Assembly (NCBI GenBank): GCA_907165135.1 | Contig: OU015570.1 | Span: forward strand, 930,001 to 994,000 | Source: Oikopleura dioica | Taxonomy: Eukaryota; Animalia; Chordata | Reading direction: 5' to 3' | DNA length: 64,000 bases | In this document: piece after piece, positions 1 to 64,000 of the stretch | Layout: each line of letters starts with the position of its first letter | Position numbering within the stretch: the first letter of the stretch is position 1 | Position numbers and translations under genes: made by a program | The notes under the pieces: model-generated | Told to the model about the DNA's origin: nothing | The model's input: only the letters and a program-made list of their open reading frames with translations | Databases searched by the model: none

Positions 1-555
1 AGTGCTGAAAAAGGGTCATTTTTAGTTTTCACGTGATTTGGCCACCTACGAGACTCACTATTATTAGAAATAATATATTTTTAGAAAGAGGATAAAATTC
101 TCTTTCGATTAATAGGTGTCTCATTCTTGCAAAATAATATCTCAACCCGTTTTTCAAGGGTTGAAGTAATTGAAAAGTGGTATTTTTAGACATTTTTCTA
201 AGAATTCTTCTGAATTATTTATAAAACTTTAAAAACCATAATAAAGCCAAAAACTGTGATCATTCCAATTTTTTAATAAATGGGTGTGGGTGGGGTTGGG
301 GACAAAGCTGAGATTGATCAACTCAGAGTTCCAACGCCTTTGTCAAGCCCCTTAAATTAAACTTATAGCCTGAACACCGCCCGCTTTTCTTGGAAACATG
401 CATATCAGAGGATATTCTAAATTGACCGATTTTCTTACTCGTTACTCTTGCTTTTTTCGCTCTTTTTTTGATTGATACTAAGCGTACTTTCGGTAAAAAA
501 TCTGATGATGCTCTAATGGCGGAAGTCGAGAGTGAAAGTATCGGGCAAGTTAATA

Positions 556-2413
556 CCTCGGGTACCTGATTTAGTGTCGCTTTTTGGTCCCGAAATTTCG
601 AAAAAACGACACTAAATTGGAATCGAATGGTTGCCGACATATTTTCTCTCTTTGCAATGATTTTTGTTTTTAATACAGTCTCTAGACAATGTTTTTGTTT
701 ACTGGCATTGACTTTGAGCTTTCTTACTAAAAAAGGCAAAATGGACAAGAAAGACGATACTAGAAAGAGAATTAGTCTTGAAGAACGCCAACACTACTGC
801 CAATTGATCGAGAACGGAACAGGATACCATGCTATCGCAGAAATGTATCGGAGAAAGCACAAACTAAAACTGCCAGAAACAACATTTCGACTCTGGCGAA
901 GAGATGCGAAGAAAATTCTGAAGAAAGATGTTGTGCATGGAAAATTCAATTTCAGCGATGGTAAGCGAAGCAAAGAGATGAAGATCTTTGAAGCGGAAGT
1001 TAAAAAGGAATATTTGAAACGTCATAAACAACTTGGAAGTCGTTGGTTTACTCAACTTTGCCTCGACACACGGAATGAGCTCTTCTCTTCCTGTCCAAAA
1101 ATGTCGACGATCGTTTTTTCAGCTAATTATGTAAGACGACTGCTGAGAGATATCAAAGGCGAGATCAAGACACGAAAGTGTGACAAAAAATTCATGACTG
1201 CGGGAGAGCTTGAACTTGAAGCTGCTCGTCTTCGAATGTTTCGTCAAGGTTACCAACTCAAGTAAGGGATCTATATAAAGTTCTTGTCTTAAAATTTATA
1301 AGCCAACTCCTGAACGTTGATGAAACAGGAATTTGCTCATCTTATGAGGGTAGACGACTAATTTCAATTCGAGGACATGCTCAAGACACAAAAAATGAAA
1401 ATTCTAAAAAAGGTTCACTCTACTGGCGTACTGCTCTGTCTTTGGTCCAATTAAAGGACGACAATCCAATTATCCTTTGGCTGTAGTCACTCATGGAAAA
1501 GGATCCAAATGGACTGGTGGTGGAAAATTGAAGTCAGAAGCCGCTCCCAATCCATCTTACGATAATAAAAAGCCCGAGTCTCCCGATAATCAACGATATG
1601 TGATGATTGAATACAGAGATTTTGCTTCATTTCGTCTTTACAATTCGCCAAGTGCATGGATGACATTACCTATTTTTACTATTGAGATGAAACGCTTGAG
1701 CAAGTTTTTGGACGATAATTATCCCGAAAGAAAATATGTTTTGTTCTTAGATAATGCGAGGTATTTTTTTTTGGTTTCTCAAATCCAAATTAATTTAGCG
1801 TTCATAAACTGAAATTGATGCTCAAAAATATTGTCTTCTGTTTCTTTCTCCCAGCTACCACAGGTTGGTATCAACCCTGTGATTCACTTATTCTGGCTCA
1901 GTTGAAATCGAAAATTCGAGGTTTCATCGATGAACAAGTATATATTAATGACCACACACGGATAAAAGAAGAAGTGCTTGCAAAAAGAGCGTGGATATTT
2001 TCTTATCAATGAAGAAGGGAATTTTCACTCTTTCTTGGCAGAAGACTCATTTGGTTTTACCAGAAGAATTGGAAGCAATCGATTTTGATGAAGAAAATAT
2101 TCCTACCGATCAGGAGTTGCTCTTAGCTCAAGTCGAAAAAGATGAAGATGAAGATGAGATCAATATGCAGATGAATGCTCTCCAGATTCAAGAAAATCCT
2201 CAGCAGGATGAGCAAGAAAAGCCAAATAAAGAACCAAAGAAGAAAAACTACAAGCAAGCTTCTATAAAATCATTTTTTATGAAAAAATAAATCTCATTTT
2301 ATCATGTCAATAAAGTCTAATCCGAAAAAACGACACTAAATTAGAATTAGCTGGTGACCATGTTTCGGAAAAAGCGACACTAAATTGGGAGACACTAAAT
2401 CGGGTACCTGAGG
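556..2413 (+). mobile_element. pogo/Tigger-like DNA transposon (Tc1/mariner superfamily)
   Basis: 23-bp TIRs CCTCGGGTACCTGATTTAGTGTC / GACACTAAATCGGGTACCTGAGG (2 mismatches), TA flanks at 554-555 and 2414-2415, internal GACACTAAAT repeats, transposase inside. Confidence 0.9.
741..2290 (+). pseudogene. pogo DD30D transposase with two short GT-AG introns (1262-1302, 1761-1798) and frameshifts near 1410 and 2000
   Basis: Splicing restores GYQLNQLLNVDETG and LFLDNASVH...FFLPATTGWYQPCD (30 residues between 2nd and 3rd Asp). N-terminal HTH-like KRISLEERQHY and an acidic C-terminal tail are present. Confidence 0.85.
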
Positions 2414-2473
2414 TAAATTAAATACTGTGCTTTCTTCTCTGACAATTTAATTTTTCTCAAGGAGGGACACACT

Positions 2474-2952
2474 TTCGGGCCGTCTCAGCCCCGTTCCATG
2501 ATTTTTAAGTTAAAGGGGCTTGACGGGATGTAGGGCGCGTCGGGTCTGCAAAATGCAGACCGCGGGTCTGCAGATGAAAAAATCTATCAGAATTTTACAT
2601 TAAACAGGCGATTTGGTGCGCTCCGCGCCTGATCTAAGAGAAAACTTCATCTTTTAACATTTCTAAATCAAAATGGGCCAAAGGAGCCAAAATTTTGATC
2701 GTCAATGCAGACCCCGGTTCTGTTTTTGCAGACCCCGGGTCTGGCAGACCCTACGTGCCCGACATCCGCTTGACGGCCCTTTGGGCCGTCTCAGCCCCGT
2801 TCCATGATTTTTAAGTTTAAGGGCTTGACGGCCCTTCGGGCCGTCTCAGCCCCGTTCCATGATTTTTAAGTTTAAGGGCTTGACGGCCCTTCGGGCCGTC
2901 TCAGCCCCGTTCCATGAATTTTAAGTTTAAGGGGCTTGACGGCCCTTCGGGC
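2474..2952 (-). repeat. tandem array of the ~56-bp hairpin unit (same family as 41852-42607), interrupted by a MITE
   Basis: Repeated GGCCCTTCGGGCCGTCTCAGCCCCGTTCCATGATTTTTAAGTTTAAGGGCTTGAC. Confidence 0.85.
2526..2767. mobile_element. MITE with GG..CC ends and 8-bp TSD (Merlin-like by TSD and termini)
   Basis: TSD GCTTGACG at 2518-2525 and 2768-2775; imperfect TIRs GGATGTAGGGCGCG / CGTGCCCGACATCC. Confidence 0.75.
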
Positions 2953-3433
2953 GTCGCGAGCTCGAGTCCTCTTTTTTCATTTTATTTTTCGATTTTTCAA
3001 GCTCGAAGACTTAAAATGCTTGCTTAACTAGAGGCAGTTAGAAACCTACCTTCATTTTTTGGCATTTATATCCTTTGATCAATCCAAATCGATTTTTCTG
3101 GTGCCAAAATTTAAGCATCAACTCTTTCACCCTCAAAATGGCCAAATTAGGGTTAGAGCAGTAATTTTCTCGGTCTTCCGGACATTTTTCGGGGTGACTG
3201 TAATGAAAGAAAATGATCGCCGTAGTCGATTTACTATTGTAAATTTTAATTACAAGTGATTTTAAATTTTGACCCCTGATTTGCGTTCGGTCCCTAGCTA
3301 CATTTTGATCATTAGTATTTAACCGTGTCAAGTCCCTAGAGGATTTCTTGGTCATTTTCCGATTTATGTTTTAGTTGAAGGCTGAAGAAAGCAGTCCAAA
3401 AATCTTCTGTCACCTAAAATGTAGGATTCTTAA

Positions 3434-3607
3434 GGGTAGGGTCCCCGTACAGGCCCAAAGCAGTGAGACTCTCCTCCGAATTTGTGCGATAATGGGTTGA
3501 GATAGAGAAAATACTCATACGGAGTTTTTGCTCAGAATTTCATGGAGATTCAGAAAAAGTGGTCAAAAACCGACTTTGAGACTTGACCCTGTACGGGGAC
3601 CCTACCC
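3434..3607. mobile_element. MITE with TTAA TSD and GG ends (Kolobok-like)
   Basis: TIR GGGTAGGGTCCCCGTACAGG / CCTGTACGGGGACCCTACCC flanked by TTAA. Confidence 0.8.
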
Positions 3608-3855
3608 TTAAACCTCCGAATGAGTAAAATCTACCTTGTTAATCTTTTTTATAAAGTATAAAGAAAAAAGAATTTAACTCATCCAAAAAATGATGAAAAA
3701 ACTTCGCTTTTTTCGCTTTTGAAAATTTTCGCTTCGCTTCGCTTTCGCTTTTGAAATTTTAATTCGCTTCGCTTCGCTTTCGCTAAAATTTTTTAAAAAT
3801 TTTCGCCTTCGCTTCGCTTTCGCTTTTCACTTTCGGGAAAAATCCAGACCCCTGT

Positions 3856-4866
3856 GTGGACGAGATTTACAGGACTAATAGATTCAAGAGACCATCGAAG
3901 ATCTATTTTGCTACGAAGGAAGTCAGCCGTTTTCGAGTAGCCTTGCCAAGCAGGAACCATACGAACACGGAAGGACTCGTCAAATTCATGATTCTGGCGA
4001 AAGTGCTGTCACCGCTGCAATCAACGAAGAACAAAGTCATAGGACGATGTGACTGCCACTCCGTCCACAAATCGGAGGAAACGAAGAAAGGCCTGTAGGA
4101 ATTGGGAATGAAAGTGTGGATTTACGATAACACATCTTTCTCAAAGAACATTATTCCGGAGCAAGACGCGAGGATTGGCTTTTTCTCAAAGTTACTCAAT
4201 ACTGCACAAAATGACCAATCGAAATCAATTCAAGAAGCAACCAACTGAGCTTGTGCACAGTACAATCACACGATGTCGTCGGGCAATTCGGCCCCAGTTG
4301 AGATAATGATGGGAAGGAAAGTTATCACACAAGAATCCTTGAACATCAACCTTGTTAGCTTGATCGACGACATTAAGTCAAGAAGAAAAACGAAGAGAGA
4401 TGCAGCAGACAAGTCGAATGCATCAAAGAAGAAATCGAAAAGGCTAAGATTGGTGAAGAAGAGAGAGCTTACTCGGAGGATGAGAGTGAGATTTGGTCAA
4501 ATAATCAAATTGGGCATCGACTAAACTTGAAAAGAATTCAAAGCGGTAAAAGTGAACACCATAAACAGGACAAAACCAAAGACCATAAACTTCAGCGCGA
4601 TTGTCGCAATGAAAAGTCAAGAAGTGAGACAAATTCAAGAAAATCTGGGAGCAGGGAGGGAGCAGGAGCACGAATTTTTATGTCGGAGCTCCCTTTTTCA
4701 GGATGAGAGAGTGGGGAGGGAACGGGAGCACGGATTTTCTACCAGATTTCGAATTCTGATCACCAATCTCATAATAAAGAACGATAATTTCGCAGACAAC
4801 CCAGAAATCATGAAGCAAGAAAATTCAACTAGATTCTTTCTCCGTGCTTTCCGCGATTGTGGTTAA
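3856..4866 (+). pseudogene. degraded gypsy integrase-region relic
   Basis: AQYNHT..SGNSAPVEIMMGR resembles the end of the integrase core (YNxT..G.SPxExxxGR). Broken frames. Confidence 0.4.
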
Positions 4867-5060
4867 ATAATATCAATAAAACTGATCGTGTGTTTTTGAT
4901 GAAAGAGGAGCAAAAATTCCAATTGCAGCGGCTACGAGCTTATCGCTCAAACTATCCTATCAGGTAATAAATTATTTTAATTTACTGAAAATAATAATTA
5001 TTACAGCTTTGCTCAATCTGTATGAGACAAGTAAAACAAAGTGGAATGATACGAAAAATA

Positions 5061-5451
5061 CAGTTTTTTATGGAATTTTTGGACATCTAATTTTCGGATA
5101 TTTTTGCTTTTTTATGGGGTTTTCTTTGGACACTTTTCAAAAGTGCCCGTATCAAATTTTTGGACATTTTCTGCGCTTAATTTTTAAATTTTCTGTTTTT
5201 TTGCCAGATATGACGTTTTCTTATTAAAAATCTTACTTTTTCTTTGAGAAAGATAAGATTGAAGGTTGATCTCGTACACCTAAAACATTTTTGTCTTTAG
5301 AAGAAGGATTAAACAAAGAATGATTGAGATTTTCCTCAAAAAATTTTTAAGCGATTTGGATGGGACATTTTTATGGCCGCGTGTATCAAATTTTTGGACA
5401 TTTTTGTGAAAATCTTGGGACAAAAATGTCCAAAAATTCCATGATTAACTG
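5061..5451. mobile_element. pogo-type MITE (CAGT ends, TA TSD); second copy at 40168-40566
   Basis: TIR CAGTTTTTTATGGAATTTTTGGACAT; a near-identical inverted copy lies at 40168-40566. Confidence 0.8.
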
Positions 5452-6871
5452 TACGGTTCTACTTGGCGATAATGATCAATTTTCGAAGATTTTCGGGATA
5501 AAAGAGAGAATAAGCCCGGGTCTCAGACCCGGAATTCGTTTCAAAAGTGACGCCCGGGTCTCAGACCCGGAATACCCCCTCAGAAATGACGCCCGGGTCC
5601 AATATCTAGGATTCCCCTAAAAAGACCCTAACCCTACTTTTGTTGATTGATTCTTTTAAAATAAACTCAAATCTAAGTGACCCTGACCACGGGGGTCCGC
5701 CCCTTAGGTCCTAAAATGCCGGGGTCTAGTCTAGGGTTACTTAGGGTTACCTATGATATGAATCAGGGGATGCCAGCCCCGTTTCTTGTATTCATTCAGA
5801 TAAGGGGCCAAGCCGCCCCGAAAGCGAGGCAAGCCCCGTCGCTTGTTTTCAGTCAGGCTTGCGGCCAAGCCAACAAGAAGGTAAGGCCAGCCCTGCCTCT
5901 TGAATCCAGTCAGAGAAGGCGCCAAGCCGACCCAAAGGAAGGCTAGCCCCATCTCTTGAATTCAGTCAGATAAGGGGCCAAGCCGACCCGAAGGAGAGCC
6001 TGAATCTGGAGCCAGATCGCCTTATCTGACTAAATAAAAGAGACGGGGCTGGCCTCCCTTCGGGTCGGCTTGGCCAAACCGTGAATACAAAAGACGTGGC
6101 TCTAATGGTCTGATTTTGGAGCGGTATAAATGTTTTTATTCTCCAAAAAAGAGTCCTCATAAACAAAGATGCGGAAATTTGGGTGACCCTCCGAATCCCT
6201 GGGCACCCTCCGAATCCCTGGGTTTTTGGGAAAAGTCCAGGGATTCGGAGGGTGATGTTCTAGAAAACCCCTACAAAAGATCAAAAAATCTTTTATTTAT
6301 CATTTTTCAAAATATACTAAAAACGTAAGCACTTTAGAAGATAACTTGTATGTCATATTTGATTAAACGCCAACCCTTAAAAGAAGAAAATTGAATGAAA
6401 GCAGAAAGTAATTTTCCAACAGACATTTTTTCGAAATTACTATCAGACGATATAAATGAAGATTTAAGGCTTAAAAATTATTTTAATTTAACCAATAGTG
6501 GATGCTTATAAATATATACTAATATAAAAATATAATGCGTTTGCTAAAGTTGTTTTTCTTTCAACACTAACCAATTATTAGAGAAAACTAATTAATGAAT
6601 CTGCTGTAAAACAGCTAAAAGACATTTCTAGAACATTTCGGATTTGACCCTCCGAATCCCTGGGTTTTCGATTTTGCCCAGGGATTGGGAGGGTACCCGG
6701 GAAATTTCTTACTTAATTTTCCTCGATTTTCAAAATTTTCTTGATTTTTCCCAAAATCTGTGGAATTGACCTAGGTGGAATTGACCATACCACGAAACGA
6801 GACTCGACTGTGCGCTCTTTCAAATAGTGACCTTCATTTTTTGATTGATAATTGACATCGTGTAGATAAAT

Positions 6872-7620
6872 GTAGGAGTTTATTGCAGTTTGCTGAACGT
6901 TTTCGGTCGTGAGACCATCATCAGAGCTTGTTCCTTGATAAACTTGAAAATTCTTAAAGGAAAGCGTACCTTCTTTTGTAAGACTGCAGAACTGATTTAA
7001 AAACCAAAATAACTTTGTCCCAGACTAAGGTTCTAGAAAATGTGGTGATAACTTTTTAGGTAATCGATATTTTTATCAGAGGCTCCTTACTTGGGTCGAA
7101 ATAGTGAAAATTGTGAAATTTTTCAAACTCGATTCAATGAAGAATGAGCAAAATAATTTTAGATCTAGATTTGACTATCTCAGTAAAATGTTTTTAGTTT
7201 TACACCGAAATCTAGCATACAAAAAGAGAGTACAAATGGAAGCATTAGAAATTCGTCTTCATAATCCTCCGTTGAACAAGCAAATTCAACATCAACAAGT
7301 TTATATAATCTAACTTAAAATTCACAGTCCTTAAAGGACTGTCTAACAATAGAATTAAGTATATTAAATTGTTTTACCGATCAGAGGCATTTTCGACCCA
7401 AGTAAGGAGCCTCTGATAAAAATATCGATTACCTTAATAGTTATCACCACATTTTCTAGAACCTTAGTCTGGGACAAAGTTATTTTGGTTTTTAAATCAG
7501 TTCTGAAGTCTTACAAAAGAAGGTACGCTTTCCTTTAAGAATTTTCAAGTTTATCAAGGAACAAGCTCTGATGATGGTCTCACGACCGAAAACGTTCAGC
7601 AAACTGCAATAAACTCCTAC
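6872..7620. repeat. foldback element with ~230-bp inverted arms
   Basis: 6872-7101 is the near-perfect reverse complement of 7391-7620. Confidence 0.8.
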
Positions 7621-7655
7621 ACCTTCATTTTTCTTTATCTTCGGGCGCTCGAGAT

Positions 7656-8272
7656 CAGGGTTCGAAATCCGCCGAAAACCCCTGTTCACTGTTCACTCTG
7701 GAGTGAACAGGAATCTCAAAATACAGTTCACTGTTCACTCTAGAGTGAACAGCGATTTGAAAATCCTGTTCACTGTTCACTCGAGTGAACAGAGTGAACA
7801 GTTCACTCTGCCCGTAATATGGGAAAAAAATTTATTTGCAAAATTTTTAAAGTCAAACTAGATTTATTTTGAGCTTATAAACACTAATTAGTCTCAAAAG
7901 AGACGTTTCAAGTTGTGAGACGATAATAAATCGTCTCTTCCAACGTATTTTACTGCAAAGTGTACTCTCATCATGATTTTTTAAAGAATACATTCTAGAA
8001 CAAAATTTTTGCTTTTCCACCACAATTTTCTGCTGAAATTTTGAGTCGAGAAAAACAAATCTGCTCTAGAATTTGTCAAAACCTGGTGAGAGGACAGAGT
8101 GAACAGTTCACTGTTCACTCTACTTTTCAAAATGCTGTTCACTGTTCACTCTAGAGTGAACAGAAATTCAAAATCTCTGTTCACTGTTCACTCTAAGAGT
8201 GAACAGAGAGAACAGTGAACAGTGAACAGCTCACTCTGTTCACTCTGAGTGAACAGCAAATTTCGAACCCTG
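7656..8272. mobile_element. hAT MITE
   Basis: TIR CAGGGTTCGAAAT, 8-bp TSD CTCGAGAT, many subterminal GTTCACT/AGTGAAC repeats. Confidence 0.85.
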
Positions 8273-8303
8273 CTCGAGATAACATCCTTTTAGTACTATT
8301 GGA

Positions 8304-10412
8304 GGAAGTATGCAATTAGGCTGGGTACGGAAGTTTATTCCTCCGAAATTTGTTATGCCCAGAATCGAAATTTTGTGTGGTTAAAATGATTTTTATTTTT
8401 GAAATCTAGTTTGCTACGGGCTTAAATGCGCTCCGCGCCTGATTTACAGAGAAACTCATTTTTGAAAGTGGGTAATTTTCTCTACCTTCGCGCCTCCTTT
8501 TTCCTAGAAAATCTATAACATTTTATTTCAGACTTCAAAACAACCGTACCCAGACTAATTGCAACCGGAAAGGATCGGACTCATTACCAAAATTTTTGGT
8601 AACCCATTACCAATTTTCGGTAGTCGATTATCAATTTATTTTTACTTTTTCGCCAAGTTAATGAATAAAACACCCCACAAGTATTCTATTACACAGGCGC
8701 GGAGCGCACATTCGCTCTGTGAATGAAAAAATCGGCACTTTTTTGACGAATTTGGTAATGCATTACCAAAATTGGTAATGGGTTACCACAATTGGTAATG
8801 GGTAGGGTAAATCACTAATATTTGAGCTCTTATTTGGACTTTGTAGAAGAGGCATACAGTGAAACCCCAACTTAAGGCCCAGCAACTTAAGGCCACTTTT
8901 TTGAAAAACCCCAAAATCTGTCATCCGAAAAAATCCAACTTAAGGCCACTTTTTTCCATTTTTATTCACAGTAAGTAAATCGCAGGAAAACAGGCGAGAA
9001 ATGGGAAAGATAAGATATTTTTCGTAAAAATTTTCAGTTGGGGTTTCACTGTATAATACCTTTTATAATCCTCAGAAGCGGTTGACGGCGGGAGTGAGTC
9101 TTTGTAAAGACTGAGTCTTCGCGCAAAGACTCAGTCTTTTCTTCGGGCAGTGAGTCTTTTTAGAAAAATAAAAGACTGAGTCTTTTCGAGCAATTGTTTA
9201 CGTCTCTAGAAAAAAATTTGTTATCTCTTCTGAATCATTTCTATTCATCAGTTCCTTATTTAACATGAAGGAATAACCTAAAAGTCAGTGAAAATGACAT
9301 TTCAAACCATTTTCTGACCGATTGTGCGCTCCGCGCTTGTCTTAGAGAAAATTCATTGATAAAACGGGTTATACGTTTACCGCTTCGACTATATTTTCAA
9401 GTTGAAAAAGTTTCTAGAGCAAAGACTCACTCCCGCCGATACCGCGCGGTGACGGCGGGAATGAGTCTTTACAAAAAGACTCAATCTTTACAAAGACTCA
9501 CTCCCGCCGTCACCCTCAGAAGCTGAGGTTCATTTTGACTACTGATAGTGGGGGTCATCTCGTACCCTGAGGGCTTTTGGTACCCCGGAAGTCCTAAAAT
9601 GTTGCCAACTTCGGAAATTTGAATTTTGAGCCGTAACTAAGCTTTTAGACGGAACTATCTATACTAGCATGTAGCTCGGGCTCTGACGGTCATTTTGAGG
9701 GGTAAAAGTATGTCCCGGGCTACTCTAGAAAGTGGTGGAGGTGGTGCAAAGCTGGGGTCAAGACCGGAAGTCCAGCTAAAATAAACTCTTATGGTATGTG
9801 ATTTAAATACAGTAACACTTTAAAAAAGCAACTGTAAATACATAATTGGTCATCAGAGGTCAACTTGGGGTCAAGTTGGGGGTGTATTTTTATTAAAGAC
9901 TTATTTTTTTAATCTTGACCTTAGATGACCCCGAGTGACCCCAAGTTGACCTCAGGTGACCAATTATGTATTTACAGTTGCTTTTAAAGTGTTACTGTAT
10001 TTAAATCACATAAGAGTTCATTTTAGCTGGACTTCCGGTCTTGACCCAAGCTTTGCACCACTTCCACCACTTTCTAGAGTGGCCCGGGACAAACTTTTAC
10101 CCTCAAAATGACCGTCAGAACCTGAGCTACAAGCTGGTATAGATAGTTCCGTCTAAAAGCTTAGTTACGGCCTCAAAATTCGAATTTCCGAAGTTGGCCA
10201 CATTTTGGGACTTCCAGGGTACCAAAATGCCCTCAGTGTACGAGATGACCCCCACTATCAGTAGTGAAAATGATCCTTAGCTTCTGGGGATTATAAAAAT
10301 GTATTAAATGCCCACTCTACTAAGCAAGAAAAAAGTGGAGAATATTAGTGATTTACCCTAGTAATGGGTATCAATTGGTAATGAGTCCGACCGTTTCCAA
10401 TTGCAACCTTCC
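8304..10412. mobile_element. nested MITE stack: GGAAG-type MITE > GGAAA-type MITE (~8567-10398) > hAT foldback (8803-10360) > pogo MITE (8857-9051) and GG-type MITE (9079-9514)
   Basis: TSDs: GTAATGGG (8795-8802/10361-10368), TA (8855-56/9052-53), CTCAGAAG (9071-78/9515-22). Long palindrome ~9523-9880 vs ~9940-10290. Confidence 0.8.
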
Positions 10413-11605
10413 CTTTTGGAAGCTAGAAATAGCACTTTTTCAAAATTTTGATAAAAATAATTTAAGGCTTATTTGGACACTCGGAAACCTCAAACATATA
10501 CAAACATGAGACATACCATAGTTCGATGGACAAACCATGGTATGGTACGAAATCAATCTATCACACAAAAGCTAGCGATGAGATTTTTAAAACATGAGTG
10601 AGATTTTCAAAGCATTTAATGATCTGAATCATTGATTCAGAATCAAGCAGCTCAACTATTTCCTTGCTGTTCTTTAACTCTCTCTTCTGTTTTCTCAAGA
10701 GCTTTTTCCAGGAGGCCTTCATTTGTTTTGAATCTACATATTTATGTTACAAGTTTTCTGATAAAAGACATTAACAGCCCATTTTGGCTGAAAAAGCATC
10801 TGGAGAGTGTATAAAAATACAAATTGTTAATCTTTTTGAAATGAAAAAGGAGGTGGTGAAAAGTTTAAAAAGCATATGTGTTGCAAGAACTCCATAACAG
10901 TACTAGCCCTAGGGTCAGAACTGAGCGAGAAGAATCAACGTTGCCGTGCCTTTTATGGGGGAAAACGGATTCGGTTGGCCAAATTCCCGCCAAGTATGAA
11001 CGAGCAGGACGTGTCAAGCCGAGTGAAGGAGATGCAAGGGACCACGCCGCCGGTGTGAACTCCTGCAGAGACTGCACCTAGGCCAAAGTTGGAGCAAGTC
11101 TCGGTGTGACTTCTTGAGTAAACATAAACTGGGGGCATCTTGAGCCAGAGATCATGATCAAGCTCAGCCTGAATGATCTTCAAAAATGAAGATTTGGTAG
11201 ACAGCAAAAATGGAATTTGAGCTTTCGAACTTTGATATAAATGTTCAAAATTCAAGATGAATCTCTCTCTGGAGTATCCAGATCTTGATCGACATGCCCC
11301 TCTTGTTCATAAATTCTGCAAGATGAAATCGTTGTTGACCAGTGAAGTAAATTCGGGATGAAAGAAACTGATTCAGCTGATAATAATTGGAAGTGATTTA
11401 TTTCGAAAATCTATCATCAAAGACTGAACTGCGACATTTGTAGAATTTGGTCGTAGATTTGAAGGTTTTACTTCCGGGAAATATGTTCAGGAACAGCAAA
11501 TATGGAACTTGTTGGAAAAGAAGAAAGGTCGATTGTGATAGCTGTTAAAGTCCTTGCGGGAATTGTCTGCGTGATGGATGAAAAAGCATTTGAATCATAG
11601 TAAGG

Positions 11606-12245
11606 ATGATTTCAAAAAAACTGTTTGTGGGGCCGGAAATCTTAAAAACTTCAAGTGCAGTTTTCTTCAGCTCGTCAAAACGAGTCGAATGATGGGTCTA
11701 ACTCCTGATAATTCTAAGGATTGACCGGTTTACCGGCTTGTTAACGGAAAATACGTTGTCACCGGCTGTTTTTGTTCTAGAAGTGATAGACTAATGTTTG
11801 ACACCGGAAATTGTTCCTTAAAGTCAGTTCTTTTGCAGGCTTAAAGATAAAGGTTTTATCAATACTTCGAAGAGAGTTATCACTAAAATACTATTTTTGG
11901 CGAAAATGGGACTAGAAATAAGAAACAGGCAGCAACAACAAAATTTTAGTTAAAATTACTGTTTATAGTGATAACTCTCTTCAGAGTATTGACAAACTCT
12001 TCATATTTTAGCCTGCAGGAGAACTGACTATAAAAAACAATTTCCGGGGTCAAACATCAGTCTATCACTTCTAGAACAAAAACGGCCGGTGACAACGTAT
12101 TTTCCGGTAACCAGCCGGTTAACCGGTCAATCCTTAGAATTATCAGGAGTTAGACCCATCATTCCACTCGTCTTGACGAGCTGAATTAACTGCACTAGCA
12201 GTATTTTTACGATTTCCGGCCCCACAAAAGTTTTTTGAAATCATC
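11606..12245. repeat. foldback MITE with ~280-bp inverted arms
   Basis: GATGATTTCAAAAAAACTGTTTGTGGGGCCGGAAAT ... ATTTCCGGCCCCACAAAAGTTTTTTGAAATCATC. Confidence 0.8.
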
Positions 12246-12575
12246 AAGAAGATTTTCCAATTCCCTTGAGTCCAGCGAATTTTGATTCGTGTCCTCCGGA
12301 GACAGTCATCAGCTCAGATTTGTCGTCTTTGATGAGTAAGCCTTACTCAGTAAGGACTGGTAAATGTCGATGATGATTTCGTTTTCCGCGATTTCTGGGG
12401 TACCGAGAATCGGAGAACAAAAATCCTCCACAATTTGGAATCTGCAATTTCGGAGGTTGATAGCTCCGATTTTGAGATCCGCTTTGAGGCAACCGAAAAC
12501 TTTGATTGTGATTCCATTGTAAGATTCAAGTTGAAATGGCGCTGGTGTTAATTTTTCCATAAGGGCAGATGGCAC

Positions 12576-12889
12576 GGGGTGACGGCGGATTCCATTCTTT
12601 TAAAGAATCATTCTTTTTTCCAATATTCTAGAGAAAATTAGGTAAAAATAGGTTTTTCGGATATATAAAAATTCTTGGATATCAAACTCTCTGGAGTTTC
12701 CCTGATAACTGGCGCGAAGCGCACACTCGCTCCTGAGTTATTTGCATAAACAGAATTTTGTTTCTGAACTTTTGACTGTCTTTTATGCGTTGTTTCAGGT
12801 ATTCTTAAAAAAGAATGATTCTTTGCGAAAAAGAACCATTCTTTGAAAAAAGAATCATTCTTCACAAAGAATGGAACCCGCCGTCTATC
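12576..12889. mobile_element. GG-ended MITE with 8-bp TSD, inserted in the relic protease
   Basis: TSD GATGGCAC (12568-75/12890-97). The GACGGCGG TIR core is shared with 9079-9514. Confidence 0.75.
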
Positions 12890-12939
12890 GATGGCACGAA
12901 TTGACGGGGCAGGCAGCTTACTTGGGCTCCTGTATTACC

Positions 12940-13391
12940 TAGGGTCGGACTCCTTTCCTTTTTTAACCCTTTTAAGGATCCTTTTTCCTTAATCCTTTTT
13001 GATTTTTGCAACAGGGAAAACCCTTTCCTTAATCCTTTCTGGGCATTTATTAAGGAAAAAAATCCTTGATAATTTTCCCTTAAATCCTTCAAGATTCAGG
13101 GTTTTAGAAAGGATATTTCGCCAAATTTTCACCCCATAAGAATTTTTCAGCCCATTCTTGAATGTGGCAAATTTTTGAACAAAAATTGGGTTTGATTTTA
13201 TTCGAAAAATTGCGAAAAATCCTTTCTGAAACCCTTTTCCTTAATATTTTTAAATTTTCGAAAAACCCTTTCCTTCATCCTTTTTCCATTCTGCCCGGAA
13301 AAATTTCCTTTCCTTAATCCTTAATAAGTTTTGGTCGGAAAACTTCCTTTTCCTTAATCCTTTTGGGAAAGCGTTAAGGAGTCCGACCCTA
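12940..13391. mobile_element. hAT-type MITE
   Basis: TIR TAGGGTCGGACTCCTT; TCCTT repeats; splits the protease DTG motif region. Confidence 0.7.
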
Positions 13392-15015
13392 GTCCTGTAT
13401 CGAGTTGAAAAAATATGTTTTGGCCGAATAGTTGGCCAAAGATATTGAGCTTTGGACCGATTCCGGCACGGGTCTTATATAACGCATTATAAGACCCACT
13501 CGTTAGTTTTTGACTTCTTCTTGGGACATGCAGCCTGGATGTGGCCTTATTGGTGACAAATATTCAACGTGAGTTTTGTTTCTCGGCAATTGAAGCTTCG
13601 GTGGCCTAGAACTCCGCATTGATGGCATCAATACGGGAATCCTCCCGGTCCAATCTCAAAATTTACTGGTCATGTTTTTTGTTCTGCTCCCTGAGCTGTG
13701 TTGTTGTTGAATGCTCCCTGAGCTGTGTTTTTGTTGAATGCTCCCTGAGCTTTGTTGTTGTTAAATGCTCTCTGAGCTGTTTTGCTGTTGCATGTTTCCT
13801 GAGCTGTTTTGTTTCCGTATTGTGAGAAGTTATTTTTGTGATGATCATAAGCAAGTCTTGTGCGAAATCTCGAAGTGTTTCTTGACGTATTACGATCGTT
13901 ATTGCGGCGTCCAATTCTCTTGATTTCAGCCAACTCGTGTTCTAGGTTTTCAATTATGTTTCTCATAACTTATGAGTCATAAGGGATGTGAGAGAGTTTT
14001 CCATCGTGTTTTGGATCATGCGGGATTGTTGCAATTCGCTCTATCAGTTCATTCATCTTTTCTCCCAGAAGAATATCTTGGGAGGAGATGGCTCTTACTT
14101 CGACCTTCTTCTTGTATTTCAGCTTTTTTGAGATATTCAGGTGTGTTTTTGGCGTCTCTTTCATTCATCCCCATGCCAAGCAAGTATCTTCGTAATTCCG
14201 GTGTGAGGCATTTATTGAAAGTTTCTCTGATGAAGTTTTTGGAGAACATCGCAATTTTTGCTGGCTTCCTTTGTAAGACGCTTATTGCTTTTGAAGTATC
14301 GTGTGAATGATTATTCTTCCTCCACATTTCGACTGATTTCCTGGAAATGTATTTACGCTTGAAGTCAGCAGTAAGAAGAGACATGCAGAACTCTTTTCTC
14401 GTTTCCTTGAAGAGGGTTTTGTACTGCTCTTTTTCAGCTTTCTTTTCGGGCGTATCCTCATTAATTCATTTGGCCAAGGAAAAATTGAAGGCAAGCTTCA
14501 TCCGTGTAAGTGTTCTGTCGAAATTGGTTTTGATATCTCTTATCTCTCTTTTGTCGTTCTCAGTGAAATCGTTGGATTCTTCATCAGGGAGTTGTCCTCG
14601 AAGTTCTGAAGAACATCGAGCGGGTGTTTTTGTCGATTCACCATGATACGGAATCAACCGAGACTCTGACAAAAACTCTGACTAAATCTGAGAGTCTTTT
14701 GGTTTATTTCGAATGCTTTTTACAGAATCATGGGCCACTTATAAAGGGCATGAACAGCTGAGAGCGTCATATGGTGCAAAATCAGAAATAGGTCGATTGG
14801 AACTTCAGCTCTGCGGGTGACTCAGTCCCGCTTTACTGAAGCCCCGAATCGGTCAAGTAAATCAGGTCATCTCCTTAATCAATTAAGTAAGGGCGCGATA
14901 TGGTCAAGAAAAAGGGCAAATAAGGCGAAATATAGAAGTTTAAAGTAAGAAAGTAAAAAGTTTTTTTTTGTTTCTTCTATAAGTCTCACATTTCGCATTC
15001 GGTTATATGCAAGTA

Positions 15016-15828
15016 CAGGGAAACCCCAACTTAAGGCCACTTTTTGGATGACAGCTAATTTGAAAAGTGGCCTTAAGTTGGGTGATTCTCTGACTAAGTT
15101 GGATGACGCTAAAATTTTTCTATTTCTGGAGTAAGGGACTGAATCATGGGAATCAAAAATGAAAGGCGAAGGGCCTTATCAGAAATTTCCGGTACGAACC
15201 AAGTATGAATTGTAAAGACTGAATGCGCCATTTAAATCAAACCTTCGGTTATTTTTTCATTCTCTTAAAAATTAATTTGCTGCAAACATGTCGCAAGACG
15301 AAAAGAGAATCCACATGACATTGGCCGAGAAAAAAAGATATGCAGAGATTCTAGTGAAGACGCCGAAGAAGAGTGATGGAAAAAAGATTATCAATGGGCT
15401 ATTTCGAAAGAAACATGATGGAAAAGACATTTCGACGCGGACATTTTCTCGACTTTATGATCAGCGGTTTAAAATCTTGGATTCTTAATCGAAAGTTTCG
15501 ATTCGAAACGAAGGTTTCAAATGTCTCAGCATTTCTTGGCGCATCAAATTTATGAAATACGAGCTGCAACTCCGATGGAGGTTGAAGAAGTACCACAAGT
15601 TTAAGTGAGAGAAGATGCCGACGCCGAAAAGCCATCGACTTCAAATCGCCAAAGAAGCAGCCGAATATAACGAGTTTTTTTATTTAAAAGTGGATCTACA
15701 ATTTACTCACTGTTAATAAAAATTGCAAAAAAAGTGGCTTTAAGTTGGATTTTTTTCGGATGACAGATTTCGAGGATTTTTCAAAAAAGTGGCCTTTAGT
15801 TGCTCGGCCTTAAGTTGGGGTTTCACTG
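15016..15828 (+). mobile_element. internally deleted pogo-like element with N-terminal HTH remnant (15288-15488)
   Basis: TIR CAG(G/T)GAAACCCCAACTTAAGGCC, TA TSD. KRIHMTLAEKKRY resembles HTH_psq starts. Same TIR as the MITE at 8857-9051. Confidence 0.75.
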
Positions 15829-16941
15829 TACTTCTATTCGATAAACCGGAAAATATCTGGATTTGAACCACATACCAAAATCTTCGCTTGATTGTATGTT
15901 AATTCCTGCAAGAAATTTTTCAAAAATTGACATCAAAATTTTTTTCGATTTTTTGTCCCTATTGAAATTTGTTGATTAACAAAATGGTGAATTCGATAAT
16001 CTTCTCCGAAATTTTCTTTGTGAGTTTTAAAAGGGCGTATGATGTCTTCAGTTGAGCGAGGGTTTGCATTTGTATACGAAAACTGTGTTTGTTAACGTAT
16101 AAAAATCGAAGCATACTCGTGAGACAATGATTATGAAGTCTACAACTTATCTCAGAAAGAATCAGACTTGTATAAAAGGATTTTTCACTCTAGTTTAATC
16201 TCATGGTGGTACCAATCCTTTCGTGACGGCCACGAGTAGAAAATACTACACAACTTCGATAAATTCTTCGAATGCAAACGTCTCTTTTGGAAATATCTGA
16301 AAAACTATCTGTAGGAATGATCAAACAACACTGGTAAGATAGACACAATAAGTTTGAACAAACATGGCAAGAAGTTCTCGAATACAGTTAAAACTCAAAA
16401 TTTGCCTTCTCCAAATTTGGCGGGTATTGGTTTAAATTGAGGTATTTTTGAATCTGAAAAAGACTCAAAAATTGGCCGCTTTTTCAAAAATAAAAAATTT
16501 TGCATCAAAATTGCGCCCAAATAATGCTATACCTGAGCATATTTGGCATTTTAAAAGTGTTTTAATTATCAAAAATGACTTAATTCTAATAATAATAACC
16601 TCAAAGAAGCAAAAATTTTATACAAATTCATCGAAACGTGAAAATCATGCCAATTTTCCAAAATTTCGAAAATTTGTTTCTTTGAAGGGGACTCTTGGCT
16701 ATCCCGTAAAAAACTCAAAATTTGGCAGCTTGTAGTAGCTAACCCTCGGGTGTGGCGCTCTTCGGGAGCTGACTCTATTTTTATCACTTGAATTCTGATC
16801 AGAGCTCTCTCGGATCAGGACCTCAGTCCAACTAACAACCTGTTTCTGAAAACACCATCTCAAAATAAATCAACTTTTATAAAACAACTCTAGAGACTCA
16901 TCATTTAGCAGACACATCTATTTAGCAGGTTACAACACAAA

Positions 16942-16959
16942 TGGTGTCAGAAGTGGGAT
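16942..16959 (+). promoter_or_regulatory. primer-binding site, tRNA-Leu
   Basis: TGGTGTCAGAAGTGGGAT immediately after the 5' LTR, complementary to the 3' end of animal tRNA-Leu(CAA). Confidence 0.85.
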
Positions 16960-17000
16960 AAGATATTTTCCCAGCGCCAAACCTTAGAGAATATCCACAA

Positions 17001-19235
17001 GTGAGTACAGAGATGAGATTTTTCTACTCATTAACAGATTTAGATACAGTCCTAGTCGACGCTCTTGCGATTCTAGAGAATCTTGCAGAGCTTGACCAAA
17101 AGGCAAAATATGAATTTTTAAGGAGTAAGTATGAAGATAAAAAAGGACTCACAAAAGTGCCTCTGCGCTTCCCAACATCCAATTTTCAGTCAATAGTAAA
17201 TTTTTACTCGTTAGATATTTCTAGACTAGTTGTAGCACCTAAGGATAAAGCACCTAAAGACAGATGCTATTTACTTCATTCTCCAAGTACTCTTACTGAT
17301 GTAACAAAATTGATTGATGACCTAAGTAAATTAGATAAAAAAATACTAGAAGGACTACAAACTCAGAAATTAGGAGACAAGCATGTTATCCTTGAGAGGA
17401 GTATAGAGGACTTCATTAAGAGAGTAGAGGAAAACATTGATGAACAAAAGCAAAAGTTATTTGTCTCTGGCTCGGCGATGAAAGTCGAAGATGTCATTAA
17501 TGAGTTTGAAGAACGTGAGCGTCTGGTTTTCAATGAAGCGTATGAAAAGGCGGCTAAAGAGTTCTCGGAGAAAACGATCATTATGGAGAAACAAGTAAGA
17601 GATCTAAAAGACACCATCGATGAGCAAGAGAATGAAATTGCGGACCTTCGTTATAATGCCGGGCTTAATGAGCAGAAGATAAGACGTCTTACCAACGAAC
17701 TTGATGCTATGAGGCACAAAGCAACGACATTTGAGCGACTTCACAAGGAAAAGTCAAAAAGAAGCCTCTCACCCAAGAAGATACTCAACAACATCTTTCC
17801 TCGGACAAACCAGGTCGCACCATTAATTCTTGATGAGCCGGTACCACATCAAAAGAAAGATGCTCTCCAGCCGTCTCCGGCGGTAGTAAACCTTGAAACA
17901 TCAGGAGATAAAGCTAATAACACGAAGCCACCTGCAGACCGTAAAAATACCAAAGACGATACGGCGGCACCTGGTCATAAACTTGAGAATGTTGACGGAC
18001 ATAGGGGCGACGGCCAAGCAATGAACTCAGTTCGTAAAGAGACTCGAAAGGAAGAGACAGAAAAACTAGAAGAAGACAATTCGGTTGCTAAGACCGAGAG
18101 AATGAGCCAAGAGCAGATAGAAAGACTGCAGCATCAAGTGGAGCGAATGACGCTTCTCTTTGAACTGCAACAACAGCAGCGAGACCAGGAACTGAACAGG
18201 GAGCGAAATCGTCCAAATGAACGAGCGCGACTGCGAGCTGAAGAACCTCGATATAAAGTTGGAAGGGATCAAGGGCTGAAGGCGACCGTCAAGGCGCCAG
18301 TTTGAGCTAAGTCTTCTGATGCGAGCCAAAAAGCAAGTCATCTCAATGACTTTATAGATTCGTTGATACTCTTTCGTGAACTCTCTTTGCTCTCAGACGC
18401 GTTACTGATCTACAGTTCGCTCGAAAACTCGGGTCGAATGGACATTTTGCGTAAATTGACAAATGAGCAGAAACGAAGTCTCCCGGAATTCATTGATCAT
18501 TTGCGACGGGCTCATGGAGGATCTTCACTTTCTCATAGAGCAAGTCTTAGCTCTCTAAGACAAGGACCCACTGAATCACCACTAAGCTTTTTCATGAGAG
18601 TGATTCGAGAGTTCTATCTTTCGCGAAAGGTGCTCCCACCATCTCCGTCAGCAATCACTGAGAGAGATAGTCAAGAGGACATTCTGTACCTCTTTACAAA
18701 TGGGCTTAAGAATCAAGCGGTGGCACAACATGTCAAACTTCATGAGAAGACAAGACCATTTGCAGATATTGGAAATCTAGCAAATGAGGCCGAGGAGGCA
18801 ATGCAACCGTTGAAAACGCAAATGAGTGTTGTGCGAACATCTAACAGAAGATATGACAACAACGACCGACGAGATGGGAACCGGAGACGGAGATCGCTGA
18901 AAGATATTGAATGCCATCGATGTGGTTTTAAAGGTCACATTGCCCGAATGTGTACGGCAAATCAGAAAACGGTAGGTCGTCATGAGCGTCGTAAAGAGAG
19001 AGGGCGTAAAGGCACACCCTTTCCGAGTAGTAATAAAAGAGGGCGATCTCAATCACGGTCCTCAGACCGCTCAAGAAGCAGCAGTCACACACGCTCAAGA
19101 AGCAGAGATTCCTCAAGGCGAAATTCAAGAGATTCTTCGAGAGGCAGATCAAATTCAAGAGAATCACGTTACAGATCAAACCCCAGCTCGAGACAATCTT
19201 CTCGAAACTCAAGTAGAGAAGGGAGACGTTATTAA
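17001..19235 (+). pseudogene. gag: Gag of element A (one in-frame TGA at 18303-18305)
   Basis: Both ORF pieces are in the same frame. Coiled-coil N-half, LRQGPTES major-homology-like motif, CHRCGFKGHIARMC zinc knuckle, RS-rich tail. Start codon uncertain (first ATG at 17013). Confidence 0.85.
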
Positions 19236-19328
19236 CCGTGCTTATTAATAAGATAACAAAAAAAAAAAAAACCGCATCCTTTCCTGTAAATTTTAACAAA
19301 TAATACAACTAACCAAAACCTTAAAATT

Positions 19329-22300
19329 ATGACCCTCACAGATGTTCCTGCCTTCATGGCGGAAGCCTACTGTCTTGACAGCAGTGGCAACCACCAGGGA
19401 GGCATGGTTTATTCAGAAGTCTTGCTTGATACGGGTGCAATGCTTGGAGCTATTGACTCACGGCACCCTTTTGCAGAATATGGCGTACGACATTATAGAA
19501 CAATTGACATTTCGGCGTTCACAGATAAACTTATATCACAAGAAGAAATCATAACGGTAGACATTAAAATCGTGGATGGTAGAACCAAAGACGCACTTGT
19601 ATCATCAGTGACACTTTTGGTATTAGATATCTTTGCTAGAGAAATAATTCTTCCATACTCAGTTATTTCGAATTTCGATCTAAAATTTGGTCCCAGATGG
19701 TGTTATCTCTATAACAAAATTTCGGAAAAGAGTCATGCTCTGAGGCTGCTCACAGCTGACACTGTGGAAATCTCGACACAGATTTGTTTAGAACCACAAG
19801 CGCAGCAAGAGCTGGATAACACTGGTATTCCAATTGAAACCAATGGCAGAGTTCAAATGGCATTTCTCGGAAAATATAAAGATAGAACGGACCTCCCAGT
19901 AATCTCTCATCGAGAGAAATCGATGATCATCAATGACTCAACGGAAGTGCTAAAAATACCGGCAGGGACAAAGCTCTGCCTAATACGACCAACGTTGCAA
20001 GAGGAACGCTTGCTTGAAGACGTTGAAGAATTTCGAAATAGACCACACCTACGTTAATATCAAAACCTTGATCCAAAGGATGTTAAAGTAAAACTAGACC
20101 ATCTCAATGGCCGGCTTAAATGCATTACTGAAGAATTCGTAGAAGAATTCCATTATATATTTGCTAGAAATGACAAAGACATTGGTCCAGGATTCCGTTT
20201 AGGATATCCCTATAAAATAAACAAAACTACTTCGCAGCCTCAACCGAGGAAGTACATTCCAGTCGCCCATAAATACGAAGATTTTCTCCAAAATCACATC
20301 AATTCACTTGAAGATCAACGAGTAGTTGAACAGATACCCAATTTGGATGTCATCACGGCGTCTTGGGTCATAGTTCCAAAGGGCAATGATAAATTACGAC
20401 CTTGTTTGGACCTCCGTCCACTAAATAATATAACCATTGCGGATAAAAATTTTCCCCTACCACCACTGCAGAGCATTCTACAGGAGCTCTCGGGACACAG
20501 ATATTACAGTTCATTAGACCTTTCATCGGCCTTTCATCACTTCGTTTTGCACCCAGATGACAGGCATCACTACACATTTCTGTCGCCTCAGCGACAAGCC
20601 TACCAGTATCGTCGAATTCCGTTTGGCGGTAGGCTTATCACCTCGTTCTTACAGTCACTCATCACGAGTGTGCTGGCGGAAAACGAGAAAAACATATGCT
20701 GCTATGTAGATGACATATCAATTTATGCCGACACAGTTGAAGAGCACAACGACGTCCTCAGACGGTTCTTTAACAAGCTTGGTGATGCCAATCTTGTCCT
20801 TAACCCATCAAAGACAATTCTTCTCAAAGAAAAACTAGAAATATTTGGCTACACGGTGGATCGAAACGGCTACAAGCCGTCAAAGGCAAGAATTGACAAA
20901 CTTTTGACACTCTCCATACCGGAATCGTCCACTGCAATGCGCAAGGCGATCGCGACGTTTGCATATTTTCGCCCAACTTTCATGAAATTTGCGGAAGTGG
21001 CGCGACAACTGTTTGAATGGGCGCAACCTGGTTCATAATATAATCCGAAATCGAAAGAGGCAAAAGAAGCGTGGGATGCACTCCTCAGATGCACAGCGAA
21101 CAGCGTTTTGCTTACAAAACCAGATCTCAATCAGCGTTTCACACTTCGATCGGATGCCTCAACTTATGCTTATGGAAGCGTTCTGTCTGAACAGATTGAT
21201 GGACAAGAAAGGATTATTGCTGTGGACAGTCGTCAATTCACAAAAGGTCAAAGGTCCTGGTCGATTCCGACGAAAGAGTTGTGGTCAGCGTTCTCAGCCG
21301 TTCGCTTTAACGCTAACCTGCTCACAGGGAGACGATTTACTTTGATAACGGACAATCAGTCCGTAGTTCATGTTATACGAGGAGCAAGGAACCTGGAAAT
21401 AACAACTTCAAACCCAATTGCTAGATCAATCATCTACTTAAATATGTTTGAAATAGATGTTAAGTGGTCTAAGGGAACTGATGCAGATTTTCACCTTACT
21501 GACTTGCTCTCAAGAAATAAGATTCATCTTAACTCCCCAGTTAGATTAGGAACTAAGTCAAAAGAGCCAATTCTACAAGTAAAAGATATCTATGATACCT
21601 GGATTAGTGTAGACCCCCAAGATAAAGAAAAGGTGACAGATGTGGCAAGGAGGGACTACCGACAAGAATCATCAACCAGTACTGTAATAACAACAATGAA
21701 CGTGACTATTCCGGAGGCTCAGATTAAAGTAGCAGAGCTACAAAAGAAAATCAAGAAATCACAGCATGATTGCAAGTAAACACAAAAACGGATAAGGAAG
21801 CTTTTGAATAATGAAAAGGTGCCTGGGTTTAATACAAAGATGGACCCGGAGATTGGACGCAATATCTTATTCAAAGGAGATCAAATTGTTGTGCCAAATC
21901 ACGAAGTTTGTAGCCTGATTGCACAATTACATAATCATACAACAAACAGGGCCATTTTACAACAGATGGAATTGCTCAATCTGTGGTTTGAGAACATGAC
22001 GCGTACTATCACCGAGTTTGGACTTTCCTGTGAAATCTGCACCCGTCGGAAAGCGGTGGCTCGTCATCCAGTTAAAATTGGTCAAACGATAAACCTGGTA
22101 ACTGAACCTTTCCAGCGTTGCCACTTGGACAATCTTGTTTGCAAACCCTACTACATCATGGTCGTGAGAGATCATTTCTCTGGGTACACTGACATGGCCG
22201 CCCTACATTCTGAAAAACTTGGAGACACATTGGAGACAGTGACTAAATTAATGCTCAGAATGTCGCTACCGAAGGAAGTGGTTTGTGATAATGCAAAAAC

Positions 22301-22868
22301 GTTCAAAAGTGAACAATTCGTGGATATGATGACCAACTTGGGGATTGCTCTGACAAACATAAGTCCGAAAAACTCAAGAAGCAATGGGAAAGTCGAACGG
22401 ATCAATCGGACTATCGGCGAAAGACTTGCGACTCTGACAGGGAATAATACGTTACCGTTACTCATGACGCTATCAGAACTGGACACGATATGTGCTCTTA
22501 TCGCGTTTGAGGTTAAACGAGCAAGGGAGCGATGGTCAAGTGAGACTTATAGGATTGTGAGACTTCATCCAGAACAAAATTCACTCACGATACAGAAGGA
22601 AAACGACACGGGTGATAAACGGTTGCGGGCACCAAGATCGACCGTGGCAATCGACAGAGTAAGAAGAATAACTGACGAAAATGAATTGCGAGAGGAGAAG
22701 TCGCGTGATAAAATATCAGAAGTAAATGAAGACGAAACAGCCGAAGTGAACAAAAAGGGGGCGCCAAGGAAAAGAGTGACATTCAAAGACATCGATGAGA
22801 GAGCAAAGGCTCCGGTGAGGTATAATTTGAGAAGCAAAAGCCGGTCTGATCAGCCGACTAAGAAATAA
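19329..22868 (+). pseudogene. pol: Pol of element A (three in-frame TAA at 20055, 21036, 21777)
   Basis: Protease LLDTGA, RT LRPCLDLRPLN and YVDD, RNase H SDAS..KEL..TDNQ, integrase HHCC plus CDNAKTF and SNGKVER. All pieces are in one frame. Confidence 0.9.
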
Positions 22869-23154
22869 CTTTGACGAAAGTTCATACCACCGTAAAAGAC
22901 ACCGGCTTGTAAACATAAAAGGAAAACGCACTTCAAAGTAATTCATTACATAAAATTAATTTTAATTATAACCTGTCGTAAAAATGAGATCAAAGACCTT
23001 GATGTCAAAATAACTCTGATGGTTATGGTCTTGGTCAAAGCATACACGTACCGCCTGTTACCGGTACCACGCCCATCATTAAAACTTATCATATAAAGAT
23101 CTCTTCAAACAAACTAAGCTCACTTCCACTCATGAGACGTCAAACAAAACTAAA

Positions 23155-24975
23155 ATGTTTCTTTTTCAAACCGCTCAAGAGAAACCCCTCCAAAGACAAA
23201 TGGAAGAGCCAGAACTCGTTACACCAACGAGCGTGAATACAACGAGAAACCAATTGTACTCCCCAACAAACATTAAGACAAAGATAATCGCACCTTTAGG
23301 TTTAGCCCTTGTTCAAGAACCCCAAAATACTACCTTACTAATAGAAAACTACCAGCCAGTGAAAATAGATCTTTCGTTTGAACTTCCTATTTTGGAATAA
23401 ATGTTTGCTCACTGTGATGCTGAAATGCTAGAAACCATAAAAACTAAAATTGATAGCGATGAAAATTTTAAAGAGGTCTCCAAACAGGCCCTAGCTCTTC
23501 GACAGCAATTCCTAGCGGAGATTAAGAAAGAAAGTGGATATTCAAGAAAAAGGAGAACAACACAAAAAACGGTGATCTCAATCATGCCAACAAAACCTTC
23601 TAGTGAAACTGACAACAAACTAAGATGGACACCTCACCCGAATGATGTAATATTAACAAGCTGGACTCCTCCACCAACTATAGATAATAAAAATTATCGT
23701 GTTATTGAAATGACAGCACCGTCAATTCGCTCGACAGAGCCGCCGGAAGATAACAAGCTTAGATGGAGTCCGACGACTAAAAGGGCAACCACAACGACAA
23801 CAGAGGCGCGCGTAGTGACAACAAAACCATCGACCACAACAAGAATGACAACCACGAAATACACTACAAAGCGTACGACCGTAAAATCGGAAAATCGATC
23901 AAGAAAGCAGCCCAGAACATCAAAGACAACAACTACAACAAGACGCCCAAAGACAACGAAGCGGCAAAACAAAACAAGGCGAACAACAACGACGACAAAC
24001 CGCCCAAAAACGACAAAACGAGCGGAGCCCACCACGACTGAACATAGAGAAAGGGTACTTCCAACAGTAGGCTATTTTCCGGACAAAAATGCAAGGTATC
24101 ATCGAGGTACGTGCATTAAGGACAACTCTCCAGTTGACTCCTACTCGCTTGGCGAGGTTGTTGATTGCACTGCTGAAGACTATGAATGCTGTAGTCAATA
24201 CACCTGTAAGTATAGGCTTCAAGTTGAGCATATAAAAGACTTGCTAACATATATGGCAGAAAATGGGCGAGGCGACCTTCTATATACAGCTCAACACTTT
24301 TGTTTTGGCTCTCCAGCCTATTCAAGAAGGAAAAGATCAATGTCTATTTTTCAGTATTGGTCGCATGGGGGAGCTCTCTCCCCCTCCAGTATCAATACAG
24401 AGGTGAAGAACCTCCGGGAAATGGAGGATGAGAAAATAAGCAAGTTGGCGAAACAAATGGTCACCTCAAGTGACTTGACAACTTCGATTAAAAGTGAAGA
24501 TGCTAAAATAGGGAAGACGATCGATGTGATTCCTCCAAATTCACCGACAATATTAACTACTCCCTGTACATTTATAACATGCTCAGGAGTACCTTTTGAC
24601 GTCCCAGAAGAGTCCAGAAATATTTAACTCAATATAGTTCAGGACTTAGAGGTACACTTGCAGGATGTTCCACTCTTGGAAACGGATTTACATCTGCTTC
24701 AGAAGAGAATTTCCTCTCTGGCAGTTAAACAGGAACAAGATCACCGAAACCAAGTAAACAAAACTTCAACTCTTATTACGTCCATTTTGAACATCGAGCC
24801 TAAACATGAGGGAACGGCTCGGATAGTTTTTAAATACTTACTACTATTTGCCATCTTAATCTTAGGATACATCTTCCTGAGATGCATATGGAACTCGTTT
24901 CAAAAATGTAAGAAAACAACTCAAACAACAATTGCTAATTTCAGAACCAATCAGATGAGAGACACGTCTGTGTAG
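23155..24975 (+). pseudogene. env: env-like membrane glycoprotein of element A (in-frame stops at 23398 and 24625)
   Basis: Two furin-type sites (SRKRR, RRKR), Thr-rich mucin-like stretch, Cys cluster, heptad region after RRKR, C-terminal TM segment YLLLFAILILGYIFL, located after pol. No clear signal peptide, probably deleted or decayed. Confidence 0.75.
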
Positions 24976-26001
24976 AATATTCAGATAAAAATCCCCAGCT
25001 TGCTTTTAGGGTAAACTGCTTATAATTATTTTTTTTTAATGAACGCACCTTCATATTCATCAATTATAATTATCACAGAATGTTTATTAATTTTCACTAA
25101 AATGAGTGACGCGAAAACTATAAAATGCTTCTAGACCAAAGTTGAACCCATAACTGGAGTAACGATATTTGATTATTTCTTTAAATGCTAATGAAATGCT
25201 GCTTTAAGTAACACGAGAAATCAAGGATGAAAACAAGGCTTAAAAATAATAAAAAAATATATATACAATTATGTGCTTATCATTACTATTATCTATGCTG
25301 CTTGCCGTAGAAAAAGAAAAGAAAAAAAAATTAAAAATATAAATATTAAGATAAAATAAAAAGATACGAGAAATAAAAAAAAATATGAAAAAAACCTGTA
25401 CATAATGTATAATTTAAACTCTGTTTTTACCTGCTTGTCAAGATTATCATCGTTTTGATAACCTGTATATACTGTATATAGTAATCTAACTTAATTCTTT
25501 AAATCATTATCATAATCATAAGCTGGTGCAGAAGGATTTTATTGAATCCACAGCAAAGCTGAATTTCTTCAATTTCCACAAAGTTCAATTGTAACATGAA
25601 AACAGTTCAAAGCAAATTATTTTTCACGGCCAATTGTACATTCCTATTTTCACTGCCAATTGTAAATTATTAATTTTCACTGCCACTTGCCGACATCAAA
25701 GATCATTTTCTTTCCGTCGTAAAACTTAATTATCTTCTTTTATGTTAAAATAATTTCCCTTGATTTATACATGAAAGCATTCTTCAATTTACAACCAGCT
25801 TTGCCACTGCCAATATTTTTATGTAAAAACTCATCAAAATCAAAAGATAGGCCAATAAGGGCCTCACCCCTCGTAAAATGTGCCACTTCAAAAAAAAAAT
25901 ACCACGATGTCACATCAGTTGCTCTCAACTAAATAAAAAGAAAAGAGTGAAAAACAGAAAAGGGACCTCTGTCCCGAGAAACGAAAAAAAGAGAGTCAAG
26001 G

Positions 26002-26838
26002 ATGTATGAAGATGCAGTAAACACTCTTTTTTACCAGGAAAGGAGTTTAGCGACCCACCCAAACCTGGCAAGATGGATTTCGGGACCTGGCTTCTCAATT
26101 GCAGTATTCCTAGGAAGAGTTGCGGAGAGATTCAACTTAGCAGTACCGACAATACAGCCCCAAGCGGTCAACAGATTTGTTAAGAAAACAATGCTATTTT
26201 TGCATCCTGATAAGAACCTAGAAGTGAACGAGGAACAGAGCGAACTACGGACCCGGTTGCTTTGCGTTAAAGGGCTAGTCACGGACAATTTCGAAATCAT
26301 TTCGAAAATTGAGCGCGATCTGGAAGAGAAACGAAGAAGACTACAAGAACGAAAGAGGATGAAGGAACAAAGAGAACGCGAAAAAGCCGTAAAACAAGCG
26401 CAAGAAGAAAAGCGAAGAAAGGAAGAGCAAGACAGACTTGAAAAGGAAAAGCGGGAGCGGGAAAAACGACAGGCACAGGCAAAGGCCGAAGAAGAAGAGC
26501 GTAAAAGGAAAGAAGAAGAAGATCGTAAAAGAAAGGAAGAAGAAGATCGTAAAAGAAAGGAAGAAGACGATCGTAAAAGGAAACGAGAAGAAGAAGAAGA
26601 AGAACGTAGACGAAAGGATACTCGTAAACGAGAAGAAGATGGGTCAGAACGCGAAGGTAATAAAAATAATTATGGTCAGGAACGGAACGAATGGAACGGA
26701 AGCACAGAAGGAATGGAATGGGACTCGAACACAAATGAACAATGGAACAACAGACGACGCTATGAGTGGCAAAATATGAGAACGTCACGGGAACAGGAGG
26801 CATTAAGAAGAATTCGGGATTTTAGAAGAACCATTTAA
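26002..26838 (+). CDS. accessory ORF4 of element A: J-domain-like HPDK protein with a charged single-helix region; probably extends through two stops to 27240
   Basis: FVKKTMLFLHPDKN (HPDK at 26203-26214) followed by a helix and E/R/K repeats (EEEDRKRK). The same frame continues to 27240 with only two TAA. Confidence 0.65.
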   Translation: MYEDAVNTLFYQERSLATHPNLARWISGPGFSIAVFLGRVAERFNLAVPTIQPQAVNRFVKKTMLFLHPDKNLEVNEEQSELRTRLLCVKGLVTDNFEIISKIERDLEEKRRRLQERKRMKEQREREKAVKQAQEEKRRKEEQDRLEKEKREREKRQAQAKAEEEERKRKEEEDRKRKEEEDRKRKEEDDRKRKREEEEEERRRKDTRKREEDGSEREGNKNNYGQERNEWNGSTEGMEWDSNTNEQWNNRRRYEWQNMRTSREQEALRRIRDFRRTI

Positions 26839-27596
26839 GTCCCGCCCACATCTTCGATAGGACCACTCTTGGCCTTGGAACACTGTGAGTCTTTGATGGA
26901 ACAGCTTCCTCAAGAATATACAGTTGTGTACGAAAGTGAACTTTTCTTGGTCGTCCTAAAACAAAGACTCCAAATCCAGAAAAGATGTTTCGTCAAAACG
27001 CTTCTTCGGAACAAATAAACATTAAGGAGTATTGGGAACGTTGAAACTCTGGAACTTGGTCGGCTTGGCCCGATCAATGTGGCGAATGTAAAACTGAACG
27101 ATGGCAGAACTTTTCCAATGATTCAAAATATTTTTACACTCCCGAGTTATCTTTCGTCAAGGCGCATCTCAATGCAGCCGTGGACCCAACAAATTTACAA
27201 TCTTGGAAGCGAACAGTTGTACGATATCGTAGAAGACTGAAGGAACAAAAACGAACAACATGAATTCAGATAGATGACCCTTTTTGATTTAAGACCCTAT
27301 TCATTTTTTTTTCTCTGTACACTAACCTTTATTCTATTATTACTGTTTGAATGTACTAACCATATACCACTTTCTGAACCTGTGTACATTCCCCCCCCCC
27401 GGAGCCCCGAGTGTAGTAGCTAACCCTCGGGTGTGGCGCTTTTCGGGAGCTGACTCTATTTTTATCACTTGAATTCTGATCAGAGCTCTCTCGGATCAGG
27501 ACCTCAGTCCAACTAACAACCTGTTTCTGAAAACACCATCTCAAAATAAATCAACTTTTATAAAACAACTCTAGAGACTCATCATTTAGCAGACAC

Positions 27597-27903
27597 GGAA
27601 GTATGCAATTAGTCTGGCACGCCTTGTTTTGAAGTCTCAAAAACACGTTCTAGAGATTTTTCGCAAAATTCCTTAGAAATTTCTAATGGCCAGAACTCAA
27701 CTTTATTTCGGGAAAAATAATTTTTTCTTCTGAACTAAGCATCCTTGGGCCTAGGATGCGCTCCGCGCCTGATTTTATAGAGAAATTCATTTGGGAAAGT
27801 GGCCAACTTTCTCTACCTTCGCGCCTCTATTTTCCTTAAAAAATCTCTAGAACATGTTTTTTAGACTTCAAAACAAGGCGTGCCAGACTAATTGCAACCC
27901 TCC
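27597..27903. mobile_element. GG-ended MITE inserted in the 3' LTR of element A
   Basis: 8-bp TSD GCAGACAC (27589-96/27904-11), ~40-bp TIRs. Related to the MITE at 8304. Confidence 0.9.
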
Positions 27904-28966
27904 GCAGACACATCTATTCAGCATGTTACAACAAGCTTTTTCCTCGAATTCGGATCTGAAAACCGGCCAATTTTTGAGTTTTCACTGTACTTCCTCACTC
28001 CAAAAGTTAACTATGATCTTACACCAGTGGAAGACTCGCCAGTACAAGACTCTGGATTGGAAGACTCTTCAACTTCAAGCTCACCGAATGATGTGACTAT
28101 GAAAAATTCATGTATGGTTGCTTCGAATCATAAAATACTCTCGCGCAATACTCAAAGATTGAAAATCAAACATCACAAGGGACAATGAATGGAAATATGG
28201 AGATGAATAGGTATGGAATTGACTCGGCTACCTCTGAAAAACCAGACGCACCGATTCCTTATCATTAACAACCACCATCAGAAAGCTTCATAAATAACGA
28301 TTTACCCAATGACGATGATGTCCTGTCGCTACTCCCGATTTCTCACCCTTACCTTACTCTCGAACCAAATCAAGTGTTCATGGATTGGCTTCTGAGCGTT
28401 GAAAATGATCCCAATCGAGGTTGACCCACACAACTCTTCAACGACCTCGGCCAACAGGATAATCCAACCCAGAACTAATTCTTCAATAAAAGGGGAAAGG
28501 ATAATGTAAATTCTATACTTGATAGGTCGGAAATGCCTTCTAATTCACGAGGTCTTGCCCTGCTTCTCTACTGTAGAATAGCTCTAGATAAACGACACGG
28601 AAAAGTGGTAGTTAGTTTTGTTGTGTATTCAAGGTTGGTAGAATACGGACTGAAGCAGTGCAGAATGGAAAGTGGCGCCTCGATCCTTATCAGATCTAAC
28701 GGCTAACTTCTCGACCTAACAGCCCTCTAAATCTTCTAGCGTAGTGACGGTGGTTGATTTCTCAGGAAAGAAGTAGAGTTGAGATGATAGATCAAAAGCA
28801 GTCGAGTTGAAAAAGGAGAGTCGCGCAGCAGTCCAGAAGGGAAAACGACGCGGCAGAAGGGAAAGCAGCAGCGGCGGTCCAATAGCAGAGCAGTCCAGTG
28901 GGTGAGAACTTTTACCCAGAAAGTCGAGCGAAGAATCCGATGAGTCAATCATCGCGCGTCGGCCAA

Positions 28967-31900
28967 TCAGCGATCAGCAGCGTAAGTTTTCTTCTTCGGA
29001 TCGAGAGACAACTTTTCTGGCTTCTTTTTCTGTCTCTTGCTTTTCCTCATTTGACGCAATTCTAATTTAGAGAAGAGGTCAACGAGTCGAGGATCGGGCG
29101 AAACTGTCGTCGAAGCTGGAGCTAGAGAACTTGACGAAGAATCGATCGCCGGAAGAGCAGGTAGAGAAGTCGAAGCTGCAGAACTTGGGTTTGATGAAGA
29201 AGTTGTCGATGGTGGTTGAGTTCTTCGTAGTTTTGAGGTAAGTCCAAGAGATTTCCGCGAACTTCCAGAAGTTAAATTTTCCTTAGCCGGCCTCCCAACT
29301 TTTGGAAGCGCGTCAGGAGCTACAGGATAACTTCCAGATGCATTCTCCGGTCGATTTTCTGGCGAGATGAGCGGATCAGCTGAAGTTTCAAGAAGATCGA
29401 GCTCGCGCATCAGCTCAGAATTTCGAAGATGCACAAATCGCTCAGGTACGTAGCGTAGATGTGCCCTGTGTACCCAGTCAACACTATTTTTGTCGTTGTT
29501 ACACCTGATTTTTACGACCTTTTCAGATGCAGTGATGACTGTGAACGGGCCAATCCAGTCGTAACCGTTGGTCTTTGCGGCTTTGGAGACAGGTCGGTAC
29601 AGAGTCACCTGGTCTCCTTTGCGAAGTGGGCGCGCGCGATGAGCCTTGTCCAGCTTCTTCTCCATTTCAAGATCAGCGCTCTTGTTGGCGATCTTGGCGA
29701 CATCGTTGAGAAATTCCAAGCGCTCACGGACGATGGAGCCGTACTTGGAAGGCGAATCGGCGCTGACATCTCTGTCGTGGATGGTGGCCTGAATTGTAAG
29801 ACGTGATCGGCGACCAGTTACCAGCGTGTGTGGAGCCTGACCAGTGCTGCTGTTCTTGTGGCTGTTCATAAATGCCACGGCGTATGGAGCAGCGTCAATC
29901 CAGTTCATGTGCCGCTCGTGCTCGAGCATGAAAATCATCGACTTGAAAGTGCGGTGCTGTCGTTCGAGATTTCCTGTACCTTGGGGTCGAAAAGCGGTAT
30001 GCTTCTCCGCCACGATTCCTAGCTGCTTGTAAAGTTCTCCCATGGTCGCAGAAATGAATGCAGTTCCACGATCAGAAGATACGATACTGGGAATAACGTG
30101 ATGTCGAAGCACTACTTCTTCTACTATCGTCCTGGCAGCGTCGATTGCCCTCTCGCCCGGAACAGGCTTGGCAATGAAGAACTTGGTGAAGCTGTCAAGG
30201 ATCGTGCAGCAGAATTTCTTGCCATTGACCTTGTCGAAGACGGTGAAATCGATAAAGATCACCTGAAATGGCCGCTCGCCGCGTCTGCAGTGACCAATAT
30301 TCGGCGACGACGGATGACCTTGATTTCCCTTTTTCTTGGCACAAATCAAGCATGATGCGACGTAGTTGCGAATGTCCTCTTCCATCGCTGGCCACCAGTA
30401 TGATTGCAGCGAATCGGCAACCCGACTACCTGGATGAGCACAATCGTCATGAGAATTTCAAAGAAGACGGATCGCGTGCTCTGGCGATAGAACTTGGCGA
30501 TATTTGCCGTCTTTGACGTGAAGAAGAAGATCAGTTCGTTTGCAGATCCGGAAGTAGGGCCAATTCACTCGGAACACATCGTAATTGTGGTCATTCCGGT
30601 CGAGTCGAATTGAGGTTGGATCTTTCTGGAACTTGCCAAGAGCTGAAATAAGGGGCCCGATGCTTGAATCTGCGCGCTGATCGGACGCGAGTTGGAGATA
30701 GCCCTTTGCTGCATCGGTGAGGATGAATTCGTCCTTGCTGGCGATCAAAGCTCTGGTGATCCCTTCACGAAGGAGGTTTTTCGATGTACCTACTGGCGCT
30801 GGCACCTGATCCTTCATAGACCAAGATGGAATGTAGGCACGTAGACCATTCTCGAAGTCTACAAATTTTCCGGCTGGAGTGTGAATGTCCGAATGCACAG
30901 GCTTCTTGATGCCAAATGGACGACTGTACATATCTGCCCAAACATTCTGCTCGCCGGGGATGTATTCAACACAAAAGCGGTAGCTGGAGAGCTCGTCCAT
31001 CCAACGGCTCAGCTTGGCGTTTTTGTGGTCGACGCTGTCGATATACTGCAAGGCGGCGTGATCACATTTGACCACGAAAGGCCGGCCACGGAGGAAATAG
31101 TCGAATCGCCGAACGCCAAAAAGGATCCCGTAGGCCTCCCTCTCAGTCGTGCTCCAACGGGTTTCTACTGCAGTGAGGGTCCTGGAAGCAACACCGACGA
31201 TCTTGTCCTTTCCATCTACGAGCTGCATCAGCACAGCTCCAACTGCAACTTCCGAAGCGTCAGTGACGAGTAGAAAATCGCGAGTTGGGTCAGGATATGA
31301 GATCATGGGACTGGACTTGAGCCGTTTCTTCACTCGCTCAAATGCAGCTTGGGCTTCAGGCGGCCAGTAGAAATCGCCGTCACGATTCAGCTTGTTCAAC
31401 TCGTGGACTAGCTGGCTGAAACAACTAGTGTCGATTCGCTCATACAAGCGCGTCTCCAGAAATTCGCGGATGAACGTCAATCGACCGAGCAGTGTACGCA
31501 GTTCTGATCTTGATGTTGGTGGTGCAAGGAGTCGACTCCTGAGGCGTGATCTGGATCGACGCTCATTCCTTCTGGGCTCAAGACACGCCCGAGAAACTTG
31601 CAGGATTTCGCCAGGAAATTGCACTTGCCGGGATGAAGTCGAAGTCCGAACTGCCTCGATGCTTCAAACAGGCTTCGAAGTCGCTGTACATACGCGCCAA
31701 AGGTAGGAGTCGCTATGAGAACATCATCTATGTAAACATAGATGCCGTCGCGGTTGGTGATGGTCTCCAGAGCTTCTCCGACACATCTGCTGAAGATTTG
31801 ACCTGCACAAGACAGGCCAAATGGCAATCGCGTATATTGCCAGGTCTTCCCTCTCCAGGTAAAAGCCGTCTTGTGCCTGTCGCGCTTGTCGATCGGGATC

Positions 31901-34272
31901 TGCCAGTAGCCTGAGCGGTAATCCACGGACGCCATGTACATCATCCCTGGGCGGACTTCGTTGAAGATTTCGCGCAGGTTTGGCATCGTGTACGGGTCAG
32001 GATCCTTCAACACCAAATTTAAGGTGTTCTTAAAGTTGGCGACAACTCTGGGGCTTCCATCCTTCTTTTCCACGCAGTGGAGTGGTGTATTGAAGCCTTG
32101 TGGATTCTTGCATGGCTCGATGGCGGTGATACGTTCCATTCGATCGACTTCAGCATCGACCGCTTGTTGGTTCTTGTACTGGATCTGGTGTTGCTTGCGG
32201 CAGGCGGACTTTCCAGTTGTCGGGATGCGTACCGGCTTGCAAAACTCGCCGAGGGGCTCGTTATCACCACCAAAGACGTCATCGAACTCAACCATCAGCA
32301 GCGCGGTGGTTCGAAGTTCTTCAGCATTTTGGTGATCCCTGGGGAGCTTCAGATTCTTTTTCGTCTCAAGCCAATCAAGAAGTTCAGTTGTGCTCGCGTT
32401 TTTATCAGGTTTGTCACGACTTGACGGTTGTACAGTACTTACAGTACTATTTCTAGGGCTGGAACTCGTCTGCTCGACTGATGGGCTGCTTTTGGCATCA
32501 CCAGCGGAGTTGTGAGCACCGGAGCTCATTACCTCAATCATGTGCCGAGCTGGTCGACTGCTGAGGTGAGCTTTTGTAGTTTCTTGCGCCACATTCCAAG
32601 GGTCGCTGTGGTAACCGTTGATCTTGAACTTTTCAGTGAAGATCGGGTCACCAGGGGCAAGGCGGCGTTGGACGATGATTTCTGTACCCGTCCGTCCAAA
32701 AGAGACATTTGAGGGATGATCGATCACAGTGCGTCCGATGAGAGCAGGAGTGGCTTCATGGTCTGTGACGATGACCCTGATGTTCTTGAAGATAGCGCCG
32801 TCGATGTCCACTGCAGAGACGAACTGCCCTAAAGCCTGTCTGGCTCCGTTCACTCCGTTGATGGTGTAGTCGCAGTCATCCAAGTTATCCAGAAGATCAG
32901 CCGGGATGAGCCGCTTCGGAATCAGAAGGTCGTCTGATCCGTTGTCGATGATACCATCTTTGACCGCAAAAGTTGACCCACCGAGCGTGAGCTTGAAGTT
33001 TACGAACCAAGGAAGTGATGGGCGGTGGAAGCTGGAGTGTGCGCAAAGCCGAAAATGGTTGGACTGGGGAGCAAGAGATGCTGGAGCTTCATCAGTTTCG
33101 GCTGCTCGAGCATTGGTGGTCTTGTTCTTTCGTCCATGCTTCTTTTTGTTCTTGGAATCAGCGTCGTCGGATTTCGGAGCTGGATTCTTGCCTTGGAGAT
33201 TGGAGAGACGATCACAAATGGACTGTAAGGTGGACTCGAGCGACGGCTTTTTCTTCTCGGCTTGACCTTCTTTGGAACTTTTCTTGTTCCAAGTGCCGTT
33301 TTTGACACCGAAGGCGGCTGCGTCTTCGCTGGTCATATTGGAAGGAAGGCGGTCGATCAGGAGTTTCGCCTTGTTGTAGACATCTTGTGCCGTTCTACAA
33401 TCGTCGATTTGGTCGCAGAGCTTGAGTGCGATAGCAGGAAACAACTCGGAGATCTTCAGGTAAGCCAGACATGCAGCAGTCAAGTCTGAAAACTCGTGCG
33501 CCTTCACAGCACATTTACAGACGTAGTTTTCAGGTCGCTTCAAGCCAGCTTCTGTCTTAACAGCGCTGTCGGTACTCGTGGTGTAGTCGGCTGTGGCTTC
33601 ATCGATGATGGTTACATCATGCTTGGCAACTCGAAGCTTCAATAGCTCAACCTGGCGGAAAGCTTGTCGCTGTGCCTCGGTAAGTTCGCTGATGTAAGCC
33701 TGAAGGCCCTTGCTTTTAGTGTACTTGACATCATGAGTACGTTTCAGGTGCTGGAAGATACTGCGCTTCGAAGAGAACATCGATTCCATGGCCTCCACAA
33801 GCTGCTCGACGGTGGTCAGCGGAAGATTCTGTCGACTGAAGGACTGGCGGACTTCGTTGGAGAAGTACTTTCGCGCAGTTCTAGCGAGGAGAGCTTCAGC
33901 TTCCGGCTGCTGAGTCTTGGAGAGATGGTCCACGAAATCGGCCTTGGCTTGGCGGATCTTACGAATCCAGACCTCAACCTCATCGGCGTCGGAGAGATCC
34001 GTTTCCTTCTCAAGCTCGAAGGCCTGTCGTATTTCGACAAGATGACTGGGAGTGATGCTGGGTGTGGTCGACTTCACGGGCGCTTTGCCAAGTTGGGCAA
34101 CCATGAGCTTCTGCTGGGACGCGGCTAGCTGAACATTGTCCTTCTGTTCAGAGACGTTCAGGTTAGTCACCACGAAATCCATTAGAGTGGTACTCCATTT
34201 TTGTAGGTTGGCGCGGCTTGCCGTTTCGATGTCGTCGGCGGGCATGTGCAAAAGATGCGTCGGCGGCGCCAT
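28967..34272 (-). pseudogene. Gag-Pol polyprotein of element B, with two frameshifts (~31520, ~30430-30460)
   Basis: ATG at 34272. Protease IIDNGS, RT YIDD, RNase H TDASE..EREA..CDH, integrase HHCC, SDRG, GNLER and WIGPF. Confidence 0.9.
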
Positions 34273-34446
34273 CTTCACGGGTGAAGTTGCGGTTTCCAAG
34301 AACTGTGAGTTCGGTTGGGCGGGAGAGCGTTGCGATCGCGCGGAGGAGATTGCTCGAACGGCTTCGATCGAATGGCGGCGGCTGTAACGGACAATCGTCG
34401 ATTTGGCGCTGAAAGTTCAAACCGAGTCGACTGTAAGTTGGCGGTT

Positions 34447-34712
34447 GTACCTGCGTTGACCCCAGATTTAAGTTTCTGGAATTAACTTAAATCCTGTCTA
34501 GGGGTGTTTGATGAGCAATGCAGGTCAACGATCCAGAGAGCGTCACAAGTCGTCGAATTCAAGAGCTGGGCCGATGAAGATGCAAGCTGCGTGCTTAACT
34601 TTGGCGGCAGAATCGGAGAGAGAACGAAGTGTACCTGCGGTGACCCCGAGTTATAAGCTTGGTGAGCTATATAACTGCTTTTAGGGGTTTTTGATGAGCA
34701 AATTCAGGTCAC
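34447..34712 (-). ncRNA. two copies (34447-34528, 34631-34712) of a structured RNA motif in the leader of element B
   Basis: Conserved ACCUG/CAGGU and ACCCC/GGGGU stems and a conserved GCUCAUCAAA linker. The inner hairpin differs in sequence but pairs in both copies. Confidence 0.6.
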
Positions 34713-36222
34713 TTGCAGCTGAAGTTCAACGATCTGCGGCGGCGGAAGAAGCACCAGAAGATTCGGCGGTCCAAGAAGTCAAGAATTCTCCCTAGGTCGC
34801 GTGTGGTCGAGTGGTTTGCCAGGCGATGAGGTCGTGTTACTTATCTGGAAGATGAGTAGTTCGTAGTTGTAGTTGTAGAAGCAAATTGAGCGCTCGCACG
34901 TCACCAGTTGATAGGTCGGAAATGTCTTCTAATTCACGAGGTCTTGCCCTGCTTCTCTACTGTAGAATAGCTCTAGATAAACGACACGGAAAAGTGGTAG
35001 TTAGTTTTGTTGTGTATTCAAGGTTGGTAGAATACGGACTGAAGCAGTGCAGAATGGAAAGTGGCGCCTCGATCCTTATCAGATCTAACGGCTAACTTCT
35101 CGACCTAACAATACTCTTTCAAAATTACTACTCACTGCGACTGCTGGAAGGACTCACCCCACTTTTGATCTGAAAAAGATCGTAAGGCGCCAAAGAGCCC
35201 ACATCACACCCTCTAAAACTGCGCGCCGCAAGGCATTTACCACAACTCTATTATACCCTGTCGTCAAACACAAGCTCTAAAAAAATTTATCTCTTTTTTC
35301 CATGAGATACATACCGTGTCATTATTTGTTCGCATACTCAGAGATAGAGAGAATAAAACCCCTATGAGAATGAAAATAAAATCGTTTAAAAAAATCAGGA
35401 ACCGCTTCCCTTCTTTGAGCGTACTTAAGGTTCCATAAAATGCGAAAAAAATTTTTCGCTCGTCTACTTAACTCGCTCAGCCAAATTTGAACCCTGAGCT
35501 CATGTCATGTACGACAGAGAGTTTAAAAACTGATAGACAAAAGAGAGTTTTTCTGTGCCAAAAAGCCTTTTTAAAAAAAGTAAGTATTCTAACTTCCAAA
35601 TTCTATTGTAAAATTTAGTACCTAAGATTGTCGCTGAAGTCTTCATTCCAAAAAAGTCCGGAGCGGAGCGGAAATCGCTCCGCTCACTCCGCTCGCTCCG
35701 CTCCGCGAAATTTTCAACCCTGGCTGAAGACCAAAAGCTTAATTATCAACAAACTTCAAAAATGAATTATTGAAAAGAATAAAATTCGCCGTCACCCACA
35801 TTGTCCTTCTCTTATCAGCATTTTTATGCGCAGTTTCTGCCATTAAACACCTCAATTTTGGCTTGTATTGCATATCAAGAAAATCAAGCTCTTCTAATCG
35901 TTGTTTATGTGTTCGCTGCCTCTGAAGAAATCCTCTGCATAATGCTTGAATTTTAACTGCTGCTTCATCTTTAGAATCTTTAGGGGTAATAATATTCCAT
36001 GATTATAAAAGTCATATGAATCATATTAATATCAAAATTAATGTATTAATTTATTAAAAAACCAAACAATTGCCCACCAAAAAATCGGCCGTTTTTGAGT
36101 AAACCCGACTTTTTTGGAAACTTTAATAAACCCGAAATTGGCCGCTATTTCAAAAATGAAAAAATTTTTCAGCAGAATTTGACCCAAATAATGCTACTTC
36201 TTATCATTTTTTGATTTTCAAC

Positions 36223-37401
36223 CAGGGGTCTGGATTCGCTTTGCGAATTCGCTCATGAGCGAAGCGAATCGAATTCGCTTCGCTTCGCTTTCGCCTTGCG
36301 TTATTTCAATTCGCTTCGCTTCGCTTTCGCTTTTTACCAAAAATGTTCGCGAAAATTTCGCTCAAAAGAAACCTTTCCAAGAATTGAAAATTTATCCTTT
36401 TTTTACTTAGCTTTAGCTTAAACTCAAGTGGAAATTTTGATGAATGAGCTAAATTGGCACTTGTTAAAGCTGACCTGAGAGAAGTTTTACTGTTTTCAAA
36501 GTAGCCAATTTTGTGAGCTGCGCTGAGCTGAGCTGTCCTTCACAAAAAATCATTGAGCTGAGCTGACTCTTCAAATTCATTCAGTTAATTTGAGCTAGGC
36601 AGTCAATATTATAAAATCATTTTCAATCCCGGCTTCAAAAATTTCGATCCTTGCTTTTCAGACGTCGATCCTGGTTGTCATATAAATCATCATATCAACT
36701 TTGGCATCTCCAGCATCAATCCCGGCTTCTTTAACACCGATCCGGGCGTCACTATTTTCAATCCTAGCCTCTCAGACGTCAATTCCGGCTTCTCACTTGT
36801 CGATCATGGCTTTTTCAAGTTTAGATTGACAATGTCAATTTGACATTGGAGAAGCCGGGATTGACATTGGAAAAGTTGTAATTTACGTCGATAAACCCGG
36901 GATTGAGATTGGAAAGGCCATGAATGGCCAATGATTGAAGTCGGAAAAAACAGAATTGAAGATGTTAAAACAGACTTGACGATGAATAAGCCATCATTGA
37001 TAAAATATCGATGATGTTGAAGAATACATGATTGAAGTATGTGAAGCCAGGATTGGCATTGATGAAGCCAGGATTGACGTTGGAGAAGCCAAACAATGTT
37101 TAATTATCAATCTATATAATTTTTTTCACGTCGCCGTTTGCCCAAGATCTCTGTTTCCCAAAGTAAGGTAAACGACAATTTTGGGAGACGGCGATTTGGG
37201 TAAACGGCGACGCAGACAAACTGAGACCATCGTCCGAATGTCCGAAAAGCTAATTAAAATGCAATCATACATGAAATGGGCACTTTTTCAAAGGTTATAT
37301 ATTCCCGGAAAATTTTCGCTTTTTTTCGCTTAAAATTTTTGAAAAATTTTCGCTTTCGCTTCGCTTTCGCTTTTCATTTTTGGCCAAAATCCAGACCCCT
37401 G
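36223..37401. mobile_element. non-autonomous hAT element with TTCGCT subterminal repeats (a matching end also at ~3700-3853)
   Basis: TIR CAGGGGTCTGGATT; flanking TTTCAAC duplication. Confidence 0.75.
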
Positions 37402-37631
37402 TTTCAACAATTTCTAAATCATTTTAAATGACGTAACCCTATCTCGAGCGCGAGCGCATCTTCATGCGATCGTGGTCTAGGAGATTTTTTCCAAATGCAA
37501 AATAGAGGCAATTTCACTCGAAATGGCTTATTTTCTGGCTAAAGCCACGTCTCCGAGACCTAGAAAACACCAACATGCGCGTCTGAAGCAAGAATAATCC
37601 ATTGTGATTGGTTAGATTTACGAAAAAATCT

Positions 37632-37792
37632 TCTACCATCAGGGATCCCCCCCAGTGCGCTGACTCATCCGCTGTGCCATCAGCGCGCTTTCTTTAGGCC
37701 GCATCATAGACAAAAGGGACGATGGGCGCTGTACGCTCGACGAATCAGAGCGCTGTATTCTCCGGCGCATTGGGGGGATCCCTGATGGTAGA
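37632..37792. repeat. small foldback MITE
   Basis: TCTACCATCAGGGATCCCCCC ... GGGGGGATCCCTGATGGTAGA. Confidence 0.7.
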
Positions 37793-38038
37793 CCACATTT
37801 TTAGAAAAAAATGTCTGCAAACAATTGAAAATTTGAATTTAAAATTATCAAATATTTAAAATCATCATAGACCCTTATCTAGGGATCGAACGCAAATCAC
37901 CACCGGGGCACCCAAAAAATTTTTTTCTGGACTTATGAATGAAAAAATAGGTTTTGAGATGCAGGCTTTTCAAATATGAAATTCAAATTTTTATTGGTTT
38001 CGTAATTTTTGTGTTATCACGATTTGAAAATTGAAGAA

Positions 38039-38594
38039 GGAGCACACTCAAATGCGCGGCGCACTCATTTGCGCGAGCGCTCAAATGCGGGAGACGCTCA
38101 TTTGCACGGACACGAGCGAAAGAGTGTCCCCGCGAATGAGCGTTTGATTTAATTGGTCGAAAATAAGCGCAAGAATATTTCTCCGAAAATACAAACTTAA
38201 AAGTGTTCATCAGCGTATTTCTCACTCTAATTGCTGCATTTTCCAAATATAAGATAAAATGACACATTGTATGATCATCTTAAAAATTCTGGATAATTAT
38301 TGCATAACACTTGATGACTAATTGAAAGAGAAATAATCTTCATTTTCATTTCTTCCCGGTGATTAGTCTTTTCGGAAATTGTTCCGATTTTTATTTGATA
38401 AAAATCTAAGAACTGACACCACTGAGTCGTGGTTTTTGTTCTGCTTTTAAATCCTCAGTATATTTTTCATCGTCGACCAATTAAATTAATCGCTCATTCT
38501 CGGGGGACACTCTTTCGCTCGTGTCCGTGCAAATGAGCGTCCCCGCGTTTGAGCGCTCTCGCAAATGAGTGCGCCGCGCATTTGAGTGTGCTCC
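38039..38594. mobile_element. MITE with ~110-bp TIRs and 9-bp TSD (Mutator- or Merlin-like)
   Basis: TSD ATTGAAGAA (38030-38/38595-603); TIR GGAGCACACTCAAATGCGCGGCGC. Confidence 0.8.
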
Positions 38595-38653
38595 ATTGAA
38601 GAAAGAAGAAAAAAAGAGCCAATTAGAAACGCGCAGTGAGGCGAAGCGATACC

Positions 38654-39512
38654 TAGGGGGTGCACAGTGGGAAAATCGAATTTTTTATCATCCTCTTGTA
38701 GGGATGAATAATTTATCGATAAAAAGCCCATGATCCACTGATCATTTTAACATGTGACTTGGGCTCATTAAAGGTCACGTGAGGTCACATGAGGTAAAAA
38801 TCTGATAGTTTTTCAAAATCGACGTAACTAGGGTTTCTTTGCATGATTTTGATCGCTGATGATCACTGATCACGAGAATTATCATAAAGCACTCATCCGG
38901 GTCCATCCTGAGCCATCAGAGCAAAAAATGAAAAAATGAGAAAAATTACATTTTACTATAAAAATTTTCTAGAAAATATTCCTGAATATTAAATCTTGAG
39001 AATAACCAGAAAACTATTAATATTTTGAGCAAAAAACATTTAATAAGAAAGGGAGCAGGTGGGGTTGGGGACAACACTATGATAATAATCAGAAAAGTTA
39101 AGAATTTGGGATCAAAGGCCTTTGTTAAGCCCATTTAAAATTAAAAGCCAGGGACGGGGCTGAGACGGCCCTAATCTTAAAAAATATTTTTTTTTGGCTT
39201 TACGGAGCATTTTTCCACCAGAGAAGTCCTTCGGGTGACAAAAAATGACTCACGCTAGATCACATGATCTGTGTTCATCAATTTACGGGGAAAAACTGGT
39301 CTGAAAAAAATTGTCATCGTCGGGATTCGAACACCCCACTTGGCTGAAAAGTAAAGGATTTTGCTTAAGAATCGGCTCTAGAATTTTTTGCCGGAAAGTG
39401 CCCGAGTTCATTCGCACACCATTAGAAAGGAAATTTTTTGCTTAGTTAAATAACTAAAAATCACGAGGGAAACTTTTTTTTGGAACTTTTTTTTCCCACT
39501 GTGCACCCCCTA
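38654..39512. mobile_element. hAT MITE
   Basis: TIR TAGGGGGTGCACAGTGGGAAAA, 8-bp TSD GCGATACC. Confidence 0.85.
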
Positions 39513-40167
39513 GCGATACCCAAAAGGTGGCGCTCCGGGGCGAGAAGCTTATGCCGCGACGCGTTTCGAGTTTTCGCTACGAGCGAGCCCGCGCTCTAAC
39601 CAATTGGAAAAGAAAAAAAGGAAGGCGAATGGTGATTCGAACGCGCCCCACTCAAAAGGCTCTTTCCTATGAGAAACCCACTGCGCTATTCAAACTTAGA
39701 CTTAGGGTTAGGGGTAATAGGCGACATTTGGAAACCAATCGGCAATCTTCAACACGTAGGTTGTCTTAAGCTGCCAAACTTTTTGATTTAAATTAAGGCC
39801 TGCTATTCTGAATCTGCAATAATGGTCGAGAACTCAATTTTTATCGTCCCTGGCTACGAAGTCTATAGTTCCATAGGCTATGGAGATCATTATGCAATCG
39901 AACGACTGGGAGATTGGAAACTTCTCTCGTAGTTGCTCTCTTCGTTACTGCAGGAAGAGGACTCTGTTTGGGGCCGGTTCTATTGTCGTTTATTCAGTTA
40001 TTTTGCAGAGTGTGTGTAGTAGAAGGAAGGGCAAGGCTCTTTCAAGTGCGCAAGGCGCCTGGTCTAATGATAAAAGATAAGGACGGGGAGAAGTGAGCTC
40101 GGGAAAATTCCGATCTCTACACCCCTCTGAAGAACGAGAAAAAAGGCGAAATTAATCAGCAAGAATT

Positions 40168-40566
40168 CAGTTAATTATGGAATTTTGGACATTTTCTGTC
40201 CCAAGATTTTCGCAAAAATGTCCGAAAATTTGATACACGCGGCCAAAAAAATGTCCCATCCAAATCGCTTAAAAAATTTTTTTTGAGGAAAATCTCCATC
40301 ATTCTTTGTTTAATCCTTTTTCTAAAGACAAAAAATGTTTTAGGGGTACGAGATCAACCTTCAATCTTATCTTTCTCAAAGAAAAAGTAAGATTTTTAAT
40401 AAGGAAAAACGTCATATCTGGCAAAAAAAAAACAGAAAATTTAAAAATTAGGCGCAGAAAATGTCCAAAAATTTGATACGGGCACTTTTGAAAAGTGTCC
40501 CAAGAAAACCCCTTAAAATAGCAAAAATGTCGAAAAATTTGATGTCCAAAATTTCATAAAAAACTG
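40168..40566. mobile_element. pogo-type MITE, inverted copy of 5061-5451
   Basis: High similarity over ~390 bp, CAGT ends. Confidence 0.8.
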
Positions 40567-41522
40567 TACATAAAGGATTAAAGGTATGAGCTTTAGCAAT
40601 CAATAGAAAAATAACGATTTAAAAATAGATTTTAAACACAGTGAAAAAGCGTTGCGACAGTTTGCAGGGGGAGAAAGGTAACTTTTATTAGTAAATTCTT
40701 TTTGTGTTTCTATGTTAGATTATATGATTTTTTGTTGATTATTTTTAAATTTAAATGATTTTTAATTTGTTTTTCTAAGATTTTAACACACGCGAAAATT
40801 ACGAAATAATATATATGCATCTCCTCTTCTCATCAAAAAGAAAAAGCTAGTAGTTGAGAAATTATTGCACGTTTTGTTAGCTAATAAGATGATGAGAAGG
40901 GATAATTAAAAACAACATTGAGGTTTTGAGGTTAATTATAAATATATAATAATTATAAATTATAATTTATAATAGAAAGAATCAGTCGATAATGATAGCC
41001 TGGTCGATAGCTTGGTTCTCGTTGTCGTCGTTGTCGTTCAAAGTGGTATTGTCCGAAGATTTGCTGCAGTCTCGTTCAATTTCCAACTCGGAACGGCTTC
41101 GAAATGGCGAAAATAATCGTTCCAGATTTTCAAGTCGTTCTTGGAATGACGTTATTGACTCTTTTAAATCCTTAATGACCGATGCAATTTGTTCTTCAAA
41201 TCTGTACAGAATTATTCCTTCTGCATGGGTATAAAGGTATTCTACTGTGACATCTTTACAGGAGCAGATTTCCATTCGGAATTCTGGCGTTTTGGCTAAA
41301 GCCAGAAGCCCTCCTTTTTCGCTTTTTCCACAGTCTATTTCGTTCGTTTATTTCAAGAGGGTCATGTCGAGTAATTTGTTTCTCGCGCCAAAGTCTGGTT
41401 TGTGGCATCAGCGATTCTGAATTATTCTGAATTTTACTTTCTTTGTTTTCTTTATTTTTCTCAGATTGAATCTTTAAATCTTGGGCTCTGACTTTTATTT
41501 CTAGTTTTGCCTTGCAATAGAG

Positions 41523-42721
41523 CAGGGATGGAAATATGACAGAATTTTCCGGCGGCACCGGCACGGCACGGCACAACCAAAATACCCGTGCCGCGGCACG
41601 GTACGGCACGGCACGGCACAAAATTTGATAATGGGGTGCCGCGGCACCACGGCACGGCACAGCACGAATTTGAAGCATATAACTTATTTATGAAGACGAA
41701 AAAATAAAAGCTGCTAGTGTAATTATAGAATTTTCGAAAGTTTAAATGAAAACCATAATAAAATCAAAATCTTGGATAGTTTTAATTTTTCAAACAATGG
41801 GTGAGGGTGGGGTTGGGGACGTTACTGAGATAGCAATGTTCCAAGCCAATGTCAAGCCCCTTAAATTCAAAAATCAAGGAACGGGGCTGAAACGGCCCTT
41901 CGGGCCGTCAAGCCCCTTAAATTCAAAAATCAAGGAACGGGGCTGAAACGGCCCTTCGGGCCGTCAAGCCCTTAAATTCAAAAATCAAGGAACGGGGCTG
42001 AAACGGCCCTTCGGGCCGTCAAGCCCCTTAAATTCAAAAATCAAGGAACGGGGCTGAAACGGCCCTTCGGGCCGTCAAGCCCCTTAAATTCAAAAATCAA
42101 GGAACGGGGCTGAAACGGCCCTTCGGGCCGTCAAGCCCTTAAATTCAAAAATCAAGGAACGGGGCTGAAACGGCCCTTCGGGCCGTCAAGCCCCTTAAAT
42201 TCAAAAATCAAGGAACGGGGCTGAAACGGCCCTTCGGGCCGTCAAGCCCTTAAATTCAAAAATCAAGGAACGGGGCTGAAACGGCCCTTCGGGCCGTCAA
42301 GCCCCTTAAATTCAAAAATCAAGGAACGGGGCTGAAACGGCCCTTCGGGCCGTCAAGCCCCTTAAATTCAAAATCAAGGAACGGCTGAAACGGCCCTTCG
42401 GGCCGTCAAACCCCTTAAATTCAAAAATCAAGGAACGGGGCTGAAACGGCCCTTCGGGCCGTCAAGCCCTTAAATTCAAAATCAAGGAACGGGGCTGAAA
42501 CGGCCCTTCGGGCCGTCAAGCCCCTTAAATTCAAAATCAAGGAACGGGGCTGAAACGGCCCTTCGGGCCGTCAAGCCCTTAAATTCAAAAATCAAGGAAC
42601 GGGGCTGTGCCCCGGTGCCGCAACCAGATTTTATTCTCCGGCACGGCACGGTACGGCACGTGCCGTGCCGTGCCATGCCGCTGTGCCGTGCCGTGCCGTG
42701 CCGCTCAGATTTCCATCCCTG
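41523..42721. mobile_element. hAT (Ac-like TIR) non-autonomous element carrying a tandem array
   Basis: TIR CAGGGATGGAAAT, 8-bp TSD CAATAGAG (41515-22/42722-29), subterminal CGGCA pentamers. Confidence 0.9.
41852..42607 (+). repeat. ~13 tandem copies of a 56-bp unit with an ACGGCCC-TTC-GGGCCGT hairpin
   Basis: Unit GCCCCTTAAATTCAAAAATCAAGGAACGGGGCTGAAACGGCCCTTCGGGCCGTCAA; no variable spacers. Confidence 0.95.
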
Positions 42722-43308
42722 CAATAGAGTGCTGCTGAAACGGCGGATTTTCGTGATCCAGGAGGTAAGCAAATACCTCAAGAGTTCGAGTGTCAGTGCT
42801 GTACTTCAGTATCGTCGCAGTTGGTGATAATGAATTCCCTGCAAATGGCAATTTAGAATTTTCAGGAGCCGGATTCTATGACTGATTTTGCTCGTTGTCG
42901 TTATCAGACAGCTCAAATTTTTGCTTGAACTGGCGGACTGGATGTTAATGAAGATATCGTCGGAGTGGTGTCATATTGGTTCCGGTGGAGCGCAGATGGC
43001 GCGTTCATGGGCTACGCAGAAAGCTTCGCAATATGTGAAACGATGACTCCACGAGACGACGGAGCTTTTAAAAGACGTTTCAGGTTTCTTCTCTTCGAGT
43101 TCTGCGCCGACGAAGTGTGCCGAAATTTTCTTTCTTAATTGAGGAGTTTCTTAGTTTCTTTCAAATTGGATATCATTAAGCTTGTTTTCCGGCAGCCAAG
43201 GTTTGTCAGTGACGTCATAATCCGATTTTTTGTAAATTGCACATTTTTTGTCTGCGCGCGCAGATAGGTTCAATCAATCATTAACGGGTTAACAATGCGT
43301 GCGGCGCA

Positions 43309-43577
43309 GCGGCGAGGTGTGAAGTTGGCAGCAGCGTGACGCGACGGAGTGGTAGGTGATGAAATTGGCGTTGAGTCTGTCAGGCTCGCGCGCGTCGGAC
43401 GCGGCAAGGTGTGAAGTTGGACATGCAGTGGCGCGACGGAGTGGTAAGGGACGAAAGTGGCGCTAAGAATGGCAGCGTTGCGCGCGTCGGGCGCGGCAAG
43501 GTGTGAAGTTGGACATCCAGTGGCGCGACGGAGTGGTAAGGGGCGAAAATGGCGTTTTGGCAGGCGTTGTGCGCGCC
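43309..43577. repeat. three GC-rich ~91-bp tandem repeats
   Basis: GCGGCAAGGTGTGAAGTTGG...GCGACGGAGTGGTAAGGG three times. Confidence 0.85.
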
Positions 43578-46500
43578 AGCGGAGTTAAGTGTGGCGCTGA
43601 GAGCTTCAAATTAGTGAAATAAGTGAGCGTGGCGAAGCTGGCAAGACTGTTAAGCGCGACGAGAGAGAGGAGTTGTATATGATTTCTGTTGGTTAAGAGG
43701 TTGTATTGGCGAAAGCTTCTAGTTTGTTGCTCAAGTGGTTGATTTTCTTGATATTGATTTCCTTGACTTCTGAAACAATTGAAAATTTCCTTTTTTTAAT
43801 AGACGTATTTGAAGAGAAAGAACAATATCGTTGCGACTGATATTACTGTTTAAATCGCCATAGCATAGAATGAAAGCGGTTGTACTTTTCTGTAGATTTC
43901 CGATAGCTCGGAATGAACAAGATCCTCGGTTCTTTCGAGTAAAGAATAAATTTTTTGCGAAAAGTAACTTGTTCGGTTTAAAAATTTTCCAATTTACAAA
44001 TACTCTGATTTCGATATCCATTGTTCGGCTCTAGAACGGATTCATGAGTATTAGTTTGTTGTTTCCAGAACAATTTCTTCAGTCGTCAAGATCGGAAGTG
44101 TCAGAATTTTGATCCACACATAAGAGCTTGTGAATTAGTTCGATCGAGTAAAGTGACGGTCGGTTCTTTTCCTGCAATTTCCTAATTTGTTTAATCCCTA
44201 ATTAGTAGGGTTGCAGTTTGAAATGATGAAGCAAAATTAGAGACGGTGATGCTTGATAAATGCAGGGCGATGTTGACTGGTAGAATGCTGATTTTGAGTA
44301 TCTATGTCTGACAAGAAATTCATGACAGATAACTGGTATTGAACGTAAATGTCATTGACCAGCTCTAAGAATATTCTATCAGACAATTTTCCATGTTCTT
44401 CGCATTGCCTTTCAGTAACTGTGTTCACTGTCTCGTAGATTTGATCGAATTCGAAATCAATTTTTTGAATATCAGATTGTTCGAGTTGTGTTCGATCTTT
44501 TATGCTGAAGCGACGACATCTGGACAGTTTTGCGTACATTTTCGATTTTTTCATTCTGCTTTCTGTCCATGATTTTGTTCGTAACAAAGCTCGTCGCTCC
44601 AGAAAGCAATATCGGCACACCAACGGCAGCTTAAATTTGAGCTTGACGCCTTCGACGGCTTCTTGGCTTTCTGTGAGATGGCACCATTTGATACTTGACG
44701 TCGTATTTTGTAGTTCCATGTTCGGCGAGAAAAGTTTTGAAGGTTTCGCAGTTGTTTTTACTAAGCTTGATTGAGAATAGTAGAGAATATCGTTCGATAC
44801 AGTCGAGGCAAAAGAAGCCGCTAGCCACTTCACAATTAACTTCAATATAATCTTCGAGATGGGTGCGACATTGAACGACAAAAGGTGGTTGCCTTGGAAT
44901 TGTCAGTGAATCTTCCATATATTCCAATCGTGTGGATAGGTTTTGACAGTTCGATGATTGATTGCAATTCAAATGCATCAGAACAGGAGTGTTCTGGCAA
45001 CCGAATCTTGTGTCTTACACTTCCATTTCGATAAACGTTTTCAAGCAACGAGTGTAATGTCTGGTTCTTCAAATACGGCAAATAAGTGTGTAAATTTTTG
45101 AGTGAGAAGTGTTAAGCCAGAGTTTGTTCGCGGTTGCAATTGCGCGATTTTCTCCTAGATCGTTGAACAGACTTGATTCTAAGTGGGTGATAATGCCAAG
45201 AATATTTCCTTCAGAATCTGCTTCGTTGGTCGCTGTTGTTGTTTTTTCGGTGCTTACAGATTCAATTGCTGATTTTATCGTTGCTTTGGTCGTAGTGATC
45301 GGTTTTTCATCGAATTCGCTAACCGTTTCATTCATCGATTCATCATAAAGCAGAAAGATTGCTTCGATTCGAAGTGATAAGCAGGATTACGTTTCGTTTA
45401 TATGATCAGCATTGATGACTGTTGGACCGAGGAAGTTGACAGAGAGAGAAGCAGATATTGTGGGCATAGTTGTAACTTTTGTAAGGCCCACATGATCCAG
45501 AATTTGCGACGTTACTGAACCTTCGTTTGATTTCCGTAAACATTCGTCTTTTAAATTGTCGAAAGCATTTAATATGAAGATAACGCAGTTAAATTTTTTA
45601 GAGGACGTGATTCGAATGACGTGCGAATTTTCCAAAGAAGAACATTGTTCAAAATGAAATTGCGAAAATTAAGTGCTCTTTAAGCGACAAAAATGCTTTC
45701 AAACAAACAGGAGCTCGATGATTTTTTGGGTGGTTTGGACAGGGCCGTCAAGCCCCTTAAATTTGAAAATCAAGGGACGGGGCTGAAACGGCCTGAAACA
45801 TTAATTTTTGTCAAAAAAGAGTCGAAAACCATTGAAAATGGTGTATAAGATGTAAATTTTTGATATTTTGGGGTCAATCGAGGTCATGTGACCTCAGATG
45901 ACCTTTTATGTTCGTTTATTTAAATCAGCATCAAAAAACAATCAAAATGATGTATGGGACATTATAGTTCCTTGCAGAAAGAAACGAAAGGTCATTTGAG
46001 GTCAGGTGACCTCGACTGACCTCAGACGAAAAAAAGGAAGAAAAATGACGTCGATTCATGGTAAAATCGACGTTTCTATCAATATTATATGTAATCGCTC
46101 TATATCTGGATGAATTACGTAATATTACGTAATAATGACTCATCACTAGAATTTATAAACCTCACTAAGCCACAGATTAGACCCTAAGCTACAATTTGCA
46201 CCCTTTGGGGACTCTCCATGATGGATATTCTCGGAGAAAATGGATCCCCTAACTTCTGTGACATTTAAAATAAACGCTGTCTATGACAAATATTAGCAAA
46301 ATATTGAATAATTTTTTCGATATGGAGATGAAAGAAAACAATTCTTTTGTAAAGAGTCTTTATGTTTATCGCTATATGAATCCTACAGTATGATAAGTTT
46401 AAACACGATTGATAACTGTGCAATTATTTGAATATAGGATTCGGATTAGCAGATGCATGGCTCGGCGAGCACGGATTAGCAGCTTAGGAAGCAGGAGCGC

Positions 46501-49500
46501 CATGACCTAGTTCTAGAAGCGGGAGGTGACAAAGGCGCAAGAGAGCGAGTAAGAAAAAGGAGCTGCCAAGAATCACGCAATTCAGTTCCAAAATTATAGC
46601 CCCAGGCTATAATCTATATAGGGAAGGTTAAGAGAATTTTGAGAGCCTCAAACTCGCACAGCCGAGATTTTCAAACAAAACTCTCAAAAAACTCACCCAC
46701 CTTCCATCCCTAGATGAGAAACGATAGTATGTAGGCGAAACGAGCACACGCTTACATACTACCCAAACCTTAACCTAGATTCTAAAGTATCACTTTAAAT
46801 CGTTCCATAGTATAGTAATTGCGCGTGCTCGGGAATATTACTGTTACCATATTCATTAATGCGTGATTACTTAACTAAGATAGGAACTTGAGAGGAACAT
46901 AATTGCTACTCAATGAAAAGTATTAGACTGAAATTATGTTCTTCTTTAGATCCTATCATATTGAAAACATGCTTATGCAAGACCATAATTATTCTTTTAT
47001 TTCAATCTCATGTTATCGCTAATAGCGATTCGCTACTATAGAAGTTTACCTGGGGTATGTACTGAGGGAGAGAGCTGGGAATGGTTTGGGCCACTGAAAC
47101 TGGCAGCATACTCGGAACTGAGGGCATCAAAGGGAATGTTCGTTGAGCGAGGGACCAAGGCATCTGGACGGGAGCGACCATTGGCGGAATCGAAGGAGCA
47201 GTAGGTGGAGAGTTTTGGAATACTCCTTTCGGATCCTGGACTAAAATCCTGAACAATCCAGTTAATACTACTCTTTAATGACGAAAGTAAATGTCATTTG
47301 CTGGTAGACGTACTTGACATTATGACGGTGGTTTGCTTTCAGGTGGCGAATGGCCTGGAGGATCGTCGTAAAAGTCGTCTTTCCTTTACAGAAAGTGCAG
47401 CTATAAGCTTGATGTCGCCGCTGATTTTTCGTAATAACAAAGTATGGAGTAAGGGTAAAACATCAAATCGAAGCGGCGCGCCACGCTTGATCAGCGCCCC
47501 GCCGTGACCTACTTTTCAAGAGGCCGTAACTCCTGAACGGATAAATTTTTCTCCGAACTTTCTTTTGAATTGACATGATAAGAGCCTTATCCAAGAGTTG
47601 GTATAAGTCTATCTCCTCATGCAATTTTCGTCCTTTTTTTTCAAATAAGGATAGTTTTGTAGAGCACCGTTTGAAGAATTATAATTTATGCGTTACTTTT
47701 TACATAGAAGCTAGGGAATTCCTCCAAAGTTACCTCTGTCGCGCCCAAGGAGTGCAACGTGAGAAAAAAGCGGTAACGACGCGAGAGTGGTAACTTTGGA
47801 GCCCCGTTTTAAAATCTGAAAGGTTGAATTTAAAAAATTAAACATAAATTATTATTTGTCTAAGAGAGCTCTACAAACTATCCTGGTTTGAAAACAACGG
47901 ACAAAAATTATGGGAGGAGCTAGAGTTTAACGAACTCTTGCCATATTTTCTAACTTCCTCGCTGACGATTTCTATGAAAATTGCCATATTAAAAGAAAAG
48001 GCTTTGATTATCATAATTCAAAAAAAACTTTAGACCCATTTGGTCTAAAGTTTCCATGGGAACTTTGCTGGCTTTGGTACTGCTTGCGGCCTTGTTGCTG
48101 TCATTGATTCTGAAAGCTTTCTCGGCCAGTTCCGTTAAAAGAATTCAAATAACCTCCTCTTGATTGCTGACTTATAGCCATTCTACGATATTCCTTTTTA
48201 AAATGGCCTCTTTTACCGGAATCATGGCATTCTGGGAGAAGACGGCATTCTTGACGAATATGGCCCTTTTTGCCACAATTTGAACATTTTGATTGAGATG
48301 ACGAGCCATTTTTCGGAGGTCCTTTTGTTTGTTGTCCGAAAATGTGTTAACCGATCGCTTGCTTTTGTGAAGGTTGTACAGTCGGTTAGCAAATTGGACT
48401 CTTCTCATCGGATCACTGTCATCGTAAACGTCGAGTCCCCAATTTTTCGAATTTCTAACGTACTTTGGAATAAGCTTTAATTTAAATATTCCATACTCGT
48501 GGTGAGGAAACCTTCTTTGTCCAAACTTAGATATTTGATCTTTGTCAACTTCATGATTTTTCGAAAAATCGTTTAAGGTCCTTGTCGCGAGACTCTTCGA
48601 ACTTGAGATTGGCAAGGGACATGCTCGCTTCAGATTCATCGATTTCTAACTCGTCATCGAGTACAGATAGAAGGTCTTCATAATTTTTATTCGTTGTTTG
48701 GCTGAAGGACTCCAATATCGGGCCAAATGACTTCGTCGGAATATTTTCCAATATAAGCTGACATTTTTCTTTATCAGTCAATGGCCGCTTTCGGGAAAAA
48801 TTTATCATAAAGATAACCTTGGAAGCCCAGTCTTTTTTTCCAAGACCTGATTCTTGGAATTTTGGAATTCGGTGATTTTTCCATTTTTCAGCCAAATTGT
48901 CTGGGTAGTAGGGGGTTATCATTCGGGCTTCCCCTAAGGCTAATGCTAACCAAGGGGGCTACGCTCCCCGGGACCCCCCACCTAAGGCCGAAAGCAGGGG
49001 TTTTTCGCCCCTCGGACCCCCTTTAGAGTTCTAATTGAGTAATTAACAAATCCGGGTAATCCTTCGTCTGTGAGATGTAGGAGTTCTTCGACGTCTAATA
49101 GCGATCTTCTTTTTCTGAGACTTTCGTTAGTTTTAAAATCGTGGAGTAGTGTTGAAAAAGCTTTAACTTGATTGCTGTAGACTGTCTCGAAGTTCGATCG
49201 GAATCAAAAAGAATCGTCCGCGATATGTAGAAAAGATAAAGACAATGTATTCAAGATTCAGTTCTTTCGGGCGTTCAACAATTTCAGCGTCTGTAGGTAT
49301 TTGATTTGTTTGCCTGTAATTCGTCTGTGTATCATCGTCTTCGTGAACAAATGGAAGCAATTACAACTGCTGTCTTATTGCAGCTGAAATTTTAATCGTA
49401 TAATGCAACGCTTTGTTTATAACTGTTGAAGCATCTGTCATGAAACATAAACCCTTTTCCTTATTTGGCTCTCTGCTTCGGCGCAAATTCGTCGCGAGGT

Positions 49501-49603
49501 CACAAGATGAGAGATTGGAAACTAGAGGGTTGGCCCGCAAATTCGTTATAAAATTGAGAGCCAGATATCAATACTTTCTAATTTTTTTTATTTTAAAAAA
49601 ATT

Positions 49604-49774
49604 TGATTTTCGTAAAAGTTTATTGGCAAGCTTTCGGCATTTCGCCATCATCAGGCCACTAAATGGTTCAATAGATACAGAAAAAAATACAAAGGACTTA
49701 CGTCTATTGAACCATTCAGTGGCCTGATGATGGCGAAATGCCGAAAGCTTGCCAATAAACTTTTACGAAAATCA
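49604..49774. repeat. near-perfect hairpin, ~72-bp arms, ~27-bp loop
   Basis: TGATTTTCGTAAAAGTTTATTGGCAAGCTTTCGGC... and its reverse complement, with one mismatch. Confidence 0.85.
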
Positions 49775-50254
49775 CTAAGTTCACATGACCAACTCTTCAA
49801 CTATTCGGCGATGATCGGCGTTTCGACTCAGTTCGAGTGAAAAAGGAGCGATTCAGTGGGAAAGGAGCATCATTTCCTTTGAGACTATCCATTCGATTTT
49901 CACATCAAATTTTAACACAAGAAACAGAGTTTACTAGTGTTTAAAAGATTAACTTCTTAAAATTAGCAAAAACAAAATCAACTGACAGCTAATCAACCGG
50001 GGCTTAAAAAGAGTTTTTTCGGAAGTCGCACAATTCGGACCCGAACAATTCGGCCCTTTTTCGACATATCGCGAAAACAAAAAAGGGCCAAATTGTGCGA
50101 GTGTACTATACTATAAAACGTCAACTTCAATAACGATTTAAAAAAATAGTAATAATTTTTCATAAACTTATAAAAATTAATAAGGGTCAGGGAAAGGGTT
50201 TTCAAATTATTTAATAAGAACCATAAGAAAACATTTTAACGGGTGAATAAGAAT

Positions 50255-51094
50255 AAATTGGGAAAAGGGAGAAGGAGAGGTTTGGGACTGGATCCGGCCT
50301 CTGTCAAGCCCCTTAATTAAAATTTGCCAGGGTTGGGGCTGAGACTTAAATTAGAATAAATTATAATTTGTAATTTACTCAAAATATAATTTATTAAAAA
50401 AAGAAAAGATTTTTATTTAATTTGAATTTATATTTTTTTTTCTTCTAAATTAATTTCATTATTTATAGATTTAATTAAATTATTAATTCATTTAATTAAT
50501 AAAAATAAAAAAACCTTTTTTATTTTCAAATAATTCTGAGCGTGGTATTCCTTCTTTTTACGCCGCGCTCACCCTTAGACTTCTAAATAAGGTAAGTGAG
50601 GCGCTGCACGCGCGGCACACCGCAAAAAGGCTCATTCTTGAGCTTTCTTATCCAATTTGAACATGTTCTCGTCGTCTTTCAAATTTTTTTATTGAAGATT
50701 AAAATAAAAATCCCCCCTTTTACATAACTTGAAATTATAAAATTTTTTCAATCGATGGAGAAGGCTTTTTATCAGCCTATTTTGGCAATTTACTCCTCAA
50801 CTCTTTTTCAAATTTTATGAAAAAATAATTTTATATATTTTTTTAGGGCATCCAAATAACCCCTTAAAATTTTATATCATTTACAGTGGCGTTTGCGGTT
50901 GCCTTCCTGTTGGAGCGTCCCTCGTTGCCTCGCTATCTTGACGCTCATTTTCTAGAAGGGCGCATTAAATCGAACCAGAAATCGTCCCGCGTTGCCTTCC
51001 TCTCTAGACGTTTGGATACTATCCTATTAGGGAGGCAACCGCAAGCGCCACTGTACTTGATGGATAAAGTTAGAATTTTTGTGTACGGACCCTA
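50255..51094. repeat. dispersed hAT-like non-autonomous element; diverged inverted copy at 63109-63765
   Basis: Shared TAGGGTCCGTACACAAAAATTCTA end and colinear internal similarity. Confidence 0.7.
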
Positions 51095-52927
51095 TTTATG
51101 ATTTTTTATCAATAATGGGTTTCCAAATATATTCAATATATTCTACTCTAGCCGTAGCTAGAATTGCCACTAATTAGCACCCAGTCATGGGTGAGCGCCC
51201 AGGAATCTCCCCTTGATATGTTCATTTGAGCTGGTTCACACCAGCTCAACCGGTTATAATTGCTCTTCCTCTTTACTGCCGCACCACCACCAAAACCGAT
51301 GTCTGCCCATTTTTCGACAATAAAATACGCATTTGCAAAACCCTAGTCTTCCGCCAACTAGGCTTCATTTGCGCCATATTTAGCGCCAGTTTTGGAAATC
51401 TCATTATCAACAGAAAGGGAAAAATTTGACTCGACACAATAAATATCAATTTAAAGGCCATTTTTTTAATTCTATGCCATCCGAAAAACGGCCTTAAAAT
51501 GGGTTTTTACTTGGTTTACGTCAATCCTTACTGGAAAAATATAAACGAGTCAGACCCAAGCCAAGAACGTTAATCCTAATCTGAAAAGAAAAACCTCTTG
51601 CAAATCAGGCTTTCAAAGCATGAAAAAAGTGCTTCAAGAAAATTAAGTTTGTTTTGTATTGAAATTATACGACTCCATCAGTGATGGAAAATCAAGAAAG
51701 TCTTCAACACGTTTTTCTTTGTCCTCATCATTTTATATGTTTAATATAATAATGCCATTCATAGAAAATTTTACACCAAAGAATATTGGACGACCTGTAA
51801 GAGATCATAAAATATTTTGATTAATTATTTATTAATAATAATGAATTGACCATAACAAGTGTGGTTGGCGTAATAAGTAATTGTAGACTTCGGCAAACGC
51901 TTTCGGTTGTCTTTCTTAACCATCTGATGACTTACTGTATCGATCCATTAAATAAGAACAAATGCTAGCCGTAGTCCCAAATACATTGACGAAGGATCTT
52001 ATAAGTTTTTACCATGTTGCCACGGCGCACTCTGGAAAGGCGCGTATTGAAGAAAAATTGAAAGAAGAACCAATTTGGTAAGAAAATAAAACTTAATATC
52101 TAACGCAGGCTGTAAATGGTTGTTTATTTTGAAGTCTTGTGCAACCATCAAGATTCCGCTCGAAATCAGATATTTTCTCACTGAAATCGTCGCAAAGGAC
52201 TTACGACAAAGTATTCGTTGATTTTTTAGAACTCAGTGTAGGCGGGAAATTACTTTTTTATTTGACTGTCCTTGACGACTTGTCTCTATATTTGTTAATT
52301 AAAAGAGTTAACTCAAAAGCTTATAGTGGATCTCAATGTGCAATACGCGCTGCGCGCGGAGTTACATTAACTCCTGCGTAAACAATCTCCCCCGCACGGA
52401 CAGACTTCCCTGCGCACGGACAGACTTCTCTACGCGCGGACCACACTATCTACGCCCGTAACAAAGAATCTTGCTCCCTACGTATAGCCCTTTCTCCCTG
52501 TGCACGAACTTCTGTACGCACGTGATTATTCATTTCCCTACGGAACTCCCTTTCTCCCCACGCACTGTATTACTTCCGTGCGGACCAAGCTCTGTCCGTA
52601 CGCACAGAAATAGTATATAAGTCGCTCTGCTCCACAACTCCATAGTCACTTGAAATTACTCGCTCACTTGTAAAACTTGCTCTTTTTACAAAACAACGCT
52701 CACTATTTTTATCCTGCTCGCGATAACAATAAACTACAAATTCATATCCAACTTATGTACATTGAGAAACACGTACATATTTTGGTGACTGAATAAAACG
52801 GAACGCCTCCCAAGAGATACAGTCAGAGACAGAGATCAAGTGCCGCTCGACGTTCCAAAAACTTGGTTTCTCAAGGACCAGACTCAAATAGGTTAAGGTT
52901 ACCCAGTAAGCTTATTTTCTCGATATC

Positions 52928-54202
52928 ATGGGGGACGAGCTTTACTATAAAACGGTCGTTGACCTCACTGCCAAGGAACTTATGCTTGTTTATGACAAGA
53001 ACCCAAATCGAAAATACCCTTTAGCAATCCCAAGATTTGACAAGTCAGGATGTGTTCTGAATATGCTCAATATTCAGCCAAACTTGTTCGATGATTTGGA
53101 CAAAAAGTACTTTTTTCGAAAGACAAACCAAGGCCTTGAGTTCGACCCCGCATTTGATGTTACTAACATCCAGGAAGCTGTCCAAAAGACTGCTCGAGCT
53201 GACCATAAGATTGATGTCGATAAAATAAATGAGATCATTGTTATGGACAACCTTGCCACAATTCTTGACCGAATTGACGAGTCTGAAAAGCAAGAGGAGA
53301 CCAAGTACCGGCCACCACCCTCTGACTCTAAGCCATCTGGATCAACTCCACGAAATGGAAATGCTCAGCCCCGAGGAAGTGCTCAGCCGAAAAAGGAACC
53401 AGCTAACGATCGCTCAAAATCGTTTGGACAAGTGAAGATGAAGACCCCGAAATTTGATGCTCAACTTCCAGTTGAAAATTTTATTTCGAACCTGGAACTC
53501 TACGGAAATTGCTCGAAGATTTGCGACGAAGATCTTATCAGTGTTGCCCTGTCCCAAATCCTGATGGAGGAAAGTGGAACTTCTCTCGTTGAAGCAATCA
53601 CGGAAGAAGAAAAACGAGACTGGAACAGCTTCAAGGGTAAGCTCGTTCAAGTCCTTGGTAAAGACAAGGAGCACTACAAGCACATGTACACATCGTTCCA
53701 ACGAGGTCAAGAGACACAGCAAATGGCAGTCACAAAACTACAAGCCTTCTTCAAGAAAGGGTACGGAAAGCTCAATCTTGATGCTGCAGATGAATCCATT
53801 ATTTGTGACCGATTTATCGAATGCCAAGAACCAAGACTCGCTGAACTGCTCCGACGTGAAAAATCCTTGCTGACACTCCGAAATATCGCTCAACGTGCCA
53901 TGGAACTGGAAAGAAGCTTCTTCAAACGAGAAAATATCTTCGTCGCCGAAAGCTCTTCAAATGCGAAGGAATCTGAAATGGCCCAAATATGCTCTCAACT
54001 GAAGGAAATTATCTTTGCTGCGAAGGAGCCAGCAAAGGAGAAGAAGAAAAAGGGAAGATCGAGAATCCCCATCAACAAGCTCCAAGGACACTGCATTTCA
54101 TACGTCCGAAATAACCGATGCCGATTTGGCGAAAAGTGCAAATACCTTCATGCGGAAGACGTACCAAAGGAAGTTGTGGAAATAATCAAAAAGGAGGCAT
54201 GA
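52928..54202 (+). CDS. gag: Gag of element C with a C-terminal CCCH zinc finger
   Basis: PKFD..ENFI and FQRGQET capsid-like motifs; CISYVRNNRCRFGEKCKYLH is C-x8-C-x5-C-x3-H. Confidence 0.9.
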   Translation: MGDELYYKTVVDLTAKELMLVYDKNPNRKYPLAIPRFDKSGCVLNMLNIQPNLFDDLDKKYFFRKTNQGLEFDPAFDVTNIQEAVQKTARADHKIDVDKINEIIVMDNLATILDRIDESEKQEETKYRPPPSDSKPSGSTPRNGNAQPRGSAQPKKEPANDRSKSFGQVKMKTPKFDAQLPVENFISNLELYGNCSKICDEDLISVALSQILMEESGTSLVEAITEEEKRDWNSFKGKLVQVLGKDKEHYKHMYTSFQRGQETQQMAVTKLQAFFKKGYGKLNLDAADESIICDRFIECQEPRLAELLRREKSLLTLRNIAQRAMELERSFFKRENIFVAESSSNAKESEMAQICSQLKEIIFAAKEPAKEKKKKGRSRIPINKLQGHCISYVRNNRCRFGEKCKYLHAEDVPKEVVEIIKKEA

Positions 54203-57200
54203 CTATCAAGAGTCATTGAAACGTGTGAATATGCTCACTTTGCACCGGCCTCGCTCAAATTTGTAAAAATTATGCTCAACGGACTTAAATTTCCCTGCCT
54301 TATCGATAGTGGCGCAAGTAGAACATGTTTCCGCTCAGATGTTCTAGATCTATTACCGTCAACTATCAACAAACAAATTCCATCTACAATCATGCTCAAG
54401 TGTGCGAACTCAGAAGTCGTCAATGTTAAAACGCTCAGCTCCCCGATTGATGTTACATTCGAAACAAGCTCTTCGCCACTAAGATTGAAGTTGGACCCGC
54501 TCATTGTTCAAAACTTATCGTGCCCGATCATTTTGGGAATGGATGCTCTCAAGGGGATAACGATCGGAGAAAAATCAGTCACTTTATGCAATAAGAAAAT
54601 TCCAACAATAGATCCGAACTCATCTGATTTGTTCCTAACTGGCCTCATTGAAATCGACAAGAATTCTGGTCGTGAGAAAGAAGATTACGAAGCTTTCTTG
54701 AAGAGACGATCAGAACAAGCCCAGAAAATCAATTTTGTTCCAGCTATTGGTTCTTATGGTGCAACTGACTCGAGACAAAAAGCGCAACTTGACGAACTGG
54801 TTCAAAAATATCGACTCAGCTTCAATATGGACTCCGACGATCTAGGACGTCTATTCGGCTATCGATATTCGCTCCCGCTCTATGACGAAACAAAATCTTC
54901 ACATCAACCTCCACGGAAAATTGCAATTCACCTACAGCCACAAGTCAGAGAACAAATTTCCACATGGAAAAAGCTCAATGTTATCGAAGAAACGCAATCA
55001 TCATTTAACATTCCTCTGATAATTCTTCGAAAATCTGACTCTTCTATCAGAATCTCACTTGATGCGAGAATGGTGAATGAGTTATTGCAAAAAGATCGCT
55101 TTCCATTACCAAGCATGCAAAGTGTTTTCACCTCTATTGGAAAGAAACTCAGTGGTAGAGAATGTTTCATAAGTTCAGTGGATTTCTTTCGTGGCTATTG
55201 GCAAGTGCTCATTAACGAAAAAGATGCACACAAAATGGCATTTTCATACGAAAACCAGCATTACCAAACTAACAGAATGCTCTATGGTTCTTGCAATGCT
55301 CCTGCCTGCTTCTCAAGAATAATGAATAAGCTGATGAAACACGAATCAATTCTCCTTTATCTTGATGATTTGGTGATCATTGACAACAACTGGGAAGATC
55401 ATCTCAAGGCACTTGAATTCGTTTTCAAAACCTGCCTAGAACATGGACTCGTTCTCAGTGCCAAGAAATGTCAACTCGCTAGCACTGAACTTGACTTCCT
55501 TGGTCACAGAATAACGGCTGATGGAATCAAACCGCTCAGAAAGCATCTAGAAGCAATTGAAAAATTATCACCACCACGAGACAAAGCTGAACTTAAGAGA
55601 TATCTTGGAATGGTTAACTTCAATGTGAAATTTCTTAAGCGTGGAAGTGAAATTTTGGCTCCACTTTACCGTCTTACATCGGCAAAAGTGAATTATGAAT
55701 GGTCTGAGATTCACCAAAACGCCTTCGAAAAAGTCAAAGAAGAACTTCTAAAAGAGCCAACATTAGCGCATTTCAAACCTGGATGTAAACTTGTTCTCGT
55801 CACAGACTCCTCTGGATTTGCAGTTGGAGGAACACTGTACCAAGTTCAAAACGATCGATTTGCCGCTCTTGGATATTTCAGCAAAGCTCTATCAGGACCT
55901 GATCTTAAGCGTCCAATGAGAGTCAAAGAGCTCTTCGCACTTTGCTGGGGAATACAGTTTTTCGAGTACTACCTGATCAATTGTGAATTCGACTGCTACG
56001 TTGACCATAAATCTTTGTTGTATCTGTTCCGAGAATCACGAAGAAGAAAATTGGACATAAAACTATGCAATGTTCACAACTATCTTCTTGCGTTTAACTT
56101 CACGATCATTCACAAAAGCGGAACAAGCCCAGAAATGGCTTCTGCAGATTTCTTTAGCAGACTTCCAAGATCAAAAAGCTCTGACCTTGAGAAACTCTCA
56201 GAAGATTTTTTCGATGTCGACGAAACAATCTTTGCGTTATCAACTATGTCAACTGACAATGTCATCTTCTCGTACGAAAATCGATCATTCACTGCTAACG
56301 AAATGGCTGCTGCTCAAAACGCCTGCTCTGTTACAAAGAACCTTATCGTCAAAGCCGAGTTAAACAAGTCACAGAAAAGACTGACGCTCAAAAACAATGT
56401 CCTCTACTCGAATGATAGACTTGTTCTTCCAAGCAACATTGCCGATGAATTTATTTCATATTTGCATGTCATAACAGCTCATTCCGGAAGTCAACAGCTG
56501 CTCCAAATGCTCAAGAAATTCTTCATCAGCAATATCCAGCAAAAAGTTCGATCAATTACAAGCTCATGTGAAACATGCATCCGACTCAAGCCACTCAAAG
56601 GAATGCGACCTTCGCTCATAAAGGATCGCCAGTTCGCTCAATTACCCTTTGAAAAAGTTCACATCGACCTCGTCGATTATGGAAGACCTGATGCGTCAGG
56701 CAAACGCTACTTGCTCACTGTAGTGGATAGTTTAAGTGGCTACCTCGATGGAGAGAGTTTATCAAACAAGTCGGACAATCTTGTTGCAAAAGCCCTACTG
56801 CGAATAATACTTCGGCATGGAATATCACAGAATTGCATTTCCGATAACGGAAGAGAGTTTGGACCAAAAACAAAAGAAATTCTCGACCGATTTGGAATAC
56901 GACATAGTACAACCAGCGCTTATAACAGTAAGTCGAACGGAAAATGTGAGAGAATCCATCGCGAGATCCATCAGAAGCTCAAGAATCAACTTGCAACAAA
57001 TCGCTCCTGGTCCGAATTTTGGCCACTGGTTCAATACTTTCTTAACAACGCTCCAAAAGGAAGTCTTGATGGTCTTTCAAGTAATGAAATTGTATATGGG
57101 AGACAATTTCATGTTCCTTACTCACTGAAAGAACCAATCATCGAAAATGTCCAGCCATTCACAAAAGCTCTGAATGAATATATGAAGAAACTCCACCCAG

Positions 57201-57721
57201 CATTGCTCAACTTTCAAGTCCAAAGATACCAATCGCTGCTCAAAAGGGACAGAAATGATTGTCCAGTTCTCCCGATTGGTACATCTGTTCTTTGTTGGAA
57301 ACCTGATCTGTACGCTGGTAAACTTGGAATTCACTGGTCTGGACCATACAAAATTCATCGACGACTTTCAAAAGATAGTTACATCGTCAAGTGTCCGCTC
57401 ACAAGAAAGGAATATCGGCGTAACATCAGTCTGATCCGCCCGCTCAAACAAAAGACTGATAATGACAGTACGGAATATATTTGCAGCGATGATGCTCACA
57501 CCGACTGCAAAGAAAAAGACGAGAAAGCTCAAATTCAAACTCGAAGCTCACAAAATGTTAGAAAGCATCGATCTGATCCGACCGATGAAGAAGAGACTGC
57601 TCAAGATCACAATCCCTGCTTTGAAAGTCCCCTTACTGTAGTCAATGATGAACTACTGCTCAATGGAAGTGGGAATGAGGATTCAAAATGGAAAGGCCGT
57701 CTTCGCTCAAGACGCCAATAG
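54203..57721 (+). CDS. pol: Pol of element C, in frame with gag after a single TGA
   Basis: LIDSGA, YLDD, TDSS..KEL..VDH, HHCC, SDNG, SNGKCER, WSGPY. Uninterrupted frame. Confidence 0.95.
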   Translation, partial: LSRVIETCEYAHFAPASLKFVKIMLNGLKFPCLIDSGASRTCFRSDVLDLLPSTINKQIPSTIMLKCANSEVVNVKTLSSPIDVTFETSSSPLRLKLDPLIVQNLSCPIILGMDALKGITIGEKSVTLCNKKIPTIDPNSSDLFLTGLIEIDKNSGREKEDYEAFLKRRSEQAQKINFVPAIGSYGATDSRQKAQLDELVQKYRLSFNMDSDDLGRLFGYRYSLPLYDETKSSHQPPRKIAIHLQPQVREQISTWKKLNVIEETQSSFNIPLIILRKSDSSIRISLDARMVNELLQKDRFPLPSMQSVFTSIGKKLSGRECFISSVDFFRGYWQVLINEKDAHKMAFSYENQHYQTNRMLYGSCNAPACFSRIMNKLMKHESILLYLDDLVIIDNNWEDHLKALEFVFKTCLEHGLVLSAKKCQLASTELDFLGHRITADGIKPLRKHLEAIEKLSPPRDKAELKRYLGMVNFNVKFLKRGSEILAPLYRLTSAKVNYEWSEIHQNAFEKVKEELLKEPTLAHFKPGCKLVLVTDSSGFAVGGTLYQVQNDRFAALGYFSKALSGPDLKRPMRVKELFALCWGIQFFEYYLINCEFDCYVDHKSLLYLFRESRRRKLDIKLCNVHNYLLAFNFTIIHKSGTSPEMASADFFSRLPRSKSSDLEKLSEDFFDVDETIFALSTMSTDNVIFSYENRSFTANEMAAAQNACSVTKNLIVKAELNKSQKRLTLKNNVLYSNDRLVLPSNIADEFISYLHVITAHSGSQQLLQMLKKFFISNIQQKVRSITSSCETCIRLKPLKGMRPSLIKDRQFAQLPFEKVHIDLVDYGRPDASGKRYLLTVVDSLSGYLDGESLSNKSDNLVAKALLRIILRHGISQNCISDNGREFGPKTKEILDRFGIRHSTTSAYNSKSNGKCERIHREIHQKLKNQLATNRSWSEFWPLVQYFLNNAPKGSLDGLSSNEIVYGRQFHVPYSLKEPIIENVQPFTKALNEYMKKLHPALLNFQVQRYQSLLKRDRNDCPVLPIGTSVLCWKPDLYAGKLGIHWSGPYKIHRRLSKDSYIVKCPLTRKEYRRNISLIRPLKQKTDNDSTEYICSDDAHTDCKEKDEKAQIQTRSSQNVRKHRSDPTDEEETAQDHNPCFESPLTVVNDELLLNGSGNEDSKWKGRLRSRRQ

Positions 57722-58596
57722 AAATATGAGATGCTCAACTCATATTTTGCTCAAGAGTCGAATATTATGACGTATAAAAGCCCTGCTCAAAGGATATCCA
57801 TGCTCAAACAAATGTTCACAACTTTAGCGATATGATGCACACTTGAAGAAGAGTCAAGCTCCGTTCCATCGCCATGAAAGTTCAATGCAGGCCTCTGTGG
57901 ATTTTCGCTCGCATAACACTGATAATGTACAAGTTAATGGCGCCCTCGACTTGGACCACTTGTCTTAACCTTGCGCCGGAATTCTCCAGATGTTGGCAAT
58001 GTGTGCAGTTGCCAAATCACACAATATTCGAAATACAGTGGCATCATCCCAGCTCAATGGCACGATGCTTAGCCTTTTTAATAAAAATAAAAAGGGGGAA
58101 GAAAATAGTGAAACTGCTCGATCACTACGGAATTTCAATTTCAGTGCTCATAAATTGAAAAATGATAACGAAGAAGTGAAACTGCTCGATCACTTAAGGA
58201 TAACCAATTTCATTGCTCTCGAAATTGAAGAACGCTAGGGTGAAAACTGCTCGATTCACCAAGAAAAATTTTGGCATTGTTTACGAGATCATTCGCGGAA
58301 ATCGAAAAATTTGGAAGAAAACAAATTATAATGAGGAAACTGGTCGATTGGTCTGCAGAAAAATCTCCATGCCATTAAAAGAAACAGAGGAATTTGCTGT
58401 ACGACAACAATTGCAAAAAGAAGATCACGCAATTTCATTATGAAATTCAGAAAAAGAGAAGAAACTGCATTTCACACTTTGTCACGTGACGCGCAGAAAA
58501 TAGCTGCAGGTGTGCGCGCAAAAAGTCGGAACAAACAAAACCACGTGAAAAAGTTGGACAGAAAATCTCATTCTTTCAGAAAGTGATAAATGAGAG

Positions 58597-59505
58597 ATGT
58601 CTTCTGAAAGAGGAGCAATTTTTGAGAATTTCTTTTATTTTCAACCTCAAGATGTTAAGAAGCGATTCTTACAATTCTCCCTTCCGTTTATATGTGGATA
58701 TACGCTCAACCTCTACGAATTAAGAAGAGAGCCACAAACACGCATTTTTCGAGATTATCTACAGACACTATCGGAAGTAATGACTAAAATCACAGAAGCA
58801 ACTCAATACACATACCCAGCTGAGTATCTGAAAATGAATGAGAATCTGTCTTCTATAAACACATTACTGGAGTGGTGCTTCAGGGCGCTTATCTTTCGAT
58901 TTTCAAAAGCAGAAAAGGAACAAGTTACACCAATAGTCGTCGAAAGCTTTGAGAAACAATTCTATGGAAGGAGACACTTATGGGCTGACATGAAAGACAT
59001 TGATCAAACGGCTTTATCGAATTTTGTCAATAGAGCCACACTTCTATTTTACGACCATTTGAAAAATATCGGACTCAGAAGTTTTTCACATTATGTTGCT
59101 GAAGATCCAATACAAACATCCAATCAGCAACCATCGCAACCAACGTTCATCCCTCTAATTGAACATCCTCAACACACTCAATTGACCAATGAAAACCCAC
59201 TCGACTTCCTTGTAACAGAAAACTTCAATGGAAACAACGCCACGACTCAAGTCCCAATTATGAACAATCCGACTCAGCAAACTCAGCAAAACCCAGTCGA
59301 TGATATTTTCGGAAATTCAAATAACGATTCACCACCTGGTTATGAAAGCTCCTCAAGTGAAAGCTCCTCTAGTGTATGCTCAACTGACGCCGACAATCTT
59401 GACAAAATCTTGGAAAACAATGCTCTTTTAAAAGGGGGAAGAATATATAGTGGATCTCAATGTGCAATACGCGCTGCGCGCGGAGTTACATTAACTCCTG
59501 CGTAA
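58597..59505 (+). CDS. orphan accessory ORF3 of element C (non-env), ending inside the 3' LTR
   Basis: 302-aa intact ORF, aromatic-rich helical N-domain plus a Q/N/S-rich tail; no signal peptide or TM segment. Confidence 0.75.
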   Translation: MSSERGAIFENFFYFQPQDVKKRFLQFSLPFICGYTLNLYELRREPQTRIFRDYLQTLSEVMTKITEATQYTYPAEYLKMNENLSSINTLLEWCFRALIFRFSKAEKEQVTPIVVESFEKQFYGRRHLWADMKDIDQTALSNFVNRATLLFYDHLKNIGLRSFSHYVAEDPIQTSNQQPSQPTFIPLIEHPQHTQLTNENPLDFLVTENFNGNNATTQVPIMNNPTQQTQQNPVDDIFGNSNNDSPPGYESSSSESSSSVCSTDADNLDKILENNALLKGGRIYSGSQCAIRAARGVTLTPA

Positions 59506-60344
59506 ACAATCTCCCCGCACGGACAGACTTCCCTGCGCACGGACAGACTTCTCTACGCGCGGACCAAACTATCTACGCCCGTAACAAAGAATCTTGCTCC
59601 CTACGTATAGCCCTTTCTCCCTGTGCACGAACTTCTGTACGCACGTGATTATTCATTTCCCTACGGAACTCCCTTTCTCCCCACGCACTGTATTACTTCC
59701 GTGCGGACCAAGCTCTGTCCGTACGCACAGAAATAGTATATAAGTCGCTCTGCTCCACAACTCCATAGTCACTTGAAATTACTCGCTCACTTGTAAAACT
59801 TGCTCTTTTTACAAAACAACGCTCACTATTTTTATCCTGCTCGCGATAACAATAAACTACAAATTCATATCCAACTTATGTACATTGAGAAACACGTACA
59901 AGCTTAACCCGATGTATAACAGAAAATAATACTGTTACTGAGTGAATTTGGATGTCAAGAAAGATCACTTCTTGTCTCGAATAATGGAGGTGAATACTTA
60001 AATTTTTGTCTAAGAGATGCTCTGGATCTGATGCATATCGATCAGTCATTCATATCTCAATATAATTCGAAAGCGAATAGAGTTGAACGAGCCCATCTTG
60101 ACTTACGGGCATTTATCAGAACAACTAAAGTTAAATTTACAGATGCCAATTATATACAGTTTTTTTCCTTTTTGTGGACCCTCATTTTGTTAACCCCGAT
60201 TTTGTGGATATTTTTTATTTTAAGGAGTTTTTGGGTCATATAATATGACCCAATTACCGTATACCTTATTGCTTATTCTATCCAAAATAATAAGAATTAC
60301 GGAATAGAAAATTATCTTTATTGCGTAAAAATCTGAATCTTTAA

Positions 60345-61586
60345 GGGATCCCCCTTTTGGCTCGAAATTCAGCCGATTTGAGCTTATGAATCGGACCGTT
60401 TAATAGCTCTTCTGATAGCTGGTGTGCTATCCGCTATTCTCTAGTACAGAGAAATATTTTCTCAAGGCAAACCTACCTCTAGGAGGCGCCAAAGTTCAAG
60501 AAATTCAAAACGCCATTTAAGGCAATTTTTGAATAGAAATTCAGCCTATTCGGGCTTAGACAGACTCGATCTGAGATTAGATTCAGGTAGAATAGAGCCT
60601 AATCTTCAATCTCTAGTACAGAGAGCCCGTTTGGTCGAGTAATAAAACAAATTTCTTTGGAACAACCATCTAAAGCAATTTTTGGCGTTTTTTGGTTTTT
60701 CATTGCTCTCTAGCGCCGACAAATGGGCATAAAATTTTAATGCGGTTATTATATTCTTAATCGGCAGATTCTAAGCTTTCGAAAGACCCCTTATATTAGG
60801 GTTCCGCACGATTGGGACAGAGACTTTAAATTTACCAAAATTTTTAAATTCTACTAAAAATGACTAGTAGAATCCATTTCCGATCCTAGTTTCTCCTATA
60901 AGCCAGTTCTTCTGTCATTTTAAAGCTATTTAAAAATACAAAGTTTAATTAGGTAATGCGCTCTGATTGGTCAGCTGCGCAAGGGACTTTTTCTAGACTG
61001 AAGATTCTTCCATCTGAACAACACAGTCAGAAATTCGACCAATCAGCGCGCGGGAAATGAAAATGTTAATGCTTTTGAAAACTTTAATTGATCAGCACAC
61101 AAAAAGTTCGCTGAGTTATAATTTCATTTAAGAACAAAAACTACTATTTTTTGGTGTTCTTTTCAATGGGAGGGCGACTGAACGTGGGCGACAGAAATAG
61201 ACCGGAAAAAACGAGATAAATCGGCGAATTTATAGAGTTATCAGAATATAAGTATCGTCATTTTCTTCCCCATAGTCGAAAACCTCAATCCCATTCAAAT
61301 TTCAAAATTTGTTTTAGTTTAATTTGGTTTTTGAAAATTGGGTCCTCCGATCGTGCGGAACCCTACCTTATATAGCTTATTTAGATGACATTAAAGAACC
61401 GAAAAAACCGATTTTCACGCTAAGTACATTTTATATGCATTTTTGCAACTTTTGAAGGCCAAAATCTCGGGGATAGATGTTCGTAAGGGGGTCTTGTGAC
61501 ACATCAATATGATCCTTAGGAAGAGGGGAATTTAAAAATGACAAACATAGACCCTTATCAAAGAGTTGAAAAAACAGGGGGATCCC
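60345..61586. mobile_element. TTAA-TSD (Kolobok-like) non-autonomous element with a nested hAT MITE at 60797-61365
   Basis: TTAA-GGGATCCCCC ... GGGGGATCCC-TTAA. The inner element has TIR TAGGGTTCCGCACGAT and TSD CCTTATAT. Confidence 0.8.
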
Positions 61587-64000
61587 TTAAAACGGCGTTA
61601 CAGAATTGTAACGGCGTTACAAAATTGTAAGCAGAAAAATGACGAGGGGTGTAGCTTGTTTGATCACCCTTTGCATAATTATCTCTGTGTTAATTATATT
61701 TTTCTCGCGGCGACTTGGACCGGAAGTTAAAAGTTCTATCAGCTTTTATAAATTTTATCGCGAGAAAACCGCAGGGCAAAAGTCTTCACTGAAATTCATT
61801 CGCTCGCGTTATTGAAAAACCGTTCGTCATTTCGATTGGGCTTGTAAGAAGATGATTAAACTTGGGCTCGAAAGTGTTGACACTCTGGCTCGTTTCTACC
61901 TTCAGTTTCAAGCGCGAGCCCAATTCCCAACTCATAAAAAGGCGTAGCTTTGACATAAACAAGCTTTGGTCGTTGATCAAGAAGGGGAGAAGGGATCCAT
62001 TGTTGTTTATTTACACTGATTCAAACGTTTTTACACGAATCGTCGTCTAATGAGCGCACCTCTAGGAATCTATTGAACGACCAAGGGGCCATTTTTACTC
62101 GAGAAGTAAAAGTGACAGATTAAAAAGCTCATTTGTGCGACTTTTCATTTATATAAGTAATTTAAAATTACATTGCTTCTTACTGATCCTGGTCCAACCA
62201 CTTTTCGGATTTGCGAAAGGTTACGGATCCTTCAATTCGAATAATAGTTCAAGGATAATCTTTCTAGTACCAAAGTTGAACATCCGCCATTCTTCAGAGC
62301 GTAAAACCGGATTTAAGGTACACAAAAACCAAATCTTGAAATAAAGAAAAACAGTATCGAAAAGCTGGCGAAATTTCGTTTTTAGTTTTTAGTTTATTAC
62401 TGTAAAAAGTATTTTACAGATCAACAAGAAAAAGGAAAAGCAACATTCTGCTCAAACCAGGGAGACTTTAAGCTAGAAATCATAATAATTAAAGATTCGG
62501 TGGATTCCGAAGTTGCTACCTTGTATTCTTTCTTGATTTTTGTACTTTCTTTTTGAGTATTTTTATCTTTCGTCCATAGTCTATGGACCATAGACTATGG
62601 ACCATAGTTACAATGACAAGCAGAACAGCAAATCATTTCCTACTTTATGGCTGAGAGCTTTGAAAATATACTAGGTTCGCACAGTTCAATTACATGGTCG
62701 ATTTCGGCCATGATATTTATGTACAGTTCAGGCATTTTCTGAATTTTTATGTCGCTTTTTAACAGTGTTTTCAAAATACCAGACCATTTTTCCTGAAAAA
62801 GATCAGACTAGACTAAACCTTCTAAGTAGGCCCTCCTCTCTTTCTCTCTGCCATCTTTCTTTACATTTTCCTTTGATAAACATTTACGTTATCAAATGTT
62901 ATAAACTGTATTTTACTTATTTTCAGCCATTATCTAAAACAAATCCTTTTGTCAAGGCCCTTTTTCTACTAACTACCTTTTTACCAAATAACTCTGCAGA
63001 CCATCCTTGTCGCTGATACAATCGCCGTCTATGATGCAATGCCCACGTGTGCTGAATGAACCAGATAGTTTACTACTGTACATTACTTCTAACGTTATTC
63101 CTTATCTATAGGGTCCGTACACAAAAATTCTAACTATTTTATTCGTCAAGTAAATGATTTTAAATTTTAAGGGGTTAATTGAATGCCCTAAACGAATATA
63201 AAAACATATTTTTCATAAATTTCGAAAAAGGGTTGAGGAGTAAATCGCGAAAAAGGCTGAAAATTAGCCTTCTCCATCGATTTCAAAAAATTTTATAATT
63301 TCTAATTATGTAAAAAGGGGGATTTTTATTTTCATCTTCAAAAAAAGGTTGAAACACGAAGAGAACATGTTCAAATTGCCGAAGAAAGCTCAAAAATGAG
63401 CCTTTTGCGGCGTGCCGCGCGTGGAGCGCCTTACTTTCCTTATTTGGAAGTCGTAGGGTGAGAGCGGCGTAAAAGAAAAATACTACGCTCAGAATAATTT
63501 GAAAATTAAAAAGGTTTTTTATTTATATAAATTGATTGAAAACTCATTTAAATTAAGTCTATAAATAATGTTATTAATTAAGAATTAAAAACAAATTTTA
63601 ATTTGAATAAAATGTAAATCTTATTTTTAATAAATCATATTATGATTTAATTATAAATTGTAATGTATTCTAAAGTTTCAGCCACATCCCTGGCAAATTT
63701 TAATTAAGGGGCTTGACAAAGGCCGGGTCCAGTCCCAACCCCTCCCACTCCCTTTTCCCAATTTATGATTCGGCTTCATTATATCTAAAAGCTTCATTTT
63801 ATCCAAAGCTTCATTGTATCCGAATATCTCATTTGATCCAAAATTTTTTTGGTTATAAATTATTACCAAAAAATTGGGACCCTAGTCCCTAAATGTTACA
63901 ACTTATAATGAAGCAATTGGATCAAATGATGCTTTTGGATAAAATGAAGCCCAATTTTCAAAAAATTCGGAAGTTGGATAGGATGAAGTTTTGGATAAAA

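Follow-up and report, generated by a model that had tools for sequence, protein, structure and literature searches.

A fourth reading frame with a J-domain-like HPDK motif in an env-bearing Ty3/gypsy retrotransposon of Oikopleura dioica

Organisation of the element and its surroundings

The window analysed here (the whole stretch of 64,000 nucleotides, positions 930,001 to 994,000 of Oikopleura dioica contig OU015570.1) has a GC content of 40.5% and contains three Ty3/gypsy elements together with many short repeats; assemblies of this species are described in the available part of PMC8008620 as 64-70 Mb in size, with 40-41% GC and with Tor elements dominant. The element of interest lies on the forward strand at 16731-27933 and was delimited by its LTR ends, Pfam domains and reading frames, comprising gag, pol, an env-like frame and a fourth frame referred to as ORF4. 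LTR comparison placed the 207-bp 5' LTR at 16731-16937 and the 3' LTR in two pieces at 27412-27596 and 27912-27933, both on the forward strand, with three differences between the members of this 207-bp pair. The hallmarks of LTR retrotransposons are present, namely TG...CA LTR ends, a 4-bp target duplication flanking the element (16727-16730 and 27934-27937) and a primer-binding-site-like stretch that starts with TGG (16942-16959, forward strand). The 3' LTR is split at 27597-27911 by a 307-bp insert (no strand assigned) with inverted ends and an 8-bp duplication, a later insertion foreign to the element, which we take to be hAT-like; positions 8443-8566 hold a related piece. Another repeat seems to have been the insertion site of the retrotransposon itself. 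Directly before the 3' LTR, positions 27385-27411 of this decayed copy hold a C run and no purine tract, and this stretch varies among copies, with contigs of a diverged sister element skipping 79 bases just upstream of the C run.

All coding frames of the element are on the forward strand. The gag frame (16962-19235) contains a CCHC knuckle (zf-CCHC, E 0.0015) and one internal stop at 18303, and pol (19329-22868) carries a DTG protease motif followed by RT, RNase H and integrase, the order of Ty3/gypsy elements by Pfam, with internal stops at 20055, 21036 and 21777. The spacer of about 100 bases between them (19233-19331) has the same frame on both sides and includes 14 consecutive A as well as three TAA, and pol has its own ATG at 19329. 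Its closest relative is the metagenome protein P0003 (46% over the RT), which likewise begins at a Met ahead of the protease region; the nearest named relatives are nematode proteins (33%), and no relatives were found in viral or prokaryotic genome contigs. The env-like frame (23083-24975; internal stops at 23398 and 24625) contains furin-type sites (RKRR and RRKR), a Thr-rich region and a C-terminal membrane helix (19-residue hydropathy of 2.54 near the end), and the interval 23545-24340 between the two furin-type sites is a long, mucin-like Thr/Arg/Lys-rich stretch. No fusion-protein family was detected in env by Pfam search. With a third frame bearing a furin site and a C-terminal membrane helix, the element belongs to the env-bearing class of Ty3/gypsy elements. 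An AT-rich gap of 1 kb separates env from ORF4.

The second gypsy element (52322-59812, forward strand) has near-identical LTRs and a CCCH finger in gag. Its gag stop is a TGA with CTA next to it, and the frame is shared with an open pol of 1172 codons, presumably a readthrough-type junction. The third frame of this second element (58594-59505, 302 codons), which has no membrane helix, matches no family and runs into the 3' LTR, is another orphan accessory frame and was unrelated to ORF4 by BLASTP. In the third gypsy element (28519-35117, reverse strand), gag and pol are fused, the frame breaks near 31479 after RT, and no extra frame was seen. The window also holds tandem arrays with a 55-56 bp unit at 41747-42646 and 2768-2984, in opposite orientations and with scattered single copies, as well as several long inverted repeats (e.g., 6871-7621 and 11666-12185).

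The fourth reading frame and its sister copy

ORF4 (26002-27240, forward strand) begins with an ATG at 26002 and ends with a TGA at 27238-27240, and its 412 codons are broken in the present copy by in-frame TAA at 26836 and 27016 (residues 279 and 339); the initial annotation, which described a frame between env and the 3' LTR running to 27240 through two TAA, was exact in this respect. Four parts can be distinguished on the forward strand: a J-domain-like part at about residues 40-98 (26119-26295), with a predicted helix, an HPDK loop and a second predicted helix; an E/R/K charged helix at residues 106-215 (26317-26646); an Asn/Trp/Gly-rich linker (26647-26781) predicted to be partly disordered; and a C-terminal part of about 150 residues (26782-27237), for which no family or homologue was found. 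The predicted long charged helix, already noticed in the initial annotation, has a matching composition (44% K+R and 38% D+E). The motif lies within KKTMLFLHPDKN (residues 61-72), with HPDK at 26203-26214 and HPD as residues 68-70.

Homologues of ORF4 were sought at several levels. Word-indexed searches with residues 1-112 (63 candidates, protein lengths 226-721) and residues 262-412 (32 candidates, protein lengths 30-225) gave no match at E 10 and E 1, respectively, and a search of 1.84 billion representatives returned one match, to a repetitive and unrelated protein, with no J-protein match at E 0.001. Metagenome contigs yielded two 16-residue matches that were judged to be chance, and viral contigs none. 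A weak NCBIfam match to DtxR (E 0.0045, cut-off 290) was dismissed. In two of the six raw RNA runs, from animals that may or may not carry the element, 3 and 15 reads fell on ORF4, all less than 90% alike and confined to the charged repeat.

A sister element that is about 84% alike provides a view of ORF4 after considerable divergence. Its contigs differ from ORF4 at 42 of 271, 35 of about 292, 9 of about 118 and 26 of 155 bases, the alignment begins at 26001 (one base ahead of the ATG), and the gaps among those listed net to 3, 3 and 9 bases, two of the three falling in a triplet-like repeat that is prone to slip in threes and thus representing weaker evidence. The stretch 26900-27148 is of equal length in both. 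No contig from run X4 other than the sister aligned over codons 60-82, and there 16 base differences result in five silent and seven changed codons. Since this diverged sister keeps the frame, ORF4 is very likely a real gene. The claim of a fourth gene in an env-bearing element was therefore upheld, with another copy lacking both stops, as was the expectation that the frame should be present in a related element.

J-domain likeness and alternative readings of ORF4

A J-domain is defined, in the available part of PMC13254874, as a helical hairpin of 60-70 residues that carries HPD in its apical loop and stimulates Hsp70 in an HPD-dependent manner. In the proposed Pfam check, DnaJ (PF00226) matched residues 56-77 of ORF4 with 12.2 bits and E 0.2, under the curated cut-off of 27.8 bits. 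It was the only family match of residues 1-123, and two other cuts of the N-terminal region gave no Pfam family. Among five matches in a PDB search, two were J-domains (ranks 1 and 3, E 0.34 and 0.54), and in the top cluster of an Atlas search (0.91) 13% of 161 members are labelled DnaJ; of every 100 shuffled proteins, 4-10 score as high. These weak Pfam, PDB and Atlas matches point to J-domains; all fall within residues 50-88, share a single stretch of 20 residues and do not count as independent evidence. Structure models were of low confidence. In a single-sequence model of the ORF4 fragment, HPD lies in a loop between two helices (mean pLDDT 57.7, pTM 0.36, with pLDDT below 50 across the first half), and the whole-frame model reached a pLDDT of 49.5; Foldseek returned nothing for the fragment model at E 0.001 and VIA-align matched it to long helices only, neither of which weighs for or against a J fold.

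We then compared ORF4 with a J profile built from 57 unique J-domains, out of 77 recovered at 80 viral-contig loci (from phages and giant viruses), a narrow set of viral origin without the divergent animal class C domains. The score of ORF4 was reached by 2 of 2000 full shuffles, and by 62, 137 and 529 of 2000 when HPD, HPDK or HPDKN, respectively, was held fixed. By region, helix II (the 12 residues before HPD, with HPDKN fixed) was equalled in 266 of 10000 shuffles, being one of three regions compared, and helix I plus loop (4234 of 10000) and helix III (5314 of 10000) were at chance level. The hydrophobic moment of helix II (0.50) lies within the 10th-90th percentile range of true J-domains (0.39-0.56), and it has three K/R versus a median of five; helix III is weakly amphipathic (0.10-0.18 versus 0.29-0.44 in J-domains). 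The summed score is -5.4, compared with at least 78.6 in every one of the 57 true J-domains, and a score as good is found at 431 of 3638 positions in the other frames of the window. The J-domain call rests on HPDK and the preceding helix, and the remaining domain adds nothing measurable. Of the J-domain signature described earlier, the HPD motif is present, and helix II fits beyond the motif, though with fewer basic residues than the median; helices I and III are at chance against this narrow profile.

The sister copy bears on this region as well. HPD was expected to be conserved in sister elements, and no HPD difference is listed for the one sister available; among the differences listed, HPDK as a whole is unchanged. 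For HPD in one sister this is weak evidence, since the chance that three given codons stay unchanged is about 1/3 (7 of 23 codons change residue; calculated by hand). Codons 60-71 show two conservative changes (K to R and F to Y) and three silent ones, none of them in HPDK, whereas four of the five residues directly after HPDK (72-76) are changed; the contrast between 2 of 12 and 4 of 5 changed residues has p ~0.03, calculated by hand and post hoc.

The main alternative is that ORF4 is a real accessory gene of another kind, whose helical domain, charged spacer and orphan C-terminal domain form an adaptor or a nucleic-acid-binding regulator in which HPDK is a chance turn joining two helices. 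We give this explanation considerable weight, somewhat short of an even share. All evidence for a real gene (the frame kept in the sister and the run X4 contigs) applies to it equally, the motif itself supplies most of the J-profile score while helices I and III are at chance, the motif was picked from a very large scan, and extra frames with coiled coils exist in LTR elements of rotifers according to the available part of PMC5408684. On the other hand, a J-profile score as high as that of ORF4 is rare among full shuffles, the window's six frames contain HPD five times and HPD[KR] a single time, the residues preceding HPD resemble a J helix II over and above the motif, and the constraint seen in the sister stops directly after HPDK.

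The internal stops invite a second alternative. The present copy has eight (one in gag, three in pol, two in env and two in ORF4), seven of which are TAA versus an expected share of 43-48%, and it might be supposed that these TAA are programmed, ORF4 giving a 278-residue protein with occasional readthrough or with separate downstream frames. In addition, a close copy in run X2 retains both ORF4 stops, and one contig of run X1 shares two of the pol stops, with no copy lacking them among the differences listed. However, DNA contigs of run X4 have sense codons at both ORF4 positions, the diverged sister has a sense codon at the first (the second falls in a part too diverged to align), and at the gag stop and the two env stops all covering runs (of four DNA runs) depart from the present copy, the comparison of ORF4 copies covering two of the six DNA sample sets. 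Moreover, with an expected nonsense share of 5-7% of substitutions, the probability of at least eight stops is 0.02-0.95 over the divergence range allowed by the three LTR differences, which is compatible with ordinary decay, and the related pol of P0003 is a single open frame of 1266 residues. Programmed stops thus appear highly improbable. Because run X4 has sense codons at both positions, the two TAA in ORF4 are decay of the present copy that segregates among copies, and the pol stops are probably decay too. An intact 412-residue product is inferred from pieces, no single contig spanning ORF4. Two other explanations of the stops were ruled out: an altered genetic code, since the 1172-codon pol of the neighbouring element has no in-frame TAA, and an intron at the RT/RNase H stop, since the Pfam domains on either side leave no space for it. 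The three pol stops, all TAA, are each close to a domain junction (protease/RT, RT/RNase H or RNase H/integrase), and three DNA runs have a few extra bases near the start of env.

Finally, that ORF4 is not a working gene and is instead a recently captured or low-complexity stretch left open by chance might explain the missing homologues in protein and metagenome searches and a purine-rich middle repeat that is open in several frames and slips in threes, but it is very improbable given that base shuffles (n = 20000) rarely leave the N and C parts outside the repeat as open as they are (0.055% stop-free for 26002-26337, and 0.235% with no more than one stop for 26839-27237, both regions picked post hoc) and that the 16%-diverged sister keeps frame and length and shows silent changes.

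Proposed role and comparison with known systems

A rare motif in a fitting context has to be set against the missing support from the remaining domain. On balance, we consider it plausible, in an evenly poised judgement, that ORF4 works like a class C J-protein, and its assignment to the J-domain protein family is withheld. ORF4 has no signal or membrane helix (highest hydropathy 1.13), so its product is predicted to be cytosolic or nuclear, and cytosolic or nuclear Hsc70 would hence be the partner. As a conserved extra frame, ORF4 may well, though no more firmly than an even call allows, encode a divergent J-protein-like adaptor that recruits host Hsp70 through the HPD loop. Its layout is that of a class C J-protein, a group in which domains outside the J-domain select the client. 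On this analogy, the N-terminal unit would prompt Hsc70 to hydrolyse ATP, the predicted charged helix, about 110 residues long, would serve as a spacer, and the C-terminal part would hold a client, for which the element's own Gag particle (during assembly or uncoating) would be the likeliest candidate and a host complex the second.

The usual view of Ty3/gypsy elements is that they make passive use of host chaperones. That this lineage carries a working J-domain co-chaperone and directs host Hsc70 at either its own particles or a defence complex of the host is possible, if somewhat doubtful; if true, a retrotransposon would be steering the chaperone machinery as polyomaviruses do. A J-protein here would mean that a retrovirus-like element has gained an accessory gene for sending Hsp70 to a client of its choice, and would offer a direct handle on particle assembly or uncoating. 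Even without J function, the locus would represent a gypsy family with env and four genes, one of them a constrained orphan. Expression might start from an ORF4 promoter in the AT-rich gap, by analogy with Tor3b/4b, whose env is expressed from an internal promoter as described in part of PMC4402516.

Tor elements and "ancient errantiviruses" (PMC4402516 and PMC13524379, both available in part) resemble the present element in their LTR-gag-pol-env layout, a 4-bp target duplication, and an env with furin sites and a C-terminal membrane helix. Further likenesses are LTRs of about 200 bp (189-210 bp in two O. dioica entries; PMC13524379) and, in Tor4b, a gap between pol and env (PMC4402516). In contrast, the available parts of both papers mention no fourth frame after env, the words "dnaj" and "accessory" are absent from the searched text of PMC13524379, the listed O. 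dioica entries have another primer site and are 9.0-9.5 kb long versus ~10.9 kb here, and the env of the present copy contains neither of the F-X-G and N-[L/V]-G patterns of Tor3b/4b.

LTR retrotransposons with extra frames that replace env, precede it or follow it are described in the available parts of PMC6431247 and PMC5408684, so that an extra frame after env is of an already known kind and only J-like content would be new. The initial annotation knew of no such accessory gene in gypsy elements, and in the literature searched (mostly outside subscription journals) we found no J-domain reported in an LTR retrotransposon. Rotifer elements of the ORF3 type (PMC5408684; reviewed in PMC6431247) also carry a captured frame 3' of pol or env, including coiled-coil types; unlike ORF4, the types described in these partly available sources are GDSL esterases, DEDDy exonucleases, coiled-coil and membrane proteins, and "chaperone" is absent from the searched text of both, as is "DnaJ" from that of PMC5408684.

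Complex retroviruses provide a parallel in the position of the extra gene. Foamy viruses have accessory genes between env and the 3' LTR. The same position is described for an accessory gene of DrFV-1 in the available part of PMC2774666, although these viruses belong to another lineage and no sequence link to ORF4 was found.

As for the possible source of such a unit, cellular J-proteins of class C offer candidates. DNAJC8 and DNAJC17 have a charged helix after the J-domain. Their architecture, a J-like unit followed by a long E/K/R helix, resembles that of ORF4 and makes them possible donors, and the searches found no cellular protein match to ORF4, from these or others. J-domain proteins are also known from viruses, such as the polyomavirus T antigens and a phage J-protein (available part of PMC13254874). 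Unlike ORF4, which falls under every threshold tested and belongs to a reverse-transcribing element, these have recognisable J-domains and come from DNA viruses; what ORF4 would have in common with them is that a parasite encodes the HPD unit and couples it, as class C proteins do, to domains of unrelated kinds.

Follow-up and report, generated by a model that had tools for sequence, protein, structure and literature searches.

A duplicated, bulged hairpin motif predicted in the leader of a Ty3/gypsy retrotransposon of Oikopleura dioica, with a possible role in sorting genomic RNA from mRNA

The leader of element B, one of three Ty3/gypsy elements (A, B and C) held by the window (the whole stretch of 64,000 nucleotides of Oikopleura dioica DNA that was analysed), carries a tandem motif which is predicted to be a structured cis-element and is so far confined to one small clade. 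The motif lies between the PBS (primer-binding site) and the gag AUG, and the explanation preferred here, tentatively and at slightly less than even probability, is that the twin bulged hairpins would sort genomic RNA from mRNA by joining a packaging mark to a masked splice donor. A packaging module had been among the roles proposed in a preliminary description of this DNA; a duplicated structure of that kind is supported by position, conservation and predicted fold, while the role itself is conjectural.

The host element and its relatives

Element B is a young Ty3/gypsy LTR retrotransposon. It has TG...CA LTRs of 202 nt that differ at one mismatch, the 5-bp target duplication AGTAT at both flanks, a PBS, and the domain order protease, RT, RNase H, integrase; env is absent. 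Its pol is interrupted twice, first where RT ends, by a frame change, and then by a stop before integrase. The gag start at 34272 is the first AUG of the element, and the leader (34908-34273, minus strand) consists of 636 nt with no AUG. The features, in order along the sense strand, are these:

34909..35110, minus strand: 5' LTR of B, 202 nt, TG...CA ends
34900..34906, minus strand: PBS of B, TGGTGAC, beginning 2 nt past the 5' LTR
34833..34859, minus strand: small PBS-proximal hairpin with a conserved AAGTAACACG block, common to B and L097 (~382-408), two sequences only
34632..34712, minus strand: motif copy 1, outer helix ACCUG/CAGGU, 12-bp inner hairpin
34699-34690, minus strand: unpaired GCUCAUCAAA of copy 1
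34688-34684 with 34647-34643, minus strand: ACCCC/GGGGU helix of copy 1
34649-34639, minus strand: tRNA-Trp-like strand UCGGGGUCACC of copy 1
34638-34632, minus strand: donor-like CAG|GUA of copy 1
34634-34594, minus strand: candidate 41-nt intron after copy 1, ending TTAAG (inferred)
34530..34631, minus strand: spacer between the copies, in which no stable conserved fold was found
34616-34608 and 34558-34551, minus strand: conserved spacer blocks CCGATTCTG and ATTCGACG, respectively
34448..34529, minus strand: motif copy 2, outer helix with a bulged A, 11-bp inner hairpin
34516-34507, minus strand: unpaired GCUCAUCAAA of copy 2
34505-34501 with 34463-34459, minus strand: ACCCC/GGGGU helix of copy 2
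34481-34475, minus strand: apical UUCCAGA of copy 2
34454-34448, minus strand: donor-like CAG|GUA of copy 2
34409..34450, minus strand: intron candidate of 42 nt that follows copy 2 and has TTTCAG at its end (inferred)
31477..34272, minus strand: gag, protease and RT in a single frame that stops at the end of RT
28967..31663, minus strand: remaining pol in another frame, RNase H and then integrase, with a stop at 30460-30458 before integrase
28520..28721, minus strand: 3' LTR of B, with a purine-rich tract just before it

A Pol alignment used to scan metagenome contigs picked out 32 loci, three of which (L096, L097 and L098) share 68-69% Pol identity with B and form one clade with it (support 100/99) in a tree in which element A was not placed. 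None of the named Tor1-Tor4 references falls in this clade, which is separate from that of element C. The same alignment found no relative in viral contigs and relatives only 25-38% identical in GTDB contigs. As a separate observation, prokaryotic GTDB genomes, MAGs in nearly every case, have contigs that carry 27 eukaryote-type gypsy RT sequences (L128-L154), which are likely to represent binning contamination. Gag has a basic tail, lysine-rich in B, and no CCHC zinc knuckle in all four elements of the clade. B has gag and pol in a single frame, and the other three have pol in the -1 frame, following a stop; TTTTCG near the end of gag is common to all four (B 33057-33050, minus strand; L096 ~1600-1620; L097 ~2175-2194; L098 ~1545-1564) and is a possible frameshift site or splice signal.

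The other two elements of the window lie on the plus strand. Element C (52322-59900) has gag and pol in one frame with a single stop splitting it, LTRs that start TATAGT, a third ORF (58594-59505) without a Pfam match, an RT that is 58-62% identical to Oikopleura dioica proteins, its nearest named relatives, and a PBS 12-mer, TGGTGACTGAAT, equal to the PBS of an O. dioica element (PMC13524379 supplement). Element A (16731-27596), likewise an LTR element, has a pol interrupted by several in-frame stops, a PBS of 18 nt that belongs to a different tRNA type, and two ORFs after pol (23401-24627 and 25951-26838) without Pfam matches. Elsewhere in the window, 55-57-nt tandem repeat families with internal inverted arms (GCCCC...GGGGC), together with scattered single copies, were noted at 41747-42646, 2474-2984, 5767-5998 and 45742-45793, and fragmented ORFs at 570-2290 (plus strand) and 15276-15488 resemble, on visual inspection, a decayed DNA transposase of the pogo/Tigger type, the first piece having no Pfam match.

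Copies and distribution of the motif

The preliminary description was right that the sense (minus) strand carries two copies of about 80 nt, at 34712-34632 and 34529-34448, 184 nt apart. The 5' part of the motif has two matches, compared to 0.00 expected from 100 shuffles, and because the repeat unit fades upstream the pair is read as an old tandem duplication of which the cores have been kept. Five further copies in L096-L098 bring the total, with the two of B, to seven: L097 has two, L096 a truncated first and a decayed second copy, and L098 one second copy. The motif is present in all three relatives whose contigs reach the leader (the contig of L100, the sister clade, is without that region). 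Six distant relatives whose contigs include the PBS and the start of gag (L105-L108, L110 and L112) have other PBSs, which we take to be Leu-type, and no motif.

Searches with a covariance model of the motif found no copy in elements A and C, nothing further in the window beyond B (best other score 14 bits), none in the remaining 17 of 20 loci searched (best score 20.8 bits, antisense inside pol of L100), and no new copy in 39 distant loci. Neither GTDB genomes nor viral contigs matched the full motif pattern; 95 viral-contig matches to a 16-nt core pattern were rejected, the flanking parts being found in 0/95. The Rfam search that had been called for matched no Rfam 15 family to the motif, either in the window stretch, where a single chance snoRNA match (E=0.6) fell outside it, or in L096-L098, where there were 0 matches of any kind. 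No description of the motif came up in the literature searched, although leaders may be described in Volff et al. 2004, the original account of the Tor elements, or in the supplementary material of PMC4402516, both outside that search.

Sequence conservation between B and L097 is highest in the 3' strands (identity 0.81 and 1.00), followed by the 5' strand plus bulge (0.67 and 0.88), as compared with 0.49-0.64 in other parts of the leader; in the four-way alignment, however, the proportions of invariant columns in the spacer (39/88) and in copy 2 (41/80) are nearly equal. TTGCTC, in the bulge, is invariant in 4/4 second copies. Copy 2 of L096 has lost the donor and the outer helix and has kept the inner helices.

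Predicted fold and covariation

All seven copies, five of them outside the window, fold better than shuffled sequences (z -2.05 to -4.54). The predicted form is one long irregular hairpin, with a 3' strand that is mostly paired and a 5' strand that has two bulges, in which an outer helix ACCUG(C)/(G)CAGGU is followed by an unpaired GCUCAUCAAA-like bulge, the helix ACCCC/GGGGU, a variable bulge of 5-8 nt, and an inner hairpin of 11-14 bp. In both copies of B and in copy 2 of L097 the outer helix continues past a bulged A, the last base of GCAGGUA. The two helices and the inner hairpin, differing in sequence yet paired, are predicted in both copies of B, as had been claimed. In folds of the whole 5' region the motif helices hold (P 0.73-1.00), and the bulge core is unpaired in whole-leader folds, with P mostly >0.95 and lower in parts of both first copies; no conserved partner for the bulge was found within the element RNA. 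Folding energy alone does not fix the strand, and the sense-strand reading is favoured because one-sided changes give G-U pairs on that strand.

The covariation that had been claimed is modest and confined to the inner hairpin, whereas the outer helices are nearly invariant and one of three counts detects none, in a sample of seven related sequences that is too small for a formal test. In the four second copies, aligned by sequence only, 5/11 pairs of the inner hairpin are changed on both sides, a number reached by 25/500 shuffles, and the covariation score of 0.364 is similar to the 0.348 that is obtained when the strands are slid by +1. With all seven copies the number of two-sided pairs rises to 8/11 (5/500 shuffles as high), in an alignment with only 65% of cells paired. 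A model-fitted alignment of all seven gives 0/16 two-sided pairs, which in our reading is the result of first and second copies being out of register in the inner hairpin. RNAalifold recovered the ACCCC/GGGGU helix alone, without covariation, and the two outer helices have a single two-sided change, AUCCC/GGGAU in copy 2 of L096.

The separate small hairpin about 50 nt past the PBS has one two-sided change between B and L097 and overlaps AAGTAACACG, a block that could be a splice donor or a second tRNA-binding segment.

A donor-like site in the outer helix

GCAGGUA is invariant in 6/6 intact copies, and the strand that pairs with it varies; CAG|GUA lies within the predicted outer helix, and across the four leaders AGGTR occurs only at these GCAGGUA sites. 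The pairing strand resembles the 5' end of U1 snRNA. In 6/6 copies the GT is followed, at 38-42 nt, by the end of an AG that has TT, TTN or YYY before it, against a background of 9-14% of leader positions for such an AG in the same range, a comparison in which the acceptor rule was set post hoc and the six cases stem from one or two ancestral sites. That the stretches of about 40 nt thus delimited would be introns is a lead of moderate weight, read from sequence. O. dioica intron lengths peak at 47 nt (PMC4122922, excerpt), and larvacean acceptors carry U-rich tracts (bioRxiv 10.1101/2025.08.15.670264, excerpt). The O. dioica Tor elements, which B resembles in its short PBS, include one known to splice in the 5' region, Tor3a, in which splicing uses donors close to where gag begins (PMC4402516, excerpt); those excerpts of the literature that were examined describe no such leader structure in Tor elements. 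In HIV-1 and foamy viruses, U1 on the leader donor suppresses polyadenylation at the 5' LTR (PMC12789967, excerpt).

Two further observations concern splicing signals. The distant relative L105 has a 48-nt intron-like sequence, AAG|GTAAGA...TTTAAG|, at 854-901, which ends 2 nt before the gag AUG. A micro-exon formed by a branch point and a loop acceptor was considered and rejected, CTCAY and pyrimidine-AG being common in these C/U-rich leaders.

Sorting of genomic RNA from mRNA

In the preferred reading the closed hairpin would display the conserved single-stranded bulge as a mark for Gag and packaging, and the same closed hairpin would hide the splice donor CAG|GUA in the outer helix. RNAs in which the hairpin is closed would stay unspliced and be packaged, the basic tail of Gag perhaps binding the bulges, and opening of the hairpin would lead to removal of the short introns and to translation through the AUG-free leader. 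The packaging and splicing roles are tied, because an intron in the leader could survive reverse transcription only if spliced RNA were packaged less well.

By analogy, the position of the motif matches that of retroviral packaging signals. Like the leaders of RSV (O3/u-Psi) and HIV-1 (5' UTR), that of B has a structured element of about 80 nt between PBS and gag AUG, with a donor-like site within the leader structure; the minimal packaging signal of RSV is an 82-nt stem-loop in the leader, and RSV also uses tRNA-Trp (both PMC5035971, excerpt). Unlike those leaders, the motif is tandem, has no sequence likeness to them that was found, and belongs to an env-less Ty3/gypsy element with a Gag that lacks the zinc knuckle, and its role is a predicted one. 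Several points count against the sorting of RNAs as an explanation: it is based on four elements with seven copies, the model-fitted count gives no covariation, copy 2 of L096 lacks the donor and the outer helix, and the spacer is conserved almost as well as copy 2. It also leaves the tRNA-Trp-like strand unexplained, and the packaging signals of Ty1 and Ty3 are described, in the available excerpt of PMC4974528, as having no defined hairpins and sequences that are not precisely defined.

Likeness to tRNA-Trp

The PBS of B, TGGTGAC, is complementary over 7 contiguous nt to the end of tRNA-Trp, as had been reported, when compared to the Trp 12-mer of the PMC13524379 supplement, which is not the host's own tRNA; GUCACCA ends other tRNAs besides Trp, and the PBS of L097, in the same place, has 9 nt. 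A PBS of this length is ordinary, element C having the same 7 nt without the motif, and B is comparable in this to the bipartite PBSs of Ty3 and Ty1, in which a short PBS (8-10 nt) lies beside the LTR, the 5' PBS segment of Ty3 being 8 nt long (PMC4974528, excerpt).

The tRNA-Trp-like 3' end UCGGGGUCACC is present in copy 1 of B, as first described, but is complete in only 1/7 copies, the longest matches to the Trp 12-mer in the seven being 11, 10, 8, 7, 7, 6 and 5 nt. The best match in each of the four leaders falls on the 3' strand of the motif (11, 10, 8 and 7 nt), lengths that are reached by 0/3000, 0/3000, 2.7% and 5.1% of dinucleotide shuffles, respectively, and 10 nt is reached by 2/606 control tiles, which include the stretches of B and L098 themselves. 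The likeness exceeds chance, is not kept in all copies, and deserves more credit than the idea of a conformational switch.

An alternative that builds on this likeness holds that the motif is a mimic or derivative of tRNA-Trp, a captured 3' end of the primer that would bind TrpRS or RT/Gag-Pol and pass the primer on to the short PBS. In addition to the placement of the best matches, it draws on the apical UUCCAGA of copy 2, which is invariant in 4/4 while the stem beneath it changes and differs by one base from CUCCAGA, the anticodon loop of a phage tRNA-Trp gene (L155), and on the PBSs of the motif clade, which are TGGTGAC in the 2/2 seen, as opposed to the six relatives with other PBSs and no motif. 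A precedent is the HIV-1 TLE, likewise a leader RNA that resembles its own primer tRNA, anticodon-like apical loop included (PMC9315659, excerpt). We nevertheless regard this alternative as unlikely, on the following grounds. The Trp-like strand is paired within the motif with no free CCA end, and four copies match over 5-7 nt; the loops of the first copies share no CCA; each leader contains YUCCAG 1-2 times; of five copies aligned to the L155 tRNA, just one gives a significant alignment; no cloverleaf or tRNA was found in the motif by ARAGORN or Rfam; and the gain of the motif and of a Trp-type PBS amounts to one event on the tree. Furthermore, the TLE, according to the available excerpt, is a mimic of the tRNA-Lys3 anticodon arm placed next to the PBS, whereas the motif lies 190-460 nt downstream of the PBS and resembles chiefly the 3' acceptor strand, in paired form.

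A primer mimic in the literal sense, which had been suggested, fails, the strand being internal to the RNA with no 3' end from which to prime. The likeness could plausibly have arisen when a faulty strand transfer captured primer sequence, and a TLE-like function is possible by analogy. The fullest version of this history, which must be rated a distinctly long shot, is that the lineage switched to a tRNA-Trp primer, captured its 3' end and duplicated it into a tandem hairpin mimicking tRNA-Trp (acceptor strand and UUCCAGA loop), which would attract TrpRS or RT and bring the primer to the 7-9-nt PBS while the same fold masks the donor.

Other explanations

Transport of RNA and absence of function can be taken together. 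Either the motif would serve in RNA export or localisation, as a CTE-like signal or an AU-rich transport hairpin, and take no part in splicing or packaging, or it would have no function, its complementarity being kept by template switching; RT slippage can repair near-perfect inverted repeats, and fly transport hairpins offer an AU-rich precedent for the former. The duplicated bulged stems, conserved loops and AU-rich helix fit protein-bound transport signals, of which the CTE is one example (PMC12789967, excerpt). This pair of ideas is improbable, in that there is no sequence match in Rfam and CTEs sit at the 3' end, while an absence of function leaves unexplained the conserved unpaired bases and the retention of two copies whose flanks decay.

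Marginally more improbable still is a translation element (IRES or shunt) that would load ribosomes, or pass them, across the leader of about 630 nt. IRESs occur in Drosophila gypsy-type leaders, and the leader is long, structured and AUG-free in both complete cases, B and L097 (330-952), with 0 AUG as compared with about 5 expected (P=0.003 each), from which it follows that translation shapes the leader. An AUG-free leader fits scanning, however, for which an IRES is unnecessary; about 175 nt separate the end of copy 2 from the AUG, and no Rfam IRES matched.

A self-cleaving ribozyme akin to twister-sister or to the minimal TS-like class, cut at C^A of GCUCAU, is very improbable. GCUCAU, which is the twister-sister cleavage strand G59-U64 (PMC5660989, excerpt), occurs in four of the six copies that have that part (both of B, L097 copy 2 and L098 copy 2; the other two have GCUCAC and GCUCUU), and minimal TS-like ribozymes are stated to require only this loop and two stems (PMC11620745, excerpt). 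The motif shares with twister-sister and the TS-like LINE-1/OR4K15 core an internal loop, flanked by two helices, whose longer side holds GCUCA(U), but its loop is 10-14 versus 1-4 nt rather than 6 versus 5, and it has neither GCNAG nor an SL4 hairpin. The ribozyme-like motif suggested at the outset was not borne out, no known core being complete: a GCNAG strand with flanking stems has 0 matches in the first 1100 nt of 4/4 elements, the strand opposite GCUCAU being CAAC, CACC or AAAA, and no Rfam ribozyme matched to E=10 in the window stretch or to E=1 in the three loci. Cleavage here would moreover separate R-U5-PBS from the genome. A third GCTCA(A/T) was observed 15 nt after the start of the PBS (B 34891-34886, minus strand; L097 349-354), and the LTRs of B and L097 have GC(A/T)AG-ACCT in U5; the stems that would flank a TS-like loop do not form. 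Other classes were considered separately. The hammerhead consensus has a CUGAUGA and GAAA core around three stems; on inspection of either strand it was rejected, an antisense UUGAUGA having no GAAA after the second stem and no Rfam match, and HDV-like, box C/D or kink-turn, and H/ACA structures were rejected by inspection for their consensus motifs.

A two-state switch, or an anti-PBS blocking the primer site, is just as improbable as the ribozyme. The alternative GUGACC/GGUCAC pairing on which the switch was founded can be drawn, as 5-8 contiguous pairs in 4/5 copies with one compensatory change (L097 copy 1), but it is broken in L098 copy 2 and is not populated: the alternative fold is worse by 1.9 kcal/mol in copy 1 of B, the only one of five within 2 kcal/mol, and by 7.2-10.5 kcal/mol in the other four copies tested, with a probability <=0.03. 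In nascent RNA the alternative helix reaches P=0.29 in copy 2 of B, as opposed to <=0.002 in the copies of the relatives. That such cross-pairing can be drawn follows by itself from the ACC/GGU core common to both helices. Pairing of the motif with its own PBS, the other half of the original proposal, has a probability of 0.000 in whole 5' region folds of B and L097, even though isolated strands do pair with the PBS region (-16.2 kcal/mol for the free 3' strand of B copy 1, -11.7 for L097 copy 2).

Conclusions

Few LTR retrotransposons are known to have defined cis-acting RNA structures. If the motif is merely a packaging or splicing hairpin, it would add one more example to a well-known kind of leader element; if the capture of tRNA sequence proved true, one RNA module would decide primer loading, splicing and packaging. 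In either case, a compact, duplicated, clade-specific fold that comes with natural variants, one of them decayed, may serve as a test case for how an env-less element tells its genomic RNA from its mRNA.
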